A stretch of 64,000 bases of DNA. It comes from an uncultured Pseudohongiella sp. (GTDB lineage: Bacteria > Pseudomonadota > Gammaproteobacteria > Pseudomonadales > Pseudohongiellaceae). Location of the stretch: the NCBI GenBank assembly GCA_902537815.1, contig CACBCS010000001.1, forward strand, positions 19,213-83,212. Reading direction: 5' to 3'. The notes under the pieces were generated by a model. It was not told the DNA's origin. It ran no database searches and saw only the letters and a program-made list of their open reading frames with translations. Within the stretch, counting starts at the first letter, position 1, and each line of letters starts with the position of its first letter. The position numbers and the translations under genes are program-made. This document shows positions 1 through 64,000 of the stretch, piece by piece.

Positions 1-737
1 ATTTATACGCGCATTCCGACCGTGTCCTCAGTAGTGACGTCAGTCAGCGGTTTGACGAACTCGTCCGTCGACGCGCTCAGTCAGAACCGATTGCCTACTT
101 GCTGGGTGAGAAAAGTTTCTGGGATCTGACGCTGAAAGTCTCCCCTGCAGTTGTGATTCCCCGACCGGAGACGGAATTGCTGGTTGAAACTGCGCTGGGC
201 CTCGGCGTCTGTGCCACATCGCGACAGGTCGCGGATCTTGGTACCGGCAGCGGTGCCATCGCACTGGCTGTCGGGAAATCACGACCTCGATGGCGCATCA
301 CAGGGACAGACATCAGTCCCGACGCCCTGGAGATCGCCCGGCAAAACAGGGAGACTCTGGGCTTGGGTAATGTCGCCTTCAAGGAGGGTTCCTGGTGCGA
401 CGTGTTAGCGGGCGGGACAATGGATATCATTATCGCCAATCCGCCTTATATCGCCCCGGACGACCCGCATTTGACTCTGGGAGAGCTGCGCTATGAGCCC
501 GTTATGGCCTTGCGTGCCGACTCAGATGGCTATCGGGATCTGCAGTGCATAGCGGCACAGGCGAGCGAAAAGTTGGCATCAGGAGGCTGGCTGCTGATGG
601 AGCATGGCTATGCGCAGCAGGAGACATTGCAGGCCTTGCTGCGGGACTTTGGCTACAGCGATGTGGAGGGTAAGAAGGATCTTGCCGGTGTGCCGCGAAT
701 GGTACAGGCCCGTTGGCCCGGTCCAGTGAGTGACTAG
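1..737 (+). CDS. prmC: release factor glutamine N5-methyltransferase PrmC/HemK, 5' end outside the window
   Basis: Frame 3 is open from nt 3, upstream of the TTG at 99. EPIAYLLGEKSFW, SAM-binding DLGTGSGAIAL and catalytic IIANPPY motifs are present. Confidence 0.85.
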   Translation, partial: LYAHSDRVLSSDVSQRFDELVRRRAQSEPIAYLLGEKSFWDLTLKVSPAVVIPRPETELLVETALGLGVCATSRQVADLGTGSGAIALAVGKSRPRWRITGTDISPDALEIARQNRETLGLGNVAFKEGSWCDVLAGGTMDIIIANPPYIAPDDPHLTLGELRYEPVMALRADSDGYRDLQCIAAQASEKLASGGWLLMEHGYAQQETLQALLRDFGYSDVEGKKDLAGVPRMVQARWPGPVSD

Positions 738-812
738 ACTCCGTATAACTTGTCATAATCCGGATGGCTGACAACATCCGCGCCGTGTTAACTGAAAAGA
801 ATCCTGCACATC

Positions 813-1565
813 ATGAAAGATGCTTCTTTGCTCCGATATAGCCGCCAGATCATGCTGCCGGAGTTCGATATAGCCGGTCAGGAGCGTCTGAACGAAGCGA
901 GGGTGCTTGTCGTCGGTATGGGTGGCCTCGGATGTCCTGCTGCGATGTATCTGGCAGCAGCCGGCGTCGGCAGCCTGATTATTGTCGATGATGACACCGT
1001 TGAACTGACCAATTTACAGCGGCAGATCGCCCACACTGAACGTGATCTGGGCCAATCCAAAGTGGAGTCAGCAAAAAATACTTTGGCAGCTCTGAACCCG
1101 GGGGTGGATGTGCTTGCGATCAATGAGCGTGTTGATGCTGGCCGCCTCTGCGAGCTGGCTGAGCAGGTGGATGTGGTTGTTGATGCCTGCGATAACTTTA
1201 CTACGCGCTTTGCCGTCAATGCGGCTGCGATCCAGGTAGGTAAGCCACTGGTCTCCGGTGCAGCGATTCGCATGGAGGGGCAGGTGGCTGTTTTTGATTC
1301 GAGAAATCCTGCCAGCCCATGTTACCAGTGCCTTTATCGGCCGGGAGGGAGTGATGACAGCTCTTGCTCGGCAAATGGTGTCATGGCGCCCGTTGTCGGC
1401 GTCATTGGTTCATTGCAGGCATTGGAAACCATCAAGGTCATTGCCAGTTATGGTGAACCGCTGGTCGGCAGGCTGCTTATTTTCGACGGGCTGACAATGA
1501 GCTGGCGCGAGGTGAAGCTGCCGCGGGATACAAACTGTGTGGCCTGCCGCCACCGGCCGGCCTGA
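813..1565 (+). CDS. moeB: molybdopterin-synthase adenylyltransferase (MoeB/ThiF E1-like family)
   Basis: 250 aa. LRYSRQI N-terminus, VVGMGGLGCP nucleotide loop, and CYQC / CVAC zinc-type cysteine pairs. Collinear with E. coli MoeB as I recall it. Confidence 0.8.
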   Translation: MKDASLLRYSRQIMLPEFDIAGQERLNEARVLVVGMGGLGCPAAMYLAAAGVGSLIIVDDDTVELTNLQRQIAHTERDLGQSKVESAKNTLAALNPGVDVLAINERVDAGRLCELAEQVDVVVDACDNFTTRFAVNAAAIQVGKPLVSGAAIRMEGQVAVFDSRNPASPCYQCLYRPGGSDDSSCSANGVMAPVVGVIGSLQALETIKVIASYGEPLVGRLLIFDGLTMSWREVKLPRDTNCVACRHRPA

Positions 1566-1672
1566 CCGGTTTTCGCGATCGTCCCGCCGATCTTCCAATT
1601 GCTTATGTATACCCATCTAGCTATCATGCCGGCGCTTGGCCTTGCGGCGTCAACTATCAGCAGTAATTAACC

Positions 1673-2932
1673 ATGACAGACAAATCCGGCGAGCAACAGC
1701 TGTCGTTCGACCACTTTGAGCTGCAAAAACCGCTCAGAGAGGCAATCGATCAGCTCGGTTTTGAGTTTTGTACCCCGATTCAGGCGCAAAGCCTTGTCCA
1801 CACTCTGGCCGGACACGACGTGACGGGTAAAGCGCAAACAGGCACCGGCAAAACAGCGGCTTTCCTGATTACGATCATCAACGACCTGTTGAGCAACCCG
1901 ATCGAAGAAAAACGGTATCTGGCTGAACCAAGAGCGCTTGTCGTGGCTCCGACCCGCGAGCTGGCGATACAGATTGCCAGCGATGCCGGCAAGCTGACTG
2001 CTTGCTGTGATCTGCATACGGTTACCCTGGTGGGCGGAGAAGACTATCAGAAACAAAACCGGGCGCTGGATGCCAAGCCGGTTGATCTCGTGGTTGCGAC
2101 TCCCGGGCGACTGCTGGATTTCGTGTCCAATGATAATTTATACCTGGGCCTTATTGAGCTGTTGGTGCTGGATGAAGCTGACCGCATGCTTGATATGGGA
2201 TTCATTCCGCAGGTGCGCCAGATTGTGGCCAGAACGCCAAGAAAAGATTGTCGGCAAACGCTTCTGTTCAGCGCAACCTTTACCCCTGAAATTGCCGAGC
2301 TGACTACCCGCTGGGCCATGGACCCTATCATGGTTGAAGTCGAGCCTGAAAAGGTCGCTGCAGATGCAGTTGATCAGGTCGTTTACCTGGTGACAAATGC
2401 TGCCAAATACAACCTGCTGTATCAGCTTGTTATTCAACCGGAAGTTGAGAAAGTGATGGTTTTCAGCAATCGTCGCGATCAGGTGCGGCGGCTGGCTGAT
2501 AATCTTTACCGCAATGGTATTGATTGTGGTCTGCTGTCCGGCGAGATCGCGCAGAATAAGCGAATCCGCACGCTGGAGGACTTCAAATCAGGCAAGCTCA
2601 AGGTGCTGGTCGCGACTGATGTGGCGGGCAGAGGCCTGCATATTGATGGTGTCACGCATGTCATCAACTACACCTTACCGGAAGAGCCGGAGGACTACGT
2701 CCATCGCATCGGGCGTACCGGTCGGGCCGGAGCGGTGGGTACTTCAATCAGCTTTGCCTGTGAGGAAGACTCATTTCTGCTGCCGGATATTGAAGAAAAA
2801 CTGGGTCAAAACCTGGAGTGCACCCACCCGGAAGAGAGTTTGCTGGAGACGCCGCCTGCGTTCTCACGACCCTCACGATTTAAGGAAAAGAGTGCCCGAC
2901 CCAGTCGGGGCGGTGGTGCTCGCCGACGCTGA
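1673..2932 (+). CDS. rhlB: ATP-dependent DEAD-box RNA helicase RhlB
   Basis: 419 aa. Motifs AQTGTGKT, PTRELA, DEAD, SAT and HRIGRTGRAG. Arg-rich C-terminal tail as in RhlB. Confidence 0.8.
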   Translation: MTDKSGEQQLSFDHFELQKPLREAIDQLGFEFCTPIQAQSLVHTLAGHDVTGKAQTGTGKTAAFLITIINDLLSNPIEEKRYLAEPRALVVAPTRELAIQIASDAGKLTACCDLHTVTLVGGEDYQKQNRALDAKPVDLVVATPGRLLDFVSNDNLYLGLIELLVLDEADRMLDMGFIPQVRQIVARTPRKDCRQTLLFSATFTPEIAELTTRWAMDPIMVEVEPEKVAADAVDQVVYLVTNAAKYNLLYQLVIQPEVEKVMVFSNRRDQVRRLADNLYRNGIDCGLLSGEIAQNKRIRTLEDFKSGKLKVLVATDVAGRGLHIDGVTHVINYTLPEEPEDYVHRIGRTGRAGAVGTSISFACEEDSFLLPDIEEKLGQNLECTHPEESLLETPPAFSRPSRFKEKSARPSRGGGARRR

Positions 2933-2940
2933 GCCGCTCT

Positions 2941-4371
2941 TTACTGCATCTTCTCCCGCAGCAATTGATTGACCTGGCCGGGATTGGCCTTTCCTTGGGA
3001 AAGTTTCATGGCCTGGCCCACCAGGAAGCCCAGCACTGCTTCCTTGCCATCTCTGAATTGTTGCACCTGTTCAGGGTGGTTGGTGATGACCTCGTCTACC
3101 AGCGACTCGATTGCGCCACTGTCGGTGACTTGTTTCAGTCCTCGTGATTCGATGATCTGGTCGACGTCGGATCCGTCTTCCAGCATGGCTTCAAAGACAG
3201 TTTTACCGATCTTGCCAGAAATGGTGTCGTCCTTGATTCTCTGGATCAGCCTCGCCAGACGCTCGGCCTGAATAGGCGACTCGGCAAGGTCCCAGTTGTT
3301 CTTGTTCAGGGCAGCCTGCAGATCTCCGGTCACCCAGTTCGCTGCCATCTTGGCGTCGCCACTGCTGCGCGCCACAGTCTCGAAGTATTCGGCCATTTCG
3401 CGGGTCGCCGTCAGGACGCCAGCATCATAGTCGCTGAGGCCGTATTCGCTGACAAACCGCGCGCTTTTGGCATCGGGCAATTCCGGCAGGGTGGCCCGTA
3501 TCGCCTCGATGTAGGTGTCGTCGATCTCTACTGGCAGCAGGTCCGGCTCAGGAAAGTAGCGATAGTCGTTGGCGAATTCTTTGCTGCGCATGGGTGAACT
3601 GGTATCGCGCTCGGCATCATAGCGCCTGGTCTCCTGAATCACGGTACCGCCGTCTTCCAGCACATCCTGCTGACGCTGAATTTCTGAATTAATGGCTTTT
3701 TCGACAAATCGAAACGAGTTGATGTTTTTCAACTCGGTGCGCGTTCCGAGTTCAGTGCTGCCCTTTGATCTGATCGATACATTCACATCGCAACGCATGG
3801 AACCCTGAGCCATGATCGCATCGGAAATATCCAGATAGCGCACGATGGCATGCAGTTTCTTGAGGTAGGCTACAGCCTCTTTGGCATTTCTGATTTCTGG
3901 CTCCGACACAATTTCCAGCAGCGGTTCTCCCGAGCGGTTGAGATCAATACCTGACATGCCGTGGAAATCTTCATGCAGGGACTTGCCGGCATTCTCTTCG
4001 ATGTGCGCGCGGGTGACTCCTATGTGCCTTTCGCTGCCGTCTTCCAGTGAGATGGTCAGTGAGCCTTTGCCGACTGTGGGGAAGTCGAGTTGGGTGACCT
4101 GATAGCCTTTGGGCAAATCCGGATAGAAATAGTTTTTCCGGTCGAATACTGACCGCTTTCCGATTTCTGCATCGATTGCCAGGCCAAATTTGACGGCCAT
4201 CCGCAGTGCCTCTTTATTCAGCACAGGCAGAGTGCCCGGCATGGCCAGATCGAAAATATTGGCTTCAGTGTTCGGCTCAGCGCCAAAGATGGATGCAGTT
4301 CCTGAAAACAGTTTGGTGTTGGTGGACAGTGATACGTGCACTTCAAGTCCGATAACGGCTTCCCATTCCAT
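2941..4371 (-). CDS. gatB: Asp/Glu-tRNA(Asn/Gln) amidotransferase subunit B
   Basis: 476 aa. [14 protein letters not shown]-terminus typical of GatB. Directly follows gatA on the minus strand. Confidence 0.95.
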
Positions 4372-4372
4372 A

Positions 4373-5833
4373 TCAGTGACCCTCCTCGAAGGCGGTTGCC
4401 CGCAAACGGTGCCAATCTGTATTCAGCTGGAACTGATGTGCGACATTGAGCAGGAGTGATTCGGCGAAATCGCTGGCCACCAGGTGCATACCAACGGGCA
4501 AGCCGTCCGCCAGACCGGCGGGCACGGACATACCGGGCAATCCTGCCAAATTCACCGCGATCGTATAGATATCCTCAAGATACATGGCGACCGGATCTGT
4601 CTTGGCTCCCAGGGTGAACGCCGTATGCGGTGAAGTCGGACCGATAATGATGTCAACCTGCTGGAAAGCGGCGTTGAAATCCTGTTTGATCAGGCGTCGA
4701 ATTTTTTGCGCTTTACGGTAGTAAGCATCGTAAAAGCCCGCTGACAGTGCGTAGGTCCCGACCATGATCCGGCGCTTGACCTCATCTCCGAACCCTTCGC
4801 TGCGTGATCTTTTGTACATGTCCTCAAGGTCGACCGGGTTGTCACAGCGATAGCCGTATCTCACGCCATCAAACCTCGACAGGTTGGCAGAAGCCTCGGC
4901 CGGCGCGACCACATAATACGCGCTCACGGAGAGGTGGTTGTTCGGCAGGTCAATGTCGATCAGTTGAGCGCCAAGCTTTTCATAGACGCCAAGCGCTTCT
5001 CGCACTGCCTGCTCAACTTCAGGAGACAGGCCCTCGGCGAAGTGTTGCCGGGGAATCCCGATGCGCAAACCCTGCAGAGAGTTGTTCAGGTCGGCCGTAT
5101 AGTCTTCCACCGGCACATCGGCGCAGGTGCTGTCTTTGGTGTCAAGCCCGGCCATGGCGTTGAGCATCAGAGCTGCGTCTTCGGCGCTTTTGCAGATCGG
5201 GCCGGCCTGATCAAGGCTGGAGGCGAAGGCAATCATGCCCCAGCGAGAAATCCGCCCGTAACTGGGTTTTAGCCCGGTGATCCCGCAAAACGCGGCAGGT
5301 TGTCGAATCGAGCCTCCGGTGTCGGTGCCGGTTGCCATAGCGCATAGGTCAGCTGCTATCGCGGCGGCAGACCCGCCGGAAGAGCCACCGGGCACCCGGT
5401 CTGTGTCCCAGGGATTTTTGACAGGCCCGAAATAGCTGGTTTCATTGGATGATCCCATGGCGAATTCATCCATATTGGTTTTACCCAACATGACTGCGCC
5501 AGCGTCGTTGAACCGGCTCACGACGGTCGCGTCATAGGGGGCGATGAAGTTGTGCAGCATCTTTGAGCCACAGCTTGTCTTGATGCCCGAGGTGCAGAAG
5601 ATGTCCTTGTGAGCGAGGGGGATGCCGAGCAAAGGGGAAGTCAGTCCGTCAGCTCTCGCTGTATCCGCCTGCGCTGCCTGGGTGAGTGCTGATTCCTCGC
5701 AAACCGTAACAAAGGCATTAAGAGTGCTGTTGTACTGATTGATCCGGTCGAGATATGCCTGCGTCAGTTCGACGCTGGAGATGTCACCACGACTCAACGA
5801 ACCGGAGAGTTCTGCGACTGTTTTTTCTATCAT
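4373..5833 (-). CDS. gatA: Asp/Glu-tRNA(Asn/Gln) amidotransferase subunit A
   Basis: 486 aa with amidase signature [10 protein letters not shown]. Sits in gatC-gatA-gatB order. Confidence 0.95.
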
Positions 5834-5890
5834 GAGTTAATTTGGCCTGAATTTAACGGATTTCAGTGGGCGAATCTTGCGTAGAGGGCA

Positions 5891-6178
5891 CTATTCAATG
5901 ACCTTGGGGACCAGATAGAGGCCTTCGTCAACCTCCGGCGCAAGCTGCTGGAGTTCGTCGCGACGGTTGGATTCGGTCACATCGTCCTCTCTCAGTCGTT
6001 GGGTTATGTCAAGCGGGTGGGCGAGCGGTGCGACAGCATCTGTATCTACCGACTGCATTTGATCGATCAGGGCAAGAATGTCCGTGATTCGTCCGGTCAC
6101 TTCGTCTTTTTCTGTGTGGCTGATGTGAAGACGCGCCAGCTGCGCGACTTTTTCTACTTCTGTTTTGTCGAATGCCAT
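5891..6178 (-). CDS. gatC: Asp/Glu-tRNA(Asn/Gln) amidotransferase subunit C
   Basis: The internal ATG (MAFDKTEVEKVAQLARL...) gives the normal 95-aa GatC. The GTG-initiated 27-aa extension in the ORF track looks spurious. Confidence 0.9.
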   Translation of the reverse strand: MAFDKTEVEKVAQLARLHISHTEKDEVTGRITDILALIDQMQSVDTDAVAPLAHPLDITQRLREDDVTESNRRDELQQLAPEVDEGLYLVPKVIE

Positions 6179-6492
6179 ACTAGGTGCTCCGGCTCGCGCC
6201 AAGATGTGTCTGTGACGTGGTGAGCCAGATATTTCGAGGCTGCCACTTGCTCTCGCCACCCGCGGTTGCTAGAGTTCGAGCTAATTCGCGCGGACGCGAG
6301 ATTATACAGGAAATTCGGCAACTTAGGTGAATTTCGGTCGATTTTGCCGATGGCGGGCTCCGGGAGATTCCATCAGCCAAACTAATCCTCTCCAGCGTTC
6401 CAAAAAAAGTGCCTCGCACACTCAATCATTAGGCTCATTTGCCGTCTAATTATGGAATAACAACCGTTGCCGGGATTGGAATCATCTTTTAA

Positions 6493-7551
<1,059 letters not shown>

Positions 7552-7655
7552 CAGCGTGCCTCTGTCAGGGCGTTAGCTCCGAACGCCGCGGTGGCGGCAG
7601 CAATTCAGGAAATTGTGAGGGTAAGCTCATCGACAAAACGCTTTTCATCAAAGGT

Positions 7656-8573
7656 GTGGCGCTCGAATACCGGGCCTTGTCTTTCCTCTTGCTTTCAATC
7701 TGTCTCATGGTGGCAGATAGCCGGTTTTCGTATCTGGAACAGCTGCGCTTCGGTTTGGGCTACGCGGCTACGCCGGTTTACTGGGTTGCAGACATTCCTA
7801 GCCGGGTTTCATTCTGGATCGATGATGTGTTCGTTTCCCGGACGGACCTGCTTGAAGAAAACGAGCGATTAAGGGAAGACCTGCTGATTGCGCAGCGGGA
7901 ATTGCAGCTTCTTGAATCCTTGGCCAGTGAGAACTCTCGGTTGCGCGATCTTCGGGAGGCGACTCAGGTGATCACCGGTGAGGTGCTGCCGGCTGAGATC
8001 ATCAATGTGTCTCCTGACCCCTATTCGAAGAGAGTTCTGATTAACAAAGGTTCCGCTGACGGAGTATTCGTAGGTCAAGCTCTGCTCGATTCCCGCGGGC
8101 TGATGGGGCAGGTCGATGAATTGCTACCCTTCACCGCCTGGGTGCTGCTGATCACCGACTCTCATCACGTCACACCGGTTGAGGTGAATCGTAACGGCGA
8201 ACGGGCTTTAGCTCGCGGCAGTCGCACGACGTCAACCGAGCTTGAACTTGAATTCGTCACCCAGACTCAGGATATGCAGGCGGGTGACATGCTCGTCAGT
8301 TCGGGAATGGGGCAGGTCTATCCAAAAAACTATCCGGTGGCCAGAATAACAAGTATTTCCAAAGATCCCGGGCAGGATTTTGCGCGAGTCTTGGCAGAGC
8401 CTCTCGCTCAGCTGGCCAGCACCCGACACGTCATGCTGGTCTTTACCAAGAATGAGACCGTTATGCCTGAATTCGAACTCGAGCAGATCTCGGCGGAGGG
8501 TCAGGGTGGGGCGGACACCGGCTCCGCTGAAAACCGGGTGTCACAGCGTAACTTGAGCCCTGCCGGTCAGTAG
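7656..8573 (+). CDS. mreC: rod shape-determining protein MreC (5' end uncertain, see finding)
   Basis: Follows mreB. TM segment LSFLLLSICLMVADSR, coiled-coil ENERLREDLL, and beta-domain with VGQALLDSRGLMGQV. Confidence 0.85.
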   Translation: MALEYRALSFLLLSICLMVADSRFSYLEQLRFGLGYAATPVYWVADIPSRVSFWIDDVFVSRTDLLEENERLREDLLIAQRELQLLESLASENSRLRDLREATQVITGEVLPAEIINVSPDPYSKRVLINKGSADGVFVGQALLDSRGLMGQVDELLPFTAWVLLITDSHHVTPVEVNRNGERALARGSRTTSTELELEFVTQTQDMQAGDMLVSSGMGQVYPKNYPVARITSISKDPGQDFARVLAEPLAQLASTRHVMLVFTKNETVMPEFELEQISAEGQGGADTGSAENRVSQRNLSPAGQ

Positions 8574-8580
8574 CCCCGTT

Positions 8581-9069
8581 ATGCAAAAAAAGGCACATGC
8601 AGTCTGGGTCATTTTTCTCACGTTTTTTCTCGCGTATCTGCTGGCGATTGTTCCATTTCCTGAGTGGGCAATGGATTACCGACCCGAGTGGGTGCCGATG
8701 GTGCTCATGTACTGGGTTATGGCGCTGCCTTACCGGGTTGGTATTGGCTCCGCCTGGGTGGCAGGGATCGTACTGGATGTGCTCGAGGGCTCAGTGCTCG
8801 GTTTAAATGCACTTGGCCTGGTTGTCATCGCTTACATCACCCTGAGCTTGCATCAGCGCCTGCGCATGTTCTCCTCGCTGCAGCAAGCGGGCCTGGTTTT
8901 TGCCATGGTCGGTATCAATCTGATGCTGAATCACTGGCTGTTGATATTAACCGGACAGACGGTCGCCTCGGGCCTTTTGTTCTTAATGGCTGCACTGACC
9001 AGCGCGATTATCTGGCCTTCCGTCTTTCAGCTGCTACGGCAGATTCGGCGGAGTTTCGACGTTCACTGA
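8581..9069 (+). CDS. mreD: rod shape-determining protein MreD
   Basis: 162-aa polytopic membrane protein immediately after mreC. Confidence 0.8.
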   Translation: MQKKAHAVWVIFLTFFLAYLLAIVPFPEWAMDYRPEWVPMVLMYWVMALPYRVGIGSAWVAGIVLDVLEGSVLGLNALGLVVIAYITLSLHQRLRMFSSLQQAGLVFAMVGINLMLNHWLLILTGQTVASGLLFLMAALTSAIIWPSVFQLLRQIRRSFDVH

Positions 9070-9100
9070 GCGCCACTGACGTTTGCATCTGGAAGTTGGC

Positions 9101-9721
9101 ATGACACACAGAATAATCCTGGCATCAGCGTCTCCCCGCCGCGCTCAGCTACTGACACAGCTCGGCGTCTGCTTCGACGTGCTTCCACAGGCCATTGATG
9201 AGACTCCCCAGAGCGGAGAAAGTGCAACAAAGCTGTCGCTGCGGCTGGCGTATGAAAAAGCCCAGTCTGCCCTTGCAGATGCCGGCCATGCCGGGGCGCT
9301 GGTTCTTGGTTCAGACACTGTGGTGGATGTCGATGACACGCTGTTGGGAAAGCCGGTCAACGGCGAAGATGCGGTAAGTATGCTGCTTCAGCTTTCGGGC
9401 CGGATTCACCGGGTCTGTACTGCTGTCAGCGTGGCCTCAAGGGAGTCATCTGCTTCTCGTCTCAGCGAAACCAGGGTGCGGTTCCGAGAGATTATTGATT
9501 CGGAAGCACATGCCTACTGGAATACTGGAGAACCCAAGGGCAAGGCCGGTGGCTACGCCATACAGGGCCGCGGCGCCGTGTTTGTTGAATCCATCAGCGG
9601 CAGCTACAGCGGAGTTATGGGTCTGCCTTTGTTCGAGACCGCTGCCTTGCTAGCCGAGTTTGGTGTGCCGCTCTGGCTATCACCCGCCGCCGTCGGCGAA
9701 AAGGATGATGCGCAGTCATGA
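9101..9721 (+). CDS. maf: Maf/YhdE nucleoside-triphosphate pyrophosphatase
   Basis: MTHRIILASASPRR N-terminus and GKAGGYAIQG motif. Start taken at the internal ATG behind a GGAAG RBS. Its stop overlaps the rng start (ATGA). Confidence 0.85.
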   Translation: MTHRIILASASPRRAQLLTQLGVCFDVLPQAIDETPQSGESATKLSLRLAYEKAQSALADAGHAGALVLGSDTVVDVDDTLLGKPVNGEDAVSMLLQLSGRIHRVCTAVSVASRESSASRLSETRVRFREIIDSEAHAYWNTGEPKGKAGGYAIQGRGAVFVESISGSYSGVMGLPLFETAALLAEFGVPLWLSPAAVGEKDDAQS

Positions 9722-11196
9722 GCGAAGAGATCCTCATTAATGTCACGATGATGGATACCAGGGTGGCCTTGCTCGAGAACGGGCTTCTGCAGGAAATCTT
9801 TATTGAGCGACACAATCGACACGGATATGTTGGCGATATTTTTCGAGGTAGGGTCGTGCGGGTAATGCCGGGCATGGAAGCAGCCTTCGTGGATATTGGT
9901 TTGGACCGGGCCGCTTTCATCCATAACTCGGACATTGTTTTACTTGATGCGGATGGGTGCGAACAGCGGGATGAGATTTCTCCGCCTATTCAGGAGAGGC
10001 TGAAAGACGGGCAGGACATTATTGTTCAGGTTGCGAAGGACGCTATCAGCAGTAAAGGCGCGAGGCTGACGACTCATCTGACTCTGCCATCCCGGAACCT
10101 GGTTTTCATGCCCCGCAACAACCATCTGGGCATTTCACAGCGCTTGGAAGACGAAGAGGAGCGGGAACGTCTGTTGGAACTCCTGCATGAAGTGCTCAGA
10201 CAAGAAAACTGGAGTGGTCCCGGGGGGTTTATTGTCCGCACTGCTGCGGAAGGGATTGAGGCAGAAGAATTCGTCGAAGACGTCAGATTTTTAAAACGAC
10301 TGTGGGACAAAGTCGAACAGCGCATTCAACGCAAGGACGGCGTCAAGGCGGTTTATCGCGAGGTTCCCCTGTACATGCGGACGGTCAGAGATCTGATCCG
10401 GCCGGAAGTTGAGAAGATTCGGGTTGATAATCAGGAAAAATTCGATGAGATGGTTCAGTTTCTGGAGGATTTTGTGCCGGAATTGGATACCAGACTGGAA
10501 TGCTACAGCGGTGAGCGACCAATTTTCGATTTTTACGGTATTGAAGATGAAATCGATCGGGCGCTGAGTAACAGGGTGAAGCTGAAATCCGGTGGAGACC
10601 TTGTGATTGAGCAAACTGAGGCGATGACGACGATTGATGTCAACACCGGTGCATATCTGGGAAGTCGGAATCACGCTGAGACGATCCTGAAAACCAACCT
10701 CGAAGCCGCCACTGCCATTGCCCGTCAGTTACGGGTGCGTAATCTGGGAGGGATCATCATTCTTGATTTCATTGATATGACAGATCCTGAGCATCAGCGT
10801 CAGGTGCAGCGAACGCTCGCCAAGGCGCTCGAGAAGGACAGGGCCCGCACCTCAATTACGGGTATTTCGCAACTCGGATTGATTGAAATGACCCGGAAAA
10901 GGACCAGGGAGAGTCTCGGTCAGATTCTTAACAGCGACTGTCCTGTCTGCGAAGGTCGCGGCACACAGAAATCGCCCGAAACTGTCTGCTATGAGATTTT
11001 TCGCGAAATCTTGCGAGTGGCCAGAGCCTATGAAAACGACATTTTGCTGGTGACGGCGTCACAGCGTGTGGTAGATCGATTGCTGGACGAGGAGTCTGTT
11101 ACGCTCGCGAGTCTTCAGGAATTGCTTGGCAAGACGGTCAAATTTGAAGTCGAACCTATGTATACTCAGGAGCAGTTCGACGTCGTTCTGACCTAG
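9718..11196 (+). CDS. rng: ribonuclease G
   Basis: 492 aa. S1 domain (GDIFRGRVVRVMPGMEAAFVDIG), RNase E/G catalytic core, and CPVCEGRG zinc-link. Confidence 0.9.
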   Translation: MSEEILINVTMMDTRVALLENGLLQEIFIERHNRHGYVGDIFRGRVVRVMPGMEAAFVDIGLDRAAFIHNSDIVLLDADGCEQRDEISPPIQERLKDGQDIIVQVAKDAISSKGARLTTHLTLPSRNLVFMPRNNHLGISQRLEDEEERERLLELLHEVLRQENWSGPGGFIVRTAAEGIEAEEFVEDVRFLKRLWDKVEQRIQRKDGVKAVYREVPLYMRTVRDLIRPEVEKIRVDNQEKFDEMVQFLEDFVPELDTRLECYSGERPIFDFYGIEDEIDRALSNRVKLKSGGDLVIEQTEAMTTIDVNTGAYLGSRNHAETILKTNLEAATAIARQLRVRNLGGIIILDFIDMTDPEHQRQVQRTLAKALEKDRARTSITGISQLGLIEMTRKRTRESLGQILNSDCPVCEGRGTQKSPETVCYEIFREILRVARAYENDILLVTASQRVVDRLLDEESVTLASLQELLGKTVKFEVEPMYTQEQFDVVLT

Positions 11197-11287
11197 CGGT
11201 CCGGCCTGTGCCCGACGACTGGAATTTAAGCCACTGTTCAGTGTACGGGAGATATAACGCTCAGGCTGCAACAACATCCGCTGATCG

Positions 11288-14200
11288 GTGTCGTCGTATC
11301 AGCCCAGCTTCGCCGCGTGCCTAAAAATCATGATCACCGCGTTTATCAAGAAACTCTACGAGCAACTCTTGCTGCTGTTGATCGTTGCGCTGATTGCTCT
11401 GGCAGCTTACTTGTCGCTCGGGCGTCAGTTCATGCCCGCGATTTCAAGTTACACCGCTTTTCTGGAGGAGCAGATAGCCCAAAGAACCGGGCTACCCGTG
11501 GCCATTGGCTCTGTGGCAGGGGAATTTTCGGGTTTTAATCCCGTCCTCTTACTCTCGGATCTGCAGCTGACGATTGACGACAGCGCTGAATCGCCAGCGC
11601 TAGAGTTTTCTGAGGCAAGAATTGCTGTCGATATGGGCAGATCAATCTGGCAGAGGCGGTGGGTGCTCGACGAGTTTGTGATCCGCAACCTCCGGATTGA
11701 AATAACCCAGAGCGCTGACGGGTCATGGCAGTTGTCAGGCGTTGCGACTCCGGGCAGCAATGATCCGGTCGATCTGAACGCCCTCTATCAGACGTTCCTG
11801 TCTTTCAACCAGCTCGAGCTGCAAGATGTCGCTATCAATGTCCATCCTCGCGATGGTGACAGTTTCGGTTTTGTGCAGGGTACAGCTTCCGTCCGCAATC
11901 AGGGACAAAATCACTACCTGCACGTTAACGCCAGCCTTGAGGGGAACCCTGAGCCACTGACCGTTTCATTCGAAGTGCAGGGTAGCGCCCTGGATCAGGC
12001 GAGCGGCATGCTGCATATTCTGGTCCCTAAAGCCGATTATTCCCGGGTGTTTGCCGGTCAGGATCTGGGCGCTCTGGCCATTCTCGGACTGGAGGGCAGC
12101 GGGCAGGCGTGGATAGGAATCGAAGCAGGGCAGCTGCGTGCTGCGACGGCTGAATTTGACATCCCCAGTCTGACCGCTGGCAGGCAAAGAGAAGAGCCGT
12201 ACCGTCAACCGGAATCTGAACTGCTGGGTCTGACGAACCTGAAAGGCCTGGCGAGGTTAAGTCGCCGCAGCGGAGAGAGTGCCTGGGAGCTGGCGCTGGC
12301 AAATATGTCGATGACCTATCGTGCTGACTCATGGCAGTCTTTTAACGCACGGCTTCTGTTCACGCCGGATCAGCTTCTGACAATCGCTGCTGATCATCTG
12401 GATTTGGGCTTGCTGGCACGCCTAGCAGGTGACAGCGGGATTATGCCGGATGCTGCGGAAGCGGACCTGAAGGGTTTCAATCCGGATGGTTCCCTTCAGA
12501 ACGTTTATCTGAGTCTGCCGATTTCAGAGACAGAGAGTCGACCGCTTATACTGAAAACCAATATTGCAGACCTGCAGCTGGAGTCGGTCAGAAATTCTCC
12601 CAATCTCTGGGGAATGGACGGCTTCGTTGAGCTCGAGTTTGACCGCTCTGTCCAACAGCTGACCGGTGTTGCTGAAGTGAACTCATCCGACTTCAGTATG
12701 AATATTCCGTCCACATTCACCAGAGTCTGGGACTACTCCCGGGTGAACGGTCGCCTGCACATTAGCGTGTCAATGGCGAATGGTCAGGTCGTGAAGCTTG
12801 CCAGCGATAGAATCGTTGTTGAGTCAGATGCTCTCGACGGCAGTGTCAGATTCACCTCGATCACTGAACGCTTCGCCGATGGCAGTCGTGATGCGAGGCT
12901 TGATCTTATGGTGGGGGCAGATCGCATTGAGGGCTCCCAGAAATCGCTCTACCTGCCTGATGGTCCGAACATCAGCGACAATCTCCGCAACACCATGGAA
13001 TTCCTGGAACGGGCCCTGATTAATGGCCAGGTATACAACAGCGGGATTCTCTACCGGGGATCAACTGTCAGCGGTTCCGATGCGTTGAGTAAAACCTTTC
13101 AGAGTTTCTGGCAGCTCAGTGACGGGCAGATAAATTTCAGCGATGACTGGCCGAATCTGGAATCGCTGACTGCCACAGTGCAAACCGATGATGACAATAT
13201 TGATATTACCGTGGACTCAGGCAGCAGCCTCGGTCTGCAGTTCGAAACCGCTACCGGCGCAGTCCGACGTGACGCGGCCTCTCGAAACTGGCTGACCGTT
13301 CTGGGCTCAGCAACCGGCGAGACATCCAGCGCTCTGGAATACCTGCGAGCCGCGCCTGTTGGTGACGGTCTCAAGAATGCGCTCGCAAGCTGGCAGTCGC
13401 AAGGCGCCGTTGCCGGCGATCTGTCGCTGTCGATTCCGCTTGATCAGCCGGAAGCTGACACTGCGGTTCACCTTGAACTGTTGCTGGAAGAAAACGATCT
13501 GATCATCTCGGATTACGATCTTGATATCAGCCAGTTATCCGGTTCGGTCATTTATGATTCGGAGGCAGGCTTTGAGCCGACGGAACTGACCGGCCAGGTG
13601 TTTGACGGGTTAATGGAGGCGACCTTGTCCTCGGTTCATGAGCAGGGAGCGCTTGCCAGTATTGTTGTTGAAGGGGCGGGTGTGACGTCCCCTCAGGCGA
13701 TGATTGAGTGGCCCCGGCAAAATGAATTTGTCAGAAGCTTGCTTGCCAATATGGAAGGTGACTTTGCCTACGAAGCGGTGATCACGATGAACCAGGTCGC
13801 CGCGCGTGAATCGGGCAGAGTGCTTGAGATTCGCTCCGATTTGCAGGGTGTGAGCATGAATTTGCCCCCGCCCTACGGCAAGCAAGCTGGATCGGCCGCT
13901 CCGCTGGATCTGCGCATTCAGTTTGGGGAAGAGAGTCAGCAGTCTGTCGGAAGATTGGGCGATTCATTGCGCTTTACTTTGAATCAGCCCGCTGATGCGC
14001 CGACCCGTGGTCTGGTTATGCTCGGTCAGCAAAGCGGAAGTCTCGACCCGCTGGCAGAAAGCTTGCCGCCGGGACTGTCGGTTCTGGGTGATTTCGACAG
14101 GTTTGAGCTTGAACCCTGGGTTGAGTTTATCTCCGGCATGTCGGATGGCGCCCAGTCTGATTCCGAGCTGGATCAGACAATAGCCTTTGCTGATATCTGG

Positions 14201-15382
14201 GCGGATGTTTTCTCCCTCTATGGAGAGGAACTTCCCGAAGTGGGTTTTCGCGTGGAACCCTCCCAGCCTGACTCAGGATGGGTGGCTCGACTGACCAGTG
14301 AATCAGTACAGGGTCAGGTGATCATTCCTTATGACAGTGACTTCTACCTGCAGGTCGACCTTGATTATCTCTACCTGCCAGGGAAAGAGGCGCCAACACA
14401 GGCCGATCCGGCGCTGTCCGGAAGAGGTGTGCCGGTGCCGTTGAACGAGAATACTGTATCCGATGAGCCTGAAATCGATCCACTTGAGAGTCTGGATCCA
14501 AGAGAACTCCCGCTGATGCGGTTTGAGACTGATCAGTTCAGGATCGGTGAGAGCGCGTACGGCAGCTGGGCTTTTACGCTCACGCCGACCGGGATAGGCG
14601 CAGAGTTTCATGACATTGATTTTGATTTCAGAGGATTACGCTTGGGCAGAGACAATCTGGATGACAGCATTGAATTTCTGGAGCCGCACTTCAGCTGGTT
14701 CTACGACGGGGTCCAGCACAGAAGTGAACTCACCGGCGTTTTGGTCGCTGATGACATCAGTAGTGTGCTGGAAGCTAACGGCTATGCTCCGAGTGTTGAA
14801 AGTGATCGGGCTGTGTTCGTGACAGAAGTGGGCTGGCCTGGATCTCCCGCTTTCTTCTCTAATAACCATCTTGGTGGTCGTATTGATATGCGCGTGGATG
14901 ATGGTCGCTTCCTGCGCGACTCCGATAGTGGGGGTGCATTAAGGTTGGTCAGCTTTATCAACTTGTCTGCGATTTTTCAGCGCTTGCGCTTTAGTGGTGA
15001 TTTGGTGCGCAACGGCCTGGCATTCGACGAAATTACCGGGGAATTCGATATCAACGATGGCCTGCTGCAAATAAAGGATCGGCTAGTCATCTCCGGTCCA
15101 AGCAGTCTCTACCAAATTAACGGAGAAGTGGACCTTGCTGAGGAGACAGTGGAAGGCGAAATGTCCATTACACTGCCGGTGAGCAACAATCTTCCGTGGA
15201 TAGGGCTGTTAAGTTCCAATATCCCTCTGGCTGTTGGAGCTTATTTGTTTGATCAGATCTTCGGCAGTCAGGTCGACAGTCTGTCCAGCGCGACCTATAC
15301 CCTGTCAGGCCCGCTTGAGGGTCTAGAGCCCCAGTTTAAGCAAGCCTTCGGTGCGCCGTCAGCCCGCCAGACACAACCTTAG
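11288..15382 (+). CDS. yhdP: YhdP-family giant AsmA-like envelope protein
   Basis: 1364 aa with an N-terminal TM anchor. Lies directly after rng as in E. coli. Size and repeat-poor beta-rich composition fit TIGR02099/AsmA-like. Confidence 0.75.
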   Translation: MSSYQPSFAACLKIMITAFIKKLYEQLLLLLIVALIALAAYLSLGRQFMPAISSYTAFLEEQIAQRTGLPVAIGSVAGEFSGFNPVLLLSDLQLTIDDSAESPALEFSEARIAVDMGRSIWQRRWVLDEFVIRNLRIEITQSADGSWQLSGVATPGSNDPVDLNALYQTFLSFNQLELQDVAINVHPRDGDSFGFVQGTASVRNQGQNHYLHVNASLEGNPEPLTVSFEVQGSALDQASGMLHILVPKADYSRVFAGQDLGALAILGLEGSGQAWIGIEAGQLRAATAEFDIPSLTAGRQREEPYRQPESELLGLTNLKGLARLSRRSGESAWELALANMSMTYRADSWQSFNARLLFTPDQLLTIAADHLDLGLLARLAGDSGIMPDAAEADLKGFNPDGSLQNVYLSLPISETESRPLILKTNIADLQLESVRNSPNLWGMDGFVELEFDRSVQQLTGVAEVNSSDFSMNIPSTFTRVWDYSRVNGRLHISVSMANGQVVKLASDRIVVESDALDGSVRFTSITERFADGSRDARLDLMVGADRIEGSQKSLYLPDGPNISDNLRNTMEFLERALINGQVYNSGILYRGSTVSGSDALSKTFQSFWQLSDGQINFSDDWPNLESLTATVQTDDDNIDITVDSGSSLGLQFETATGAVRRDAASRNWLTVLGSATGETSSALEYLRAAPVGDGLKNALASWQSQGAVAGDLSLSIPLDQPEADTAVHLELLLEENDLIISDYDLDISQLSGSVIYDSEAGFEPTELTGQVFDGLMEATLSSVHEQGALASIVVEGAGVTSPQAMIEWPRQNEFVRSLLANMEGDFAYEAVITMNQVAARESGRVLEIRSDLQGVSMNLPPPYGKQAGSAAPLDLRIQFGEESQQSVGRLGDSLRFTLNQPADAPTRGLVMLGQQSGSLDPLAESLPPGLSVLGDFDRFELEPWVEFISGMSDGAQSDSELDQTIAFADIWADVFSLYGEELPEVGFRVEPSQPDSGWVARLTSESVQGQVIIPYDSDFYLQVDLDYLYLPGKEAPTQADPALSGRGVPVPLNENTVSDEPEIDPLESLDPRELPLMRFETDQFRIGESAYGSWAFTLTPTGIGAEFHDIDFDFRGLRLGRDNLDDSIEFLEPHFSWFYDGVQHRSELTGVLVADDISSVLEANGYAPSVESDRAVFVTEVGWPGSPAFFSNNHLGGRIDMRVDDGRFLRDSDSGGALRLVSFINLSAIFQRLRFSGDLVRNGLAFDEITGEFDINDGLLQIKDRLVISGPSSLYQINGEVDLAEETVEGEMSITLPVSNNLPWIGLLSSNIPLAVGAYLFDQIFGSQVDSLSSATYTLSGPLEGLEPQFKQAFGAPSARQTQP

Positions 15383-15482
15383 ACCCCCCCGAGATCTGCT
15401 GCCGCCTCCGGGGCGAAGATTGCCTGTGACAGATTGATTCTATTATCATTTCTTCTTCAACGCAGCTAAACAAGGGGATCAG

Positions 15483-16214
15483 ATGATCAACAAGAGCTTG
15501 CTGAGCAACGCGGTTGCTCTGATGTTAGTGATCGTCGGATATCTGATGGAAGGCCCGTTTCAGCGTTACATTCTGAACACAGGCTTATTCGCACTCTCCG
15601 GTGGGATTACCAACTGGCTCGCAGTACATATGCTGTTCGAGCGAGTACCGGGTCTCTATGGTTCTGGGGTCGTGCAGTTGCGTTTCGAAGAATTCAAACA
15701 CGGCATCCGCGGCTTGATCATGGAGCAGTTCTTCAATCATGGGGATCTGTCGGCGTTTTTTCAGCAAACCGGTAACACAGCTGATCGGCTGGGTGAGCAG
15801 CTGAAGGGCGCGATCGAAGATCTGGATCTCGATTCGGCCTTTGATTCTCTGCTTGACGTCATCATGAATTCCTCATTTTCGGGCATGTTGGGCATGCTCG
15901 GCGGGAAGGACGCGCTCAGTCCCCTGAAGACTCCCTTTGTTGAGCGCATGCGGGACTATTTCAGGGCTCAGTTCGCCAACCGGACATTTCAGTCCAGAAT
16001 TGAAAATGCACTGCGAGGCGCGCTGGATGAGGAATCAATCCGTCAGACAGTGGCCGACTTGATTGACCGTCGCCTGGATGAAATGACACCGAAAATGGTA
16101 AAGGACATTGTTCAGCAGATGATCCACAAACACCTGGGTTGGCTAGTGGTCTGGGGCTGTGCTTTCGGCGGGATGATTGGGCTGGTGGTGACTCTTCTCA
16201 ATGGTCAGAGGTAG
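15483..16214 (+). CDS. DUF445-type membrane protein
   Basis: 243 aa. SGGITNWLAVHMLFERVPG motif and a C-terminal TM segment. Confidence 0.6.
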   Translation: MINKSLLSNAVALMLVIVGYLMEGPFQRYILNTGLFALSGGITNWLAVHMLFERVPGLYGSGVVQLRFEEFKHGIRGLIMEQFFNHGDLSAFFQQTGNTADRLGEQLKGAIEDLDLDSAFDSLLDVIMNSSFSGMLGMLGGKDALSPLKTPFVERMRDYFRAQFANRTFQSRIENALRGALDEESIRQTVADLIDRRLDEMTPKMVKDIVQQMIHKHLGWLVVWGCAFGGMIGLVVTLLNGQR

Positions 16215-16635
16215 TACGGGTGGTCGCCTCTGATTCGCGGAAAATTGTAAAGAGACGATCGGTGACTGACGCTTGAACACCCAGCGATGGGCCGGCGCTG
16301 AGAGTAGTTTTGGAACGGCATCGCCGATAATCAGATAAATCACAGTCTCTCCCTAAGGAACAGGCCATTTTCGGCCATTTAACGCATCGAACATTCAAAA
16401 ACCTTAGATTAGAGACTGTTTTTGTGACAAGTTTTTGGCTTTGGTTGGTGAAAAGATGTCGGTGCTGTAATACAATCGTTTCCCCGCTTAGGGTGACGCT
16501 TGAAAATCGTGCAACGCTTGCGCTGTTTCTCGCATCGAACCTGAAGTTCCCCTTCAGGCAACTCAGATTGCCGGACTTCGCGGTATTGTCGATACATTTT
16601 TGATACCTAATTCAGTAGTAAGGTGAGCAAGTAGT

Positions 16636-17223
16636 ATGGCTAGACCAGTTGAATTTGATGAGGCGAAGGTCCTCACCAGCGCGATGGAGCAATTTTGGAA
16701 AGAAGGATACGAAGCCAGTTCGGTTCAGAAGCTTCTCGACTGCACCGGCATTAATCGAGGCACTCTTTACAATTCGTTCGGCGACAAGGACACTTTTTTT
16801 AAGTCCTGTGTCGATCAGTACAGCAACATTATCGAGCAACACCTTGATGCCTCGCTGAAAAATGAAAAGCTTGGTCCGTGGGAATCGATAAGCGCCTATT
16901 TCACCGAATCAGTGGCCGGCGTCAGCAACAGGCACCGGGCCATGGGGTGTCTGCTGGTGAACTCGCTCTGTGAAAGCATCAATTACGACCGGGACATGAA
17001 GCGCACGGTGCGCAGCGTGTTGGCGGGTATTCGTAAGGCAATGCTGGTTCGCCTAAAAGAGGCGCAGAAAAAAGGCAAGCTCAAGAAAGGGGTGTCAGTC
17101 GAAACTGCGGCCGATGTCCTGATGAATATGATGCACGGGTTGCGTGTGAATTCGCGCGACGGCAAGAATGCCCGCCAGCTGCAGGATTTGGCGAGGTTCA
17201 CCATCAATTCACTGAAGAAGTAG
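16636..17223 (+). CDS. TetR/AcrR family transcriptional regulator
   Basis: 195 aa. N-terminal HTH (FWKEGYEASSVQKLLDCTGINRGTLYNSFGDKDTFF). Confidence 0.8.
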   Translation: MARPVEFDEAKVLTSAMEQFWKEGYEASSVQKLLDCTGINRGTLYNSFGDKDTFFKSCVDQYSNIIEQHLDASLKNEKLGPWESISAYFTESVAGVSNRHRAMGCLLVNSLCESINYDRDMKRTVRSVLAGIRKAMLVRLKEAQKKGKLKKGVSVETAADVLMNMMHGLRVNSRDGKNARQLQDLARFTINSLKK

Positions 17224-17364
17224 CCCGAACCCAACCGGGTACGGGCAGGTGAGGCCATCGGTAACACTCGGCTGTGTCCATAGTCGTGGGAAAAGCAGAG
17301 CTTTTGCATCTGGATTCAGCACTGATATACTTGGGCAATACCAGAACAGTGCTAGGAAATTACA

Positions 17365-17784
17365 ATGAAAAAAATATCCGGTAAGCGTTCCGAAGACGAT
17401 GCCAAAATCGATCTTACGCCCATGCTGGACGTGGTCTTTATTCTTCTGATCTTTTTTGTGGTGACGGCAACTTTCCTGTCTGAGACCTCCATCAGCGCGG
17501 CCAGTAGTGACAACAACAACAATGAAACTCCTCCGGAAGATACTGACAAGAAGAATATCCTGTTTGAGATTGGTCCGAATAACGAGATCATTCTGAACGG
17601 CAATCCGCGGCCGATTATTGCGACGCAGGTTCGCTCTAACATCGACCAGCTGAAAGCGGAAAACCCGGCAGCCTCAGTGATCATTCAGCCTGACAATTCC
17701 TCTGAAGTGTCGACTTTGGTGATGATCATGGATGCAGCCCGTCAGGCAGGGATGGCCAATATCTCTATTGTTGAGCCGAACTGA
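17365..17784 (+). CDS. ExbD/TolR family biopolymer transport protein
   Basis: 139 aa. IDLTPMLDVVFILLIFFVV signature TM with the conserved Asp. No ExbB/TolQ partner is adjacent. Confidence 0.8.
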   Translation: MKKISGKRSEDDAKIDLTPMLDVVFILLIFFVVTATFLSETSISAASSDNNNNETPPEDTDKKNILFEIGPNNEIILNGNPRPIIATQVRSNIDQLKAENPAASVIIQPDNSSEVSTLVMIMDAARQAGMANISIVEPN

Positions 17785-17810
17785 TTCGTCTTCAGACGGA
17801 CTTACTGTAA

Positions 17811-17844
17811 AAACGCACCCTCGCAAGATGGTGCGTTTTTTATT
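17811..17844 (+). terminator. rho-independent terminator after the ExbD gene
   Basis: AACGCACC (10-nt loop) GGTGCGTT stem followed by TTTTTATT. Confidence 0.75.
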
Positions 17845-17921
17845 GGGCGTCAGTCTGGTGGTGGTGCGAGCCGGAAGGATAGCCGGCTCATGCTCAGGGC
17901 TGTGATCAGCTAAGCAAGCGC

Positions 17922-19910
17922 TTGGATGAAATGAAAAACCTTTGGAATCACTCAGACGCCGCAGCCTGCAACAGCGAGCTGGATCTGCGCGTATACAGTT
18001 CGAGGCTTCTGGGTGCAGCGCCGTCTCTGGTGCTGCACGGCGGTGGTAACACATCCGTCAAAGCCGAATTCACCAATGTTTTCAGCGAGTCCGTGCCGGC
18101 GCTCTATGTTAAGGGCTCAGGTTGGGATTTGCGGACCATTGAGGCTGCCGGATTTCCGCCCGTGGATCTGGCCTACCTGCAGCGGCTGGGCGCGTTAGCC
18201 GAGTTGTCTGACACTGACATGATGCAACAGCTGCGATTGGCTCTGCTGGACCCCGCGGGGCCCACGCCGTCCGTCGAGGCCATCCTGCACGCGATTATTC
18301 CTTGCAAATATGTTGATCACACCCACGCTGATGCAGTGGTCACTCTGAGTAATACCCCCGGCGGCACTGAGCTTTTGCAGGACCTCCTCGGCGATGAGGT
18401 CTTGATCTTGCCGTATACCATGCCCGGGTTCGTTCTGGCACGACAGGTCGCAGAAGCCACCCTGCACGTCGACTGGGAGCGTCTCAAGGGCATCGTGCTG
18501 CTGCATCACGGTATTTTCACTTTCCATGAAGAGGCTGAACAGAGCTACAGCAATATGATTGAACTGGTCAGCATGGCAGAGAAACGACTGGCCACCCGCT
18601 CTGTACCGTGCAGGCCGACAAAGCATCTGGTCACCTCGGGGCAGGAAGAGCTGGCACTGGCAAAACTCAGAAAAGCGGCTTCACAGCTTTTTGGCGCAGC
18701 CGTGCTGATTCAGTGGGACGGGTCCGAACCGGCCTGCGGCTTTGCTGCGCTTGAGAATGCTGCTGAGCTCGTCCAGCGCGGTCCTCTGACGCCTGATCAC
18801 AGTATCCACACCAAGCCATTTGGCGCAGTGTTTGAGGACAATTTGCCCTCTGACCTTGCTCAATTTGCAGCGCTGTACCGCGCCTATTTCGACTCGTATC
18901 GTCTTACCGAACATCGGCTTCTCGACCTGATGCCGCGTTTTGGAGTCTGGCTCGGCAAAGGCATGATTTATCTAGCTGCGAATGCCAAGCGTTTACAGAT
19001 CGTCAGGGATATCTCGACTCACACGCTCAGCGCAATCCAGCAGGCTGAGGCTTTCGGTGGTTGGGAGGCATTGTCCAGGGAGGATTTGTTCGCCGTTGAA
19101 TACTGGGAACTGGAACAGGCGAAATTAAAAACCCATACCCTCAAGCCTGAGATGGAGGGGATGGTGGCCCTGGTCACAGGCGCAGCCTCTGGTATTGGTC
19201 TGGCCACAGTTGAAGCTCTCGCCGCCAGAGGGGCTGCAGTGGTTGCGCTTGATGTGGCGTTTAACCGCTCAGCAGACAATTCGGACTTGCCTCAGGCTGC
19301 GATTTGCCTGCAGGTCGATGTGACCGATGGGACTGCGCTGCAGGAGGCGATTCATTCAGCGGTTCGACATTTTGGAGGAATCGATCTGCTGGTCAGTAAC
19401 GCGGGGAGCTTCCCGTCTGGCAGTTTGCTGGCAGATATCGATGAAGCCACATGGCAACAATCGCTCGATCTGAATCTCAGCGCTCACCTGCGCCTGCTGC
19501 GCTGCTGTGAACCGTATCTGTCCGAGGGCCATGAGCCGGCAGTGGTGTTCGTCGGTTCCAAGAATGTACCCGCTCCGGGACCCGGAGCAGGGGCCTATTC
19601 AGTTGCCAAGTCGGGGATGACACAATTGATGCGAATTGCGGCTCTGGAACTGGGCAAAAAGGGTATCCGATGTAACGCGGTTCACCCTAATGCGGTCTAC
19701 GACACGGCCATCTGGACAGAAGAAGTGCTTGCCAGTCGCGCGGCTCACTATGGTGTTTCAGTGGAAGACTATAAATCCGCTAATGTACTCGGGACTGAAT
19801 TAGGCTCCCAAGACGTTGCCGAGGTGATTTGCGCGCTCCTCAGTATGCGGTTCGCGAAAACTACCGGAGCCCAGGTGCCGATTGACGGAGGAAACGAGCG
19901 GGTAATCTGA
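17922..19910 (+). CDS. bifunctional class II aldolase/adducin-domain + short-chain dehydrogenase fusion
   Basis: 662 aa. The N-terminal half has LVLHGGGNTSVK and VKGSGWDL blocks typical of the aldolase/SDR fusion family. The C-terminal half has TGAASGIG and YSVAK (YxxxK). Confidence 0.8.
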   Translation: MDEMKNLWNHSDAAACNSELDLRVYSSRLLGAAPSLVLHGGGNTSVKAEFTNVFSESVPALYVKGSGWDLRTIEAAGFPPVDLAYLQRLGALAELSDTDMMQQLRLALLDPAGPTPSVEAILHAIIPCKYVDHTHADAVVTLSNTPGGTELLQDLLGDEVLILPYTMPGFVLARQVAEATLHVDWERLKGIVLLHHGIFTFHEEAEQSYSNMIELVSMAEKRLATRSVPCRPTKHLVTSGQEELALAKLRKAASQLFGAAVLIQWDGSEPACGFAALENAAELVQRGPLTPDHSIHTKPFGAVFEDNLPSDLAQFAALYRAYFDSYRLTEHRLLDLMPRFGVWLGKGMIYLAANAKRLQIVRDISTHTLSAIQQAEAFGGWEALSREDLFAVEYWELEQAKLKTHTLKPEMEGMVALVTGAASGIGLATVEALAARGAAVVALDVAFNRSADNSDLPQAAICLQVDVTDGTALQEAIHSAVRHFGGIDLLVSNAGSFPSGSLLADIDEATWQQSLDLNLSAHLRLLRCCEPYLSEGHEPAVVFVGSKNVPAPGPGAGAYSVAKSGMTQLMRIAALELGKKGIRCNAVHPNAVYDTAIWTEEVLASRAAHYGVSVEDYKSANVLGTELGSQDVAEVICALLSMRFAKTTGAQVPIDGGNERVI

Positions 19911-19934
19911 CTCGAGTCTCCGGGAACATAAGAT

Positions 19935-21029
19935 GTGATTGTAAACGGCAAAAATCGGCAGAGTATCTGGTACGACGCGTCAGGCGATGAGGTGTTGATC
20001 ATTGATCAGACCCGCTTGCCACATGAGTTCAAGGTATTGTCACTGGTGAATCTTGAGTCGGCCTGTGTCGCCATCCAGTCAATGCAGGTGCGAGGAGCCC
20101 CTCTGATCGGGGTGACCGCAGCGTACGGGGTCTACCTGGGCTTGCGGGAAGATCCTGATTCACTGGATCGGGTCTGCCGCGCTCTTGCCGCCACCCGGCC
20201 TACGGCAGTCAATCTGCAGTGGGCACTCCAAAGATGCCGAGACCGGTTGGCCGGTATGCCTCTCGACCGGAGAGTTGAGCAGGCTCTGGCACTCGCCCAG
20301 AACATCGAGCAGGAAGATGTCGCCATTTGCGAAGCAATGGGAGAACATGGAGCCGACCTGATGGAGCAGCTCTGGCAAAGAAAATCTCAGGATCAGGATC
20401 ACCTGAACATACTCACGCACTGTAACGCCGGTTCGCTGGCCACCGTCGACTGGGGCACCGCAATGTCTGTGGTCTACAAAACGGTGCAGAGAGGCGTGCC
20501 TGTACATGTCTGGGTTGATGAGACCCGGCCCCGTAATCAGGGCGCCGCGCTGACCTGTTGGGAACTCGGGCAGGCTGCCGTCCCACATACTCTTATCGTT
20601 GACAATGCAGGCGGTCATCTTATGCAGCAAGGGCAGGTTGACGTGTGTGTGGTGGGCAGCGACCGGACCGCCCGTAACGGGGATGTCTGCAACAAGATTG
20701 GCACCTACCTGAAGGCCCTGGCTGCTTATGACAACGGCATTCCTTTTTACGTGGCGCTTCCGCTTTCCTCAATTGATTTCTCCCTTGAATCGGGGCTGAA
20801 TCGGATCCCCATCGAAGAGCGTGACAGTGATGAAGTCACTGAGGTGGCCGGAATCATGCCTGACGGGCTGCCCGGACGGGTTCGCACCGCGCCGCCGGGA
20901 GTCAGGACTAACAATCCGGGCTTCGATGTGACTCCTGCCCGCCTGGTTACTGCGCTGATTACAGAACATGGAGCGGTAAAGGCTGAGACAGAGGCAATCT
21001 CTGCTCTACAGGGCGCGGCTGACCGCTGA
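19935..21029 (+). CDS. mtnA: S-methyl-5-thioribose-1-phosphate isomerase
   Basis: 364 aa. eIF-2B alpha/beta/delta-like fold. LIIDQTRLPHEF, VRGAPLIGV, THCNAGSLAT and GSDRTARNGDVCNKIGTY blocks. Confidence 0.85.
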   Translation: MIVNGKNRQSIWYDASGDEVLIIDQTRLPHEFKVLSLVNLESACVAIQSMQVRGAPLIGVTAAYGVYLGLREDPDSLDRVCRALAATRPTAVNLQWALQRCRDRLAGMPLDRRVEQALALAQNIEQEDVAICEAMGEHGADLMEQLWQRKSQDQDHLNILTHCNAGSLATVDWGTAMSVVYKTVQRGVPVHVWVDETRPRNQGAALTCWELGQAAVPHTLIVDNAGGHLMQQGQVDVCVVGSDRTARNGDVCNKIGTYLKALAAYDNGIPFYVALPLSSIDFSLESGLNRIPIEERDSDEVTEVAGIMPDGLPGRVRTAPPGVRTNNPGFDVTPARLVTALITEHGAVKAETEAISALQGAADR

Positions 21030-21030
21030 T

Positions 21031-21378
21031 TCAGCCTGGAGGCCAAGTCAAGGGACGGCCTCCAAGAATGTGAAGATGAAGGTGGAAAACGGTTTGGCCG
21101 CCGTGGCTTCCCGTGTTGATGACATAGCGGAAGCCTGATGCTTCCAGGTCTAACTGGACGACAATTCTGTTGGCCGCGGCCATGAGCGCACCCAGCAGCG
21201 GCTCATGCTCTTCTGAGCGATCATTGACCGCTGAGAGGTGCTTTCTGGGTATGACGAGCACGTGTGTCGGTGCGGCCGGATTGATGTCGTGAAAAGCGTA
21301 GACATGATCATCCGAATAGACCTTGCTCGAGGGTATATCGCCTGAGATAATTTTGCAGAACAAACAATCGTTGGACAT
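21031..21378 (-). CDS. HIT family protein (HinT-like)
   Basis: 115 aa. CLFCKII N-terminus and histidine triad HLHLHILGG. Confidence 0.9.
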   Translation of the reverse strand: MSNDCLFCKIISGDIPSSKVYSDDHVYAFHDINPAAPTHVLVIPRKHLSAVNDRSEEHEPLLGALMAAANRIVVQLDLEASGFRYVINTGSHGGQTVFHLHLHILGGRPLTWPPG

Positions 21379-21486
21379 CAGTCACTCCCGCTGGTCGAAA
21401 TTTTGGTCGGCAGATCGATGCAGACGCCGCATCGACAGCTCTTCCTGATTGTCAATATGCTATAACTAAAGCTCTGCAATTCGAAG

Positions 21487-22257
21487 TTGAATTTCATGCG
21501 CCCATTTTTGCTCGTCTTTTGCTTTGCCTTCTCGCTCTGTGTCGCGAATGCGCAGACCGAACCTTCCCGTTATGGGTTCCACGTGGTAAATGTCTATCCT
21601 CATGATATGTCCTCCTTTACGCAGGGGCTGGTTTTTCATGAGGGTTTTCTTTACGAAGGAACCGGAAAACGCGGGGTTTCCAAGCTCAGTAAGGTTTCTC
21701 TCGAAGATGCTCGTGAAATCATGAGTAAACCGCTCGGACGCCGCTACTTCGGTGAGGGGATCCAGATTGTCGGAGAGAAAATCTACCAGCTCACCTGGCA
21801 ATCGCACATGGTCTTTGTCTACGACAAAAATGACTTCGCTCAGTTGGGCACGCACTACAATCCGACCGAAGGCTGGGGGCTTGCTTTTGATGGGGAGCAC
21901 TTAATTCTGAGCGACGGCTCCGCCCGACTTCAGTTTCTTAACTCTGAAGATTTTTCTCCTGTTCGCTCGGTTGAAGTCACGCTGCAGGGATCGCCGGTAA
22001 ATAACCTGAACGAACTGGAATATATTAATGGTGAAGTTTGGGCGAATGTGTGGCAAACGGACTTCATCGTCAGGATTGATCCGGTGACGGGCGCCATCAA
22101 TTCTCTTGTAGATCTTACGGGTTTATCCGGCCGGACCGAGCTGGGTAGCAACGAAGCTGTTTTGAACGGTATTGCCTGGGACGCCGAGTCCGAAAGGCTG
22201 TTCGTTACCGGTAAACACTGGGCACACCTGTTCGAAATCGAGCTGGTGGCTCTTTGA
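21487..22257 (+). CDS. glutaminyl-peptide cyclotransferase (bacterial/plant beta-propeller type), secreted
   Basis: 256 aa. Signal peptide then YPHD..FTQGL.F..G.LYEGTG block. Confidence 0.75.
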   Translation: MNFMRPFLLVFCFAFSLCVANAQTEPSRYGFHVVNVYPHDMSSFTQGLVFHEGFLYEGTGKRGVSKLSKVSLEDAREIMSKPLGRRYFGEGIQIVGEKIYQLTWQSHMVFVYDKNDFAQLGTHYNPTEGWGLAFDGEHLILSDGSARLQFLNSEDFSPVRSVEVTLQGSPVNNLNELEYINGEVWANVWQTDFIVRIDPVTGAINSLVDLTGLSGRTELGSNEAVLNGIAWDAESERLFVTGKHWAHLFEIELVAL

Positions 22258-22682
22258 TGTGGATTTAAAGGCTTGTCGGGCTGAAAGCCAGGTCGCGAGG
22301 ATTCCATCTGGTTACTGAAGAGATTTGCCGGCAGCTGCCGGAATTGGCTCGTTTGTCCGTTGGCTTGGCGCATTTTTTTCTGCAGCATACGTCAGCTTCT
22401 TTGAGTGTGAATGAAAATGCTGATCCTGCCGTCCGCCGCGATATGGAATCCTATTTCAATCGGCTGGCACCGGAAGACGCGCCGTATTTCGAGCATGTTG
22501 AAGAAGGTCCGGACGATATGCCTGCTCATCTGAAATCTGCGCTTCTGGGCAGCGAGCTCACCGTTCCCGTGCGGGAGGGGCATCTGCAGTTGGGGGTATG
22601 GCAGGGTATTTATCTGGGTGAACACAGAAACCGGGCTGCCGAGCGGACCGTAATTGTCACCCTGCACGGGGAACCGGCGTAA
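22257..22682 (+). pseudogene. yjbQ: YjbQ/UPF0047 family gene with in-frame TAA at codon 4 (alternatively a TTG-initiated 112-aa product from 22344)
   Basis: ATG TGG ATT TAA at 22257-22268 lies in the same frame as ORF 22344..22682. The frame stays open from 22269 and encodes [11 protein letters not shown]...LQHTSASL...DDMPAHLKS, collinear with full-length YjbQ. Confidence 0.6.
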
Positions 22683-23804
22683 GTGGCTGCGGCTGAGAGC
22701 AGGCCTACTCCGCTTCCTGCATTGGCGCATAGCTTGCGCACCGGTGCCAGATTTCTGGGTCTTGTGCTGCTCTCTGTCTTGCTCATCTCTTGCGAAGCGA
22801 TCACCTACTATACTCACGCGGCACGAGGACAGCTGAAGATTCTGACAGGGCGCCAGAAAATTCAGACCCTGCTTGACAGGCGCGATCTGCCAAAGAATTT
22901 GCGGAATAAATTTGAACTGATACTCCAGATCAGAGAATTCGCCCTTGCTGAACTGGAGCTTCCCGTTGGTGACAACTACTTAACCTACGTGGATATCGGG
23001 CGCGAGCATGTGGTCTGGAATGTATTCGCTGCGCCCGAATTGTCCACTGAGGCTGTCAGTTGGTGCTACCCCATTGCCGGATGTCTGGCCTACCGGGGCT
23101 ATTTTTCGGAATCCGAGGCGCTGGCGTACGCTCAGCAGCTTAAATCAGAGGGGCTGGATGTTTATACCGGTGGTGTTGACGCCTATTCAACGCTGGGTTG
23201 GTTTGATGATTCGCTGCTGAGTACCGTGGTGGATCGCTCGGACTATCAGCTGGCAGGCTTGGTTTTTCATGAGTTGGCGCATCAGGTGGCCTTTGCCGCA
23301 GGAGACACCACCTTCAACGAGAGTTTTGCTACTGCAGTTGAAAGAGAAGGCATCAGAAGGTGGTCTGAATCTCTCAATGATAAGCGTCTGCTTGACGGCG
23401 CTGAGCTCAGTCTTTCACGCCAGTCTGACTTCGTTGCGCTTGTGACGCTCTGGCGCAGTCAATTGCACGAGATCTACGAAAGTGAGCTGCCAGATGCGGA
23501 AAAGAGAAGTCGCAAGCAGGCGCTGCAGTCGGAATTGCGTGCAGCCTACCGGTTGCTTAAGCAAAGCTGGCAGGGGTACGGGGGCTATGATGCCTGGTTT
23601 GCCAGAGATCTGAACAATGCCCAGCTGTCTACGGTGGCTTCATACAATGACTGGGTGCCGGCATTCGAGATGCTGCTGGATAAGGAAGAAGGCAAGCTGA
23701 GTGCTTTCTACCGACGTGTCGCCGAACTGGCCGACCAGGAAGCGCCGGCGAGGGAAGAGGCGTTGAGACGGCTCAATTCACTGTCTGGTGAGGCGACGCT
23801 CTAA
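22683..23804 (+). CDS. predicted lipoprotein zinc aminopeptidase (DUF2265/'putative aminopeptidase' family)
   Basis: 373 aa. Lipobox LLISC and HELAHQ zinc motif. Confidence 0.7.
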   Translation: MAAAESRPTPLPALAHSLRTGARFLGLVLLSVLLISCEAITYYTHAARGQLKILTGRQKIQTLLDRRDLPKNLRNKFELILQIREFALAELELPVGDNYLTYVDIGREHVVWNVFAAPELSTEAVSWCYPIAGCLAYRGYFSESEALAYAQQLKSEGLDVYTGGVDAYSTLGWFDDSLLSTVVDRSDYQLAGLVFHELAHQVAFAAGDTTFNESFATAVEREGIRRWSESLNDKRLLDGAELSLSRQSDFVALVTLWRSQLHEIYESELPDAEKRSRKQALQSELRAAYRLLKQSWQGYGGYDAWFARDLNNAQLSTVASYNDWVPAFEMLLDKEEGKLSAFYRRVAELADQEAPAREEALRRLNSLSGEATL

Positions 23805-24512
23805 GCTGTCGACCAGATCTGCATAGAAATCGGAGTCACCATCCTTGGCCGAGGCCGATCGATAGGCTGCCAATGCCTCTTCCAACCGACCCGACCGTTC
23901 CAGCATACGACCGAGGCTCCGGTCAAAAAACGCATTCCCGGGCATCGCCCTGATGCCGGCCTGATAGACGCGTATCGCAAGTTCCGGATAGCCGTTGTTG
24001 TTGTAGGTATTCGCCATTATATGTACTTGTGAATCGTCATCTGGGTTCAGCTCGATTGCGCGTTCGTCGTATTCAATGGCGCTTTCATAGTTCCTGCTGT
24101 TCCGCTCCAGCTCGCCCAGGGTTTGTACGGCAGCAATCAGAGACGCGGTAGTTTGTGTTTCGAGCTCAATGAATCGCGCCAGAAGCGGCTTGGCTTTTTC
24201 GTAGTTTTCGAGGAAGTAATAGGTGTTGGCAAGGTTACGAATTGCGTCAGAAAAACTGGGATCTGCACTGATGGCTTTCCTGTATTCCGCGATGGCTTCC
24301 TCATGACGACCGAGACTGCTGAACGTGTTGCCGCGACGGAACAACCTCTGTGCCAGACTGGCGTCGATTGTCGGCCCCTGTCGAGGCAGCGACAGTCCGT
24401 TGTAGCGGTCCAGCACGGCGCTTGCGCCACCATCCTGCGCATTGCTTGGCGGCGACAGCAGAAGTATGCCCAGTGCGGCGAAGCAGGCAATTTGGTGCGC
24501 AGTCATGGACAA
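23778..24512 (-). CDS. secreted tetratricopeptide-repeat protein
   Basis: 244 aa. Signal peptide and repeated TPR-like A..Y..A....P modules. Its 3' end overlaps the convergent aminopeptidase gene. Confidence 0.7.
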   Translation of the reverse strand: MSMTAHQIACFAALGILLLSPPSNAQDGGASAVLDRYNGLSLPRQGPTIDASLAQRLFRRGNTFSSLGRHEEAIAEYRKAISADPSFSDAIRNLANTYYFLENYEKAKPLLARFIELETQTTASLIAAVQTLGELERNSRNYESAIEYDERAIELNPDDDSQVHIMANTYNNNGYPELAIRVYQAGIRAMPGNAFFDRSLGRMLERSGRLEEALAAYRSASAKDGDSDFYADLVDSLERRLTRQ

Positions 24513-24591
24513 TCCTTTCTATCCGTCAGTTAGGCAACCGAGAATATACCTGAGCTTCAGGCCTGCTGCCAGCAGCGCCTGACGACGGCTT

Positions 24592-26850
24592 TTAGGACAG
24601 GGTAACCGTGCCGGCTTCTTCTGTTTCGGTGATTTCGCCGACCATTGCCGCCCGGTCGTGACCGGTTGTAAGCAGCATTTTCAGGCAGTCCTCGGCCCGG
24701 GAACGGGGAATGCTGATCAACAGTCCGCCGGCGGTTTGCGGGTCAAACAATACAGGAAAAAGCTCGTGATTCTGAAATTCTGTGTGATTGCTGATTCGGG
24801 CCGCATTCAGTCGGTTGTCAGCGTGAAGTGAACTGACTATGCCTCTGCCGAGGGTTGTCAGTGTCCCTGAGAAAGTCGGAATCTGTTCAAGAAACAGAGT
24901 CGCGCCCATGTCGTTGTCTGCCAGCATTTCCAGCAGATGACCCAGCAGCCCAAAGCCTGTGATATCTGTGCAGGCATGGGCAGCATGTGTCACAGAAATT
25001 TCGGATGCTTTCCGATTCGAGCTAAGCATGCTCTGCATGAGAGCGTCTATCCATTCGTGGCGTGCCTGATGGCGCATGTCAGCAGCCAGCAGGGTTCCGG
25101 AACCCAGTGGTCTGGTGAGTATCAGTGCATCCCCAATTTTGAGGTTGCTTTTTGTGAGGATAGTTTCCGGAGCCGCAAAGCCATTGACGGCAAGGCCGAA
25201 TTGCAATTGTTCGGCTTCCGCCGAATGCCCGCCGATCAGGCTGCAGTCATTTTCTTCCAGTGCCTCAGTGCAGCCAAGCATGAGTTCCCGCAACTGCTGC
25301 CTGCTGTACTTTCTCTCCGCGAACGGCAGCCCGGCGAGAGCCAGAGCAGAGTGAGCCTGCACTCCCATGGCATAGATATCGCTCAAACTGTGATTGGTTG
25401 CGATTTTGCCGAACAGGAACGGATCGCGGGTAAATGCTTTGATAAAGTCGAGGCTTTGCAGGAGTATTCGTCCGTCCGACAGTCGAATACGTGACGCATC
25501 TTCAGCGCCACCCGATTCGCTCAGTACATCGTCCCTTTTGAATTCGGGTAGCTCGCTGAGCACTTCTTCCAGCACGCTGCTGGCGACTTTTGCCCCGCAC
25601 CCAGCGCAGCGCATAGCATGATTGCGCAGTTTGGTCTGGGCCTGTTGGTCCAGTAGTCCGGGCGCGATGTTCAGTTCCACGGGCATTTGCGGCAGTTCTG
25701 AGTATTTTTTCAGGAAGCGCCGGTCGATAGTGTCTTTAAGTCGCCACATGCTGGAACCCTGGTAAAACCATTCGCCACGGGTGGCGATGGCCGACTTGTT
25801 GCCCATGCTGATGAGGGCCAGTGTCTTTTTTTGCGGGAGGTAGCGCTTGAGTGATCGACCGGTGACAAAGCGGCGCAAGTTTTCTGCCAGGATTTTCCCC
25901 TGACGCACCGCATAGACGCCGGATTTCGGTCTTGGTTCGTTGCGTATGGTGGCGGCATCACCGGCCGCAAAGACAAACTCGTGGCTTGTGGTCTGCAGCG
26001 TCGGGCCAACCTCAATGAACCCATCTTCACTCTTTGCGAGTCCGCACTGAAACGGCCATTCCGGCAGCTTTGCTCCGGTTGCATAAATTGCCGAATCGCA
26101 CTTCAGTTCCGTGCCATCCGTCAGCACGAGCCTGTTTTTGTCAAAGCGGTCGACGCGACTGCCAAAGCGGAATTCAATGCCCCTGCGCTCGAGTTCCTGC
26201 CGGGCAAACTCCTGGCTTCTGGCGTTATGTCCTGACAGCAATTGATCACCTGCGCTGACGAGACAGATCTGCAGTCGTCCGGGGGCTTGTTTGTTTCCAC
26301 TCTCGACCGGATCAATCGCAATTTGCGAGGCGAAAGCCAGCTCCACACTGGCGGGACCACCGCCAATGATAGCCAGTCTGTAGTCCCGGCCTGCTGCCAT
26401 CGTGGTGCTGGCCTGCTGTTTGATGGATTCCCACTTCCCAAGAAACCTGTCAATAGGTTTCACTGCCAATGCGTGATCAGTAGCTCCGGTAATCAATGCG
26501 CTGTCAGGGCGTGAGCCGATGTTCAATGACAGACAATCGAAGGGAATATCTGGCCGATTACCGAGCTTGATGCTTCGGTCGTTGAGATTGATCTCTGTGA
26601 CTTCTGACTGAATCAAGCGCGCGCCGGCGAACTGTGCCAGTGGGCGCAAATCAATGTGCATCAGTTCTAGGTTGTAGTGACCGACAAGATGCGCAGGCAA
26701 TGATGCGGAGTACGGGGTCACGACCTCTCGGGTGATCAGCGTCACCGCCAGGCCGGGTACAGGATGCATGCCGAGCTGGCGAAGTACCGCCAGATGACTG
26801 TGGCCGCCACCGATCAGTACCAAGTGTTTGACTATCGGGCTGATATTCAT
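24592..26850 (-). CDS. selD: FAD-dependent pyridine nucleotide-disulfide oxidoreductase fused to selenide,water dikinase SelD
   Basis: 752 aa. N-terminus LVLIGGGHSHL plus IIGGGPASVE dinucleotide folds. C-terminal half has the SelD motif RCAGCGAKV (Cys/Lys as in E. coli GCGCK) and an AIR-synthase-like fold. Confidence 0.85.
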   Translation of the reverse strand: MNISPIVKHLVLIGGGHSHLAVLRQLGMHPVPGLAVTLITREVVTPYSASLPAHLVGHYNLELMHIDLRPLAQFAGARLIQSEVTEINLNDRSIKLGNRPDIPFDCLSLNIGSRPDSALITGATDHALAVKPIDRFLGKWESIKQQASTTMAAGRDYRLAIIGGGPASVELAFASQIAIDPVESGNKQAPGRLQICLVSAGDQLLSGHNARSQEFARQELERRGIEFRFGSRVDRFDKNRLVLTDGTELKCDSAIYATGAKLPEWPFQCGLAKSEDGFIEVGPTLQTTSHEFVFAAGDAATIRNEPRPKSGVYAVRQGKILAENLRRFVTGRSLKRYLPQKKTLALISMGNKSAIATRGEWFYQGSSMWRLKDTIDRRFLKKYSELPQMPVELNIAPGLLDQQAQTKLRNHAMRCAGCGAKVASSVLEEVLSELPEFKRDDVLSESGGAEDASRIRLSDGRILLQSLDFIKAFTRDPFLFGKIATNHSLSDIYAMGVQAHSALALAGLPFAERKYSRQQLRELMLGCTEALEENDCSLIGGHSAEAEQLQFGLAVNGFAAPETILTKSNLKIGDALILTRPLGSGTLLAADMRHQARHEWIDALMQSMLSSNRKASEISVTHAAHACTDITGFGLLGHLLEMLADNDMGATLFLEQIPTFSGTLTTLGRGIVSSLHADNRLNAARISNHTEFQNHELFPVLFDPQTAGGLLISIPRSRAEDCLKMLLTTGHDRAAMVGEITETEEAGTVTLS

Positions 26851-27001
26851 TTTTGAGAGAACGGGTACACGATGTGGTTGACCTGAATGTTGTCTCTGCG
26901 TGGCTCGAGTTTAACGAGAATTGTAGCCATTGTACCTGTAGCAGACCCATCAGGCATCCCGACATACGGCCCGGGGTACAGACCGGCCAGAGCGGGTTGC
27001 C

Positions 27002-27823
27002 TCAGGACAGGCTCGACTGGTTGGCGGCGGCATCGAGTCGATCAGCGATCCGTGTTTCCTGTCCAAATTCCGGCAAATCCGGAATCAGCTGCGACAGCAG
27101 AAGAGAACCCAGCGCAATGCCGGCTCCAATCAGAAAAACGGCACTGTGATTGATGCCCCAGACCAAACCCAGCAAGGCCGGCAAGACGACTGCAGCAATG
27201 TGATTGATGGTAAAGCTGATTGAGGAAGTTGCCGCAATGTCCTCAGGTTTGGCAATTTTCTGGAAGTAGGTCTTGATCGCGATCGCCATGGCTATGCCCC
27301 CCGCGATCAGGTGCACCAGCGCGTAATTGACACTGTAAATCAACAGGTAAAAATACAGACTCCCCAGCACTAAAAAGTTGCATATGGCCCTTGCACTCAT
27401 AAGCTGACCCAGTACTTCTGGTGCTTCATCTGTCGAGAGCCATTGCAGGCTCAGTGAATTGTGGAGCGTTTCGAGATAGTGAAAGCCAATCGACATAATG
27501 ACCGTGCTGAAATATAGCCAAATAGCGGTCGGGTAGAACGCGGTAATCGCAGTGCCGAAACCGAGCAGCAGCAAGGACAGAACGGCAAAGCTCTGTTGAC
27601 GGATTATCAGCATCACCCATATGGCAGTGAACGCCAGAAAGCCGGGGACTTCCCGCAGGCTCTGCAATATGCCGATTTCCTCGCCGCCGAAAGATGCCCG
27701 TTCAACGACAAAATTGTTCAGCATGACTTGCCAGGTTGCGAATGCGATGGTGTTGCCTATGGCCAACAGGTAGAGAAAAGTCTTCCGGTCTTGAAGTGCT
27801 GCGCTCAGGGCTGTTGCTTTCAT
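27002..27823 (-). CDS. 8-TM membrane protein, MFS-like but short
   Basis: 273 aa. About 8 hydrophobic helices by eye. SLREVPGFLAF loop. Lies directly upstream of and co-directional with selD. Confidence 0.5.
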   Translation of the reverse strand: MKATALSAALQDRKTFLYLLAIGNTIAFATWQVMLNNFVVERASFGGEEIGILQSLREVPGFLAFTAIWVMLIIRQQSFAVLSLLLLGFGTAITAFYPTAIWLYFSTVIMSIGFHYLETLHNSLSLQWLSTDEAPEVLGQLMSARAICNFLVLGSLYFYLLIYSVNYALVHLIAGGIAMAIAIKTYFQKIAKPEDIAATSSISFTINHIAAVVLPALLGLVWGINHSAVFLIGAGIALGSLLLSQLIPDLPEFGQETRIADRLDAAANQSSLS

Positions 27824-27925
27824 CCTTGCTCTACCGAATTGGAACGTGGGTGTCCGGCTGGATAACCCGACTGAGACGCAAGGCGCGCTAGCGCCGTGGC
27901 CAACTGGATTATATCATCTTGTCTT

Positions 27926-29002
27926 ATGTCTGCGCTTGAGATCTATGCTGGCCCGAAAGCCAAAAGCCGAATAAAAGAGAACGGGCTCGATCCTGCTCAG
28001 TTTTCCCTGTTGGTGGGAGCTTCGGGAGGGCCAAAATGGTTCGTGCTGTACGGCCTGGACCGCTTCCTGTTCGGTGAATATTTCGCCAGCAGGGAAGAGC
28101 CTCTGATGACGCTCGGCTCATCCGCAGGGGCTTGGCGTTTAAGCTGTCTTGGTACCGCGACCCCACTGCGGGCAATAGACGAACTGGCTGCCCGTTACAG
28201 TCGGGATACTTACTCTGCCCAGCCGACCGTTGCGGAAATTACGGAAAAAATGCATTCGATGTTAGCGGCGGCGCTGGGATCTTCCGGTGCTGCTGAGATT
28301 GCAGCGAATCAGCTGATTCAGACTCATATCGTGGCAGACCGCTGCAAAGGTTTGGCAGCTTCTGAATCCGCCAGCCTGCAGAAACTGTCTCTGGCGGGAA
28401 GTGCGATTGCGAACGTGTTCAGCAGGCGCTCGCTCTCGTGGTTCTTCCAGCGAACGATCTTTACCACCATGCGAGCAAGCGGGCAGAGTCCGTTTGCGTC
28501 CTTGACGGATCTGGATACCGCAATAGTCCCTTTAACCGAGGACAACGTCCCTGACGCCATGTTAGCTAGTGGTTCTATTCCTTTTTTACTGGAGGGGGTA
28601 AGGAATGTCAAGGGAGCCCCCGAGGGTCTCTACTGGGACGGCGGCATCACTGACTATCATTTTGATCTGCCATTTCACGCAATTGACGGCCTCGTTCTCT
28701 ATCCACATTTCAGCCCTGTCATCACGCCCGGATGGTTTGACAAAAAGCTCTTCTGGCGACAGCCTTCATCACAACATTTCGACAATGTCATGTTACTGAC
28801 TCCCAGTGCTGAATTCACTGCCCGTCTGCCGGGTGGCAAAATCCCCGACCGGAATGACTTCCAGCGATACAGTGAAAGCGAAAGGCTGGCAAACTGGAGC
28901 CGGGTGCTGGATTACAGCCACGAACTGGCACTGGAGTTTGCTCAAGGGGTTGAAGATCCGGAACGTTTGATCATCAGGGATTTTTCCGACCGGCCTGTCT
29001 AG
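27926..29002 (+). CDS. patatin-like phospholipase family protein
   Basis: GASGGPKW oxyanion-type loop, GSSAG (GxSxG) nucleophile elbow and DGGITDYH (DGG) motif. Start taken at the internal ATG. Confidence 0.7.
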   Translation: MSALEIYAGPKAKSRIKENGLDPAQFSLLVGASGGPKWFVLYGLDRFLFGEYFASREEPLMTLGSSAGAWRLSCLGTATPLRAIDELAARYSRDTYSAQPTVAEITEKMHSMLAAALGSSGAAEIAANQLIQTHIVADRCKGLAASESASLQKLSLAGSAIANVFSRRSLSWFFQRTIFTTMRASGQSPFASLTDLDTAIVPLTEDNVPDAMLASGSIPFLLEGVRNVKGAPEGLYWDGGITDYHFDLPFHAIDGLVLYPHFSPVITPGWFDKKLFWRQPSSQHFDNVMLLTPSAEFTARLPGGKIPDRNDFQRYSESERLANWSRVLDYSHELALEFAQGVEDPERLIIRDFSDRPV

Positions 29003-29141
29003 TCGGGCAGAGCGACCCAACGCTGCAGGCGATGGCTCAGCTATCTGTGTCGTATAGGTTTCGACTAACCGTGCCCAGCCTTGAAGAAGTCGGGCAAAAG
29101 ATCGATAACATGCCTGTAAACTTCGCAATCATCGAATCGCT

Positions 29142-29309
29142 ATGGCCAAAGTTAAAAAATTGCGAACAGTTTGTTGTATTCTGCTGCTTTCTGTTCTGCT
29201 CACGGCATGTGTTAGCACAGCTGCTGGCGCTGTTGTCTCGGTCGTGGCGGAAGTGGCGACCCTGCCTCTCAAGATTCTTGGGCTTGCGGTGGACGCCCTC
29301 ATCCCCTGA
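29142..29309 (+). CDS. 55-aa predicted small lipoprotein (below the ORF-track cutoff)
   Basis: Translation is MAKVKKLRTVCCILLLSVLLTAC VSTAAG...: basic N-terminus, hydrophobic core and lipobox LLTAC. Confidence 0.45.
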   Translation: MAKVKKLRTVCCILLLSVLLTACVSTAAGAVVSVVAEVATLPLKILGLAVDALIP

Positions 29310-29343
29310 TGGGCAGAGCGAGCAGGCAAAAGGTTCAGATATC

Positions 29344-29766
29344 ATGAGTTTTAACCCCGAAGATTACGACATTCCCGACAGCTACCGTCATTGGGGCGGA
29401 GATGCGGCAGAGGACTATATCGGGCCGTTTTTTTTCTACATGGACGGAGAGCACCCGCGAACGGCGTTCAGAGTTCAGGCCCGCCATTGCAATGCGCATC
29501 AGACGGTGCACGGTGGTGTGTTGATGTCTTTTGCAGACTACACGCTGTGTCTCGGTGCGAACGGAGGCTCTGAGGCGGAGAGCGTTGTGACCGTGAGCTG
29601 CAACAATGAGTTCATCGCGCCTGCCAGTGAGGGAGCACTGATCACGGGAGAGGCGGAGACCATTCGGCGCGGTCGCAATATGGTATTCATGCGCTCTCTG
29701 CTTCGGGCCGGTGACCAAATCGTGCTGACCAGCAGCGCGGTCATAAAACGCCTGGGCAAGAAATAG
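29344..29766 (+). CDS. PaaI-family hotdog thioesterase
   Basis: The 140-aa product from the internal ATG carries HQTVHGGVLMSFAD. The upstream part of ORF 29032.. is Cys/Arg-rich and implausible. Confidence 0.75.
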   Translation: MSFNPEDYDIPDSYRHWGGDAAEDYIGPFFFYMDGEHPRTAFRVQARHCNAHQTVHGGVLMSFADYTLCLGANGGSEAESVVTVSCNNEFIAPASEGALITGEAETIRRGRNMVFMRSLLRAGDQIVLTSSAVIKRLGKK

Positions 29767-29779
29767 CTATTCTGCGCGT

Positions 29780-30421
29780 TCAGCGGTGAGTCAGTGCGTG
29801 AAACAGCTCCGAAAAAGAGTCAAACAGGAAGGTCGGATGCTCAGATTCCAGCTCTTCGCGGCCACCATAGCCCCAGAGTACGCCGGCGCTCTGTAGTCGA
29901 TTTTCATGAGCGGCCTGCAGGTCAATTGCGCGATCCCCTATCATCAGCGCGTCTGAATCAATGGTGCTGCTTTGCAGCAGATCCCTGAGTTGTTCCGATT
30001 TTGTCTCAGTTGCAAGGGGGCCGCTGATGAAGTCAAAGAAACGGACCAATTCAAATAGCTCCAGAATTTTAAGGGCGTTAGGTCTGAGCTTGGAGGTGCA
30101 TACCCCAAGCCGAAAGCCGAATTTTTTCAGGGCAGCAAGCGTTGCCTTTGCCTCAGGATAGAGGGTGTTCTCCCGGTACCCCAGCTCTGCATAGCGCTCG
30201 CGATAAAGCGCTGCAAGCGCAGAAACATATGCCGGATCATTATTGTCACTCAGCAGGGCGAGGATTTGTTCAAGGGGAGGTCCGATGTGCTGTGTTATCT
30301 CATGATCCGCGCGGGGTGGCTGATCACAGGATGTTAGTGCAAAGTTCATGCAGCGAACTACCCCCAGTGCCGGGTCGCTCAGCGTGCCGTCAAGATCAAA
30401 GATCAATGTGGTGTAGCGCAT
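29780..30421 (-). CDS. HAD-superfamily hydrolase (phosphoglycolate phosphatase-like)
   Basis: MRYTTLIFDLDGTLSD (DxDGT), CTSK and GDRAIDL motifs. Start taken at the internal ATG. Confidence 0.8.
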   Translation of the reverse strand: MRYTTLIFDLDGTLSDPALGVVRCMNFALTSCDQPPRADHEITQHIGPPLEQILALLSDNNDPAYVSALAALYRERYAELGYRENTLYPEAKATLAALKKFGFRLGVCTSKLRPNALKILELFELVRFFDFISGPLATETKSEQLRDLLQSSTIDSDALMIGDRAIDLQAAHENRLQSAGVLWGYGGREELESEHPTFLFDSFSELFHALTHR

Positions 30422-31463
30422 GTCTTTTGTTAATCTGCAGTGAATAGACTTTTTCCGCTGTGCCGAAGAACAGGGCATGCTTTTCGTCTTCAGAAAAACG
30501 TAAAGTCATCTTTTTGAAGGCGTTATAAAGCACGTGATAGCTTACGGAAAGCCGGTCGACCGGGAAGTTGCTTTCAAACATGCAGCGCTCAGGGCCGAAA
30601 CTGTCAATCATATGCAGGTAGTACTGCTCCTGCTCCGCAATAATTTCATCTGAGCTGGGTGGTATCTGAGCCTGATGCCACCGGAAGCCGTTATCCGGCA
30701 TCGCCAGCCCGCCAAGTTTTACATAGACATTGGGGAGTCTGGCAAGTCTCTGCATATCCTCCTTCCAGCTTTGATAGATGTCTTCTCTGTGGTTGCGGTA
30801 TATACCCTCTCCAAGAGGTGTTCCGAAGTGGTCCAGTACGACAACACACTCAGGAACTGCCTGTGCGAGCTCAATGAAGTCTGAGTTTTGATGATGATAG
30901 TGCCAGGTGTCATAGGTGTAACCGAGGCTTCCCAGAAGCCTGAGTCCCTCTCTGAAGGCTGGATCGCGATAGAGCTCTTTGGGCGCCGGGCCCGGGATAA
31001 ACAAATCCTCAGGCCTGCCATCGCAAGCCCCGACATGCCTAATGCCGCGAAATTTCCCTTTACAAGCCGCTTGGTGCAGCCCGAGTAATTCAGAAAGCTT
31101 CGGCTCTTCGAGCCTCAAGTCAGCATGCCCGATGATGCCGGCAACAGTGGCGCGGTCGGCAGTGGCGGTGCTTGTAGAGGCCAGTTCGGAGATGTAGCGG
31201 GTTTCGCCCAGAGGTCTGAGATACTCCGGCCCCTCGCGCAGATAAAATGCTCCGCATTCCATGAATACTGTGTGGACCACATTGTGCCCGCTGCCGGTGT
31301 CAGACCAGAGTTCGTCCAGCAAATAATCACTGCCGAAACGCCTTTTCCACAGATGATGATGGGGGTCAATGATAGGTCGATCAGGGTCGATGATTTCTTC
31401 TTTGACCTGATTTAACCAGTCATTGCTCCCCGGTGTCGGTTGCGCCATATCAAGGCTCCTCAC
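30396..31463 (-). CDS. amidohydrolase-2 family metal-dependent hydrolase/decarboxylase
   Basis: 355 aa. IIDPHHHLW metal-binding start and VVLDHFG motif. Overlaps the HAD gene start by 26 nt. Confidence 0.75.
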   Translation of the reverse strand: MRSLDMAQPTPGSNDWLNQVKEEIIDPDRPIIDPHHHLWKRRFGSDYLLDELWSDTGSGHNVVHTVFMECGAFYLREGPEYLRPLGETRYISELASTSTATADRATVAGIIGHADLRLEEPKLSELLGLHQAACKGKFRGIRHVGACDGRPEDLFIPGPAPKELYRDPAFREGLRLLGSLGYTYDTWHYHHQNSDFIELAQAVPECVVVLDHFGTPLGEGIYRNHREDIYQSWKEDMQRLARLPNVYVKLGGLAMPDNGFRWHQAQIPPSSDEIIAEQEQYYLHMIDSFGPERCMFESNFPVDRLSVSYHVLYNAFKKMTLRFSEDEKHALFFGTAEKVYSLQINKRHALHHIDL

Positions 31464-31732
31464 GAATGTGTCGCACGCGTCTTTGGCCCACTGTCTGCGC
31501 TGTGGATACCGGATGCTCTGCTAGTGTAGTATGCAGTCTGCATTGACTTCGATAGCGTTTCAACTTGTTGGCTCTGCTCACAGAGCATCAAGAGCGCTCA
31601 ATCGTGATCATGTCAGCGGCGCGGGCAGCGCCGGGCCAGACAACAGGCAGGCGGGCCGCATGCACCCCAAGGACTGGTGCGACGCCGACAACACAATAAC
31701 AACAAGTCTCATTTCTGCAGCAGGAGCCGCGC

Positions 31733-33274
31733 ATGAGTATGACCGCCACCGTTATCATTCTCTATCTGGGGTTCTTTGCTGCATTCGGCATCTATCTAAA
31801 TCGCAATAACAGTACTGCAAGTGACTGGGCGATCGGGGGTGGCAGCCTCGGTATTTTCATGCTTGCCGCGGGTGTGGCAGGCACTCGCATTGGCGGTGCC
31901 GGGACCTATGGGGTCGCAGGCGATGTGATCAGCGAGGGCCTGGGTCATCTCTGGTACGGAGTAAACTCGTTCGCAGCACTTTTTCTGGTGGGCATGTTTT
32001 TTGCGATTCCCTATCGCCGTCTTCAGGTTGTCAGTGTGGGTCAGGTCTTCGACTACCGGTTTGGTTCCTATCGGTGCCAATGGCTTACCAGCCTTTGCGT
32101 GCAGGCTGAGTATCTGGTCGTGAACATTATCGAGCCCTATGTCATTGGCTCAATTGTCAGCGGTGTGACCGGCCTGCCGTTCGTTGTAGGGGTTGCCATC
32201 GGAGGCTTCCTGATTGTGACGTTCACAGTGACAGGGGGGCTTAAAGGCACCGCTATTGCCAACGTCGTCCATTGTTCTGTGATTATTCTCGGCTTACTGC
32301 TGGTTGGCACAATAGCCATGAATAACCTTGGAGGCTGGGAAGCCGTGACGACACTGGCTGACGGCATGCTGGCTGACGCGGGTAAAGAGCAGTCGAGTTG
32401 GTGGAGCTTCACTGGCATTGGTTGGGCGACCATTATTGCCCTCTTTATCTCTGCGACGATTCACACTCCGGCTGCGTCGGTGTACGCCAATTACGCGAGT
32501 TCGGCCGCAAAGCAGGACTACCTGATTCCCGGGTTCTTTCTGGCCGGAATCATTGCGGCCTTGATGCCCCTGGTGGCTGGTTTTATCGGTATTCTGACTA
32601 TGGCGACATACGGGTCTGAAAGCGGCCTGACCAGCTATCTGAATATCGCGCAGCTGGCCATGGACACCGGGCCGATTCTCGGTGGCATTGCTCTGGCCGC
32701 GGTGTTGGCGGCGGTCATTTCGTCCGGCGCGCCGATTCTGCTAGCCAGCGCTACCATGTTTGTGAATGACTGGATTCCCGCAGCCAAAGAATATGACTCC
32801 GACCGCAAGCTGCGCGCCTACAAAATAGTGACGGTGCTTTACGGTACTGCAGCGGCAGTGATCGCCTGGTTGGGAAATATCAGCTCGGTTCTGCAACTGC
32901 TGCTGTTGGGCTTTGCGATGGTTGTGCCCCCGGCTATCGCGGTCGGATATGTGTTTTACTGGCGGCGGACAACTGAGCAGGGCGTGTTCTGGGGTATGGC
33001 GATCGGGTTTGCAGGTGGATTGGTGATGTGGTTGTTCAACACGCTGTTCGGCGGGGCGGAAAATGCCACAGCCGGCGGGTTTGCGCAGGCATGGTATGAA
33101 CTGATCGCCTATCTTGGTGAATGGCGGGACCCCTCATTTCTGACCCTAATGCTGCCTTTGATAGTGATCCCGGCCGTAAGCCTGATGGGATCCAGACCAG
33201 ACGGTGATGAAGAGAGAGCTAAGTCTTTCTATGTCAGGCTGGGAAGCATCAAGCGAAACTTCGATTGGGCCTGA
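31733..33274 (+). CDS. sodium:solute symporter (SSS) family transporter
   Basis: 513 aa, about 13 TM. GGGSLGIFMLAAGVAGTRIGGAGTYG block. Confidence 0.85.
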   Translation: MSMTATVIILYLGFFAAFGIYLNRNNSTASDWAIGGGSLGIFMLAAGVAGTRIGGAGTYGVAGDVISEGLGHLWYGVNSFAALFLVGMFFAIPYRRLQVVSVGQVFDYRFGSYRCQWLTSLCVQAEYLVVNIIEPYVIGSIVSGVTGLPFVVGVAIGGFLIVTFTVTGGLKGTAIANVVHCSVIILGLLLVGTIAMNNLGGWEAVTTLADGMLADAGKEQSSWWSFTGIGWATIIALFISATIHTPAASVYANYASSAAKQDYLIPGFFLAGIIAALMPLVAGFIGILTMATYGSESGLTSYLNIAQLAMDTGPILGGIALAAVLAAVISSGAPILLASATMFVNDWIPAAKEYDSDRKLRAYKIVTVLYGTAAAVIAWLGNISSVLQLLLLGFAMVVPPAIAVGYVFYWRRTTEQGVFWGMAIGFAGGLVMWLFNTLFGGAENATAGGFAQAWYELIAYLGEWRDPSFLTLMLPLIVIPAVSLMGSRPDGDEERAKSFYVRLGSIKRNFDWA

Positions 33275-33285
33275 GTTTTTTACTA

Positions 33286-34839
33286 TCAGCTGCCTGCCTG
33301 AATCAGAAACGGTCCCGGGGTCGCATAGCTTTTCTCCAGCAGCGTGCAGAAGTCTTCAGCCGACTGCGCTTTGGCCCCGGGTACGCCGAACCCCTTGGCA
33401 AGATCTACCCAGTCGATTTCCGGATTGCCGATGTCGAACAGGCTGTTTGCAATGTCGCCCGGATTCTCAACGCCCAGTCTGGCGTATTCCACGTTAAGAA
33501 TGTTGTAGGAATTGTTGGCGAATATTACGGTGGTGACATTCTGCTGTTCTCTGGCCTGAGTCCAGAGGCACTGAATGGTGTAAGCGGCCCCGCCATCTCC
33601 CAGCAAGGCCAGTACCGGTCGGTCGGGGCAGGCCAGCGCCGCACCCGTTGCACAGGGTCCTCCCTGACCAATTGCGCCTCCTGTAAGACTGAGCCAGCTA
33701 TTGGGGGCCGTGTTCTGACAAAACGGATAGGCAGCGTTTCCGCCGCCGGAATCGGTGCAGACGATGACGTCTTCCGGCATTGTGGCGGCAATAGCCTGAA
33801 CCGTCGATTTGTTGTCCAGTTCTCCCGTGGGTTTACCGATGTCTGCTTTCTGAAAACGCGTAACTTCTGATTGCATCGCGCCGAGGCGTTCGGCCACCCG
33901 CTGAAGTGCCTCAAGGGAATCTTCTTCAATGAAGGACAGCCGGGACACTTTGCAACCCTCCGGCACCATCTGTCCGGGAATTCCGCGGTAGGCAAAAAAT
34001 GAAGCCGGGATTTCGCCGCCCACCAGAATGAGGTGCTCGGTGCCTTTCAGAGCGGCCAGTATTTGTTCCGGAAAATAAGGCAGTCTTTCAACGGAAACCC
34101 GGCCCGGCCCGCCATCTACGCGAGCGGGGAAGGTGCTATTCAGCAAGCGGCATCCGGTCTTGCTCGCGATGCGGCTGGCAACCTCCATGGCCGCCTGCTC
34201 GGCGCCCTGATTTTCCAGAAGCAGCGCCGTTTTTCCTCCCTTGGACAGGATATTGGCAACTTCTATGACGGCGGTTTCATTCACCGTGGCGCGGACGGGT
34301 TCTGGGTTGGGACTGACGGGGCCGTGACTGTCTCCCCAGGCGGCGTCTGCTCCCATAATCAACGTTGCGATCTGTCCGGTGGTGCCCGAGCTTTGTCGAA
34401 GCGAGGCGGTGTAAGCATCTGCGCCATCCTGGGCTAGGGTTTCCGACGTTGAGCAAGACTTTATCCAGCAGGAGAAATTCCTCGCCAGAGTGTCAATGTC
34501 AGAGGTGAGCGGCGCATCAAAGCCCACGTGATAATTAGGATGATTGCCAATAATGTTGATCATTGGTGCATTGCCCCGGCGCGCATTGTGCAAATTGGCA
34601 ATACCATTGGCCATGCCGGGTCCCAGATGGAGCAACGTTGCCGCCGGTTTCCCGGTCATTCGGCCGACGCCGTCGGCAGCACCGGTGCAGACACCTTCGA
34701 ACAAGGCCAGTACCGATTTCATTTTCGGTACCGCATCCAGGGCCTGAACCAGATGCATTTCCGAGGTGCCGGGGTTAGCTATACAAAAGTCTACGCCGCA
34801 GTCGGCGAGCGTATTGATCAGTGCGGTGGCGCCGTTCAT
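33286..34839 (-). CDS. thiamine-diphosphate-dependent enzyme (acetolactate synthase large-subunit-like)
   Basis: 517 aa. N-terminal Pyr domain (GVDFCIANPGTSEMHLV) and C-terminal PP domain GDGGAAY...NN. Confidence 0.85.
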   Translation of the reverse strand: MNGATALINTLADCGVDFCIANPGTSEMHLVQALDAVPKMKSVLALFEGVCTGAADGVGRMTGKPAATLLHLGPGMANGIANLHNARRGNAPMINIIGNHPNYHVGFDAPLTSDIDTLARNFSCWIKSCSTSETLAQDGADAYTASLRQSSGTTGQIATLIMGADAAWGDSHGPVSPNPEPVRATVNETAVIEVANILSKGGKTALLLENQGAEQAAMEVASRIASKTGCRLLNSTFPARVDGGPGRVSVERLPYFPEQILAALKGTEHLILVGGEIPASFFAYRGIPGQMVPEGCKVSRLSFIEEDSLEALQRVAERLGAMQSEVTRFQKADIGKPTGELDNKSTVQAIAATMPEDVIVCTDSGGGNAAYPFCQNTAPNSWLSLTGGAIGQGGPCATGAALACPDRPVLALLGDGGAAYTIQCLWTQAREQQNVTTVIFANNSYNILNVEYARLGVENPGDIANSLFDIGNPEIDWVDLAKGFGVPGAKAQSAEDFCTLLEKSYATPGPFLIQAGS

Positions 34840-35071
34840 TCTGACATCCTGAATGTTAGTGTTGTTGCGATGCGGACCTTAATCATAGCATCAAGTTCGC
34901 CTTGGAGTAGGGCCACCGGCACGGATATGACACTATGGACACCTCTATTGGTGCGGTGGGTGGTCAGTAAAACCGCTTCGGATTTCTCGCTTGAGCCGGT
35001 TTGGCACTGCCTCCGTATAGAAATTCAGGTACACTCCGTCAGACGTCACACTGAAAAATTTGGAGATTCAT

Positions 35072-36037
35072 ATGAAGGCTCATGCACTCGCAGCTGTTAT
35101 CACTGGGCTGCTTTCCACAGGCCAGGTGCTGGCACAGGGCACGTATTCAACGGAGCGTACTCAATGGGGCCAACCTGATCTTCAGGGAGTCTGGAATTTT
35201 AGCTCAGTGATTCCTCTTGAGCGCCCGGCATTTTTTGGTGACAAGACTGAGTTAACGCCGCAGGAAATTGAGGCCTTCAAAGCGCAGACTGAATTGGGTC
35301 TCGAGGCGCTGAATAATCAGGGTGTCGGGGGATATAACACCTTCTGGACTGAGATGGGCAACGGGGATGATAACCGGACCGCCAGGCTGGTCTATCCTGA
35401 GAACGGTAAGCTTCCAGCAACTGTTGAAGGTGTGCCTGTGCAGGTTGGCGGTTTGGGGCCTGATGAACCCGGCGAGCGCCCGGTACGCATGGTGGTCGGC
35501 GGTATCGCCAAAAATGGGCCGGAGGACAGAGGTCTCTCCGAGCGATGCATCGTCGGCTTCAATTCGGGGCCTCCATTTGAGCCAAACCTCTATAACAACA
35601 ATGTTCAGGTTATCCAGAATAAGGACACCGCCGTAATCATGACGGAAATGATTCACGACGCGCGAATTGTTCCGCTGGATAACCGCCCTGGTCTTGATGA
35701 CGATATCAGGCTCTGGACAGGCGATTCGCGCGGCTACTGGGAAGGGGATACGCTGGTGATTGAGACCAAAAATTTCAATAGCCTGACCCAGAGTTTCAGC
35801 GTCTACGGATCTGCCGAAAACAAAGTGCTGACCGAGCGATTCACGCGAACAGGGCCGTTTACCATGGAGTACGAGTACACGCTTGAAGACCCTGCGACCT
35901 TTACTGACAAAATTCAGGTGATGACTGTGATGTCTAAAGTGGATGGGCAGCTGTATGAATATGCCTGTCATGAAGGCAATTACGGTATGGTCAACATTCT
36001 TCGGGGCGAGCGCATGGCGGAAGCGCGAGGAAGTTAA
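35072..36037 (+). CDS. secreted protein of unknown function
   Basis: Signal peptide MKAHALAAVITGLLSTGQVLAQ. Acidic, Gly/Asn/Thr-rich mature part. I recognise no family. Confidence 0.5.
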   Translation: MKAHALAAVITGLLSTGQVLAQGTYSTERTQWGQPDLQGVWNFSSVIPLERPAFFGDKTELTPQEIEAFKAQTELGLEALNNQGVGGYNTFWTEMGNGDDNRTARLVYPENGKLPATVEGVPVQVGGLGPDEPGERPVRMVVGGIAKNGPEDRGLSERCIVGFNSGPPFEPNLYNNNVQVIQNKDTAVIMTEMIHDARIVPLDNRPGLDDDIRLWTGDSRGYWEGDTLVIETKNFNSLTQSFSVYGSAENKVLTERFTRTGPFTMEYEYTLEDPATFTDKIQVMTVMSKVDGQLYEYACHEGNYGMVNILRGERMAEARGS

Positions 36038-36085
36038 GCAGGCCGGAGTGGTCTCGATAACCCGGGCAAGCGTCATCATCTAGCC

Positions 36086-36116
36086 AAAAAAAGGCCGGCG
36101 ACAGTCGGCTTTTTTG
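36086..36116 (+). terminator. rho-independent (bidirectional-type) terminator
   Basis: A7-GGCCGGC(GACA)GTCGGC-T6 hairpin 50 nt after the stop at 36037. Confidence 0.7.
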
Positions 36117-36232
36117 TGCGCCTGTTCGGGCTGACCGGAGCACAACCGGGTGCTGTCTTGATCTAATTACCTTCTCTGATACGATGATGACTTCCCAGTT
36201 CTCCGACGCATCTAGTGGGTACTTCAGAAGCA

Positions 36233-37600
36233 ATGAAACCAGTGGGCTTTCTGACTCTAATCAGCATCCGACGATGGCTCACCCTGACCACGTTCCTGTT
36301 GCTCACATTCAACGGTACTGTCCTCGCCCAGCTGCCGCCTCCTGATCAGGCTGAAACGGCAATACCCGCTGATCTGAATGGCCTGCACTTCTACCTGATC
36401 ACGGTGGATGTGGGGAACAATGTCTGGGACAATTTTGGGCACACTGCGCTTCGTCTTTATGACGAAAATACAAACATCGATATGGTATTCAACTGGGGGG
36501 TGTTTGACATCAGTGGCGGCGTGGTCGACTTCTCCTACAATTTTTTTAAAGGCGTGATGAACTATCGTCTTGCGACCAGCTTGCCAAGCCGTGAATTCGA
36601 TGTCTATCGCGCCCAGGGCAGAACGGTTTGGCAGGATCGCATCAATCTGACCAATCCGCAGAAAGAAAAACTTTACCGCCGGTTGATGTGGAATCTGCAG
36701 GCGGAAAATCTCACCTATGAATACCATTATTTCTTTGATAACTGCACAACTCGCGTCCGTGACTATCTGGATGAAGCTCTTGGCGGGGCTATCTCTGCTC
36801 AATACAGCGGCGTCACGGGAAAGACGTTCCGCGATTACATACGCGAGCACTACGCTTCACTTTCATTGATCGGCTTTTCGCTGGACGTGCTGATGAACAG
36901 CAATATCGACCGGCAGGTGAGCGAATGGGAGGACATGTTCCTACCCCTGAGTTTACGCCAACGTCTGCAGGCGATGAGTTCTGTTGTGGGCGGCGCTGAG
37001 CAAATCCTGCCGCTACTGTCAGACCATCAGCAGATGATGGAATTTTCACCACCTACCGTTCAGCAGAGTGGATATCAGATCGCGTCGGTGGGATTGCTGG
37101 TGCCTGTGTTGGTTCTGCTGGTAATGTTGAAGCGGATACCCATGTCCTACTTCGCGACGCATGCGCGCATCAGTCTCAGAGCCGCCGGACTGAGCTTCCG
37201 CTTGCTTGGGTTAGTGGGTGTGGTGACGGCTTTATTCAGCGGTGTCCTGGGTTTGCTGATGTTGAGCAGCTGGTTTGTCTCGGACCACATTGATACGCAC
37301 CACAACTTCAATCTGCTCCTGTTCTGGCCTACCGATTTGCTGGGCGTAGTAATCGCACTTCGATGGCTGCTTTTCTGTCGTCCCTGGCCAATGAGTCATA
37401 ACAGTGCGCCTTTTATCAACAATTACCTGCTGGCTCATGTAGTTGCCATGCTTGCCTATGGCGTTGCCGCCATTTTCGAATTGATTGACCAGGTTATTGT
37501 CGACCTGGCGGTAAATGTAGTGCCCGGGTTGTTGCTCTTTACCCTACTGATCTGGCTAGTGGGTTTCGAACCTGCCAGATCCAAGAACATGTTCTTGTAA
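36233..37600 (+). CDS. DUF4105 (Lnb N-terminal periplasmic domain) protein with C-terminal polytopic membrane region
   Basis: WDNFGHTALRLYDE...VFNWG block typical of DUF4105. About 6 C-terminal TM helices. Confidence 0.65.
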   Translation: MKPVGFLTLISIRRWLTLTTFLLLTFNGTVLAQLPPPDQAETAIPADLNGLHFYLITVDVGNNVWDNFGHTALRLYDENTNIDMVFNWGVFDISGGVVDFSYNFFKGVMNYRLATSLPSREFDVYRAQGRTVWQDRINLTNPQKEKLYRRLMWNLQAENLTYEYHYFFDNCTTRVRDYLDEALGGAISAQYSGVTGKTFRDYIREHYASLSLIGFSLDVLMNSNIDRQVSEWEDMFLPLSLRQRLQAMSSVVGGAEQILPLLSDHQQMMEFSPPTVQQSGYQIASVGLLVPVLVLLVMLKRIPMSYFATHARISLRAAGLSFRLLGLVGVVTALFSGVLGLLMLSSWFVSDHIDTHHNFNLLLFWPTDLLGVVIALRWLLFCRPWPMSHNSAPFINNYLLAHVVAMLAYGVAAIFELIDQVIVDLAVNVVPGLLLFTLLIWLVGFEPARSKNMFL

Positions 37601-37618
37601 TTACGGAGGCCGGTCGCG

Positions 37619-38596
37619 ATGGGTGAAGCAGGCAAGTTATGTATTAGTCCGAGGGCGGAGAAAGCCGCGAGTCTTGAAGAGTTCGCTCAGAAAATTGCTG
37701 ACTCGGCGGCACGTTTGCCCCAGATCGAAGATGGAACCCCTGAGCAGGTTCGTGCCTGGCGCAAAAAGCGAGGCAATCCCTTTGCGCCTTCGCTGAGGGT
37801 GATGCGCAAGACTCAAGATCTCATGATTCCCTTGAGCCGTGGACAAGTGAAGGTTCGGCATTACAGACCCGAAAATGCAGCGCTGGCCAGTGCTGCGTGC
37901 TGTATTTATTTCCACGGTGGGGGCTTTGTGCTCGGCGATGTCGATGAATACGACACGCTCACCCAGCATCTGGCTGCTAACAGCGGTTGTCATGTCCTGT
38001 CGGTGGACTACGAACTGGCTCCCGCCAGCAAGGTAAAACAAATCCATCAGGACGGTCTAGAGGTCTATCGCTGGGTTCGCGAACACGGGACTGATCTCGG
38101 AATTGACTCGGACCGGATTGCGCTGGCCGGAGACAGCGCCGGTGGCAATCTTACGGCAGCCGTGACGCTGGCGTGTAAAAGGGAGGGTGTCCCGCAACCC
38201 CGGTTCCAGGTGCTGATTTATCCGTCCGTCGATCCAGCAATGAAGTTCCAGTCAGTGGAGGAATTTGCTGAAGGGTATTTTTTGACAAAAGCTGGAATGA
38301 CCTGGTTCCGGCGGCATTATCTGGAATCGCCGGATCAGGCTCTGGATCCTGAATTGAGGTTTCTGAGCCGGGATCTGGTTGGTCTGGCACCTGCGATGGT
38401 GATCACTGCCGGCTTCGATCCTCTCAGAGACGAAGGGCAGGCCTATGCGGACAAACTCAAAGAGAGTGATGTGAGGGTAGAGCACATTTGTTACACCGAT
38501 CAGATTCATGCATTTCTGTCATTCGCTGGAGGTATCCGGGCAGGGGATGATGCCCTGCGTCGAATCGGAACTGCCTTGCAGACAGAATTGGCCTGA
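37619..38596 (+). CDS. alpha/beta hydrolase, hormone-sensitive-lipase-type esterase
   Basis: HGGGF oxyanion motif, GDSAGGNL nucleophile elbow, and DPLRDEG / H near the C-terminus. Confidence 0.8.
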   Translation: MGEAGKLCISPRAEKAASLEEFAQKIADSAARLPQIEDGTPEQVRAWRKKRGNPFAPSLRVMRKTQDLMIPLSRGQVKVRHYRPENAALASAACCIYFHGGGFVLGDVDEYDTLTQHLAANSGCHVLSVDYELAPASKVKQIHQDGLEVYRWVREHGTDLGIDSDRIALAGDSAGGNLTAAVTLACKREGVPQPRFQVLIYPSVDPAMKFQSVEEFAEGYFLTKAGMTWFRRHYLESPDQALDPELRFLSRDLVGLAPAMVITAGFDPLRDEGQAYADKLKESDVRVEHICYTDQIHAFLSFAGGIRAGDDALRRIGTALQTELA

Positions 38597-38606
38597 TTCG
38601 GAGTCG

Positions 38607-38635
38607 AAAAAAAGGCCGAGCCTTTCGGCTCGACC
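38607..38635 (-). terminator. rho-independent terminator of the Pal-like gene
   Basis: On the minus strand, GGTCGAGCC-GAAA-GGCTCGGCC is followed by T7. Confidence 0.7.
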
Positions 38636-38692
38636 GATCTTCCATAACGGCTGGACTGAAGCTTTTGTGCTGTCAGTCAATGTCTTTGTCAA

Positions 38693-39220
38693 TCAGGGGT
38701 CGATGATTTCAACCCGACGGTTGCGCTGGTAGGCGGCATCACCGGTAGAGCGATCTGCTGGACGCTCTTCGCCATAACTGACGACCTCGATCTGATTGCG
38801 TGCAGCGCCGTTTACAATCAGATAGTTCAGAATGCCGTTCGCCCGTCGCTCGCCAAGTGCCAGGTTATATTCGCGGGTTCCCCGTTCGTCAGCATGACCT
38901 TCCAAGCGGACTCGCTTGCTAGGATTGGCGGCAAGGTCGCGGGCATGGTAGGTCAGCACATCGCGGTCTGATCCGCGGAATTCGGAAACGTCAAAATCGA
39001 AGTAGAAGATCCGGGTTGCCAGCGCAGACCGGCGTGCTCTTTCTTCTGCCGCGGCCGCAGCGGCTTCGGCGGCGCTCTGGCCGCTTTCGCTCGAGCTGTT
39101 GGTGGTCTGCTCAGTCTGGCTGCTGTCTGCAGCGGTGTCTTCGCTAGTCGAGCTACAGGCTGCAAGCCCGCCGAGCGCAAAGATAACAAAGGCCAATTTT
39201 GTCAGTTGAGTTATTTTCAT
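38693..39220 (-). CDS. OmpA-family peptidoglycan-associated lipoprotein (Pal-like)
   Basis: Lipobox LAAC, Ser/Ala-rich linker, and OmpA-like domain (LEGHADERGTREYNLALGERRA...NRRVEI). Start taken at the internal ATG. Not in a tol cluster. Confidence 0.8.
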   Translation of the reverse strand: MKITQLTKLAFVIFALGGLAACSSTSEDTAADSSQTEQTTNSSSESGQSAAEAAAAAAEERARRSALATRIFYFDFDVSEFRGSDRDVLTYHARDLAANPSKRVRLEGHADERGTREYNLALGERRANGILNYLIVNGAARNQIEVVSYGEERPADRSTGDAAYQRNRRVEIIDP

Positions 39221-39559
39221 GGCGACTCCAGAGATCAGAAGACCCGATTTAAAAAATAGAACCAATACAGTGTGTTAACTAGAGATGAAAGCATACTGCA
39301 TTTAATCGCGCAAATCTATTGGCCGCAAGCATTTTTCATCGTTCTCAGCGGGAATATTTGTGCTGACGCTCTGTCGTTACCGCTGCCCAGTTATTCGTCG
39401 AACGATCGTTCGGTTTTTGTTTCACTCCGCGGTCGGTGGTGGTAACCTTTCGATCCTGTGTTGGCGTGGTTTCAGTGTTGCCAATTTACATCGCAACAAG
39501 CACCGCAATTCCCCCACGCTGCCAATGACTCAAAAATTCCTGGTTTTAGGAGAAACGAC

Positions 39560-40759
39560 GTGAATGCTGATTTTACAGCCGAAGAACTGGCTTTTCAGGA
39601 AGAAGTTCGAGAGTTCCTGCAAAACGAATTCCCTGCTGACCTCAAGGCGAAGGTAGAAGCCAGTGTCCGCTTGGACAAGGATGACATGGTCCGCTGGCAA
39701 AAGATTCTGTTCAAAAAAGGCTGGGCAGCACCTACCTGGCCAGTTGAATATGGTGGCACGGGCTGGAGTCACACCAAAACTCACATCTTTGCGACCGAAT
39801 TGGGGCTTTACGGGGCACCGGAACCGATTCCATTCGGGATGAAAATGGTAGCGCCTGTCATCATGGCCTACGGCAGCGAAGAGCAGAAGCAGCGATTCCT
39901 GCCCGACATTTTGGAGAGTAACGTCTGGTGGTGCCAGGGATACTCCGAGCCTAACGCCGGATCCGATCTTGCGTCACTGAAGACTGCAGCGGTCCGCGAG
40001 GGAGATGAATATGTTGTCAACGGCAGCAAAACCTGGAATACGCTCGGCCAGTACGCGGACTGGATTTTTTGTCTGGTCCGGACGGACAACACCGTCAAGA
40101 AACAGGAAGGGATCAGTTTTCTGCTGATTAACATGAAAACGCCCGGCATCACGATCAAGCCAATCGTGCTTCTTGATGGGTTTCCGGAGGTCAACGAAGT
40201 TTTCTTCGATAACGTACGGGTTCCGGCAGAAAATTTGATCGGCGAGGAAAATAAAGGATGGACCTACGCAAAAGTGCTGCTTACCCACGAGCGCACCAAT
40301 ATTGCAGGGGTTCCCCGAGGCAAGCGCCGGCTGAAAGCGCTCAAGCGCATTGCAGGAGAGACCGAAGATGGCTTTGGCGCGAGCATGCTGGAAAATGCCT
40401 CGTTCAAGCAGCGGCTTGCGGAAATTGAAATTGAGTTGCAGGCTCTTGAGTACTCTGAACTTCGAACGCTGGCCGCATTGAGTGTGGGCAAAGCCCCTGG
40501 ACCTGAATCTTCGATTCTGAAGATAGTCGGCACTGAACTGGCACAGAAGATGGATGAAATGTTCGTTGAGCTGGCAGGTTATAACTGTCTCCCGTTCGTG
40601 CCCGAGCAGTTCGAATCCGGATTTGATGGCGATGCGATTGGTCCGGGCGATTCCGCGTCAGCAGCACTGACCTATTTTAATAATCGCAAGCTCTCGATCT
40701 TTGGTGGTTCCAATGAAATTCAGCGCAATATCATCACCAAAGCGGTACTGGGCCTGTAA
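39560..40759 (+). CDS. acyl-CoA dehydrogenase family protein (pair 1, first subunit)
   Basis: GTG start behind AGGAGA. YSEPNAGSD, and C-terminus IFGGSNEIQRN, where Gly replaces the usual YEG Glu. Confidence 0.85.
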   Translation: MNADFTAEELAFQEEVREFLQNEFPADLKAKVEASVRLDKDDMVRWQKILFKKGWAAPTWPVEYGGTGWSHTKTHIFATELGLYGAPEPIPFGMKMVAPVIMAYGSEEQKQRFLPDILESNVWWCQGYSEPNAGSDLASLKTAAVREGDEYVVNGSKTWNTLGQYADWIFCLVRTDNTVKKQEGISFLLINMKTPGITIKPIVLLDGFPEVNEVFFDNVRVPAENLIGEENKGWTYAKVLLTHERTNIAGVPRGKRRLKALKRIAGETEDGFGASMLENASFKQRLAEIEIELQALEYSELRTLAALSVGKAPGPESSILKIVGTELAQKMDEMFVELAGYNCLPFVPEQFESGFDGDAIGPGDSASAALTYFNNRKLSIFGGSNEIQRNIITKAVLGL

Positions 40760-40816
40760 GTAACAGATTAAGCGGAAGGGGCGGTCACAGGGTCGCCAAT
40801 AGCAGAGGTTTTAAAC

Positions 40817-41950
40817 GTGGATTTTTCTTATACAGAAGTACAACAGATGCTGCAGGACTCAGTGCAGAAATTTGTTCAGAAGAGTTATGACTTCGACACG
40901 CGCAATAAAATAATCGGCTCTGAAACAGGTTATAGTGCGGACAACTGGCAGTTGTTTGCGGAGCTGGGGTGGCTGGCGGTGCCATTCTCCGAGGAAGATG
41001 GCGGGCTCGGAGGGTCTGCTGTTGACCTGATGGTGATCATGGAGGAGTTTGGTAAAGCCAATCTTGTTGAACCCTATACGGCCACCGCAGTACTGGGTGG
41101 ATCGCTCGTTGCGAACCTGGCCACCGGTGAGCAGAAAGAAACACTGCTCGAAGGCGTTATTGGCGGCGAGCTGCAGATCGCTCCGGCACTGGCCGAGCCA
41201 AATGGTCGTTACAATCCAGCCAGTGTGTCGACTACGGCCACTGCTGACGGAGATCAGATCATACTCAACGGCACGAAAATCGCTGTTGAAAACGGCCCGA
41301 ATGCGGACACTCTGCTGGTGAGCGCCCGCGAGTCGGGGGAAATTCGGGACGTCGAAGGCATCTCTGTGTTCGCAGTTGAAGCAGGATCGCCCGGCGTGAA
41401 GATCAGAAAATATCGCACGGTAGACGGTAAGCAGGCGGCTGAAGTCACCCTTGATCACGTTTCAGTCGCAGCGAGCAATCGTTTGGGCGACGCAGGTGCC
41501 GCACTGCCGGGTATTGAATCCGCGCTGAACCGCTCAATCGTTGCTGTCAGTGCAGAAGCGGTAGGGTCCCTTGAAGTGCTGCTGCAGAAAACGGTTGAAT
41601 ACAGCAAAACCCGTAAGCAGTTCGGTACCGCTATCGGTACTTTTCAGGCCCTGCAGCATCGGATGGCTGACATGTTTATTCAGTGCCAGCTGGCCCGTTC
41701 AACCGTGATCATGGCGGCGATGTCTCTGGACAGTGATGATTCTTCCGATGAGAAGGCCAAGGCCGTGGCTGCTGCCAAAAGCCGTGTCGGGAAAGCCATA
41801 AAAAGCGTTGGTCAGGAAGCGATACAGATTCACGGCGGTATTGCCATGACTGAAGAGCTTGATGTGGGTCATCTGTTCAAGCGCGTAACCGCCCTGGATC
41901 TCGCCTACGGCGATGGCGATTATCATACTCAGCGCTTTGCCGCGCTCTAA
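40817..41950 (+). CDS. acyl-CoA dehydrogenase family protein (pair 1, second subunit, degenerate C-terminal motif)
   Basis: 377 aa with ACAD fold (IQIHGGIAMTEE). C-terminus LAYGDGDYHTQR lacks the YEGT Glu. Confidence 0.85.
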   Translation: MDFSYTEVQQMLQDSVQKFVQKSYDFDTRNKIIGSETGYSADNWQLFAELGWLAVPFSEEDGGLGGSAVDLMVIMEEFGKANLVEPYTATAVLGGSLVANLATGEQKETLLEGVIGGELQIAPALAEPNGRYNPASVSTTATADGDQIILNGTKIAVENGPNADTLLVSARESGEIRDVEGISVFAVEAGSPGVKIRKYRTVDGKQAAEVTLDHVSVAASNRLGDAGAALPGIESALNRSIVAVSAEAVGSLEVLLQKTVEYSKTRKQFGTAIGTFQALQHRMADMFIQCQLARSTVIMAAMSLDSDDSSDEKAKAVAAAKSRVGKAIKSVGQEAIQIHGGIAMTEELDVGHLFKRVTALDLAYGDGDYHTQRFAAL

Positions 41951-41964
41951 AAACCCCACGTCTG

Positions 41965-42672
41965 ATGAGCGAGCTCGTCTTTGTCCGCCATGGACAAGCT
42001 TCGTTCGGCGCAGCTTCCTACGATGCGCTGAGCGAGCGCGGCTTCGAGCAGGTACGTGAGCTTGCCAGGCACTGGCTGGAAACGGGAGAGTCATTTCAGG
42101 CTATCTACTCAGGGACTCTGCAACGACAAAGAGAAACGGCCGCCGAATTGGCTCCAGTGGTCAAGGATCAGGCCGCGCCGCAGCGCCTGGAATCTCTGAA
42201 TGAATACCATGGCGACCCGCTGATTCATATCTATCTGCGCGATCACGCCGCGCGGGAGGGTGTCGCGCCACCTGACGGGTGGCCGATTAAGGACAACAGA
42301 ACCTTTCAATCGGTCCTAGAAGCCGCCTCCGCCTGCTGGATCCGGGATGAGCTTGAACCTCAGGACTGCGATCAGGGATTCGAATATTGGCGAGACTTCA
42401 AGCAGCGGGTCTACGGGACAGTAGATCAGATTATGGCAGCACACAGCGGCGGCAGCAGGGTTCTTGTGTCAACCTCCGGTGGCGTGATCGCCACAGCGCT
42501 GCAGCGGGTGCTCGGATTTTCCGATCAGCAGGTGATTGCAACCAACTGGATGGTGCACAACAGTTCCGTTACCAAGGTGCGCTACGGGGGTGGCAGAATC
42601 TCTCTGAGCCAATTCAACAGCCTGCCTCATTTAGAGCGCCAGGATAAGCAACATCTGATAACCTACCGCTAA
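41965..42672 (+). CDS. histidine phosphatase (phosphoglycerate-mutase) family protein
   Basis: LVFVRHGQASF (RHG) motif. 235 aa. Confidence 0.8.
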   Translation: MSELVFVRHGQASFGAASYDALSERGFEQVRELARHWLETGESFQAIYSGTLQRQRETAAELAPVVKDQAAPQRLESLNEYHGDPLIHIYLRDHAAREGVAPPDGWPIKDNRTFQSVLEAASACWIRDELEPQDCDQGFEYWRDFKQRVYGTVDQIMAAHSGGSRVLVSTSGGVIATALQRVLGFSDQQVIATNWMVHNSSVTKVRYGGGRISLSQFNSLPHLERQDKQHLITYR

Positions 42673-42701
42673 ACATCCACCAATAATAAGGAAAATAAAG
42701 A

Positions 42702-43781
42702 TTGTCTAGTGTGGACCTGATTGACCGAGCCGGTGATATTCGTGCCGGCGAAGAACTTGATACTGACCGGCTGCGCGATTATCTGGAACCGATACTCGGA
42801 CCCGTGGCAAAAACTCTGGAAGTCACTCAGTTCCCTGGCGGACACTCAAATCTGACGTATCTCTTGTCTGCCGGCAATCAGCGGTGGGTACTGCGGCGTC
42901 CGCCGTTTGGCAGCAAGGTGAAATCAGCCCATGACATGTCCAGAGAGTATCGGATTCTTTCGGCTCTGAAAGATGAGTTTGCCTTCGGGCCTGTGCCGGA
43001 ACATTTCTGCGACGATCACGAGATTATTGGCTGTGATTTTTATCTGATGAACTGCATTGAGGGCCTGGTGATTCGCCGCGAGTATCCTGCCGGCCTTCAG
43101 TTAAGTCCGACTCAGATACGACAGCAGTTGTTGAATTTTTTTGACGTGCTTGCGGATCTCCATTCGGTGGATCTGGTAGCCGCCGGCCTGGACAGCTTCG
43201 GGCGGCCAGAGGGTTATGTGCGTCGTCAGGTTGAAGGCTGGTGTCGCCGCTGGGCCGACTCTGCAACGCCGAATACGGTTGACGTTTACGCCACCATGCA
43301 GTGGCTGCACGACAATATGCCTGCCGAAAGTGGCAAGGCCAGCGTGATTCACAATGATTACAAGCTGGATAATGTGATCTTCAGCGCCGACAACCCGCTT
43401 GAGGTTATCGGCGTGCTGGATTGGGAAATGGCTACTGTCGGAGATCCTCTGATGGACCTGGGCTGTACCTTGGGCTACTGGGTGCAGGTTTCCGATCCGG
43501 ATTTCTTCCGGGAGTCGCGTACCATGCCATCAGACATCGAAGGCGCGCCGACGCGGCGGGAAATTATCCGGAGATTTCAGGAAAAAACTGGCCTCTCTGT
43601 CGACAATTTTCCGTTCTACTTTTGCTTCGGCCTGTTCCGTTTGTGTGTGATCGGCCAGCAGATTTACTATCGCTACTATCACGGGCACACCAAAGATGAG
43701 CGTTTCGCGGGGTTTCTTAAGAAAGCATTCGTGCTCCAGCAGATGTGTGAACTGACTATCAAAGGTGAGGTGACAGACTGA
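42702..43781 (+). CDS. phosphotransferase (APH/choline-kinase-like) family protein
   Basis: 359 aa. Catalytic loop IHNDYKLDNVIF and LDWEMATVGDPLMD. Confidence 0.8.
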   Translation: MSSVDLIDRAGDIRAGEELDTDRLRDYLEPILGPVAKTLEVTQFPGGHSNLTYLLSAGNQRWVLRRPPFGSKVKSAHDMSREYRILSALKDEFAFGPVPEHFCDDHEIIGCDFYLMNCIEGLVIRREYPAGLQLSPTQIRQQLLNFFDVLADLHSVDLVAAGLDSFGRPEGYVRRQVEGWCRRWADSATPNTVDVYATMQWLHDNMPAESGKASVIHNDYKLDNVIFSADNPLEVIGVLDWEMATVGDPLMDLGCTLGYWVQVSDPDFFRESRTMPSDIEGAPTRREIIRRFQEKTGLSVDNFPFYFCFGLFRLCVIGQQIYYRYYHGHTKDERFAGFLKKAFVLQQMCELTIKGEVTD

Positions 43782-44572
43782 TGGGTGTCTCAATTAACGA
43801 GTTATTTAACGTGGCCGGTAAGGTGGCGGTCGTTACCGGAGGGTCGCGAGGCATCGGTCGGATGATCGCCGAGGCGTATGTTCAAAACGGCGTGAAGACC
43901 TACATCACTGCCCGAAAAGAGGCGGCCTGTCAGCAAACGGCGGATGAACTGAACCAAAAAGGAGACTGTGTTGCGCTGCCTGTGGATCTCTCAACGTCGG
44001 AGGGCAGAGAACAGTTTGTTTCCGAAATGAAAGCCCGGGAAAAGAAACTCGATATTCTGGTGAACAACGCCGGCGCTGCCTGGGGTGCTCCATTTGAGGA
44101 ATACCCAGACGAGGGCTATGACAAAGTCATGGAAATCAACGTAAAAGCCATTTTTATGTTAACCCGTGATCTGCTGCCTTTGCTGGAAGAGGGTGCCAGT
44201 CCGGATAACCCCAGTCGAGTGATCAATATCGGTTCCATAGACGGTCTGCGCGTTTCCACTACGGACAACTTCGCTTACGGGGCTAGTAAGGCGGCGGTGC
44301 ACTTTCTGACAAAGAATCTGGCAGTGCGCCTGGCGGGTAAAGGGCTGACCGTGAATGCAATTGCGCCCGGCCCGTTTGAGAGCAAAATGATGGACCATAT
44401 GCTTTCGCAGTTCAGAGATAAAATCGAAGCGGAAAATCCTCTGGGACGGATTGGCAACCCCACAGATATGGGGGGATTGGCCATCTATCTGGCCTCGCCG
44501 GCGACCAGTTACATGACAGGTCAGGTGATCGCGCTGGACGGTGGACGGCAGCTGGGTGCCAGACAAGACTAA
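43781..44572 (+). CDS. SDR family oxidoreductase
   Basis: 263 aa with TGGSRGIG, NNAG and YGASK. Its start overlaps the kinase stop. Confidence 0.9.
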   Translation: MGVSINELFNVAGKVAVVTGGSRGIGRMIAEAYVQNGVKTYITARKEAACQQTADELNQKGDCVALPVDLSTSEGREQFVSEMKAREKKLDILVNNAGAAWGAPFEEYPDEGYDKVMEINVKAIFMLTRDLLPLLEEGASPDNPSRVINIGSIDGLRVSTTDNFAYGASKAAVHFLTKNLAVRLAGKGLTVNAIAPGPFESKMMDHMLSQFRDKIEAENPLGRIGNPTDMGGLAIYLASPATSYMTGQVIALDGGRQLGARQD

Positions 44573-44663
44573 TTGCGCTGAAACCTTCCCAATGATCTCG
44601 GCTTGGTGCTACTGTAGTCTCTGGACTTAGCGCAAACCTCCCACTGTTGGTTGGCAGACTATC

Positions 44664-45320
44664 GTGAGCGACAATTCTTTACCTACCGTTCCCCGTGCCA
44701 TTGTTGCCGCTATGGCGTTCGCCAGCGGCTTCTGCATCATGACAGTGGAAATGCTGGGTGCGCGTATCCTTTCGCCATATTTTGGCGGGAGCCTTTCTGT
44801 ATGGGGCAGCATCATTACAATCTTTATGTTAGCGCTGGCGCTGGGGTATTTGTGGGGTGGCAAACTGTCCGCGCGTAAACCCAGCGCAATAACCTTTGCC
44901 GGATTTTTCATCGGGGCGGCAGTCTTCTCCATTCCCATTATTGTTTTCTCGGATGCGATTATGGAGCCGATTTTTATGGCGCTGGAGGACCCTCGTTATG
45001 GTTCTTTGTTTGCTGCCATATTCCTGTTCTTTATTCCGACGAGTATCCTCGGCATGATTTCGCCTTACGCGGTTCGGCTCATGGTGCAGAACGAAGCCCA
45101 CAGCGGGCAGATGGCGGGTTTACTCTACTTTATCTCTACGCTGGGAAGCGCAGCCGGAACCCTCGGGACCAGTTTTTATTTCGTGCTCTGGTTTGAGGTC
45201 AATCAAATTTTATGGGGTGCTATCTTTACTCTCCTGCTTGCTGGTCTGGTAATACTTGCGGCGCATTATTTCGGGAAGGATAAGAGGGCAGCGCATGCCG
45301 AGGCAGTCAATTGTGCGTAA
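44664..45320 (+). CDS. polytopic membrane protein resembling the membrane module of fused MFS/spermidine-synthase proteins
   Basis: 218 aa, about 6-7 TM. ARILSPYFGGSLSVWGSIITIFMLALALGY block. Confidence 0.55.
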   Translation: MSDNSLPTVPRAIVAAMAFASGFCIMTVEMLGARILSPYFGGSLSVWGSIITIFMLALALGYLWGGKLSARKPSAITFAGFFIGAAVFSIPIIVFSDAIMEPIFMALEDPRYGSLFAAIFLFFIPTSILGMISPYAVRLMVQNEAHSGQMAGLLYFISTLGSAAGTLGTSFYFVLWFEVNQILWGAIFTLLLAGLVILAAHYFGKDKRAAHAEAVNCA

Positions 45321-46212
45321 ATCAATGCTGTTTGTATCTGCGATAAGCGCGCTGTTAAGCAGTGTGCCGGCAGGCGTGGTCGCCGCAGAAACTATCCATG
45401 AGGAGCGCTCCAAATATCGGGATATCACTGTCACTGAGGTTGGGAACAGGCGCTGCTTGCTGTTTAACGTGCATCGGGGTGATCGTAATCAGACCTGTGT
45501 TCTGGTCAATGACAAGCAGCGGCTCGTGTTTGACTACACCCGCATGAGTTTTGCGGGTCTGTTGCTCAATGATCGCCCTGAGAGCATTCTGGTGATCGGC
45601 CTGGGAGGCGGCTCTATTCCTCTGACCTTCGCTGATCTGTTTCCCGACGCCCGGATTGATGTCGTTGAAATCGATGAGGCCGTAGTCAGTGTTGCGGAGG
45701 AATTTTTCTTCTTCGAAGAAACCGAGAATATGGCGGTTTACGTCGATGACGGCCGGCCATTTATCAAGCGAGCAGGAATCAGGCGGGAGAAATATGACTA
45801 CATCGTGCTGGATGCTTTCAGCGGCGATTATATTCCCGAGCACATGCTGACCCGCGAATTTCTGGATGAAGTGAGAAACATCATGCGACCGGAGTCGGTG
45901 CTGGTCGCCAATACCTTCTCAACCAGCAGGCTTTACGATCATGAGTCGGTGACCTATCAGCGAGCCTTTGGTGAGTTCTTTAATTTCAAGTTACCCACCA
46001 CAGGAAACCGGATAATCATTACCCAGCTGGAGCCTTTGCCTCCCAGAGCCCAGCTGGTGGAAAAAGCCCAGTCGTTTGCAGGTCGTTTGGAGAAATACGG
46101 CGTCCCCATCCTCGAGTACCCCTCGAGGCTGTCCACGCGGGTCGATTGGGACATGAGCCGCAGGCAACTCACCGATCAATACGCTCCGGCTAACCTGCTA
46201 CGAGGCAAATGA
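45295..46212 (+). CDS. spermidine-synthase-like SAM methyltransferase-fold protein with N-terminal signal/anchor
   Basis: ILVIGLGGGSIP and VVEIDEAVV SAM-binding motifs, plus DAFSGDYIPEHM. Start uncertain. ORF overlaps the preceding gene in another frame. Confidence 0.65.
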   Translation: MPRQSIVRKSMLFVSAISALLSSVPAGVVAAETIHEERSKYRDITVTEVGNRRCLLFNVHRGDRNQTCVLVNDKQRLVFDYTRMSFAGLLLNDRPESILVIGLGGGSIPLTFADLFPDARIDVVEIDEAVVSVAEEFFFFEETENMAVYVDDGRPFIKRAGIRREKYDYIVLDAFSGDYIPEHMLTREFLDEVRNIMRPESVLVANTFSTSRLYDHESVTYQRAFGEFFNFKLPTTGNRIIITQLEPLPPRAQLVEKAQSFAGRLEKYGVPILEYPSRLSTRVDWDMSRRQLTDQYAPANLLRGK

Positions 46213-46338
46213 GGGTCTGTCCCCGCCTTTGATGGCTTTTTGGGGTGCGGGACCGCTTTATGAGTCGGGATCACTGAATTCAACAATGCTGCCTGACACC
46301 TTAGCCAAACAGCAGCTGGCGGCACGGTCATCGTGACG

Positions 46339-47487
46339 TTAAGAAAAATCCCGCATCATGTTCCGAGCGATAATGACCTGCTGAATCTGGCTGGTTCCCT
46401 CGTAAAGCCTGAACAGACGCACGTCCCGGTAGAAGCGCTCTACCGCATATTCAGACATATAGCCAGCTCCTCCATGGATCTGAACTGCGCGATCCGCGAC
46501 GCGGCCGACCATTTCAGTGGCAAACAGCTTGCAGGCAGAAGACTCGGTGCTCACGTTCTCTCCGCTGTCGCGTTTTCTGGCGGTTTCAAGGGTCATGCAT
46601 TTCGCGGCGTAGGTCTCAGTCTGTGAGTCTGCCAGCATGCCCTGTATCAGTTGTTGTTCAGCAATTGGTTTGCCAAATTGTTTGCGCTGCAGAGCGTATT
46701 CAAGCGAGTCGTGAATCAGTCGCTCAGCGACGCCTACGCTCACGCCGGAAATGTGCAGGCGGCCCCGGTCCAGAACTTTCATCGCTGTCACGAAGCCTTC
46801 ACCCTCCTCTCCGATCAGATTTTCGGCGGGCACCCTGCAGTCCTCAAAAATTACATCACAGGTCATGGAGCCGGCTTGCCCCATTTTTTTGTCTACTGAG
46901 CCAAGGGTAATTCCCGGGGTTTCCCGCTCAACGATGAAAGAAGAGATGCCCCTCGCTCCCTTATTGTCCGGGTCGGTCCGCGCCATCACGTTGAAGGTGT
47001 GTGCAACCTTAGCATTGGTGATATAGCGTTTGGTTCCGTTCAGAACATAATGATCGCCATCCCTGACCGCGGCGGTTTTCAGTGAGGCGGCATCAGAACC
47101 GGCTTCCGGTTCCGTGAGACAAAAGCAGGAGATCCATTCGCCTGAGGCGTATTTCGGCAGATACTTCTGCTTTTGTTCCTCTGTGCCATTAAACACCACT
47201 GCCGCAGAGCCGATGCCGTTGTTCGTTCCCATGATGGAGCGAAAAGCGGGGGATGTTCTTCCCAGGGCGATGGAAACCAGGATTTCCTCTTCCATGGTCA
47301 GGCCGAGACCGCCGTACTCTTCCGGAATGGTGAGCCCGAAGAGTCCCAGAGCTTTCATCTCTTCGAGAATGTCGTCAGGTAGCCTGCCTTCGGTAGCCAG
47401 ACGCTCTTCATTAGGTACAAGTCTCTCCCTGACAAAGCGTTCAATCAGATCGACAAGCTGCTTAATTGTTTCCTGATCCCTGATCAT
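46339..47487 (-). CDS. acyl-CoA dehydrogenase (canonical short/medium-chain type)
   Basis: 382 aa. CLTEPEAGSD and canonical LYEGTSQIQ. Confidence 0.9.
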   Translation of the reverse strand: MIRDQETIKQLVDLIERFVRERLVPNEERLATEGRLPDDILEEMKALGLFGLTIPEEYGGLGLTMEEEILVSIALGRTSPAFRSIMGTNNGIGSAAVVFNGTEEQKQKYLPKYASGEWISCFCLTEPEAGSDAASLKTAAVRDGDHYVLNGTKRYITNAKVAHTFNVMARTDPDNKGARGISSFIVERETPGITLGSVDKKMGQAGSMTCDVIFEDCRVPAENLIGEEGEGFVTAMKVLDRGRLHISGVSVGVAERLIHDSLEYALQRKQFGKPIAEQQLIQGMLADSQTETYAAKCMTLETARKRDSGENVSTESSACKLFATEMVGRVADRAVQIHGGAGYMSEYAVERFYRDVRLFRLYEGTSQIQQVIIARNMMRDFS

Positions 47488-47730
47488 GTAGACCCCCTTT
47501 TTTCGGTGCGGCTAAACTACCACAGCCGCAGGTTTTATGCGACTTTGGCCCCGATTTGCGGGCCTGCGCGCCTATGCTAGAATGCCGGCAGATCGGCGCT
47601 GCGGCGCAAATTCAGGTTACCACATGGGTGCCCAAGCCTGTGGTTCCCGCTATACACAAACTGTACTCAGGTAATTCGTCCTGGGTTATCAATCCCGCCA
47701 CGCTCAATCGACAAATAAAAAGAGTACGAG

Positions 47731-48951
47731 ATGTCTGAAACTGCCTTAACCGATGCGTTTATCTACGACGGCATCAGAACGCCCTTCGGGCGCCATGCAG
47801 GTGCCCTTGCGCCGGTCCGACCAGACGATCTTTTGGCTCATGTCATCAGAACGGTAGTCGAAAAAAATGATTTCCCGAAGGAAGCCTTTGAGGATGTTAT
47901 TGCCGGTAACACAAACCAGGCCGGAGAAGATTGCCGGAATGTTGGACGCTTTGCGTCGCTGCTTGCAGGGATGCCCGTTGAGGTTGGCGGACTGACGGTT
48001 AACCGACTGTGTGCCTCCGGCCTGGCGGCGACCCTGCACGCTGCGAATTCGGTGAAAATACGCGAAGGAGAACTGTTCGTGGCAGGCGGCGTGGAATCTA
48101 TGAGCCGCGCTCCCCTGGTGTTGTCCAAGGCGCACGGGCCTTATGACCGTGGTCAATCACTGGCAGACAGTACTCTGGGCGCCCGATTTACCAACCCCGC
48201 CTTCGCTGCCGGGTTTGGTAATGACACGATGCCGGAAACAGCAGACAACATCGCGTCGGACGTCGAGATTTCCCGGGGAGACAGCGACCGCTTTGCTGCG
48301 GCTTCTCAGGCGAAATATGAAGCCGCGCGCGCGGACGGTTTTTTTGCAAATGAAATAGTTGCCATCGATGTGCCCCAGGGAAGAAAAAAACCGCCAGTTT
48401 CCGTCGCCACGGACGAGCACCCCCGGCCCCAAACCACGCTTGAATCATTGTCCGGACTGCGAACGCTGTTCGATAACGGTGTCGTTACCGCTGGGAATGC
48501 CTCAGGGATCAATGACGGAGCTGCCGCACTGATAGTTGGGAGTCGTGAAGTAGGTGAGCGCTATGGAGTCAAACCCAGGGCTCGCATCGTGGCGGGCGCG
48601 GTCGCCGGTGTCGAGCCCCGGGTGATGGGTTTTGGTCCGGTCTTTGCGATTCAGAAAGCCCTCGGGCGAGCGAGCCTGCGGCTGTCGGATATGGACATTA
48701 TTGAAATCAACGAAGCCTTCGCCTCCCAGGTGCTTGGCTGTCTCAAGTTGCTTGATGTTGATTTTTCGGATTCACGCGTTAATCCCAATGGCGGTGCCAT
48801 TGCCGTCGGACATCCTCTTGGTGCTTCTGGTGCGCGGATTGCCCTGACGGCCATGCGGCAGCTGGAACGGAGCGGTGGGCGCTATGCGGCCATCAGTCTG
48901 TGTATCGGTATCGGTCAGGGGTTGGCGGCAATTCTGGAACGAGTTGACTGA
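47731..48951 (+). CDS. acetyl-CoA C-acyltransferase (thiolase)
   Basis: 406 aa. NRLCASGL active-site Cys, and NPNGGAIAVGHPLGASG / CIGIGQG C-terminal motifs. Confidence 0.9.
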   Translation: MSETALTDAFIYDGIRTPFGRHAGALAPVRPDDLLAHVIRTVVEKNDFPKEAFEDVIAGNTNQAGEDCRNVGRFASLLAGMPVEVGGLTVNRLCASGLAATLHAANSVKIREGELFVAGGVESMSRAPLVLSKAHGPYDRGQSLADSTLGARFTNPAFAAGFGNDTMPETADNIASDVEISRGDSDRFAAASQAKYEAARADGFFANEIVAIDVPQGRKKPPVSVATDEHPRPQTTLESLSGLRTLFDNGVVTAGNASGINDGAAALIVGSREVGERYGVKPRARIVAGAVAGVEPRVMGFGPVFAIQKALGRASLRLSDMDIIEINEAFASQVLGCLKLLDVDFSDSRVNPNGGAIAVGHPLGASGARIALTAMRQLERSGGRYAAISLCIGIGQGLAAILERVD

Positions 48952-48982
48952 AATACTTTCATTTAAAAAGTAAGGAATAAAT

Positions 48983-51094
48983 ATGTCGGAAGTTGTGAGT
49001 TATCAGCTAAAGGAAAACATTGGTGTCATTGTGGTAAGCAGCCCACCGGTAAATGCGCTGTCGCAATCTGTGCGTGTAGGAATTCTTGACGCTGTCAATC
49101 AGGCGCAGGAGGACAGCTCAGAGGCAATCGTGCTGCGCTGTGATGGTCGTACCTTCATTGCTGGCGCCGACATCAGTGAGTTCGGTCAGCCGCCAAAGGT
49201 ACCCGGGCTGCCCGAGGTCCTTTCGGCGATAGAAAACTCAAGTAAGCCGGTGATCGCGGCAATTCATGGCACTGCCCTCGGAGGTGGATTTGAAGTTTCT
49301 CTGGCCTGTCACTATCGCTGCGCGATTGCTTCAGCGAAAGTGGGTTTGCCAGAGGTCAAATTGGGTCTTCTTCCGGGTGCTGGCGGAACGCAGCGAGTAC
49401 CCCGGCTTGCGGGTGTCAAGGCAGCCCTGGACATGATAACCGGAGGTAATCCAATTTCTGCCGCCAAGGCCAAAGACATGGGGCTGATTGATGAAGTGCT
49501 GACTGGCGAGGATGTGGAGAGCAGTGCGATCGCCTATGCGCAGGAATCGCAGCGAACAGGTGCGCCTCTGAAACGTGTACGCGACATTACGATCGACCCA
49601 GCCACAGTGGAGGCTGGATTCTTTGATGAAGCCAGAGCCCGGTTGGCAAAACGGGCACGCGGGCAGATCGCGCAAGACCGCATTGTTTCCTGTCTGGAGG
49701 CCGCGGTGAGTCTGCCAATGGATGAAGGTTTGGCAAGAGAGCGTGAATTATTCGGCGAACTGGTGACATCTCCTGAGTCAGCGGCAATGCGCCACATATT
49801 CTTCGCGGAGCGTCTGGCTGCCAAGATCAAGGACCTGCCGAAAGATACGGCCACCAGAGACATCAGGAAAGTGGCTATTATCGGTGGTGGCACAATGGGT
49901 GGAGGCATCGCCATGTGCTTTGCCGGAGCTGGCATACCGGTGGTGCTGGTTGAGGTTGATGACGAGGCGCTGGAGCGTGGTCTTGGCATTATCCGCAAGA
50001 ATTACTCCATAACCGTACAGAAGGGCAAACTCAGCGAAGACAAGATGGAGCAGCTGATCAGCACGATCAGTGGTACGACCAGCTATGACGACATTGCTGA
50101 TGTGGATCTGGTCATTGAGGCAGTGTTTGAAAACCTGGACCTCAAAAAAGAAATCTTCGCGAAACTCGATTCGGTCTGCAAGGCCGGAGCCATTCTTGCA
50201 ACTAACACGTCCTATCAGGATGTCGATGCGATTGCTGCGGCGACGGGTCGGCCTGAGGATGTTGTTGGGATGCATTTCTTTTCCCCTGCCAATGTCATGA
50301 AGCTGCTGGAAGTGGTTCGGGGAGACCGAACCGCAGACGATGCTCTGGCAACGGCCATGGCGATTGGCAAGAAAATCGGCAAAGTGTGTGCGCTGTCAGG
50401 CGTATGCTACGGGTTTATCGGTAATCGGATGCTTGGCGGCTATGGCAGGGAGGCGCAGATGTTGTTGCTTGACGGCTGCCCGCCGGCGCAGGTCGATTCC
50501 GCCCTGGAGAAATTTGGTATGGCGATGGGTCCACTGGCTATGGGCGATCTTGCGGGTCTCGACGTGGGGTACAAAGCAAGACAGGCGCGGACGGATCTGC
50601 CTGATGACCCGAAGCTTTATCGCATGGGCACTTTACTGGTCGAAATGGGGCGCTTTGGCCAGAAAACCGGTTCAGGATTCTATACCTATGATCCCGAGAC
50701 CCGCCGCCGTCAGTCGGATCCCCAAATAGAATCACTGATCAAGACGGAAGCCGCTAAGCTGGACGTTGAGCAACGCGATGTGACAGAGGATGAAATTCTG
50801 GCCCGCTGTTTCTATCCCCTCATCAATGAAGGAGCGAAAATTCTTCAAGAAGGCATTGCGCAACGGCCCAGCGACATCGATGTGGTGTATGTATTTGGCT
50901 ATGCCTTTCCGGTCGCCAAAGGTGGGCCGATGTTCTACGCAGACCAGGTTGGTCTGAAAAATGTGTATGACAAAATTTGCGAGTTTCGTGACCGCTACGG
51001 TGAGCAGTACTGGCAACCCGCACCGCTGCTTGAACAGCTGGCAAAAGAAGGTAAGACTTTTGCTGAATGGGACAGAGAAAGGAGTCTGGCGTAA
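48983..51094 (+). CDS. bifunctional enoyl-CoA hydratase / 3-hydroxyacyl-CoA dehydrogenase (FadB/FadJ-like)
   Basis: 703 aa. Crotonase N-terminus (AAIHGTALGGGFE) and HACD Rossmann fold (VAIIGGGTMGGGIA). Confidence 0.9.
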   Translation: MSEVVSYQLKENIGVIVVSSPPVNALSQSVRVGILDAVNQAQEDSSEAIVLRCDGRTFIAGADISEFGQPPKVPGLPEVLSAIENSSKPVIAAIHGTALGGGFEVSLACHYRCAIASAKVGLPEVKLGLLPGAGGTQRVPRLAGVKAALDMITGGNPISAAKAKDMGLIDEVLTGEDVESSAIAYAQESQRTGAPLKRVRDITIDPATVEAGFFDEARARLAKRARGQIAQDRIVSCLEAAVSLPMDEGLARERELFGELVTSPESAAMRHIFFAERLAAKIKDLPKDTATRDIRKVAIIGGGTMGGGIAMCFAGAGIPVVLVEVDDEALERGLGIIRKNYSITVQKGKLSEDKMEQLISTISGTTSYDDIADVDLVIEAVFENLDLKKEIFAKLDSVCKAGAILATNTSYQDVDAIAAATGRPEDVVGMHFFSPANVMKLLEVVRGDRTADDALATAMAIGKKIGKVCALSGVCYGFIGNRMLGGYGREAQMLLLDGCPPAQVDSALEKFGMAMGPLAMGDLAGLDVGYKARQARTDLPDDPKLYRMGTLLVEMGRFGQKTGSGFYTYDPETRRRQSDPQIESLIKTEAAKLDVEQRDVTEDEILARCFYPLINEGAKILQEGIAQRPSDIDVVYVFGYAFPVAKGGPMFYADQVGLKNVYDKICEFRDRYGEQYWQPAPLLEQLAKEGKTFAEWDRERSLA

Positions 51095-52131
51095 TGCTGT
51101 CGTATCAAACCGGAGCGCCGGGTACCCCGTTACTTGAGGTTGAATCAGAAACCCCTGCACCCACCGGGACAGAGGTGCTGATAAAGACTGTTGCTTGTGG
51201 AGTCTGCCATTCAGATATTCACCTCCATGACGGCAGATTCGAACTTGGTGGAGGCAAGGTGCTGAATGTTGGCCGTGAAGGGCATGTGCTTGGGCATGAA
51301 ATTTTCGGGGAAGTGGTCGCAGTCGGACCGGATGCGCAGGACGCTGCTGTGGGGGACCGCCGGGTCGTCTACCCATGGATAGGCTGCGGTGAATGCGCGG
51401 TGTGTCAGCGTGGTGAGGAGCACCTGTGTACCCCGGGTCGGGCTCTGGGCATTGTGGCTGCAGGTGGTTTCGCCACACATGTGCTGATACCCCACAGTCG
51501 CTACTTGTTCGACAAAGGAGCGGTGCCGGACGCGTTGGCAGCCACCTATGCCTGTTCAGGGCTGACAGCCTATGGCGCGATCAAAAAGCTGGGCAAGCTG
51601 AACCCGGCAGACGAGGTGGTCATCATCGGTGCCGGGGGCGTCGGGATGATGGCGATTCAGATAGCCAGGGCGTTGGGAATTGATCCGATTGTCGTTGACA
51701 TTGACCCAGCGAAACTTGAAGCAGCCCAACGACTGGGTGTGACGCGCACCTACGACTCATCAGATATAGATTCTGCGAAAACAATTCGAAAGGCGAACGG
51801 CGGGGTTTATGCTGCGCTGGATTTTGTCGGTGCAGAATCCAGTGTTAATTATGGGCTCGCTACGCTGCGCAAAGGAGGCATGCTGCTTGTCGTCGGTCTG
51901 TTTGGCGGTGCACTGAGCTTGCCTATCCCTTTTCTGCCAATGAACGCCCGGGTGATTCAGGGCAGCTATGTGGGCAGTCCTGAGGACATGGCGGAGCTGA
52001 TGATGATGGTGCGTGAGGGCAAGATAGCGCCCATCGACATCCAGGAGCGTCCGCTCTCCGAGGCCAGTTTTGCCCTGGCAGACTTAAAACAAGGTAAAGT
52101 GAAAGGCCGGCAGGTTCTGATAGTAGACTGA
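51094..52131 (+). CDS. zinc-dependent alcohol dehydrogenase family protein
   Basis: GVCHSD, GHE and CGECAVC zinc sites, plus GAGGVG. ATG overlaps the upstream TAA by 1 nt. Confidence 0.85.
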   Translation: MLSYQTGAPGTPLLEVESETPAPTGTEVLIKTVACGVCHSDIHLHDGRFELGGGKVLNVGREGHVLGHEIFGEVVAVGPDAQDAAVGDRRVVYPWIGCGECAVCQRGEEHLCTPGRALGIVAAGGFATHVLIPHSRYLFDKGAVPDALAATYACSGLTAYGAIKKLGKLNPADEVVIIGAGGVGMMAIQIARALGIDPIVVDIDPAKLEAAQRLGVTRTYDSSDIDSAKTIRKANGGVYAALDFVGAESSVNYGLATLRKGGMLLVVGLFGGALSLPIPFLPMNARVIQGSYVGSPEDMAELMMMVREGKIAPIDIQERPLSEASFALADLKQGKVKGRQVLIVD

Positions 52132-52154
52132 ATGTTCCAAAAAGGAGAAAAGCA

Positions 52155-53384
52155 TTGCTAGCATTAGAGCAATTCCGGGATTCAACCCGTGTCTGGCTGG
52201 AGGAGAACTGTCCTCCCAGTATGCGTACCCCCATGGTGCCGGAAGAAATTGTGTGGGGCGGTCGTAATGCGGACTTTACCAATCCCGAAAGCAAGCTCTG
52301 GCTGGACAGGATGGCCGAGAAAGGCTGGACCTGCCCAACCTGGCCTGCCGAGTACGGTGGCGGAGGTCTGAGTAGCGAAGAGGCGAAAATACTCGCTGAA
52401 GAGTTGGCGCGCATCAATGCGCGCATCGCCTTGACCAGTTTTGGCATCAGCATGCTTGGACCAGTACTGCTGGAATACGGCACTCACGAGCAGAAAATGG
52501 AGCATATTCCCAAAATAATCCGCGGTGAGATCCGCTGGTGCCAGGGATACTCGGAACCAGGTTCCGGTTCAGATCTGGCCAGTCTGGGTACCAAAGCGAC
52601 TCTTGAGGGCGATGAGTACGTTGTTAACGGCTCAAAAGTCTGGACTTCCTATGCGGATAAAGCCGACTGGATATTTTGTCTGGTTCGAACGGATTTTGAG
52701 GTCCCCAAGCATTCCGGCATCAGTTTTCTGCTGTTCGACATGAAGAGTGAAGGGGTCAGCACGAAACCGATTCAGCTCATCAGTGGCTCCTCTCCATTCT
52801 GTGAAACGTTCTTTGATGACGTGCGGGTGCCGGCCGCGAATCTGATGGGCAGGCTGAATGAAGGCTGGTCCATTGCCAAGCGTCTGCTACAGCACGAGAG
52901 AACCATGATTTCCGGATTCGGGCTGGCCAGCGGGCAGGGCGATCGCGGCGGAACCACTTCCACGACTGCGAGTCTGGAGGGGGCTGCCATGCATTACAGA
53001 GAGGATAAGGATCGCCTCACTGATCCTGCTCTGCGTGATCAGATTGCTCAATTTAAGATTGACAGTGAAGCCTTTGCGCTAACTTCGCAGCGTTCCAGCG
53101 AAGAGAGTAAGCAGGGTGGGCCGAATGCGACTTCCTCTATGCTAAAATATTACGGCTGTGAGCTCAATAAGCGACGGTACGAGCTTTTCCTTAAGGCAAT
53201 GGGGAGCCAGGGGCTTGGCTGGGAAGGAGACGAGTTTGAGGCAGAAGAGCTGCAGGTTACCCGTGAGTGGTTGCGCTCCAAAGCCAATTCTATCGAGGGC
53301 GGGACGGCTGAAGTCCAGCTGAACATTGTGGCTAAACGTGTTCTCGGGCTGCCGGACATGATGAGTCTCGCCGGTAAGAAATAG
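52155..53384 (+). CDS. acyl-CoA dehydrogenase family protein (pair 2, first subunit)
   Basis: 409 aa, paralogous to 39560..40759 (KGW..PTWP.EYGG, YSEPGSGSD). The C-terminus SIEGGTAEVQ retains the Glu. Confidence 0.85.
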   Translation: MLALEQFRDSTRVWLEENCPPSMRTPMVPEEIVWGGRNADFTNPESKLWLDRMAEKGWTCPTWPAEYGGGGLSSEEAKILAEELARINARIALTSFGISMLGPVLLEYGTHEQKMEHIPKIIRGEIRWCQGYSEPGSGSDLASLGTKATLEGDEYVVNGSKVWTSYADKADWIFCLVRTDFEVPKHSGISFLLFDMKSEGVSTKPIQLISGSSPFCETFFDDVRVPAANLMGRLNEGWSIAKRLLQHERTMISGFGLASGQGDRGGTTSTTASLEGAAMHYREDKDRLTDPALRDQIAQFKIDSEAFALTSQRSSEESKQGGPNATSSMLKYYGCELNKRRYELFLKAMGSQGLGWEGDEFEAEELQVTREWLRSKANSIEGGTAEVQLNIVAKRVLGLPDMMSLAGKK

Positions 53385-53391
53385 GAATAAA

Positions 53392-54546
53392 GTGGTTATG
53401 GCGATGGTATTGAGTGAAGACCAACAGCTGCTCAGAGATTCAGCCAGGAGTTTCTGTCAGGACAACGCACCGATCTCAGTGATGCGTCGCCTCAGAGACG
53501 GGAAATCAGAGCTTGGCTACGACGAAGCCATCTGGCAGCAAATGATCGAGCTTGGATGGCCGGGAATGGCAATTGCTGAAAAGTATGGAGGCTTTGAATT
53601 TGGCTACACCGGACTCGGTCTGGTTCTGGAAGAAACCGGCCGTACCCTTGCCAGTTCACCTCTTATAGCTTCGGTTCTTTTGGGTGCCAGTCTGTTGTCT
53701 GAAGCGGGTGATGAAGAGAAAAAGTCCCAGCTCCTCCCTCAAATTGTTAATGGTAAACTGCGTCTGGCTGTCGGTGTTGATGAGGGACCGCATCACAATC
53801 CGTCGCGAGTCGCATGCACAGCGATAAAGCAAGGCGCCGAATATGTGCTCACCGGAGCGAAAAGCTTTGTCCTTGACGGCCACATTGCAGGCAAACTGAT
53901 TGTTGCTGCGCGTACATCCGGTGAACCGGGCTCAGAGAACGGAATCAGCCTGTTTTTGCTGGAAGCGGGCTGTCAGGGCCTGCAGATTCAGAGAACCCAA
54001 ATGGTAGACAGTCGCAATGCGGCCAATCTGGTGCTGGATCAGGTCCGGATCTCTGAAGATTCTCTGCTCGGTTCGGAAGGAGCGGGATTTACGGCTTTGG
54101 ATGCTGCGCTGGATATTGCGCGTATCGGGGTTGCCTCAGAGATGCTTGGCAGTGTGCAGGAGGTTTTCCAGCGCATTGTTGAGTATCTGAAACAGCGGGA
54201 GCAGTTCGGCGTGCAGATCGGTGCGTTTCAGGCGCTGCAGCATCGGGCGGCTGAGATGTACAGTGAGATTGAACTCTGTAAATCGGCAGTTCTCGGCGCT
54301 TTGCGATGTCTGGACAATTCTTCGGCTACCGCGAAAGACCGTGCCCGCATGGCCAGTCTCGCGAAAGCGAAACTGAGTGAAGTCTCAGAAAGAGTCAGCA
54401 ACGAAGGGATTCAGATGCATGGCGGCATCGGAATGACCGATGAATTTGATATCGGTTTTTTTCTGAAGCGGGCAAGAGTGGCACAGCAGTTTCTGGGTGA
54501 CGCCTCCTTCCATCGCGACCGTTACGCAACGCTGCATAATTTCTGA
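53392..54546 (+). CDS. acyl-CoA dehydrogenase family protein (pair 2, second subunit, degenerate C-terminal motif)
   Basis: 384 aa with ACAD fold (IQMHGGIGMTDE). C-terminus QQFLGDASFHRD lacks the YEGT Glu. Confidence 0.85.
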   Translation: MVMAMVLSEDQQLLRDSARSFCQDNAPISVMRRLRDGKSELGYDEAIWQQMIELGWPGMAIAEKYGGFEFGYTGLGLVLEETGRTLASSPLIASVLLGASLLSEAGDEEKKSQLLPQIVNGKLRLAVGVDEGPHHNPSRVACTAIKQGAEYVLTGAKSFVLDGHIAGKLIVAARTSGEPGSENGISLFLLEAGCQGLQIQRTQMVDSRNAANLVLDQVRISEDSLLGSEGAGFTALDAALDIARIGVASEMLGSVQEVFQRIVEYLKQREQFGVQIGAFQALQHRAAEMYSEIELCKSAVLGALRCLDNSSATAKDRARMASLAKAKLSEVSERVSNEGIQMHGGIGMTDEFDIGFFLKRARVAQQFLGDASFHRDRYATLHNF

Positions 54547-54868
54547 ATGCAGAATCCGGAGACGGTCTGCGTCAATGCCTGAGTCTTGTGACGCACTGCA
54601 GTTCTTATCGCGCAATGCTGCAGACGCGCGGCGCCGATGCTGAAGTGGTGTGGGAGCAGCAGACTGGTGCCGTACTAACGCTTCTGTGGATTCCGTTTAA
54701 GACTTGCCTTGCGATAAAGCCCGCTCAGTCCGGAGATTCAGGTAAGCTGCGCGATATTAAGATGACTTGTCTCACGTCGCGCCCGGGGCCTGTCCAGTAT
54801 GCCTTGTGGCCGTCGTGAATACTTCTCTGTGCAGGTCTGACTGATTTCAGACCCTAAAAGGTTGCTCA

Positions 54869-55555
54869 ATGTTACTTGCCGGTTTTGCGGCCGTTATTGC
54901 GGTGCTCATTTACCTGCCTTCTTTCTGGGTTCGCCGCGTCATGGGCTTATACGGGGGCGACAGTGTCGCTATCCGGGGTACGGGCGCAGAGCTGGCGCGG
55001 CACTTGATTGATCGATTTCAGCTCAAGGGTATCACTGTGGAGGAGTGCCCTCCGTTTAAAGATCACTTTGATCCCGAGGGGCCGGCGGTCAGACTGAGCC
55101 CGCAAAATTATCAGGGAAAATCTCTGACAGCTGTGGCAGTAGCGGCACATGAAGTGGGCCATGCGATTCAGTTTTATCGGCAAGAGCAGATCTTTCAGCT
55201 GCGTAGGAAATATCTGCCAGTGGCTTCGGCTCTGAATCGATGCGGAATTCTGATCATGTGGCTCATTCCTTTTGTCGGGATATTGCTGCGCCCCCCCGGG
55301 GCTCTGGCAATCATGGTTGGTCTGTCGCTATGCCTGCAGTTAGGGGGTGCCATGGCCTACCTGATCATCTTGCCAGAAGAATGGGACGCCAGTTTCAATA
55401 AAGCTCTGCCGATTCTGATTGAAGGGGATTACATCGAACAAACGGATATCCCGGCGGTCAGACGGATACTAAAAGCGGCGGCGTTGACCTACTTTTCAGC
55501 CGCTCTGGCCAATATTCTGAATATCAGTCGGTGGTTGCTGCTGTTTCGCAGATAG
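54869..55555 (+). CDS. membrane zinc metallopeptidase (Zn_peptidase_2/YugP-like)
   Basis: 228 aa. HEVGHAIQ motif, N-terminal TM and two C-terminal TM helices. Confidence 0.75.
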   Translation: MLLAGFAAVIAVLIYLPSFWVRRVMGLYGGDSVAIRGTGAELARHLIDRFQLKGITVEECPPFKDHFDPEGPAVRLSPQNYQGKSLTAVAVAAHEVGHAIQFYRQEQIFQLRRKYLPVASALNRCGILIMWLIPFVGILLRPPGALAIMVGLSLCLQLGGAMAYLIILPEEWDASFNKALPILIEGDYIEQTDIPAVRRILKAAALTYFSAALANILNISRWLLLFRR

Positions 55556-55586
55556 TCTGCCGGCGTCAGCGCCGTGGGAAGGGTTT

Positions 55587-56177
55587 ATGGAAGTGGTAAA
55601 AAAAGTCTGTGTATATTGCGGTTCCGGGTCCGGGGCAGGGGAGGCGTATCTGAAGGGTGCGCGCGAGCTGGGTGAGGAGCTGTTGAGACGGGAAATTGAA
55701 CTCGTCTATGGCGGTGCCAGTATCGGGCTGATGGGAGAGTTGGCGAATACGGTTTTACATGGCGGCGGAAAGGTGACGGGGGTCATGCCAGTCGGTCTGT
55801 TTCGCCGTGAGGTGCCACATCGTGATTTAACGGAGATGATTGAGGTGAGCACCATGCATGAGCGCAAAGCCATTATGGCAGATCTGGCCGATGCTTTTAT
55901 TGCGCTGCCCGGTGGTCTCGGAACCGCTGAAGAGTTATTTGAAATACTGACCTGGTCACAGCTGAAAATTCACAGTAAGCCCTGTGGCATTCTCAACACT
56001 GCCGGATATTACGATAAATTGTCAGAATTTCTGACCCATGCGGTTGATCAGCAATTCATCCGGACGCAGCATGAATCGATGATAGCCTGGTCTGACTCGC
56101 CGGCCGGATTGCTGGATAAATTTGCGCACTACAGCCCCCCGACGGAAACCAAGTGGTTGAATCTGGACCGTGGATAG
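55587..56177 (+). CDS. LOG family (TIGR00730) nucleotide phosphoribohydrolase
   Basis: 196 aa. VYCGS start, and GGASIGLMG and PGGLGTAEE motifs. Confidence 0.85.
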   Translation: MEVVKKVCVYCGSGSGAGEAYLKGARELGEELLRREIELVYGGASIGLMGELANTVLHGGGKVTGVMPVGLFRREVPHRDLTEMIEVSTMHERKAIMADLADAFIALPGGLGTAEELFEILTWSQLKIHSKPCGILNTAGYYDKLSEFLTHAVDQQFIRTQHESMIAWSDSPAGLLDKFAHYSPPTETKWLNLDRG

Positions 56178-56240
56178 TCAAAGTCACATAAGGTGCGGGC
56201 CTTTGAGTCTGCAAAATGAACATGATCTGCTGGAGGACAC

Positions 56241-56612
56241 ATGGACGACTCTTTGAATGTGTATGACGAGCCGCTGATTCCCTGTGGGACAGATCCGGTC
56301 ACGGGCTACTACCGCGATGGGTGCTGCAATACAGGCGCCGGAGATCACGGCTCCCATACGGTCTGTGTCGAAGTGACACAGGAATTCCTGGAATTTTCCC
56401 GCTCGCGGGGCAATGACCTGATGACGCCGGCCCCGCAATTCGGTTTTGCTGGTTTGTCTCCCGGTGACAACTGGTGCCTGTGTGCCGCGCGCTGGCTCGA
56501 GGCCTGTCACAACGGCAAGGCGCCGAAAGTGTATCTGACGAGGACGCACAAACGGGCACTCGAGATCGTCCCTTTGGAAAAACTGAAGCAGCATGCTGCC
56601 GATATCAATTGA
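56241..56612 (+). CDS. DUF2237 family protein
   Basis: 123 aa. PVTGYYRDGCCNTG...GSHTVC block. Confidence 0.75.
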   Translation: MDDSLNVYDEPLIPCGTDPVTGYYRDGCCNTGAGDHGSHTVCVEVTQEFLEFSRSRGNDLMTPAPQFGFAGLSPGDNWCLCAARWLEACHNGKAPKVYLTRTHKRALEIVPLEKLKQHAADIN

Positions 56613-56701
56613 GTAAGGTGCAGGATTGTCTCAACGCGGCGCGGTCCGCTTTGGGTATCCGGCCGGGGCAAGCTCAGTCTGATAAGAGGACAAACTGACT
56701 A

Positions 56702-57252
56702 ATGAATGTTGCTGATTTATTCAGAGCGTTTCTTAGCCTTCGTATGCCTGTGGCCGCACTGAGCTGGGTGCTTTTCTCCTGGATTTTCAGCAGCGGCAAA
56801 ATTGGCCGTGGCGAGAAAAGGGCAGCATTCAAGAAGCAGGTAAAAAAACTCAGACCTCTGGATGGTCTGCGGGGAAAACAGGACGCAAACTGGTTTTTGA
56901 TAAGTGGGTTAAATCTGGCACCGGCTTTTATGGTCTGGCTGGTCTCTGGACATTAGTCGTCATTGAGGCCGGTGAATTGCTGGATTTTCTGGCCGACCCG
57001 GGTCGGTTCGCGAGTATGGATGAGGGCGGGATAGCGGCCTTCATTCTGGGGATTGTCGTTAACCAGCTGATGAATGTCATTCAGGCAATGATCTGGTGGA
57101 GTTACTGGCCTGCAGATTCTTTGCTGGTCTGGGTGTCGGTGGCTTATGTCAGCTTCTGGTCAGGTGTTGAGTTGGCTAAGCGCTCGAAGGCACAATCGGT
57201 CAGCGAAGTTCTGACCCGTATCCGGGATAAAAACACCCCAAAGAGCGAATAA
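56702..57252 (+). pseudogene. small membrane protein apparently split by a frameshift (ORFs 56702..56956 and 56977..57252)
   Basis: The frame of the second ORF is open back to 56737 without any ATG/GTG/TTG, and it encodes a TM-like block KWVKSGTGFYGLAGLWTLVVIE. The first ORF supplies an ATG and an N-terminal TM. An A7 run lies at about 56842-56848 in the overlap. Confidence 0.4.
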
Positions 57253-57272
57253 CCGAACAGCCTGACTGCGGG

Positions 57273-58073
57273 TCAGTGTACGTCCAGCCCTTCAGTCAGT
57301 TCGATTCGAACGCCACCGGGATCGGTAAAAAAAGCGATCGCTAATCCTAGTGCTTCAATCTCACGATAAGGCACCTCGAACTGGATGCCCTTGGCTTCAA
57401 GTTGCTGGCAAAATTCCCGGAGGTTCTCAATTTCGAAGCCGATGTGATCGATAGCGGTTCCGAGAGTGGGTTGTCTTGGGGCACTGGCATTACCAAAACT
57501 CAGATTGGTGCCCGGCACGTTTGTTGTCGTGGCGATTGTGCCCCGTGGACGGATTTCCAGATCAAAAATTTCCACATACCAGTCCAGCAGACTTTCATAG
57601 TCCTGCGTGAAGTAGTGGATGTGATAGCCGGTGAATTCTTCATGCAGGCCCTGGTCCTCCTGAAGTTCGACATAGACACCGTCCGGTAGTGTGACATAGG
57701 CGTTGGTCTGACCTTCGGCACCGGTGAATACCCGACCCATTTCCAGCCCTGCTGATTCCCATTTATCGATGAACTGTTGGATATTGCGTACTTTGAAACC
57801 AAAATGGTCCATCACCGTTTCACGCGAGCCCATGGTGGGCGTCTGCTCGGCAAACATCACAATCAGATTCGGGAATTTTACGGCGCGCAGGGGTCCGATA
57901 CTGATTTCTTCTCCGCCAAAATGCTCTGTCCAAATCTCAATATGCTGTGCAATATCCGATACATTGAGATGCATATGGCCATAGGTAATGCCGGAGCCAT
58001 TGGGAGTTGCCAGTTGCGCATGAGCGATCTGGCTGCATAGAGTAAACAGTAAAGCTGAAAGCAGTGTTCTCAA
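57273..58073 (-). CDS. secreted two-domain VOC (glyoxalase/bleomycin-resistance/dioxygenase) family protein
   Basis: 266 aa. Signal peptide and duplicated HM/HI..V.DI....F modules. Confidence 0.7.
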   Translation of the reverse strand: MRTLLSALLFTLCSQIAHAQLATPNGSGITYGHMHLNVSDIAQHIEIWTEHFGGEEISIGPLRAVKFPNLIVMFAEQTPTMGSRETVMDHFGFKVRNIQQFIDKWESAGLEMGRVFTGAEGQTNAYVTLPDGVYVELQEDQGLHEEFTGYHIHYFTQDYESLLDWYVEIFDLEIRPRGTIATTTNVPGTNLSFGNASAPRQPTLGTAIDHIGFEIENLREFCQQLEAKGIQFEVPYREIEALGLAIAFFTDPGGVRIELTEGLDVH

Positions 58074-58106
58074 GGTTTTGTTCTCCTTAACGGGTCGACG
58101 AGAGCA

Positions 58107-59396
58107 TTAATCGATGATTGCCTGATAAATTCCACTTCGGAGTTTGCTGTAATCGTCTATTCCCTGTGCCGGGATCAGTTGAGTCAGATAAACCACAACC
58201 AGTTCTTCAGACGGGTCTACCCAGTAGGTTGTATGGTAGGCGCCTCCCCAGCCATACTCTCCCTCAGAGCCGAGAATGCCTCTCTCACCCAGATCAGTGA
58301 CAACAAAAAAACCCAGACCAAACCCCTGGCCATCGCGGAACGGTATGCCTCCAAGATGATCAGTTGTCATCAGTTCGATCGTCCTACGCGACAGGATGCG
58401 CTGCCCGTCCAGCTCGCCACCGTTCAGAGTCATTTGCAGAAATCGGGCGTAGTCTTTTGCGGTGGGAACCAGGCCGGCGCCGCCGGAGAATGAGGTATTA
58501 GGACCGCTGCCCTTCACCTAGAGACCCTGACTCTGCATGCCGTCGCTGCTGTCGATCGCACGTATGCCGCCTCCTGGTGCGGGCTCATAAACAACAGCGA
58601 GTCGCGCTGCTTTGTCTTCTGGCAGAAAAAAATGGGTGTCGGTCATTGCCAGGCGTTCAAACAGCTCTTCGGTCATAAAGGTGCTCAGATCTTTGCCGCT
58701 GGCGACCTCTATCACAGCGCCCAGGATGTCTGTGTTGTACCCGTAAATGTATTCCTCTCCCGGATGCTGGTCCAGGGGCAGGGCGGCCATCCGCTTGATG
58801 GACTCCAGAACCGGTTCAGTTCTGTCAGCAAAGTACCATCCCTGAAAACCTGCTTGCCGCCACTGATCCCGCGCCGGACCGCTGCCATAGCTGACCCCGC
58901 CAGTGTGGGTAAGCAGGTGGCGAATGGTGATGGGTCGTCTGGCGTCTTCCAGGCGATAGCTGCCGTTCGCTTCGCTAACGGCAACTTTCATGTGTTCCCA
59001 TTCTGGGATATCGCGACTCAGAGGGTGGCTGATATCAAGCTGGCCGCGCTCATGGAGTATCATGATGCCGGTGCTCATCAGTGCTTTTGTCTGAGAGGCG
59101 ATCCGGAAAATGGAATCTTCACTCATGGGGATCCCTGCTGCCTTGTCCTGCCAGCCGTTAGCAGCCGAAAAAACTACCCGACCCTTACGCAGTACCATGG
59201 CAACCTGACCGGCAAGCTGTTCATTCTCTACATATGATTTCAAGACCGTATCCAGACAGTCGAGCCGTTCTGATGACATGCCGGCTCGCTCCGGCCTGAC
59301 GTGGGAAAAGTCGGCGGCAAAACCGAGTTGCGCGGTGGCGAGCAGTACAACTGTGATAGTGGTGAATAGGCGTAAAAAGGGGAGCAGTGCTCTCAT
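58107..59396 (-). pseudogene. serine hydrolase (beta-lactamase/transpeptidase-like, PF00144-type) interrupted by an in-frame TAG
   Basis: ORFs 58518..59396 and 58107..58517 abut in the same frame around TAG 58518-58520. The N-terminal part has a signal peptide and SQTK (SxxK). The C-terminal part continues the fold (SGGAGLVPTAKDYARFLQM). Confidence 0.7.
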
Positions 59397-59567
59397 AGCC
59401 TCAGTGTCCTCTGTAATGATGATTCATCCATGCCCGGATGATTTGAGGGATTCTTATTCTGATCTTCTGACTATCTCTGAATAGAGCAAAAAAAACAATG
59501 TTGAATTCAGGCCGCAGGATCGTGCTGAGACAGAAAGCGGGCTAGCAATTCCGCTCCCGGAGCACAT

Positions 59568-60584
59568 TCAGGGCAGCTCATTCTCGAAAAAAATGGCAAG
59601 ACGGAGGCCGGCCAGCCCGAGCCTCTGGCGGGAAATATTCTGCATCAGGGCGACATAGACGTCGTCCAGTGTTTGGCCGGAAAGACCGGTGTTGCTACTT
59701 TCAGCGTCAAGAATCGCTTCGCGCAGATCTGCGGGATAAACAGATGTCTGCAGAATGCTCCGGCTTTCGTTCATCCAGGCCGTCCAGTCGCTTTCAACGC
59801 CCTGAATCGTCGGCCTTGAAAATCCGGTGACCCGTGAAACAAGAATTGGCAGCTCCTGGCTGACTCCGCTCGCAGTCAGCGCCCTGTCCCAACGGGCATG
59901 CAGGTTGCCGTCGCCGATCCGGATTGCGTTTCCCCCTCTGTCTCCGGTCTCGAACAGAGAAGCGGTATAAAGCGAACCGGTATGCAAGGGCTGGTGAATG
60001 TCACCGATAAGATGCAGCACCCAGCACAAGGCGATTGCGCGCGCCGGCGCCGGTGCGGAAGCGTTGCTTAGCACCGACGCGTTGTAGTCAATGCCGGTAA
60101 CCACATTGGATACCTTCTCTTCGCTGTCTACCCCGCCTCGGTCGATGCCATCAACGTCGGCGAACGCGTCGATGTCCAGATAGACATTGCCCTGGAAGGG
60201 TGCCGAGTCTCTGATCCAGGCGCCGTCGGTGTAGTGCCATGAAGGGCGGTTGTATCGTGCGCGTTCCTCAACAGGCAGGCCGCGGGCAATGTCTGGCCAG
60301 AATGCGGCCTGACCAAGCAGCCACTGCGTCATCTGCTCTTCGTTATCGCGATCAATGTAGCCCGGCATCTGATCAATGAAGTCCTGCTGATAGCGAGGGT
60401 GCGCTCGCAAGATGCGCATTAATTCAGCAGCAGTGTCCGGTTCCATGAATTCCAGCGCCACTGCAGCGCTGAGCCGGTGGCCCACCGAATCCCAGGCAAG
60501 CGCAGGGACGCCCCAACTGAGGAATATCAGGAGTAGCGGTGGAAGCAGCCGGATACGAATTGAACGTGTCAGTTGCCGAGTCAT
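59568..60584 (-). CDS. secreted S1/P1-type nuclease
   Basis: Signal peptide then AWDSVGHRLSAAVA. HLIGDIHQPLH zinc-binding motif. Start taken at the internal ATG so it does not overlap the thiolase. Confidence 0.75.
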   Translation of the reverse strand: MTRQLTRSIRIRLLPPLLLIFLSWGVPALAWDSVGHRLSAAVALEFMEPDTAAELMRILRAHPRYQQDFIDQMPGYIDRDNEEQMTQWLLGQAAFWPDIARGLPVEERARYNRPSWHYTDGAWIRDSAPFQGNVYLDIDAFADVDGIDRGGVDSEEKVSNVVTGIDYNASVLSNASAPAPARAIALCWVLHLIGDIHQPLHTGSLYTASLFETGDRGGNAIRIGDGNLHARWDRALTASGVSQELPILVSRVTGFSRPTIQGVESDWTAWMNESRSILQTSVYPADLREAILDAESSNTGLSGQTLDDVYVALMQNISRQRLGLAGLRLAIFFENELP

Positions 60585-60633
60585 TCTGGGTTCCCGGGAG
60601 CTGTGGGTGCAAAAGCACCCACGGCAGGCCGCT

Positions 60634-61818
60634 TTAGTAAACTTCGAAAAGTCCGGCAGCACCCATGCCCCCGCCAACGCACATGGTGCAGACGACGTAT
60701 TTCGCCCCCCGGCGCTTACCCTCGATCAGTGCGTGACCGACCATGCGGGCGCCACTCATACCGTACGGGTGGCCAATTGAAATCGCGCCACCATTAACAT
60801 TCAGCAGTTCATTGGGTATCCCCAGTTCGTCCCGGCAGTAGATTACCTGCACGGCAAATGCTTCATTCAGCTCCCACAGGCCAATGTCGTCCATGGACAG
60901 ATTGAAGCGCTCCAGCAGTGTCGGGACGGCTTTAACCGGGCCAATGCCCATTTCATCAGGTTCGACTCCGGCAACTGCCATGCCACGATAGGCACCGAGC
61001 GGTTTCAGGCCTTTCTGCTCGGCCAGTTTGCTGTCCATCACTACGGAAGCAGAGGCACCATCAGACAGCTGGCTGGCATTTCCCGCGGTAATAACCCCAC
61101 CCTCGAATACCGGCTTCAATCCGTTCAGCCCTTCAAGGGTCGTTGTGGGTCGGTTGCCTTCGTCTTTTTCGAGATGAACATCGTGGACGCTCTGCTCTTT
61201 GGTTTCTTTGTCAACGAAGACCATTTTCGAATGCAGAGGTGCGAGTTCTGCATCGAAGGCACCTGCCTGCTGAGCGGAGGCGGTCCGCTGCTGACTTTGC
61301 AGCGCGTATTCGTCCTGCTGCTCGCGGCTGATTTTGTAGCGCTTGGCGACAACCTCGGCAGTCTCCAGCATCGACATATAAGCGTGCTCGGACTTATCAG
61401 TGACGCTGGGGCTTTGTGCGCGGAAGCCATTGCGATGTTCGTTCTGCACCAGACTGATAGTGTCCAGCCCTGCTCCGATCACAATGGGCATGTTGTCATT
61501 GACGACCTGCTTGGCGGCAGTACAGATTGCCATCATGCCCGATGCGCACTGTCGATCTATGCTCATGCCTGAGACTGAGCTCGGCAGCCCTGCTGCAACA
61601 GCTGCCGTTCTGCCGATGTTGTAGCCTGATGTGCCTTGCTGCATGGCGCAGCCCATGATGACGTCATCGACCTCACCCGGCTCGATCCCTGCCCGGCGGA
61701 CTGCTTCAGCAATCACGTGGCCGCCAAGTGTGGGGGCGTCGGTATCATTGAAAGCCCCTCTGTAGGCTCTGCCGATAGGTGTTCTTGCGGTTGCTACGAT
61801 TACTGCTTCTTTTGTCAT
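60634..61818 (-). CDS. acetyl-CoA C-acyltransferase (thiolase)
   Basis: 394 aa. DRQCASGM active-site Cys, and [17 protein letters not shown] / CVGGGMG motifs. Confidence 0.9.
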
Positions 61819-61833
61819 GTTTTGCTCCGGTTA

Positions 61834-62355
61834 CTAATTTTCGACCACGAGTTGCAAGACCTGCTCTATCGCATTTCTGGCCAATTCTTTCATCTCCTCA
61901 TCCGTCCTGTCCTGAATAGGATGCGGAACGAATACGCTTTTAGGGTGGATGCCCAGGGAATTTCCCTGCGCTTCTGCTGCCTGTATAAATTCAGCAGAGG
62001 CAACGAATCCGGCGGGAATGCCGCGACTTTCAAGATCCATGATGTCATGCAAACTGCACGAGGTACATGAGCCTCAGTCGGCCAACCCTTCAATGACGGC
62101 ATCGCATTCACTGCTGATCCGCTGGTAAAGCTCTTTGGGTGCCACACGAGCGAATGTCGGCTTGGCGTACCTGAGTACTGTCGCCCCCAACGCTTCAAGT
62201 TCGACCTGGACCTCATCGAGAAATTCCTTGCCGCGTGGTTTGGAAATATCCAACAGGCCAACGGTTGTTTCACGTAGTGTGTCCAGGCGAGGCAGAAGTT
62301 GCCGTTCCGCCGGACTGTGTTCGCTGGTCGGGTCCAGCATCGTCATAGTGCTCAT
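61834..62355 (-). CDS. UGSC-type selenoprotein, UGA (62074-62076) read as selenocysteine; 173 aa
   Basis: Two same-frame ORFs are separated only by TGA plus 7 sense codons. The junction reads ...EGLAD-U-GSCTSCSLHD... (UxxCxxC). The downstream half lacks its own ATG/GTG and RBS. selD is present in the window. Confidence 0.75.
62045..62070 (-). promoter_or_regulatory. candidate SECIS hairpin 3' of the UGA (hand-folded)
   Basis: mRNA +7..+13 UCAUGUA pairs with +26..+32 UGCAUGA. A small apical loop CGUGC lies about 17-21 nt after UGA. Confidence 0.3.
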
Positions 62356-62366
62356 TTGAGTCTCCG

Positions 62367-63803
62367 TTATTGAATGCGTTGAGAGACAAGTTGACTGCCT
62401 CTTTCTCCGGAAGCCACCCAGCCGCTGATGATGGCCGAAAACATGCCGGCCGTGCCGCCAGCAGTAACAATGTGCAGGCCATCGTCCCGGAATTTGCTCA
62501 GTAATTTGTCTTTCAGTCTGTCCGGCATGCCTTCTGCGATGCCGCCGGTCCCGCTGACGAGATCAGCGCCCGGGGTAACCAGTTCGTCGTGAATGGCCTG
62601 CAGTAAATCCTGCTTGTGCCATCCGTTCGTTCGCAGCACCTGTCTGTGTTCGGGGCAGACCACAAGCACGGCATCAGCCAGACCGAACTTTTTGACATGT
62701 ACGACGGATCGCAGGCTGGAAGCCATGCTTTTCGCCAACGATTCAGGAGTCCGCGACAGCTGATCCAGAATGGGCTGCACGCCGTCACCCGCGAACAGGC
62801 TGACTACGGATTCCTCGCGCGAGTATCCCTGATCCATGGCAAGTGTAGACCACGCGTCATCTGACTCATCTTCCGCAAAGCAAAAGGTGTATTTGCCGGG
62901 ATTTCCGAGGGTCGCCCGGTCGATGCCGCCGGGTTTGCCGCCACCGACATTTCTGATCAGCAACTGGAGAGCTCTGCCGATGGTTGCATTGGCGCGGTTG
63001 CCCTGACCCAGTGCATTGCCCCCTGAATTCATGCCGATATGTCTGCTTTCAGGACCGTTAACGATAACAACAGGTGATGAGAAATAGGTGGTACACAGCA
63101 GGCCATGCATGCAGAAGCGATCCTGCAGTGCAGCTCTCACAACGGCAACGACGGTCGGGAAATATTCGGGCTTACAACCGGCCATGACGGCATTGATCGC
63201 CACTTTCTCGACGCTGCAGGGGATGTTGTCCGGTGGCACGATGCCGATCAGCTCATCGGCTTCCAGTTCGGTTCCGGCCAGCATTCGCATGACCCGCACA
63301 GGCGTCGGCGGAACGACAGGCAGGCCGTCTGACCAACCGCGGTCGAAGCAGGCTTCCATGTCGTCTTCAGCGTTGGCAAGCTGGATACGTCGTGCTTTGA
63401 GTTTTTGACTGTTAAATTTGGCGGCCAGCTTTTCAGCCATTCCGGGGTCTTCGGTCAGAGAGCCGCAACCCGGTTTGAAATCGATGAGCTCGGCTCCAAG
63501 CTCGGGAATGCCGGTAAAGTCCTGCCACTGCTGCTTGTCCCAACCGACGATGCGCTGTTCGTCTTCATCATGGCGGATCAGGGTTGGCACGATCTCTATG
63601 TTCTGCCGGTAGGATTGTTCTAACTCGCCGTCGTCAATCCGCTGGGCAATCCCTTCGAGGAAAGACATGTCGTCCTGAATATAAACAGACAGTCGACTGC
63701 CGAGGTGTTCGGACAGCAGTTTGGCGACAGGCCCGATCAGTTCACAAGTCGGGCAGGATTTTTTCAAGAAAAGCGAGTAGCTGGCGGCAGTTGATGAAGG
63801 CAT
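62367..63803 (-). CDS. thioredoxin-fold (CPTC) domain fused to a large domain of unknown function
   Basis: 478 aa. N-terminus LFLKKSCPTCELIGPV...VPTLI resembles a Trx-like CxxC fold. I cannot assign the remainder (GWSDGLPVVPPT, NATIGRALQLLIRNVGGGKPGG). A GGAG RBS and an 11-nt spacer lead to the selenoprotein gene. Confidence 0.6.
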   Translation of the reverse strand: MPSSTAASYSLFLKKSCPTCELIGPVAKLLSEHLGSRLSVYIQDDMSFLEGIAQRIDDGELEQSYRQNIEIVPTLIRHDEDEQRIVGWDKQQWQDFTGIPELGAELIDFKPGCGSLTEDPGMAEKLAAKFNSQKLKARRIQLANAEDDMEACFDRGWSDGLPVVPPTPVRVMRMLAGTELEADELIGIVPPDNIPCSVEKVAINAVMAGCKPEYFPTVVAVVRAALQDRFCMHGLLCTTYFSSPVVIVNGPESRHIGMNSGGNALGQGNRANATIGRALQLLIRNVGGGKPGGIDRATLGNPGKYTFCFAEDESDDAWSTLAMDQGYSREESVVSLFAGDGVQPILDQLSRTPESLAKSMASSLRSVVHVKKFGLADAVLVVCPEHRQVLRTNGWHKQDLLQAIHDELVTPGADLVSGTGGIAEGMPDRLKDKLLSKFRDDGLHIVTAGGTAGMFSAIISGWVASGERGSQLVSQRIQ

Positions 63804-63828
63804 GATGTCAGTCGCAGGGAGATAGAGG

Positions 63829-64000
63829 TCAGTAGATGAAACCCAGTGTAGAGATGCCGACCAGTACGTTGATAATCATGAAGATCGAAGAGGTGCGCGA
63901 CATCACTTTCCAGAGCTGTGGCCCTTTGTAGGCAGCCTTGATTCCCAGAATCAACAGAAAGGTGTAGGCCAGTGCTGTGACGACGATGCCCAGATATAGC
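63829..64000 (-). CDS. C-terminal end of a small hydrophobic membrane protein (5' end outside the window)
   Basis: The minus frame is open from the window edge to TGA at 63829-63831. The tail is LYLGIVVTALAYTFLLILGIKAAYKGPQLWKVMSRTSSIFMIINVLVGISTLGFIY, two TM helices. Confidence 0.4.
   Translation of the reverse strand, partial: LYLGIVVTALAYTFLLILGIKAAYKGPQLWKVMSRTSSIFMIINVLVGISTLGFIY

Follow-up and report, generated by a model that had tools for sequence, protein, structure and literature searches.

In Pseudomonas putida KT2440, the lva operon encodes the kinase LvaA together with LvaB, LvaC, LvaD and LvaE, and funnels 4-oxo and 4-hydroxy acids into β-oxidation via a 4-phosphoacyl-CoA (PMC6692424, PMC11342911). 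4-Hydroxyacyl-CoA kinase activity has been shown for ACAD10/11 and for a Burkholderia pseudomallei orthologue, and reported for LvaA (PMC12440821, PMC11342911). The unfused kinase and acyl-CoA dehydrogenase (ACAD) of B. pseudomallei can replace the kinase and ACAD halves of ACAD10 in vitro (Paquay et al., PMC11342911). A levulinate-induced cluster of P. citronellolis LA18T encodes an LvaA homologue, a histidine phosphatase family protein and homologues of LvaC and LvaD; the phosphatase gene replaces lvaB, and the function of its 218 aa product was left open by the authors (PMC6692424). In a 2026 preprint, prokaryotic kinases of the ACAD10/11-type family were found to phosphorylate 1-O-alkylglycerol in vitro, and the Caldalkalibacillus thermarum protein was described with a crystal structure and an acetyl-CoA-stimulated 1-O-alkylglycerol kinase activity in vitro (10.1101/2025.09.10.675409).

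Here we describe a locus in a 64,000-nucleotide stretch of DNA (the window) from a metagenome-assembled genome (MAG, 71% complete) of an uncultured marine Pseudohongiella sp. From its sequence, we consider it fairly probable that the window encodes half of a bacterial 4-hydroxyacyl-CoA route of the ACAD10/ACAD11 (lva-like) type, which is split in this genome. The pathway itself is known. Its arrangement is split and lineage-specific: the genes of the kinase and of a phosphatase-like protein are in one operon with those of a two-subunit ACAD, and the predicted phosphate-removing enzyme is encoded on another contig.

Organization and conservation of the operon

Five same-strand ORFs, which look like one operon, were found where the original prediction had placed five tightly packed co-directional genes.

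39560..40759, + strand: acadL, predicted catalytic (α) subunit of a PimC/ChsE4-like two-subunit acyl-CoA dehydrogenase; 399 aa from GTG 39560
40817..41950, + strand: acadS, predicted non-catalytic (β) subunit, PimD/ChsE5-like; 377 aa
41965..42672, + strand: hisP, histidine-phosphatase-fold protein of a distinct subfamily, conserved kinase partner; 235 aa
42702..43781, + strand: aph, ACAD10/ACAD11/LvaA-family small-molecule kinase, predicted 4-hydroxyacyl-CoA kinase; 359 aa
43781..44572, + strand: SDR, RhlG-like, PRK08213 class; its start overlaps the kinase stop
39399..39412, no strand: perfect 14-nt palindrome CGAACGATCGTTCG with a T-run after it, some 150 nt 5' of acadL

The gaps between the first four genes are 57, 14 and 29 nt, and the predicted overlap of the aph stop with the SDR start is seen as TGATG at 43779-43783. 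The gene types named in the prediction were also borne out, with three ACAD Pfam domains in each of acadL and acadS, His_Phos_1 (5e-21) in hisP, APH (7e-47) in aph and adh_short (1e-56; adh_short_C2) in the SDR, as were its motifs RHG (in 'FVRHGQASF' of hisP) and 'IHNDYKLDN' of aph. The acadL frame ends at 40759 and has two candidate 5' ends, 39458 and 39560; GTG 39560 is the likely start, with an AGGAG Shine-Dalgarno sequence 7 nt 5' of it and homologue alignments beginning at the residue that it encodes. The palindrome is a possible operator for the operon; it was also flagged by a terminator scan, and no + strand gene lies 5' of it. A hormone-sensitive-lipase-type esterase is encoded 1 kb upstream, with a divergent Pal gene between it and the operon.

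Both the order and the spacing of acadL-acadS-hisP-aph are kept in seven genera of the host family, down to 61% kinase identity, so that this juxtaposition is not due to chance. The SDR is found directly 3' of the kinase only in closer relatives (kinase identity about 74% or more).

The kinase belongs to the ACAD10/ACAD11/LvaA family

The closest solved relative of aph is PDB 9o56 (1.6e-85), followed by the kinase domain of ACAD11 (8v3v, 2.9e-46) and 3dxp (6.9e-46). Macrolide phosphotransferase (5e-7), homoserine kinase (2e-5) and APH(3') (6e-4) match much more weakly. By sequence, aph thus clearly belongs to the ACAD10/ACAD11/LvaA kinase family, in agreement with the original prediction, and an assignment as aminoglycoside, macrolide or homoserine kinase was rejected. 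The enzyme retains H-N-D-Y-K...N, DWE, the β3 Arg (VLRRPP), the αC R-E pair and also RRQ, which corresponds to ACAD11 R176; all catalytic residues and modelled CoA-contact residues are conserved. It is the sole member of its family found in this 71%-complete MAG. In the kinase tree, the clade of the host family (100* support) lies within ACAD11-adjacent kinases, and the window kinase falls in another deep clade than one composed mainly of Oxalobacteraceae/Burkholderiaceae-type and Alcanivorax kinases, its identity to these being 30-36%. Three genera have a second, paralogous kinase, each with its own adjoining hisP paralogue.

An unlinked ACAD11/LvaC-type enzyme and its coupling to the kinase

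A candidate for the phosphate-removing step is encoded outside the window.

G000:C3:57675-58892, other contig than the window: ACAD11/LvaC-type ACAD, beside two SDRs and a family III CoA-transferase

This enzyme matches ACAD11 (1e-123) and 4hr3 (2.8e-139), bears 'GRLGPGRIHHCMR' and 'LADGPDEVH', and shares the R/H/R cluster and the catalytic Asp with the ACAD domain of ACAD10/ACAD11. Since the LvaC-type enzyme is encoded on this other contig, the window does not contain 'the same toolbox' that the original prediction had recognized in it.

Because the kinase and the C3 enzyme are unlinked in this genome, we infer their partnership from other genomes. Outside the host family, an ACAD11-type gene lies within 3.5 kb in 42 of 53 kinase-seeded loci. 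In about 45 metagenomic proteins, a kinase of the window type (43-52% identity) is fused to an ACAD11-type domain, while none of the metagenomic fusions joins a PimC/D-type domain to the kinase. Other fusion partners of the kinase are SDR, Zn-ADH, AMP-dependent ligase (PF00501) and SGL-type domains, the last of a type known from lactonases. In genomes of the same genus, a single kinase gene and a single ACAD11-type gene are present at a distance of 238-580 kb, and every host-family genome holding the kinase also has a bona fide ACAD11-type gene elsewhere; the SDRa-ACAD11-type pair is conserved in all eight host-family genomes examined. The presence/absence profile is not discriminating, as the kinase, hisP, acadL and ACAD11-type genes are confined to one and the same set of 7 among the 11 host-family genera and the other four have few ACADs of any kind.

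The recently described lipid kinase activity suggests another substrate, namely that hisP and the kinase act on lipid alcohols as a matching lipid-phosphate phosphatase and a 1-O-alkylglycerol/monoacylglycerol kinase. The pair would then correspond to the ACAD10 HAD and kinase domains as seen in the ether-lipid salvage model, and the β-oxidation neighbours would merely burn the released chains. Chimyl-alcohol kinase activity has been observed in several prokaryotic homologues, some of them acetyl-CoA-stimulated (Ye et al., 10.1101/2025.09.10.675409), including the C. thermarum protein; judging from the preprint's description, PDB 9o56 is presumably this ACAD10-kinase homologue. ACAD10 couples a phosphatase domain with the same kinase type, and the upstream esterase would also be in keeping with such a role. 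However, the Pal gene intervenes between esterase and operon, the Arg residues modelled as holding CoA are conserved, and the preprint itself leaves the relation of the two activities open (10.1101/2025.09.10.675409). The kinase family is, moreover, overwhelmingly adjacent or fused to the ACAD11-type, SDR, AMP-dependent ligase and lactonase-type domains described above, which fit acyl-CoA or 4-hydroxy-acid chemistry and argue against lipid alcohols as substrates. We consider this alternative unlikely.

acadL and acadS resemble a two-subunit acyl-CoA dehydrogenase

The best NCBIfam match of acadL is pimC_large (472.7 bits, under the 623.85 cut-off) and its best PDB match is 4x28_A (ChsE4/FadE26, 4e-57), with the acadL 'THER' aligned to ChsE4 Glu247. 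In acadL, the MCAD position is not occupied by Glu ('IFGG'), and the RLGPGRIHHCMR motif is absent. acadS matches pimD_small best (376.5 bits, under the 652.7 cut-off) and has neither Glu nor Asp at either catalytic-base position ('LAYGDG', 'ALNRS'). Wherever an acadL-seeded locus extends far enough to include the gene after acadL, that gene is acadS. The roles of α and β subunits in such ACAD pairs have been described (PMC11153573). On these sequence features, acadL/acadS is an ordinary α2β2 dehydrogenase of the PimCD/ChsE4-ChsE5 type, acadL having the catalytic Glu and acadS lacking it.

The original prediction had taken these ACADs as LvaC counterparts. The five genes would then form a self-contained lva-like module, with one or both of the adjacent ACADs in the LvaC role, eliminating phosphate from 4-phosphoacyl-CoA. 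Such a module would account for the tight, co-directional packing and the array conserved in seven genera, and α2β2 pairs do appear repeatedly at up to 7 kb from kinase/ACAD11-type modules, in several lineages that are not related (about 9 of the 71 acadL-seeded loci, and also Alcanivorax and Parahaliea). However, both ACADs lack the R626/H634/R637 phosphate cluster (R-H-R) and the catalytic Asp, which elimination has been shown to require, and the ACAD domain of ACAD11 matches them at just 3e-18, their best relatives being PimC/PimD and ChsE4/ChsE5. The separate ACAD11-type gene of every kinase-holding genome in the host family and the composition of the kinase fusions point the same way. A self-contained module is therefore highly improbable, and acadL and acadS were rejected as LvaC/ACAD11-type phosphate eliminases for want of these residues.

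It can also be asked if the position of acadL/acadS has any specific meaning, as the window is rich in β-oxidation genes:

46339..47487, - strand: conventional homomeric-type ACAD, with the MCAD-position Glu and 'RLYEGTSQIQ'
47731..54546, + strand: β-oxidation island, from NCBIfam matches
47731-48951, + strand: thiolase at the 3-oxoadipyl-CoA thiolase level (648.6 bits vs 622 cut-off)
48983-51094, + strand: FadJ/FadB-like bifunctional enzyme (NCBIfam)
51067-52131, + strand: Zn-ADH (NCBIfam)
52155-53384 and 53392-54546, + strand: second PimC/PimD-like pair (NCBIfam)

The hisP-kinase unit could have landed in a general β-oxidation island, with the two-subunit ACAD serving other substrates, for example dicarboxylyl-CoAs as for PimCD; the kinase assignment is compatible with this and only the shared pathway is denied. 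The acadL/acadS pair stands alone in most of the Proteobacteria sampled (about 62 of 71 loci) and occurs in 0 of 53 kinase-seeded loci outside the host family. Against this, the constant four-gene order and spacing have to be set, as well as the independent placement of α2β2 pairs by the module in the Anaeromyxobacteraceae, Oxalobacteraceae, Burkholderiaceae, Sphingomonadaceae, Alcanivorax and Parahaliea. A juxtaposition of no specific meaning appears rather doubtful.

Under the split route that we prefer, acadL/acadS would probably act, with low confidence, on the same class of substituted acyl-CoAs (hydroxy-/carboxy-terminated, or bulky), since the pair is co-operonic with hisP and the kinase throughout the host family.

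hisP is a recurrent partner of the kinase

The AF2 model of hisP (pLDDT 95.7) has small-molecule phosphatases as its nearest folds, iPSP 4ij5, HFP 9mmh and PhoE 1h2e (TM 0.65-0.70). R8, H9, R54 and E80 are invariant, and so is Ser171, which takes the position of the second catalytic His of canonical members; by sequence, hisP belongs to a large subfamily with this replacement. Of the 47 host-family genomes with a kinase orthologue, 45 have hisP immediately 5' of the kinase gene, and hisP adjoins a kinase or ACAD11-type gene in half of the hisP-seeded loci (36/72), in several phyla. hisP is a dedicated, recurrent companion of the ACAD10/11-type kinase across phyla, as the original prediction of a dedicated phosphatase had it. 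The added remark that its role had not been described stands for function; the presence of such a gene in an lva-like cluster had already been published (PMC6692424).

As a tentative first choice, hisP would strip phosphate from dead-end phospho-intermediates, for example free 4-phospho-acids or a stereoisomer that is not processed. Somewhat less likely is a regulatory role towards the kinase, without hydrolysis. It should be mentioned that dephosphorylation of the product of the kinase itself would result in a futile cycle, and that the second catalytic His is absent from hisP.

The SDR and the proposed pathway

The window SDR matches RhlG (PDB 2b4q, 2e-71) and is 49% identical to SDR 'b', encoded next to the ACAD11-type gene of contig C3. 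It is a lineage-specific addition to the operon, which goes against the toolbox view of the original prediction. Overall, the observation behind the original prediction is confirmed and its interpretation partly supported.

In the proposed route, the kinase, by its family membership, would phosphorylate the 4-hydroxyl of 4-hydroxyacyl-CoA. The unlinked C3 flavoenzyme would eliminate the phosphate to give 2-enoyl-CoA, a step that we infer from the residues that mark this enzyme type and from the way in which the two families adjoin or are fused in other genomes. The 2-enoyl-CoA would enter ordinary β-oxidation, for which the thiolase and FadJ-like enzyme are also encoded in the window. For the SDRs, of which one lies 3' of the kinase and two are encoded next to the C3 enzyme, a role in the interconversion of 4-oxo- and 4-hydroxyacyl-CoA is probable, by analogy with LvaD.

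Comparison with known systems

The acadL/acadS tandem pair resembles R. palustris PimCD (TIGR03204/TIGR03203) and M. tuberculosis ChsE4-ChsE5 (4x28), having an α subunit with the helix-G Glu (ChsE4 E247 position) and a Pro-rich loop 'GAPEPIPF', and a β subunit without a catalytic base. In contrast to these systems, it scores under the PimC and PimD equivalog cut-offs and has no adjoining steroid or pimA-type ligase genes. The window kinase shares with 9o56 the H-x-D-x-K, N, DWE, β3-Arg and αC-Glu motifs.

By published description, the P. putida lva system has a same-branch kinase, an ACAD-family eliminase and an SDR, as proposed here. However, with gaps of 57 nt or less, the array could not accommodate a gene the size of lvaB, neither a CoA ligase nor an LvaR regulator is encoded in the vicinity, and the LvaC-type gene is unlinked, with the CoA-transferase in place of a ligase at its locus. 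In P. citronellolis LA18T a histidine-phosphatase-family gene likewise adjoins the kinase gene, at the place of P. putida lvaB, but the LvaC homologue is inside the same cluster. The closest biochemically tested bacterial model is the stand-alone kinase and ACAD of B. pseudomallei, unfused as here; the window kinase stands apart from the sampled Oxalobacteraceae/Burkholderiaceae-type kinases.

The kinase is homologous to the N-terminal kinase domain of mammalian ACAD10/ACAD11 (8v3u, 8v3v, 2wbi; PMC12440821, PMC11342911), and the C3 enzyme to their ACAD domain. Unlike in ACAD10/ACAD11, the two are separate proteins encoded on different contigs, and the kinase is co-operonic with an unrelated α2β2 ACAD. 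In the bacterial fusion proteins the domain order is reversed relative to ACAD10/ACAD11, ACAD then kinase. As in ACAD10, a phosphatase-fold domain is found beside the kinase, that of ACAD10 having the HAD fold and hisP the histidine-phosphatase fold.

Organization of the putative five-gene operon

Five open reading frames on one strand occupy 39458/39560-44572 of the window, as listed below.

39560-40759, plus strand, acadL, acyl-CoA dehydrogenase (ACAD)
40817-41950, plus strand, acadS, second ACAD
41965-42672, plus strand, hisP, 235-aa histidine-phosphatase-fold protein
42702-43781, plus strand, 359-aa APH-fold kinase
43781-44572, plus strand, SDR

The first frame is open from a GTG at 39458, but the GTG at 39560 is the likely start of acadL, because AGGAG precedes it and the homologue alignments begin at that residue. 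The intergenic gaps measure 57, 14 and 29 nt, and the kinase stop codon overlaps the SDR start codon in the sequence TGATG (43779-43783). Pfam domains follow in gene order, with three ACAD domains in acadL and three in acadS, then His_Phos_1, APH and adh_short. The reading frames, gaps and domains bear out the original prediction of five tightly packed co-directional genes, and the motifs quoted with it were found. A promoter and terminator scan of 39200-44800 gave counts close to the shuffled expectation and was uninformative. A perfect 14-nt palindrome (CGAACGATCGTTCG then GTTTTTGTTT) at 39399-39412, ~150 nt 5' of acadL in the region common with a divergent Pal gene, is a possible operator; it was also picked up by the terminator scan, and there is no plus-strand gene upstream of it.

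Assignment of the kinase

The kinase matches Pfam PF01636 at 7e-47 and, in the PDB, 9o56 at 1.6e-85, the mouse ACAD11 kinase domain 8v3v at 2.9e-46 and 3dxp at 6.9e-46. Entry 9o56 is presumably the Caldalkalibacillus thermarum ACAD10-kinase homologue of bioRxiv 10.1101/2025.09.10.675409. Matches to macrolide phosphotransferase (5e-7), homoserine kinase (2e-5) and APH(3') (6e-4) are far weaker, the macrolide, aminoglycoside, thiamine and homoserine kinases overall lying at about 1e-4 to 1e-8. A grouping with antibiotic or homoserine kinases was looked for and not found; the E-values favour ACAD10/11-type relatives, as had been predicted, and rule out an antibiotic or homoserine kinase. The alignments reveal the H-x-D-x-K...N loop ('IHNDYKLDN'), the DWE motif ('LDWEM'), a β3 Arg in place of Lys ('VLRRPP') and the αC Glu ('SREY'), residues whose roles are taken from 10.1101/2025.09.10.675409 and PMC12440821. 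The segments 'S-R-E' and 'VRRQVEGW' line up with 'D-R-E' and 'CKRQVSTW' of ACAD11, with both putative CoA-contact arginines kept; this contact role (for the Arg beside the αC Glu and for ACAD11 R176) was assigned by MD modelling, not mutagenesis (PMC12440821). Judged from its sequence, the protein is a member of the ACAD10/ACAD11/LvaA branch and, by family, a predicted 4-hydroxyacyl-CoA kinase. No second kinase of this branch is present in the host genome, a 71%-complete MAG.

The predicted two-subunit acyl-CoA dehydrogenase

The best NCBIfam matches are PimC for acadL (472.7 bits; TIGR03204 cut-off 623.85) and PimD for acadS (376.5 bits; TIGR03203 cut-off 652.7), and both, lying under the equivalog cut-offs, are family-level matches only. 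The nearest PDB structure to acadL is ChsE4/FadE26 (4x28_A, 4e-57), and the Glu of its 'THER' motif aligns with ChsE4 Glu247, the helix-G position that is the catalytic Glu site also in IVD and LCAD (PMC11153573, which also describes the α and β subunit roles in α2β2 ACADs). At the MCAD position acadL has a Gly ('IFGG'), and in acadS both catalytic positions lack an acidic residue ('LAYGDG').

Rashan et al. reported that phosphate elimination by ACAD10/11 depends on R626, H634 and R637 together with a catalytic Asp, residues also present in LvaC (PMC12440821). This cluster ('RLGPGRIHHCMR') and the Asp were sought in acadL and acadS and are absent from both; at the cluster site acadL reads 'LLTHERTNIAGV' and acadS 'ALNRSIVAVSAE'. 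The ACAD domain of ACAD11 stands far down the match list, at 3e-18. An α subunit with the catalytic Glu, a base-less β subunit and the missing LvaC signature argue that acadL/acadS is a conventional α2β2 dehydrogenase, by sequence a putative heteromeric ACAD of the PimCD or ChsE4-ChsE5 type, and not an LvaC equivalent. The signature residues rule out a phosphate eliminase, and the earlier view of the adjacent ACADs as LvaC counterparts was not borne out. That the five genes form a self-contained lva-like module is therefore very improbable, as it fails on the ACAD signature.

Orthologues of acadL/acadS, at 55-67% identity, are paired throughout Proteobacteria in the acadL-seeded loci, mostly without a kinase. 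The α2β2 pair is found a few kb from a kinase/ACAD11-type module in ~9 of 71 such loci, with varying layouts, and likewise in Alcanivorax and Parahaliea.

The ACAD11-type gene and its separation from the kinase

Searching the host genome by tblastn and by motif identified exactly one ACAD11-type (LvaC-type) gene, located on a different contig from the kinase.

Contig C3, 57675-58892, minus strand, ACAD11-type gene

This gene scores 1e-123 against ACAD11 and 2.8e-139 against 4hr3, and carries 'GRLGPGRIHHCMR' and 'LRLADGPDEVH', the LvaC/ACAD10/11 signature. The array on C3 runs family III CoA-transferase, SDR 'b', SDR 'a' and ACAD11-type gene; the pair of SDR 'a' and ACAD11-type gene is kept in all eight family genomes examined, and the window SDR shows 49% identity to SDR 'b'. 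A family-2 glycosyltransferase adjoins the ACAD11-type gene in the host genome (G000:C3:49000-67000, locus L082) and in three of the eight family genomes, and the same adjacency is seen in an unrelated Saprospiraceae locus (loci beyond L082: L247, L248, L251 and L078).

In other phyla, the kinase-adjacent ACAD of the kinase-seeded loci matches ACAD11 at 3e-85, with the signature present. Among the 53 kinase-seeded loci outside the family, an unbiased sample, an ACAD11-type gene lies within 3.5 kb in 42, hisP is present in 13 and acadL/S in none. In four loci, mostly of the Desulfobacterota type, a TetR regulator stands between the ACAD11-type gene and the kinase.

L028:6252-6977, TetR gene
L031:1401-2084, TetR gene
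L037:6261-6986, TetR gene
L052:6294-6995, TetR gene

A search for longer proteins returned ~45 fusions with an N-terminal ACAD11-type domain and a C-terminal kinase (43-52% identity to the window kinase), the reverse of the domain order in eukaryotic ACAD10/11. Other fusion partners of the kinase are SDR, SDR plus ACAD11-type, Zn-ADH, an AMP-dependent ligase domain (PF00501) and SGL, a domain of the beta-propeller lactonase kind; the SGL, SDR, Zn-ADH and PF00501 fusions are proteins P0049-P0054 (Geodermatophilus, Blastococcus), P0028/P0040/P0041/P0045/P0050, P0047 and P0057. An enzyme with the same SMP-30/gluconolactonase/LRE-like domain hydrolyses γ-valerolactone to 4-hydroxyvalerate (PMC9843451). 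No fusion of the kinase to a PimC/D-type domain was found in this search. The in vitro activity of prokaryotic kinase homologues would allow hisP and the kinase to act on lipid alcohols in ether-lipid metabolism, but this is a poor fit to the pervasive coupling with acyl-CoA enzymes, and we regard it as improbable.

In closed genomes of the host genus, a single kinase gene and a single ACAD11-type gene lie 238-580 kb from each other. Across 81 family genomes, kinase, hisP, acadL and ACAD11-type gene are all found in the same seven of 11 genera. The four other genera have very few ACAD-like genes, so the presence/absence pattern does not discriminate between the hypotheses; co-occurrence fits a shared pathway without proving one. 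In a tree of 116 kinases there are two deep clades, each with ACAD11-type-adjacent and hisP-adjacent members, and the kinases of Pseudohongiellaceae group together with 100* support, their clade lying within ACAD11-adjacent kinases. The simplest history is one in which an ancestral module was split, leaving the kinase and the ACAD11-type gene apart.

The histidine-phosphatase-fold protein

The hisP gene is directly 5' of the kinase in 45 of the 47 family genomes with a kinase orthologue. Three genera have a further kinase, belonging to the other deep clade, with its own neighbouring hisP paralogue; both genes are ~35% identical to those of the window, and neither the first pair nor the ACAD11-type gene is linked to them. 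This additional pair is found in the following family genomes.

G002, G004, G013, G020, G023, G033, G041, G049, G056, G063, G070, G076

In hisP-seeded loci, the kinase and/or the ACAD11-type gene lies beside hisP in 36 of 72, including loci from Desulfobacterota, Marinobacter, Alcanivorax, Amycolatopsis, Syntrophomonadaceae and others, with typical orders hisP-ACAD11type-kinase-SDR(a-type) and ACAD11type-SDR-kinase-hisP-SDR. About half of the hisP family has no physical linkage to the module; in Acidovorax, Steroidobacteraceae and Halopseudomonas, family members without a nearby kinase have a PLP enzyme, aldehyde dehydrogenase, peptidase or amidase as neighbours.

The confident AF2 model of hisP (PF00300; pLDDT 95.7) shows a typical histidine phosphatase fold of branch 1 whose closest relatives are small-molecule phosphatases, and Foldseek relates the model to iPSP, PhoE, CobC and PGAM5 at probability 1.00. 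R8 and H9 of the N-terminal RHG, the second Arg R54 and the acidic proton donor E80 are invariant in 56 sequences. The second pocket His (S/T-H-G motif) is not in hisP, being replaced by an invariant Ser171 ('TSGG'); two canonical paralogues in the host genome read 'SHG' and 'THG' at this position. The signature of hisP is RHGQAS...TSGG...HLE...TYR. The subfamily comprises 1809 clusters at 50% identity (E ≤ 1e-30) and is uniform: of its 150 best representatives, 145 have [T/S/C]-S-[G/A]-G, and the majority terminate in T-Y/F-R. ESM Atlas gave generic cluster names only ('histidine phosphatase / PhoE').

A single-sequence search for longer proteins gave no fusion of hisP with kinase or ACAD, and a profile search for longer proteins returned only one unrelated 540-aa protein (PF01028+PF00300); the 150 best matches of the full profile scan are all stand-alone, at 222-311 aa. 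These results speak only weakly against such a fusion. We tentatively propose that the ~235-aa hisP may be an indispensable third part of the bacterial 4-hydroxyacyl-CoA kinase system, proofreading or recycling phospho-intermediates or gating the kinase, and that in Pseudohongiellaceae the hisP-kinase unit may have been re-wired to an α2β2 ACAD. If true, this re-wiring hints at a second substrate class.

The wider locus

Downstream in the window there is a conventional ACAD, and 47731-54546 is a beta-oxidation island. Its thiolase scores above the cut-off for 3-oxoadipyl-CoA thiolase, and the island also encodes a FadJ-like enzyme, a Zn-ADH and another ACAD pair of the PimC/PimD-like kind (293.7 and 232.7 bits). 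It is similar to the pim (dicarboxylate) gene set without the ligase. One may speculate that the island serves omega-oxidised fatty acids; even-carbon omega-hydroxy acids would yield, via beta-oxidation, 4-hydroxybutyryl-CoA, a substrate type for the kinase route. AcadL/S may either share a substrate class with the kinase or be a mere neighbour, the latter being rather unlikely in our view.

Two further features flank the operon. At 44664-46212, a 'fused MFS/spermidine synthase' (NF037959) is present as two overlapping ORFs in different frames, a membrane half and a SpeE-like half, and the halves are matched separately in all close relatives too. A hormone-sensitive-lipase-family esterase at 37619-38596 (LipP1-like, 296 bits, not reaching the cut-off of 350) is kept 5' of the operon in closer relatives, with the divergent Pal lipoprotein gene in between.

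Comparison with known systems

The kinase plus ACAD11-type route is already established in Pseudomonas, Burkholderia and mammals, and the locus therefore brings nothing new at the pathway level; a known route is encoded here in a split layout specific to the lineage. The locus offers a clean natural case of an unlinked kinase and eliminating enzyme, in which the phosphatase-like protein is the sole constant neighbour retained by the kinase and the hisP-kinase unit has long been fixed behind a conventional two-subunit ACAD. The split layout supports hisP-kinase as a conserved unit inside the module, and provides a tractable bacterial system for the role of a phosphatase-fold partner beside an ACAD10/11-type kinase. 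It also warns annotators that an ACAD beside an APH kinase is not automatically 'LvaC-like'.

In P. putida, lvaA-lvaB-lvaC-lvaD-lvaE form one operon under LvaR, whereas the window array matches it by family in the kinase and SDR only. The gaps of ≤57 nt are too short for lvaB, the neighbourhood of the array contains neither a ligase nor a sigma54 regulator, and the gene corresponding to lvaC is the one on contig C3. In the levulinate-induced cluster of P. citronellolis, a histidine phosphatase gene, to which no function was assigned, takes the place of lvaB and is flanked by the LvaA and LvaC homologues (Habe et al. 2019, PMC6692424). The HAD domain of human ACAD10 is disputed, being described as an allosteric brake (PMC11342911) or as a lipid-phosphate phosphatase (10.1101/2025.09.10.675409), and a HAD hydrolase directly 5' of the ACAD11-type-kinase pair in one Thermoanaerobaculia locus (L063:5132-5773) recalls this domain. 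As a third component of the kinase system, hisP would be the non-homologous counterpart of both the ACAD10 HAD domain and LvaB.

Follow-up and report, generated by a model that had tools for sequence, protein, structure and literature searches.

What do four closely spaced genes at one end of a gammaproteobacterial DNA stretch encode, and which of them belong together? The window analysed here is a 64,000-nucleotide stretch from an uncultured Pseudohongiella sp., and the ORF listing and the sequence concur on a minus-strand run of four co-directional genes with spacers of 25, 11 and 15 nt, as a preliminary description had it. These are the 3' part of a membrane protein gene (63829..64000, a partial ORF with its stop at 63829-63831), an ORF for a 478-aa protein that follows 25 nt after that stop (62367..63803), a selenoprotein gene (61834..62355) and a gene for a 394-aa thiolase (acetyl-CoA C-acyltransferase, 60634..61818). 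The 478-aa ORF begins with MPSSTAASYSLFLKKSCPTCELIG and holds all of the sequence blocks quoted earlier (GWSDGLPVVPPT, AINAVMAGCKPEYFP, NATIGRALQLLIRNVGGGKPGGIDRATLGNPGKYTFCFAEDE and VCPEHRQVL), and GGAG lies within the 11-nt spacer between it and the selenoprotein gene. No terminator-like sites were identified in the spacers of the four genes; the three terminator consensus matches in the region all fall inside coding sequence and equal the chance expectation.

The selenoprotein gene opens as a 93-aa ORF that stops at a TGA (62074-62076, minus strand) and continues in frame (GSCTSCSLHD...) to 61834. Read through, the 173-aa product scores 145.9 bits against NF041046 (cut-off 125) and 147 bits against PF24696 (cut-off 25; residues 6-170), and judged by its translation it is a bona fide member of the UGSC family, with the motif D93-U94-G-S-C97-T-S-C100. 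At the codon for residue 94, 76 of 81 loci have TGA, three have TAG and two have TGC (counting L001, a contig of a near-identical genome). Fold prediction and a 34-locus alignment place a SECIS-like hairpin within the coding sequence (62037..62070, minus strand). It begins 16 nt past the TGA and consists of an apical stem-loop at 62046-60 (stem CGUGC/GCAUG, loop AGUUU with its GU) above a lower 5-bp stem. All 32 stop-codon loci of the alignment (one TAG locus among them) retain the hairpin, and in both Cys loci it is disrupted. The loop serine codon is AGT in 28/28 Sec loci that encode Ser-Val/Leu there, and four encode Cys (TGT). The TGA is read as a predicted selenocysteine codon because the UGSC cut-offs are passed and because Sec loci retain a hairpin that is disrupted in Cys loci. 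Public annotations split or truncate many UGSC and UGSC-DOM genes at the TGA (DOM is described below).

UGSC has been catalogued as an orphan selenoprotein family since 2007-2008 (Zhang & Gladyshev; PMC1976440, PMC2398784) and is still uncharacterised according to reviews up to 2026 (PMC13188914). Whereas the literature gives it a 'likely Trx-like fold', the fold predicted here is a flavodoxin-like, five-stranded alpha/beta structure (AF2 model of the Cys homologue P0121, pLDDT 90.8; Foldseek).

The first 105 residues of the 478-aa protein (63489..63803, minus strand) had been described as a thioredoxin-fold-like segment with a CxxC motif, and the structural searches bear this out. The segment is modelled as a thioredoxin fold (AF2 pLDDT 93.9) and matches thioredoxin m, TrxP and E. 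coli Trx in the PDB (Foldseek probability 1.0, TMt 0.52-0.65, ~97 residues). Its redox motif, C17-P-T-C20, stands where helix 1 begins, and its cis-Pro loop is V72-P73-T74. Both cysteines (CxTC) are present in 75/75 orthologues; for P73 and T74 the figure is at least 97%. At E<=0.01 no Pfam family, Thioredoxin included, matches the 478-aa protein; this is a divergent Trx-fold domain.

The remainder comprises a linker and a ~370-aa orphan domain, here DOM (aa 106-478, stop included; 62367..63488, minus strand). Its placement outside characterised families holds up. We found no match in Pfam, NCBIfam or PADLOC, none among PDB sequences with either the single sequence or a profile, no Pfam or NCBIfam match at E<=10 across 22 members, and no credible Foldseek match. 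DOM is nevertheless a very large family (5277 clusters at 50% identity, E<=1e-3) without a Pfam or NCBIfam model. Conserved residues include C113 (PGCGS), which is missing in most stand-alone DOM proteins, D159-G-L-P..PPT167, AINAVMAGC210, G266xGxRANxTIGR277, C308-F-A-E311 and P384xH386. A class I (Fe-S) fumarate hydratase or hydro-lyase was considered for DOM, but neither fold nor profile shows a similarity: Foldseek gives TM 0.20-0.23 with rmsd 14-17 A, and hhalign gives a probability below 1% both to E. coli FumA and to an alignment of nine sequences of that class.

Comparison of genomes separates the genes of the run into two sorts. Trx-DOM is directly followed by UGSC in 80/80 genomic loci from Gamma-, Alpha-, Beta- and Deltaproteobacteria, Myxococcota, Chloroflexota, Actinomycetota, Spirochaetota and Krumholzibacteriia, and no other gene family is common to more than 18 of them. 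Among cultured organisms, plasmids and chromids, some of them haloarchaeal, show UGSC next to DOM in 21/21 records with a UGSC match, and divergent UGSC-DOM fusions account for two further of the 24 DOM records. Remoter relatives of the pair thus have the two as neighbours or fused in either order, many of the Sec-containing UGSC-DOM fusions being mis-called past the TGA, and the pair stays together under differing gene orders. This confirms that the Trx-DOM/UGSC arrangement is not due to chance, and shows that the DOM-UGSC linkage is obligate. The partnership is new here; a fusion of UGSC to an unnamed conserved domain ('UGSC/Unknown_1') was noted in 2008 (PMC2398784), and that domain may be DOM.

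The other two genes behave differently. The thiolase adjoins the pair only in L001 and the seven loci nearest to the window (L002-L008), the remaining 72 lacking it; tblastn over the loci finds the membrane protein gene in the same eight only. The membrane protein, whose full length of 96 aa was read from L001 (9685-9975), has three helices and no Pfam or NCBIfam family. It contains no cysteine and so cannot be a component of a thiol relay. The thiolase scores 416.7 bits against TIGR01930 (cut-off 240.55), 210.6 against PF00108, 139.5 against PF02803 and 573 against PRK07108, and its translation carries the catalytic Cys/His/Cys motifs (DRQCASG, GHPYG, CVGGG). By sequence it is an ordinary full-length degradative enzyme with nothing unusual about it. 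Both genes are confined to the gammaproteobacterial clade to which the window itself belongs, so that they count as clade-specific neighbours and not as core parts, although they may be co-transcribed with the pair.

The coupling of the 478-aa protein to a UxxCxxC selenoprotein, proposed in the preliminary description, receives very strong support from conserved adjacency, gene fusions and trxB/trxA neighbours. Conservation of the neighbourhood extends to Trx-DOM and UGSC and does not include the thiolase or the membrane protein, and the four-gene system is not upheld. The best explanation is that the functional unit is a two-gene module, Trx-DOM plus UGSC, rather than a four-gene operon. Given the size of the DOM family and a selenoprotein that already has a name, the term 'undescribed' fits only the function and the partner protein.

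Further links to the thioredoxin system come from loci without a fused Trx, where trxB lies beside the pair in three of nine inspected, once with trxA: Arthrobacter has trxB-trxA-DOM-UGSC, Roseovarius has DOM-UGSC-trxB, and the Variovorax cluster holds trxB. No trxB occurs within 6 kb of the pair in any of the 80 Trx-fused loci, so that a fused Trx and a neighbouring trxB form a complementary pattern. AhpC/TSA-Redoxin-like modules are alternative N-terminal donor modules on DOM. Genes for selenocysteine insertion also flank the pair in several lineages, with selA/selB adjoining it in 9/80 loci and tRNA-Sec in 5/80. Acyl-CoA genes are found nearby (acyl-CoA dehydrogenase in 11/80 loci, family III CoA-transferase in 8/80, MaoC in 6/80), as are MaoC, CoA-transferase and malonyl-CoA genes in further lineages. 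Distant paralogues lie in islands with LysR, IclR or GntR regulators, TctC, TRAP, MFS or ABC transporters, CoA-transferases, hydratases and lyases. The neighbour themes of these paralogues suggest a carboxylate or CoA-ester substrate, which may not apply to the window's orthologous group.

From these observations it is rather likely that Trx-DOM and UGSC form a functional two-gene module acting as a cytoplasmic thioredoxin-linked thiol/selenol oxidoreductase. We infer a physical complex, a direction of electron flow, catalytic residues and a substrate class. Reducing equivalents would derive from NADPH via the housekeeping thioredoxin reductase, enter at the fused Trx CxTC (C17/C20) and pass on to U94-x-x-C97-x-x-C100 of UGSC and/or the DOM cysteines C113, C210 and C308, to reduce a substrate that DOM would bind and that is probably small and anionic. 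Because DOM has no recognisable fold relative, its role as the substrate-binding catalytic subunit is an assumption. As UGSC is probably a distant relative of the Sec part of selenoprotein B (see below), the selenol would most likely attack the substrate, or an adduct of enzyme and substrate, and a selenenylsulfide would then form, which the Trx domain re-reduces.

The same components could instead make up an antioxidant or repair reductase, with an oxidised cellular species (peroxide, sulfoxide, damaged thiol adduct or protein disulfide) rather than a nutrient as substrate. Sec would then have the peroxidatic or attacking role and be recycled by the fused Trx, as in Trx-fused methionine sulfoxide reductases and peroxiredoxins. 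Such a role would suit the absence of a conserved metabolic neighbour from the Trx-fused orthologous group, where only the two genes are common, and the AhpC/TSA-Redoxin domain in place of Trx in other family members. The hosts are mostly aerobic, and in surface-water metagenomes, whose selenoproteins are for the most part thiol oxidoreductase-like, UGSC ranks with the most abundant ones (PMC2398784). However, distant paralogues sit in catabolic-looking islands, the highly conserved 370-aa domain with its many invariant Arg and Asp residues suggests a specific small ligand, and UGSC is predicted to be flavodoxin-like rather than to have a Trx/Prx fold. On balance we regard this reading as unlikely.

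Quite improbable, in our view, is a metal or Fe-S enzyme, in which the U/CxxCxxC of UGSC and the three DOM cysteines could bind a metal or cluster rather than shuttle electrons. DOM would then be of hydro-lyase type, or work by some other chemistry than a thiol relay, with Trx serving only activation or repair. CxxCxxC is a classic cluster motif, the DOM cysteines are spaced ~100 residues apart, and the Arthrobacter UGSC bears a NifU-like tail; some paralogues have genes for aconitase X or for members of the isocitrate-lyase and fumarate-lyase families in their vicinity. The best non-Trx Foldseek matches are indeed class I (Fe-S) fumarate hydratases (probability 0.35-0.66), but at TM ~0.2 and the high rmsd given above (14-17 A), and profile-profile comparison with that class stays below 1% probability. 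Moreover, most stand-alone DOM proteins lack C113, and dithiol chemistry better explains why the family is so closely tied to Trx, Redoxin and trxB.

The thiolase would regain a part if the locus encoded a full Stickland-like pathway, with Grd-type reductive C-X cleavage by UGSC/DOM leaving an acyl or carboxymethyl group on selenium and the thiolase acting as protein C (GrdC/D) to pass it to CoA. The thiolase gene does lie 15 nt past UGSC, and within ~100 nt in L002-L008, and the spacer holds no terminator-like site; UGSC has a resemblance to GrdB and the UxxCxxC motif in common with it; and other lineages repeatedly have acyl-CoA enzymes encoded close to the pair. Yet 72 loci have the pair and no thiolase, the enzyme itself is of the typical degradative kind (PRK07108), and a GrdA-like CxxU carrier is absent. 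Since these genomes abound in acyl-CoA genes, their loose co-occurrence is weak evidence, and we consider this pathway very improbable. Mere adjacency without any functional link, the TGA being a true stop or an error, is effectively refuted by the comparative data: adjacency across phyla in 80/80 loci, fusions in both orders, an in-frame TGA conserved together with the coding sequence and hairpin that follow it, Cys and TAG codons in its place at some loci, and the linkage to selABC.

Beyond the thioredoxin-linked module itself, it is possible, and offered tentatively, that aerobic bacteria have in Trx-DOM plus UGSC an unrecognised selenoenzyme of very wide distribution, which haloarchaea have in Cys forms. 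Such a thioredoxin-driven reductase would combine a large-subunit fold absent from Pfam and PDB with a stripped-down selenoprotein B as small subunit, and would act on a common small carboxylate, by reductive C-X cleavage of the Grd kind or by reduction through the selenol. In many Actinomycetota and Proteobacteria, where selA-selB-selC adjoin it directly, it would also be the selenoprotein for whose sake the Sec machinery is kept. If Grd-like reductive cleavage does occur in aerobes, Stickland-type selenium chemistry would reach well beyond anaerobic fermenters and help to account for the selenium demand of surface waters. UGSC gains a defined context, with an obligate large partner, thioredoxin wiring and, in several lineages, the Sec-decoding apparatus beside it. 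An orphan thereby becomes a testable two-protein system, for which cultured hosts exist (Geodermatophilus obscurus, Roseovarius, Arthrobacter, Variovorax, Paracoccus and haloarchaea) and natural Cys variants suit expression in E. coli.

Among the closest known systems are the Stickland reductases, those for glycine, sarcosine and betaine (GrdB/F/H with GrdE/G/I) and that for D-proline (PrdB with PrdA), all of them supplied by TrxB and TrxA. Residues 67-168 of UGSC align weakly, yet specifically, to positions 323-418 of GrdB, its Sec-bearing C-terminal part (HMM, E 6.9e-5), and UxxCxxC, a Sec followed by CxxC, is common to UGSC and selenoprotein B (GrdB/F/H, PrdB; PMC6778437 for GrdB/F/H). UGSC falls far below the selenoprotein B cut-offs (TIGR01917, 21.9 versus 602.2 bits; TIGR01918, 18 versus 65.45), and PF07355 is not among its Pfam matches. 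With 173 aa, it differs from GrdB in lacking the first ~320 residues. The best reading of UGSC is that it is a remote, minimal relative of that part of selenoprotein B (GrdB/PrdB) which carries Sec. The two systems are also alike in combining a small Sec subunit with a larger partner. DOM-UGSC may, like the Stickland reductases, draw on thioredoxin and thioredoxin reductase, to which it is linked in the genome by the fused Trx and by the trxB or trxA genes beside the pair in Arthrobacter, Roseovarius and Variovorax. The Arthrobacter order trxB-trxA-DOM-UGSC resembles that of the grd operon, trxB-trxA-grdE-grdA-grdB. DOM would take the place of the substrate-binding GrdE/PrdA subunit, although it has no similarity to the GrdE/PrdA pyruvoyl proproteins and no detectable kinship with them. 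Unlike Grd clusters, DOM-UGSC comes without GrdA or GrdC/D; no GrdA, GrdC/D, GrdE/PrdA or other Grd/Prd family occurs within +-10 kb in L001. Stickland hosts are amino-acid fermenters, whereas DOM-UGSC hosts are mostly aerobic heterotrophs, and only in DOM-UGSC is Trx fused to the large subunit. The relay analogy drawn in the preliminary description has some foundation in the weak GrdB match (E 7e-5) and the shared UxxCxxC.

Thioredoxin is also fused or coupled to other thiol reductases, as in the Trx-MsrA-MsrB fusions (Neisseria PilB), Trx-coupled ArsC and peroxiredoxins. Trx-DOM shares with the fused enzymes a Trx-fold CxxC module covalently joined to the catalytic module that it recycles, and AhpC/Redoxin-type modules replace Trx within the DOM family. 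The DOM domain, assumed to be catalytic, is unrelated to Msr, ArsC or Prx, and always needs a separate Sec/Cys subunit besides. UGSC, in the literature a stand-alone orphan, is here that subunit, the obligate partner of DOM and tied to the thioredoxin system.

The core of the region is a pair of genes encoding Trx-DOM, a 478-aa protein in which a thioredoxin fold (Trx) precedes an orphan part of ~370 aa (DOM), and the 173-aa selenoprotein UGSC. In the ORF listing and the sequence of the window, four genes follow one another on the minus strand: the 3′ end of a membrane protein gene (stop at 63829), Trx-DOM (62367-63803), UGSC and a 394-aa thiolase (60634-61818). The UGSC ORF encodes 93 aa up to a TGA at 62074-62076 and continues in frame (GSCTSCSLHD...) to 61834. 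The spacers are 25, 11 (with GGAG inside) and 15 nt, as in the preliminary description, and every sequence block quoted there for the 478-aa protein was found. No terminator-like sites were identified in these spacers. Three terminator consensus matches in the region all lie within coding sequence, a number equal to chance expectation, and nothing in the promoter and terminator scan of the region exceeds chance. The window has no tRNAs and no Rfam match at gathering thresholds, and neither selA nor selB was found in it.

Gene neighbourhoods, a survey of which the preliminary description had proposed, were compared in 80 loci, the best of at least 597 confirmed, with one genome per species. These span Gamma-, Alpha-, Beta- and Deltaproteobacteria, Myxococcota, Chloroflexota, Actinomycetota, Spirochaetota and Krumholzibacteriia. 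Trx-DOM is followed directly by UGSC, on the same strand, in 80/80 of them, and clustering of flanking ORFs placed every other gene family in at most 18 of these best 80 of at least 597 loci. The earlier proposal of a four-gene system including the thiolase was not supported: by tblastn, thiolase and membrane protein (96 aa) accompany the pair only in a near-identical genome contig (L001) and in the seven loci nearest to the window (L002-L008, from Pseudohongiellaceae and Pseudomonadales MAGs), and in none of the 72 others (best 80 of at least 597). The former belongs to the usual degradative thiolases; the latter, in which three helices are predicted, lacks cysteine and matches no family. Judging by their distribution, both are lineage-specific additions outside the core, although they may well be co-transcribed with the pair in the window.

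The thiolase copy of the window is intact. In L001 the match falls into two parts (11987-12982, 12987-13169) and the called gene has 367 aa, probably because of a frameshift or assembly error. Also in the window (58107-59396, minus strand) is a beta-lactamase-family (serine hydrolase) gene with an in-frame TAG at 58518-58520. Its L001 counterpart (97% identical) has a Tyr codon there, and is itself out of frame with the window near the 3′ end. These differences probably reflect a pseudogene or assembly errors; being a TAG, with Tyr at this place in L001, the stop is not a Sec site.

DOM also occurs as a stand-alone protein (~350 aa), with an AhpC/Redoxin-like N-terminus, as DOM-DOM tandems and, in either order, as fusions with UGSC. 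Stand-alone DOM genes have UGSC upstream in three loci (L082, L086, L093) and downstream in six (L088-L090, L108-L110). Ten apparent DOM proteins of 415-450 aa were scanned; in eight the post-Sec half of UGSC is fused to DOM, and one more gave a weak match. These are predicted Sec-containing fusion genes, called as starting after the TGA, and the fusion therefore resembles DOM with a 60-100-aa N-terminal extension. Public starts are placed in this way in P0276, P0292, P0306, P0311, P0327, P0344, P0370 and P0372. Among plasmid and chromid records of cultured organisms, 24 contain DOM, several of them haloarchaeal (Natrinema, Halalkalicoccus, Halorientalis, Haloterrigena and others); 21 also contain UGSC, each time adjoining DOM. 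Two further DOM records (Sporomusa and Vibrio) are divergent UGSC-DOM fusions.

An AF2 model of the 478-aa protein (58-sequence alignment) has a pLDDT of 93.9 and a pTM of 0.87. Only its first ~100 residues match structures in the PDB by Foldseek, and these match thioredoxins (probability 1.0, TMt 0.52-0.65). All 75 orthologues have C17-x-T-C20, and at least 97% of them have the V-P-T loop, in agreement with the earlier assignment of the CPTC segment to a thioredoxin fold. Beyond this fold, searches of Pfam, NCBIfam, PADLOC, PDB sequences (single sequence and profile) and, with Foldseek, the PDB returned nothing, as did profiles and E-values up to 10 for DOM, bearing out the claim that ~370 aa lie outside characterised families. 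The family is nevertheless very large: close relatives number more than 8000, and clustering at 50% identity gives 5277 groups (E<=1e-3). Conserved in DOM are D159-G-L-P..P-P-T167, AINAVMAGC210, GxGxRANxTIGR277, C308-F-A-E311 and P384-x-H386; C113, C210 and C308 are retained in 75, 74 and 72 of the 75 orthologues. The Trx-DOM linker K-P-G-C-G-S (aa 110-114, 63462-63476, minus strand) is invariant and resembles D-U-G-S-C of UGSC (aa 93-97, 62065-62079, minus strand). Comparison of the DOM and UGSC profiles detected no homology, aligning PGCGS with DUGSC without significance (probability 0.2%); the resemblance could be a docking mimic or coincidence.

With U replaced by C, UGSC scores 145.9 bits against NCBIfam NF041046, 'UGSC family (seleno)protein' (cut-off 125), and 147 bits against Pfam PF24696. 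[quoted passage not shown] The motif D-U-G-S-C-T-S-C-S-[LV]-H is nearly invariant across 81 loci (L001 and the best 80 of at least 597), where the codon for U is TGA in 76, TAG in three and TGC in two. A hairpin (CGUGC / AGU[GU]U / GCA[CU]G) starts 16 nt past the Sec codon and is preserved in every locus of a 34-locus alignment that has a stop codon at this position. Where Sec loci encode Ser-Val/Leu in the loop, Ser is AGT in 28/28, high-GC genomes included; four Sec loci have Cys (TGT) instead. In both Cys loci the hairpin is destroyed, yet the downstream GSCTSCS is unchanged. Retention with Sec and loss with Cys is the signature of a putative bacterial SECIS. Public gene calls systematically cut UGSC at the TGA into pieces of ~95 and ~80 aa (L082:1029-1577, L093:6399-6968, L108:3402-3941).

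All three TAG loci are from Geodermatophilaceae: Blastococcus sp. (L038:1371-1373), Geodermatophilus sp. (L057:1947-1949) and G. obscurus DSM 43162 (L072:7386-7388). The last, the sole TAG locus in the hairpin alignment, has an intact SECIS-like hairpin; no tRNA-Sec was found in the fetched flanks of the three. This looks like natural UAG-to-Sec recoding, which we take to be tied to the UGSC family in particular. Such recoding is documented in general (PMC10778597, citing Mukai 2016).

Modelled with AF2 (pLDDT 90.8), the Cys homologue P0121, which is 59% identical to UGSC of the window, is a five-stranded flavodoxin-like alpha/beta sandwich, with the Sec site in the loop joining strand 3 to helix 3. 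Foldseek returned only generic flavodoxin-like folds; thus UGSC is predicted not to have the Trx-like fold guessed in 2008 (PMC2398784). The other invariant residues (D36, K39, R41, K65-P-T67, H145-P and Q148) follow strands 1, 2 and 5 and, from this topology, should therefore share the sheet edge of Sec. The PDB sequence search found no relative of UGSC, and tblastn against plasmids returned UGSC genes only. One UGSC, on a plasmid of Arthrobacter sp. ERGS1:01 (L089:8000-8815), has an added C-terminal NifU-like domain (PF01106, 27 bits), a hint that the family may be connected with iron-sulfur or redox scaffolds.

Where Trx is not fused, a thioredoxin system often adjoins the pair, in the order trxB-trxA-DOM-UGSC in Arthrobacter, DOM-UGSC-trxB in Roseovarius and trxB-TctC-SDR-DOM-UGSC in Variovorax. 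No trxB lies within 6 kb of the Trx-fused pair in the best 80 of at least 597 loci. In nine of these best 80 of at least 597, selA and/or selB adjoin the pair. A tRNA-Sec with anticodon TCA accompanies it in five loci, lying between selB and Trx-DOM in three from Actinomycetota and close by in two more. Loci with selA or selB, and in five cases tRNA-Sec, directly beside the pair are L064:2565-5643, L067:2551-5639, L081:18-2793, L056:8021-12447, L017:4834-7079 and L065:1623-3666, which suggests that UGSC is the main selenoprotein upholding the Sec trait in these genomes. selB or selA is also near the pair in Paracoccus ferrooxidans and a soil contig.

Recurring beside distant paralogues are LysR/IclR/GntR regulators, TctC, TRAP, MFS or ABC transporters, family III CoA-transferases, hydratases, HMG-CoA lyase, malonyl-CoA enzymes, isocitrate-lyase-family proteins, phosphosulfolactate synthase and aconitase X. 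These neighbours hint at small, mostly carboxylated substrates, which may not carry over to the orthologous group of the window. Some of them recur across unrelated hosts: aconitase X with DUF126 adjoins distant UGSC-DOM paralogues in Sporomusa and Vibrio (L091:2899-4604, L092:3902-5611), and phosphosulfolactate synthase in Arthrobacter and Natrinema zhouii (L089:4671-5459, L095:3847-4314). Possible substrate classes are hydroxyproline or dicarboxylates for the former and sulfonates for the latter.

The best-supported reading is that Trx-DOM/UGSC is a thioredoxin-to-selenol/thiol relay enzyme. Electrons would pass from NADPH via TrxB to a Trx module, whether fused or free-standing; UxxCxxC of UGSC, together with the conserved cysteines of DOM, would take them up next and hand them to a substrate. 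An antioxidant or repair reductase also fits, as the two-gene module is free of conserved context and AhpC-type variants exist. The pair could also be a metal or Fe-S enzyme; the top non-Trx Foldseek matches of DOM were to class I fumarate hydratase, and single-sequence hhalign put AGC-PEY of DOM onto AAC-PPY of FumA, but this lead was rejected on profile comparison with a 9-sequence FumA-family alignment from plasmid matches (hhalign probability <1%). A Stickland-like pathway with the thiolase as protein C analogue is weakened by the confinement of the thiolase to one clade. Adjacency of the two genes by chance is effectively excluded.

In Stickland protein B, Sec attacks the bound substrate, and the selenenylsulfide formed is then re-reduced. 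Residues 67-168 of UGSC align weakly with positions 323-418 of the GrdB model (E 6.9e-5), the Sec-bearing C-terminal part, and UxxCxxC is common to UGSC and GrdB/F/H (PMC6778437). Functionally, the relay enzyme is therefore closest by analogy to the substrate-specific protein B of Stickland reductases, which gives the Stickland comparison drawn earlier some real basis. Membership of UGSC in the selenoprotein B family was rejected: scores are far under the cut-offs, DOM as the partner showed no relation to GrdE/PrdA in Pfam and NCBIfam scans, and GrdA and GrdC/D are absent within ±10 kb of the pair in L001. The UGSC family itself is already known, and its fusion to an unnamed domain was noted in the 2008 study (PMC2398784). 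The obligate UGSC-DOM pairing, its systematic connection to thioredoxin and its selABC linkage, the size of the DOM family and its standing as an orphan, and the predicted flavodoxin-like fold of UGSC appear not to have been described in the literature searched. We rate Trx-DOM/UGSC with the thioredoxin-fed, selenoprotein-B-type reductases, though a new enzyme class is a real possibility.

Follow-up and report, generated by a model that had tools for sequence, protein, structure and literature searches.

The locus studied here lies in a 64,000-nt stretch of DNA from an uncultured Pseudohongiella sp. (hereafter the window, meaning the whole of that stretch). It comprises, on the minus strand, a short gene interrupted by an in-frame TGA, a larger partner gene directly upstream and a thiolase gene downstream. 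The features are as follows.

62367..63803, minus strand: partner gene, 478 aa, with an N-terminal thioredoxin-fold domain (CPTC) and a ~340-aa unannotated domain.
62362..62365, minus strand: GGAG Shine-Dalgarno sequence of the UGSC gene, with a 6-nt gap to the ATG at 62355.
61834..62355, minus strand: complete gene of a predicted UGSC-family selenoprotein, 173 codons followed by TAG, with selenocysteine (Sec) as codon 94 (from translation, HMMs and tblastn).
62074..62076, minus strand: in-frame UGA, the predicted Sec codon, residue 94.
62056..62076, minus strand: codons of the predicted redox motif U94-G-S-C97-T-S-C100 (UxxCxxC), invariant in all 81 sequences.
62032..62075, minus strand: SECIS-like two-tier hairpin beginning at the UGA, as folded by RNAfold; its lower helix is weak and variable.
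62045..62061, minus strand: apical stem-loop UCGUGCA-GUU-UGCAUGA, 7 bp, the stem starting 12 nt after the UGA.
60634..61818, minus strand: acetyl-CoA C-acyltransferase (thiolase) gene (TIGR01930, 416.7 bits; Thiolase_N, Thiolase_C).

The upstream ORF of the interrupted gene, 62355..62074, begins at the ATG at 62355 and closes after 93 codons with the TGA at 62076..62074 (minus). The codons GGC TCA TGT ACC TCG TGC AGT (62073..62053, minus) separate this TGA from an internal TTG at 62052, and the downstream frame is open for 79 codons up to the TAG at 61836..61834. The first-pass annotation had proposed that the two ORFs are one gene, and its ORF coordinates, seven intervening sense codons, internal TTG and shared frame all match the sequence reading, the ORF listing and the translation. 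Translation through the TGA gives 93 + 1 + 79 = 173 residues. The Sec-site peptide of this joined product reads ...AVIEGLAD-U-GSCTSCSLHDIMDLESRG..., and the peptide across residue 94 reads EGLAD-U-GSCTSCSLHDIMDLESR, with GSCTSCSLHD directly after U94.

If the TGA were a genuine stop, the locus would encode a 93-aa protein and a separate small gene of 72-79 codons, translated from the TTG at 62052 or by re-initiation. This is how public gene callers annotate such loci: as had been anticipated, they split the gene, with calls of 98+71, 95+74, 99+71, 98+73 and 98+77 aa. TGA is moreover the commonest stop in the window, ending 23 of the 50 long, mostly family-supported ORFs, among them gatA (4373..5833) and the ThiF/MoeB-type gene (813..1565), in line with the earlier remark that it is an ordinary stop elsewhere. 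Since TGA ends so many of these ORFs, the organism uses the standard code, and recoding in the UGSC gene is context-dependent. Against a separate downstream gene, the TTG-initiated piece lacks a ribosome-binding site of its own, as first suspected; inspection of the 21 nt preceding the TTG revealed no Shine-Dalgarno-like sequence.

The arrangement of the two ORFs carries little weight by itself. A scan of the six frames of the window (54.6% G+C) for same-frame ORF pairs split by a TGA, with an upstream part of at least 50 codons from the first start codon and a downstream part of at least 60 codons, returned 41 pairs. Because the bare split pattern is this common, the case for the UGSC gene rests on homology and conservation and not on ORF geometry. 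The nine longest other candidates among the 41 pairs had no domain support across the TGA. One pair matching MreD was considered as a selenoprotein gene and rejected, the MreD match lying wholly downstream of its TGA.

The joined product, with Cys in place of the stop (U->C), was searched against family models. It scored 145.9 bits against the NCBIfam model NF041046, "UGSC family (seleno)protein" (curated cut-off 125; residues 30-169), and 147 bits against the Pfam model PF24696, "UGSC family" (cut-off 25; residues 6-170 of 173). With both cut-offs exceeded, the UGSC identity proposed from the letters alone is borne out. The PF24696 match covers both halves of the split gene; that the HMMs need both halves argues against two genes. 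At 173 residues and a single domain, the product has the size of the family (about 170-180), and its database homologues span 170-187 aa.

A scan of one genome per GTDB species yielded 80 loci with 63-97% identity and tblastn matches that cross the stop, mostly labelled Pseudohongiella, Pseudohongiellaceae, OM182 or unclassified Gammaproteobacteria. The search pattern used on each locus would have accepted Cys as readily as a stop at the aligned codon, which was TGA in 80/80 loci, followed by invariant G-S-C-T-S-C-S-L-H-D and 78-86 open codons. Five distant Sec-form loci (L083, L085, L086, L087 and L089) also carry TGA at this codon. Cys occupies the column in 24 of 28 aligned database homologues, which are full-length proteins of 170-187 aa with 40-59% identity (...SDCGSCTSC...), and the first-pass expectation of a conserved Cys/Sec column thus holds for both close and distant relatives. 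The other four have W, W and R (P0005) at the column, or, in one case, a locally divergent sequence. The possibility that the W of P0002 represents TGA read under another genetic code was rejected, the codon being a real TGG. The closer relatives of the UGSC product in the protein database are truncated "hypothetical proteins" of ~95 aa.

Synonymous differences between the window gene and ten diverged loci were saturated (pS 0.64-0.88, Nei-Gojobori), and in the same ten comparisons pN was 0.12-0.36 upstream of the TGA and 0.08-0.21 downstream of it. The low pN against saturated pS indicates that the downstream half is translated in the UGSC frame. The locus thus combines an in-frame UGA that aligns with Cys and a downstream frame under purifying selection. 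These results bear on two alternatives. Against a true stop at the TGA, the GSCTSCS stretch between TGA and TTG is invariant at the protein level in 81 sequences and forms part of the family motif, and Cys homologues and fusion proteins run contiguously through the Sec point, leaving two separate genes very improbable. A pseudogene or a sequencing error, in which a Cys codon (TGC or TGT, each one base from TGA) was mutated or misread, is effectively refuted by the same TGA in 80 independent assemblies and single-cell genomes and by a pN well under pS downstream of the TGA.

Folding of the RNA after the UGA gave the two-tier hairpin, with an MFE of -14.2 kcal/mol for 47 nt (z -1.5; RNAfold, single sequence) and -23.5 kcal/mol for 70 nt (z -2.2), both z-scores being modest. 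In the apical stem, positions 16-22 pair with 26-32, counting the U of the UGA as 1, and enclose the loop G23-U24-U25. Across related sequences the signal is strong. The 20 nt TCGTGCAGTTTGCATGACAT are identical in 80 of 81 sequences, as is the apical stem-loop. Synonymous codon entropy in the codon alignment averages ~1.5 bits elsewhere in the gene but drops to 0.08-0.2 bits over codons 97-106, precisely the stretch under the hairpin. The six-fold Ser and Leu codons under the hairpin are fixed as TCG, AGT and TTG, and GCC GAC, the two codons 5' of the UGA, are constrained as well. Conservation of the hairpin sequence is partly imposed by the conserved peptide C-S-L-H-D.

RNAalifold recovered the 7-bp apical stem from the alignment, and equivalents occur at the same distance from the UGA in the distant Sec-form loci: CGUGCA-GUG-UGCACG in L083, GUCGUGCA-GUG-UGCACGAC in L085 and L086, ...UGCAUGAC in L087 and GUCGUGC(G)-GUC-(U)GCACGAC in L089. 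In every lineage the apical loop reads GUU, GUG or GUC. In the Cys form L081, by comparison, the corresponding codons differ (UGC UCG ACG CAU) and the G-U loop is absent. When a specified structure, made up of the basal helix and the apical stem, was tested on an 18-sequence alignment, 91.7% of cells could pair, compared with 20-50% in controls in which the 3' partners were slid. Every change seen affected one side of a pair and kept the pairing (G·U to G-C, A-U to G·U); covariation analysis of the 18 sequences found no compensatory double changes. The apical stem hardly varies, and support for the hairpin therefore comes from frozen synonymous sites rather than covariation. No Rfam SECIS family matched, either across the whole window at gathering thresholds or in 61950..62150 at E<=10; the sole Rfam hit was a chance lncRNA match.

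Conservation beyond coding need, position and a loop that begins with G-U are together the signature of a bacterial SECIS, as which we read this putative element. Its features presumably fit the bacterial consensus; the bSECIS model is reportedly that of Zhang and Gladyshev, 2005. As in bacterial SECIS elements of the E. coli fdhF type, the stem-loop lies within the coding sequence soon after the UGA, the apical loop starts 19 nt after the UGA with G-U first, and the constraint overlaps the coding sequence. The window element differs in its very small apical loop (3 nt as folded) and in its stem, a near-palindrome partly set by the codons UGC-AGU-UUG-CAU; binding by SelB is putative.

The first-pass annotation had also placed a selD gene about 35 kb away in the window, and this gene was located as a fusion.

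24592..26850, minus strand: oxidoreductase-SelD fusion, selenophosphate synthetase (TIGR03169, 420.1 bits; TIGR00476 selD, 284.5 bits).

Its N-terminal part is a pyridine-nucleotide-disulfide oxidoreductase, and the SelD active site is of the Cys type (C-A-G-C-G-A-K). Ndh-SelD fusions of this kind were found to be common in marine samples in the GOS analysis (PMC2398784). No selA or selB was detected among 22 window ORFs scanned against NCBIfam, which included all ORFs of about selA/selB size, and the window contains no tRNA genes, tRNA-Sec included. Taken alone, SelD would fit selenouridine or Se-cofactor pathways as well. For Sec decoding, the TGA in 80/80 loci is the stronger, though indirect, argument from sequence.

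A further alternative is that a near-cognate or suppressor tRNA (e.g. Trp or Cys), and not the Sec machinery, decodes the UGA. Such decoding would accord with the TGG (Trp) found at the Sec column in one related 930-nt metagenome contig and with a window in which selA, selB and selC were not seen, but would leave unexplained why TGA is strictly kept in 80 species though one base from Cys or Trp codons, and why a frozen hairpin whose loop begins with G-U stands at the canonical SECIS distance. The presence of selD and a Sec/Cys pairing typical of selenoproteins also speak against it, and we give it little credence.

We conclude that 61834..62355 (minus) is, with high probability, a single gene for a 173-residue UGSC selenoprotein whose UGA is read as Sec by means of the downstream hairpin. 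Translation would begin at the ATG at 62355 behind the GGAG, and the ribosome at the UGA (62076..62074) would insert Sec without terminating, presumably by SelB-dependent decoding. By analogy with characterised bacterial selenoprotein mRNAs, the apical stem-loop at 62061..62045 would bind SelB-GTP-Sec-tRNASec. After Sec, translation would run for 79 codons to the TAG.

To obtain a structural model, the closest full-length Cys homologue, P0001 (59% identical to the window protein), was used as a proxy and modelled by AlphaFold with 23 relatives. The model is confident (pLDDT 89.4, pTM 0.84) and contains five beta-alpha units, with the C-G-S-C motif where strand 3 passes into the N-terminus of helix 3. 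Such a junction is a typical site of a redox-active pair. Foldseek searches of the model against the PDB returned unspecific matches to flavodoxin-like folds, such as lumazine synthase, flavodoxin and MttC, at TM ~0.5, with no thioredoxins among the best 50 matches listed, and a UGSC profile had 0 hits at E<=1 among PDB sequences. The UGSC product is accordingly predicted, from the model of its homologue, to adopt a flavodoxin-like fold of five beta-alpha units, Sec94 lying at the N-terminal end of helix 3. The thioredoxin-like fold suggested earlier for UGSC (PMC2398784) is unsupported by the model of this 59%-identical proxy.

A resemblance to the UxxCxxC motif of glycine/proline-reductase selenoprotein B had also been pointed out. 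The motif itself stands: as in GrdB, GrdF, GrdH and PrdB, UxxCxxC surrounds the Sec, window residues 94-100 reading U-GS-C-TS-C. Four NCBIfam models of the selenoprotein B type gave weak hits (E 7e-5 to 8e-3, 15-22 bits), each aligning residues ~67-168 with the last ~100 positions of profiles ~431 positions long; the best was TIGR01917 (E 7e-5), which aligned residues 67-168 with profile positions 323-418 of 431. The offset of this alignment places U94 near profile position 350, which we take to be about the site of the GrdB Sec. Membership of this family (TIGR01917, TIGR01918) does not follow, all scores being sub-threshold: 21.9 bits against a cut-off of 602.2 for TIGR01917, and 18 against 65.45 for a second model. 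The UGSC protein, at 173 aa against about 430 for GrdB, has no counterpart of the large GrdB N-terminal region. No grdA, grdE, prdA or other Grd/Prd family was found in any locus examined, and the window lineage is marine and presumably aerobic, unlike the Stickland fermenters that carry GrdB. On sequence grounds the relation would at most be distant homology of the Sec-bearing module, and not membership.

We examined the gene neighbourhood of the UGSC gene. In the window, the stop of the partner gene lies 8 nt before the UGSC start, and a partner homologue lies directly upstream of UGSC in 80/80 loci. The pairing extends to the distant loci L081 (Cys form) and L083, L085, L086, L087 and L089 (Sec forms), in which a partner of 473-511 aa without a Pfam domain, 36-54% identical to the window partner, overlaps the UGSC start by 4 nt. 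All other neighbours of UGSC differ in those loci. The thiolase gene lies downstream of UGSC in 72/80 close loci and not in the distant loci; as it starts 15 nt past the UGSC stop in the window with its own GGAG, the two are probably co-transcribed in this lineage. Genes of acyl-CoA metabolism (enoyl-CoA hydratase, acyl-CoA synthetase or dehydrogenase) also occur near UGSC in L083 and L086, and these neighbours, together with the thiolase, are a suggestive hint at function.

Searches of the partner against Pfam and NCBIfam gave no match above threshold, with weak thioredoxin-like hits at the N-terminus. In its AlphaFold model (mean pLDDT 58.9), residues ~5-120 are confident and the remainder is poor. 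The N-terminus, which holds the CPTC motif, superposes on thioredoxins at TMt ~0.6; for the C-domain, neither Foldseek nor a PDB profile search returned a relative. Conserved motifs of the C-domain are GWSDGLPxVPPTPxRV, AxNAVMAGCxPEY, GxRANAxIGRALRL, PEH and VAGGxGxHS. A phmmer search with the partner against 1.84 billion representatives returned 5508 clusters at E<=1e-3. They include many stand-alone C-domain versions of 340-370 aa, ~710-aa forms with two or three matching segments, and P0229, in which an AhpC/redoxin-type N-terminus replaces the Trx-like one.

Among these relatives are natural fusions of ~540-560 aa, made up of a Cys-type UGSC region followed by the partner C-domain. P0338 was confirmed as a fusion by family scan, and P0354 and P0362 were recognised by the CGSC motif and match position. 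The fusions speak for joint action of the two window genes, and are presumably the "UGSC/Unknown_1" fusions of 2008. A 486-codon open frame upstream of the Sec codon in L045 was considered as a further fusion and rejected, the partner gene there being in another frame.

We propose that Sec94, acting as a redox or nucleophilic centre, may form and release a selenenylsulfide with Cys97 (and/or Cys100), which the thioredoxin-fold CPTC domain of the partner could re-reduce, and that the unannotated ~340-aa domain probably holds the substrate site. It is conceivable, if on the unlikely side, that UGSC and its partner form an uncharacterised two-subunit selenoenzyme whose Sec part is distantly akin to the GrdB/PrdB-type enzymes of reductive C-X bond cleavage; within this tentative scheme the Trx-like domain would recycle the selenenylsulfide and the unannotated domain, with its MAGC, PEH and RANA motifs, would bind the substrate.

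The family itself has been known since 2007-2008; in the window gene a family already on record was correctly recognised, and no new one discovered. A 2007 paper mentioned the "UGSC-containing protein", calling it "a selenoprotein of unknown function", and named Hyphomonas neptunium as another carrier (PMC1976440). The GOS analysis ranked UGSC among the most abundant selenoprotein families, with 255 Sec and 21 Cys forms, and assigned it a UxxC motif and, at that time, no Pfam family (PMC2398784). Predictions of UGSC as a selenoprotein with SECIS elements are in print (PMC1976440, PMC2398784, PMC13188914). In reviews of 2022 and 2026 the family, by then linked to NF041046, is still uncharacterised and lacks a biochemical demonstration of Sec incorporation (PMC9312934, PMC13188914). 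A literature search for Pseudohongiella or OM182 together with selenocysteine returned nothing relevant.

Comparison with the UGSC proteins of Zhang and Gladyshev (PMC1976440, PMC2398784) shows the same length (~175 aa) and U/C-G-S-C in the same column. The window gene also shares with the known family the SECIS hairpin after the UGA, the occurrence of Sec forms mostly in marine and aquatic bacteria, and the link by gene fusion to the "Unknown_1" domain. No essential difference was found, and the gene is an unremarkable representative of the family, carried by a Pseudohongiella-like gammaproteobacterium. The constant pairing of UGSC with its partner is one addition to the picture in the literature.

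Recoding in itself is not new here; the weight of the result lies in the correction of annotation and in the uncharacterised UGSC-partner module. The locus is a textbook case of a selenoprotein gene split or truncated by routine callers. Public databases contain many of the resulting ~95-aa and ~72-aa pieces, and once these are joined the proteome of Pseudohongiella/OM182, an abundant marine lineage, is put right. UGSC is among the most abundant predicted selenoprotein families of ocean metagenomes. Its strict pairing and occasional fusion with a domain family that is unannotated and very large (over 5000 clusters at 50% identity), joined to a Trx-like module, offer a concrete experimental handle, and the two-subunit selenoenzyme, if real, would be widespread in marine heterotrophs.

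At the recoding site, synonymous variation across the 81 sequences was lowered in the two codons directly 5' of the UGA, GCC GAC (62077..62082, minus strand), at 0.66 and 0.42 bits. This constraint points to an influence of the upstream context on recoding, or to these codons forming part of the basal helix. In the distant Cys-form UGSC locus L081 (5001..5546), the codons that correspond to the SECIS apex read UGC UCG ACG CAU, versus UGC AGU UUG CAU in the Sec form, and the G-U loop is therefore absent. Its absence from this Cys form agrees with the view that, in Sec forms, the frozen codons serve the RNA element, not the protein.

Exceptions at the Sec/Cys column were found in three database homologues. 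P0002, a 58%-identical homologue encoded on a 930-nt metagenome contig (L090, 333..848), carries TGG (Trp) at this position, one transition away from TGA. The column also reads W in P0003, and R in P0005, both at the protein level. These residues may be errors, or they may mark inactive variants or genuine non-redox forms.

The SelD gene of the window is an Ndh-SelD fusion, an arrangement described as common in marine metagenomes, and its SelD has a Cys-type active site (C-A-G-C-G-A-K).

24592..26850, minus strand: SelD with a pyridine-nucleotide-disulfide oxidoreductase fused at its N-terminus (TIGR03169 + TIGR00476)

The UGSC gene lies between the following genes.

62367..63803, minus strand: upstream partner ORF, 478 aa
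60634..61818, minus strand: thiolase, beginning 15 nt past the UGSC gene, with its own GGAG

The partner consists of a thioredoxin-fold CPTC domain and a domain of ~340 aa, for which no relative was found in Pfam, NCBIfam or PDB. Its family is very large (5508 clusters at 50% identity, E<=1e-3), and its variants include the C-domain alone as stand-alone proteins, ~710-aa forms matching in two or three stretches, and P0229, which has an AhpC/redoxin N-terminus. Fusions with a Cys-type UGSC domain were also observed, assigned by family scan for P0338 and by motif and position for P0354 and P0362.

Four sizeable ORFs in the window had no match in NCBIfam at E<=1e-5.

22683..23804, plus strand: 373 aa
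27002..27823, minus strand: 273 aa
27896..29002, plus strand: 368 aa
59568..60677, minus strand: 369 aa

The last of these, counted from its TTG start, shares 44 nt with the 3' end of the thiolase gene, and is conserved downstream in only 6 of the 80 loci.

The thiolase itself follows the UGSC gene in 72 of the 80 close loci. Beta-oxidation-type genes are plentiful in the window; besides the thiolase, those within 39458..54546 include the following.

39458..40759: pimeloyl-CoA-dehydrogenase-like gene
47731..48951: 3-oxoadipyl-CoA-thiolase-like gene
48983..51094: FadJ-like gene
52155..53384: pimeloyl-CoA-dehydrogenase-like gene

Acyl-CoA genes also adjoin the UGSC module in the distant Sec-form loci L083 and L086, and a functional link between the module and acyl-CoA genes is possible.
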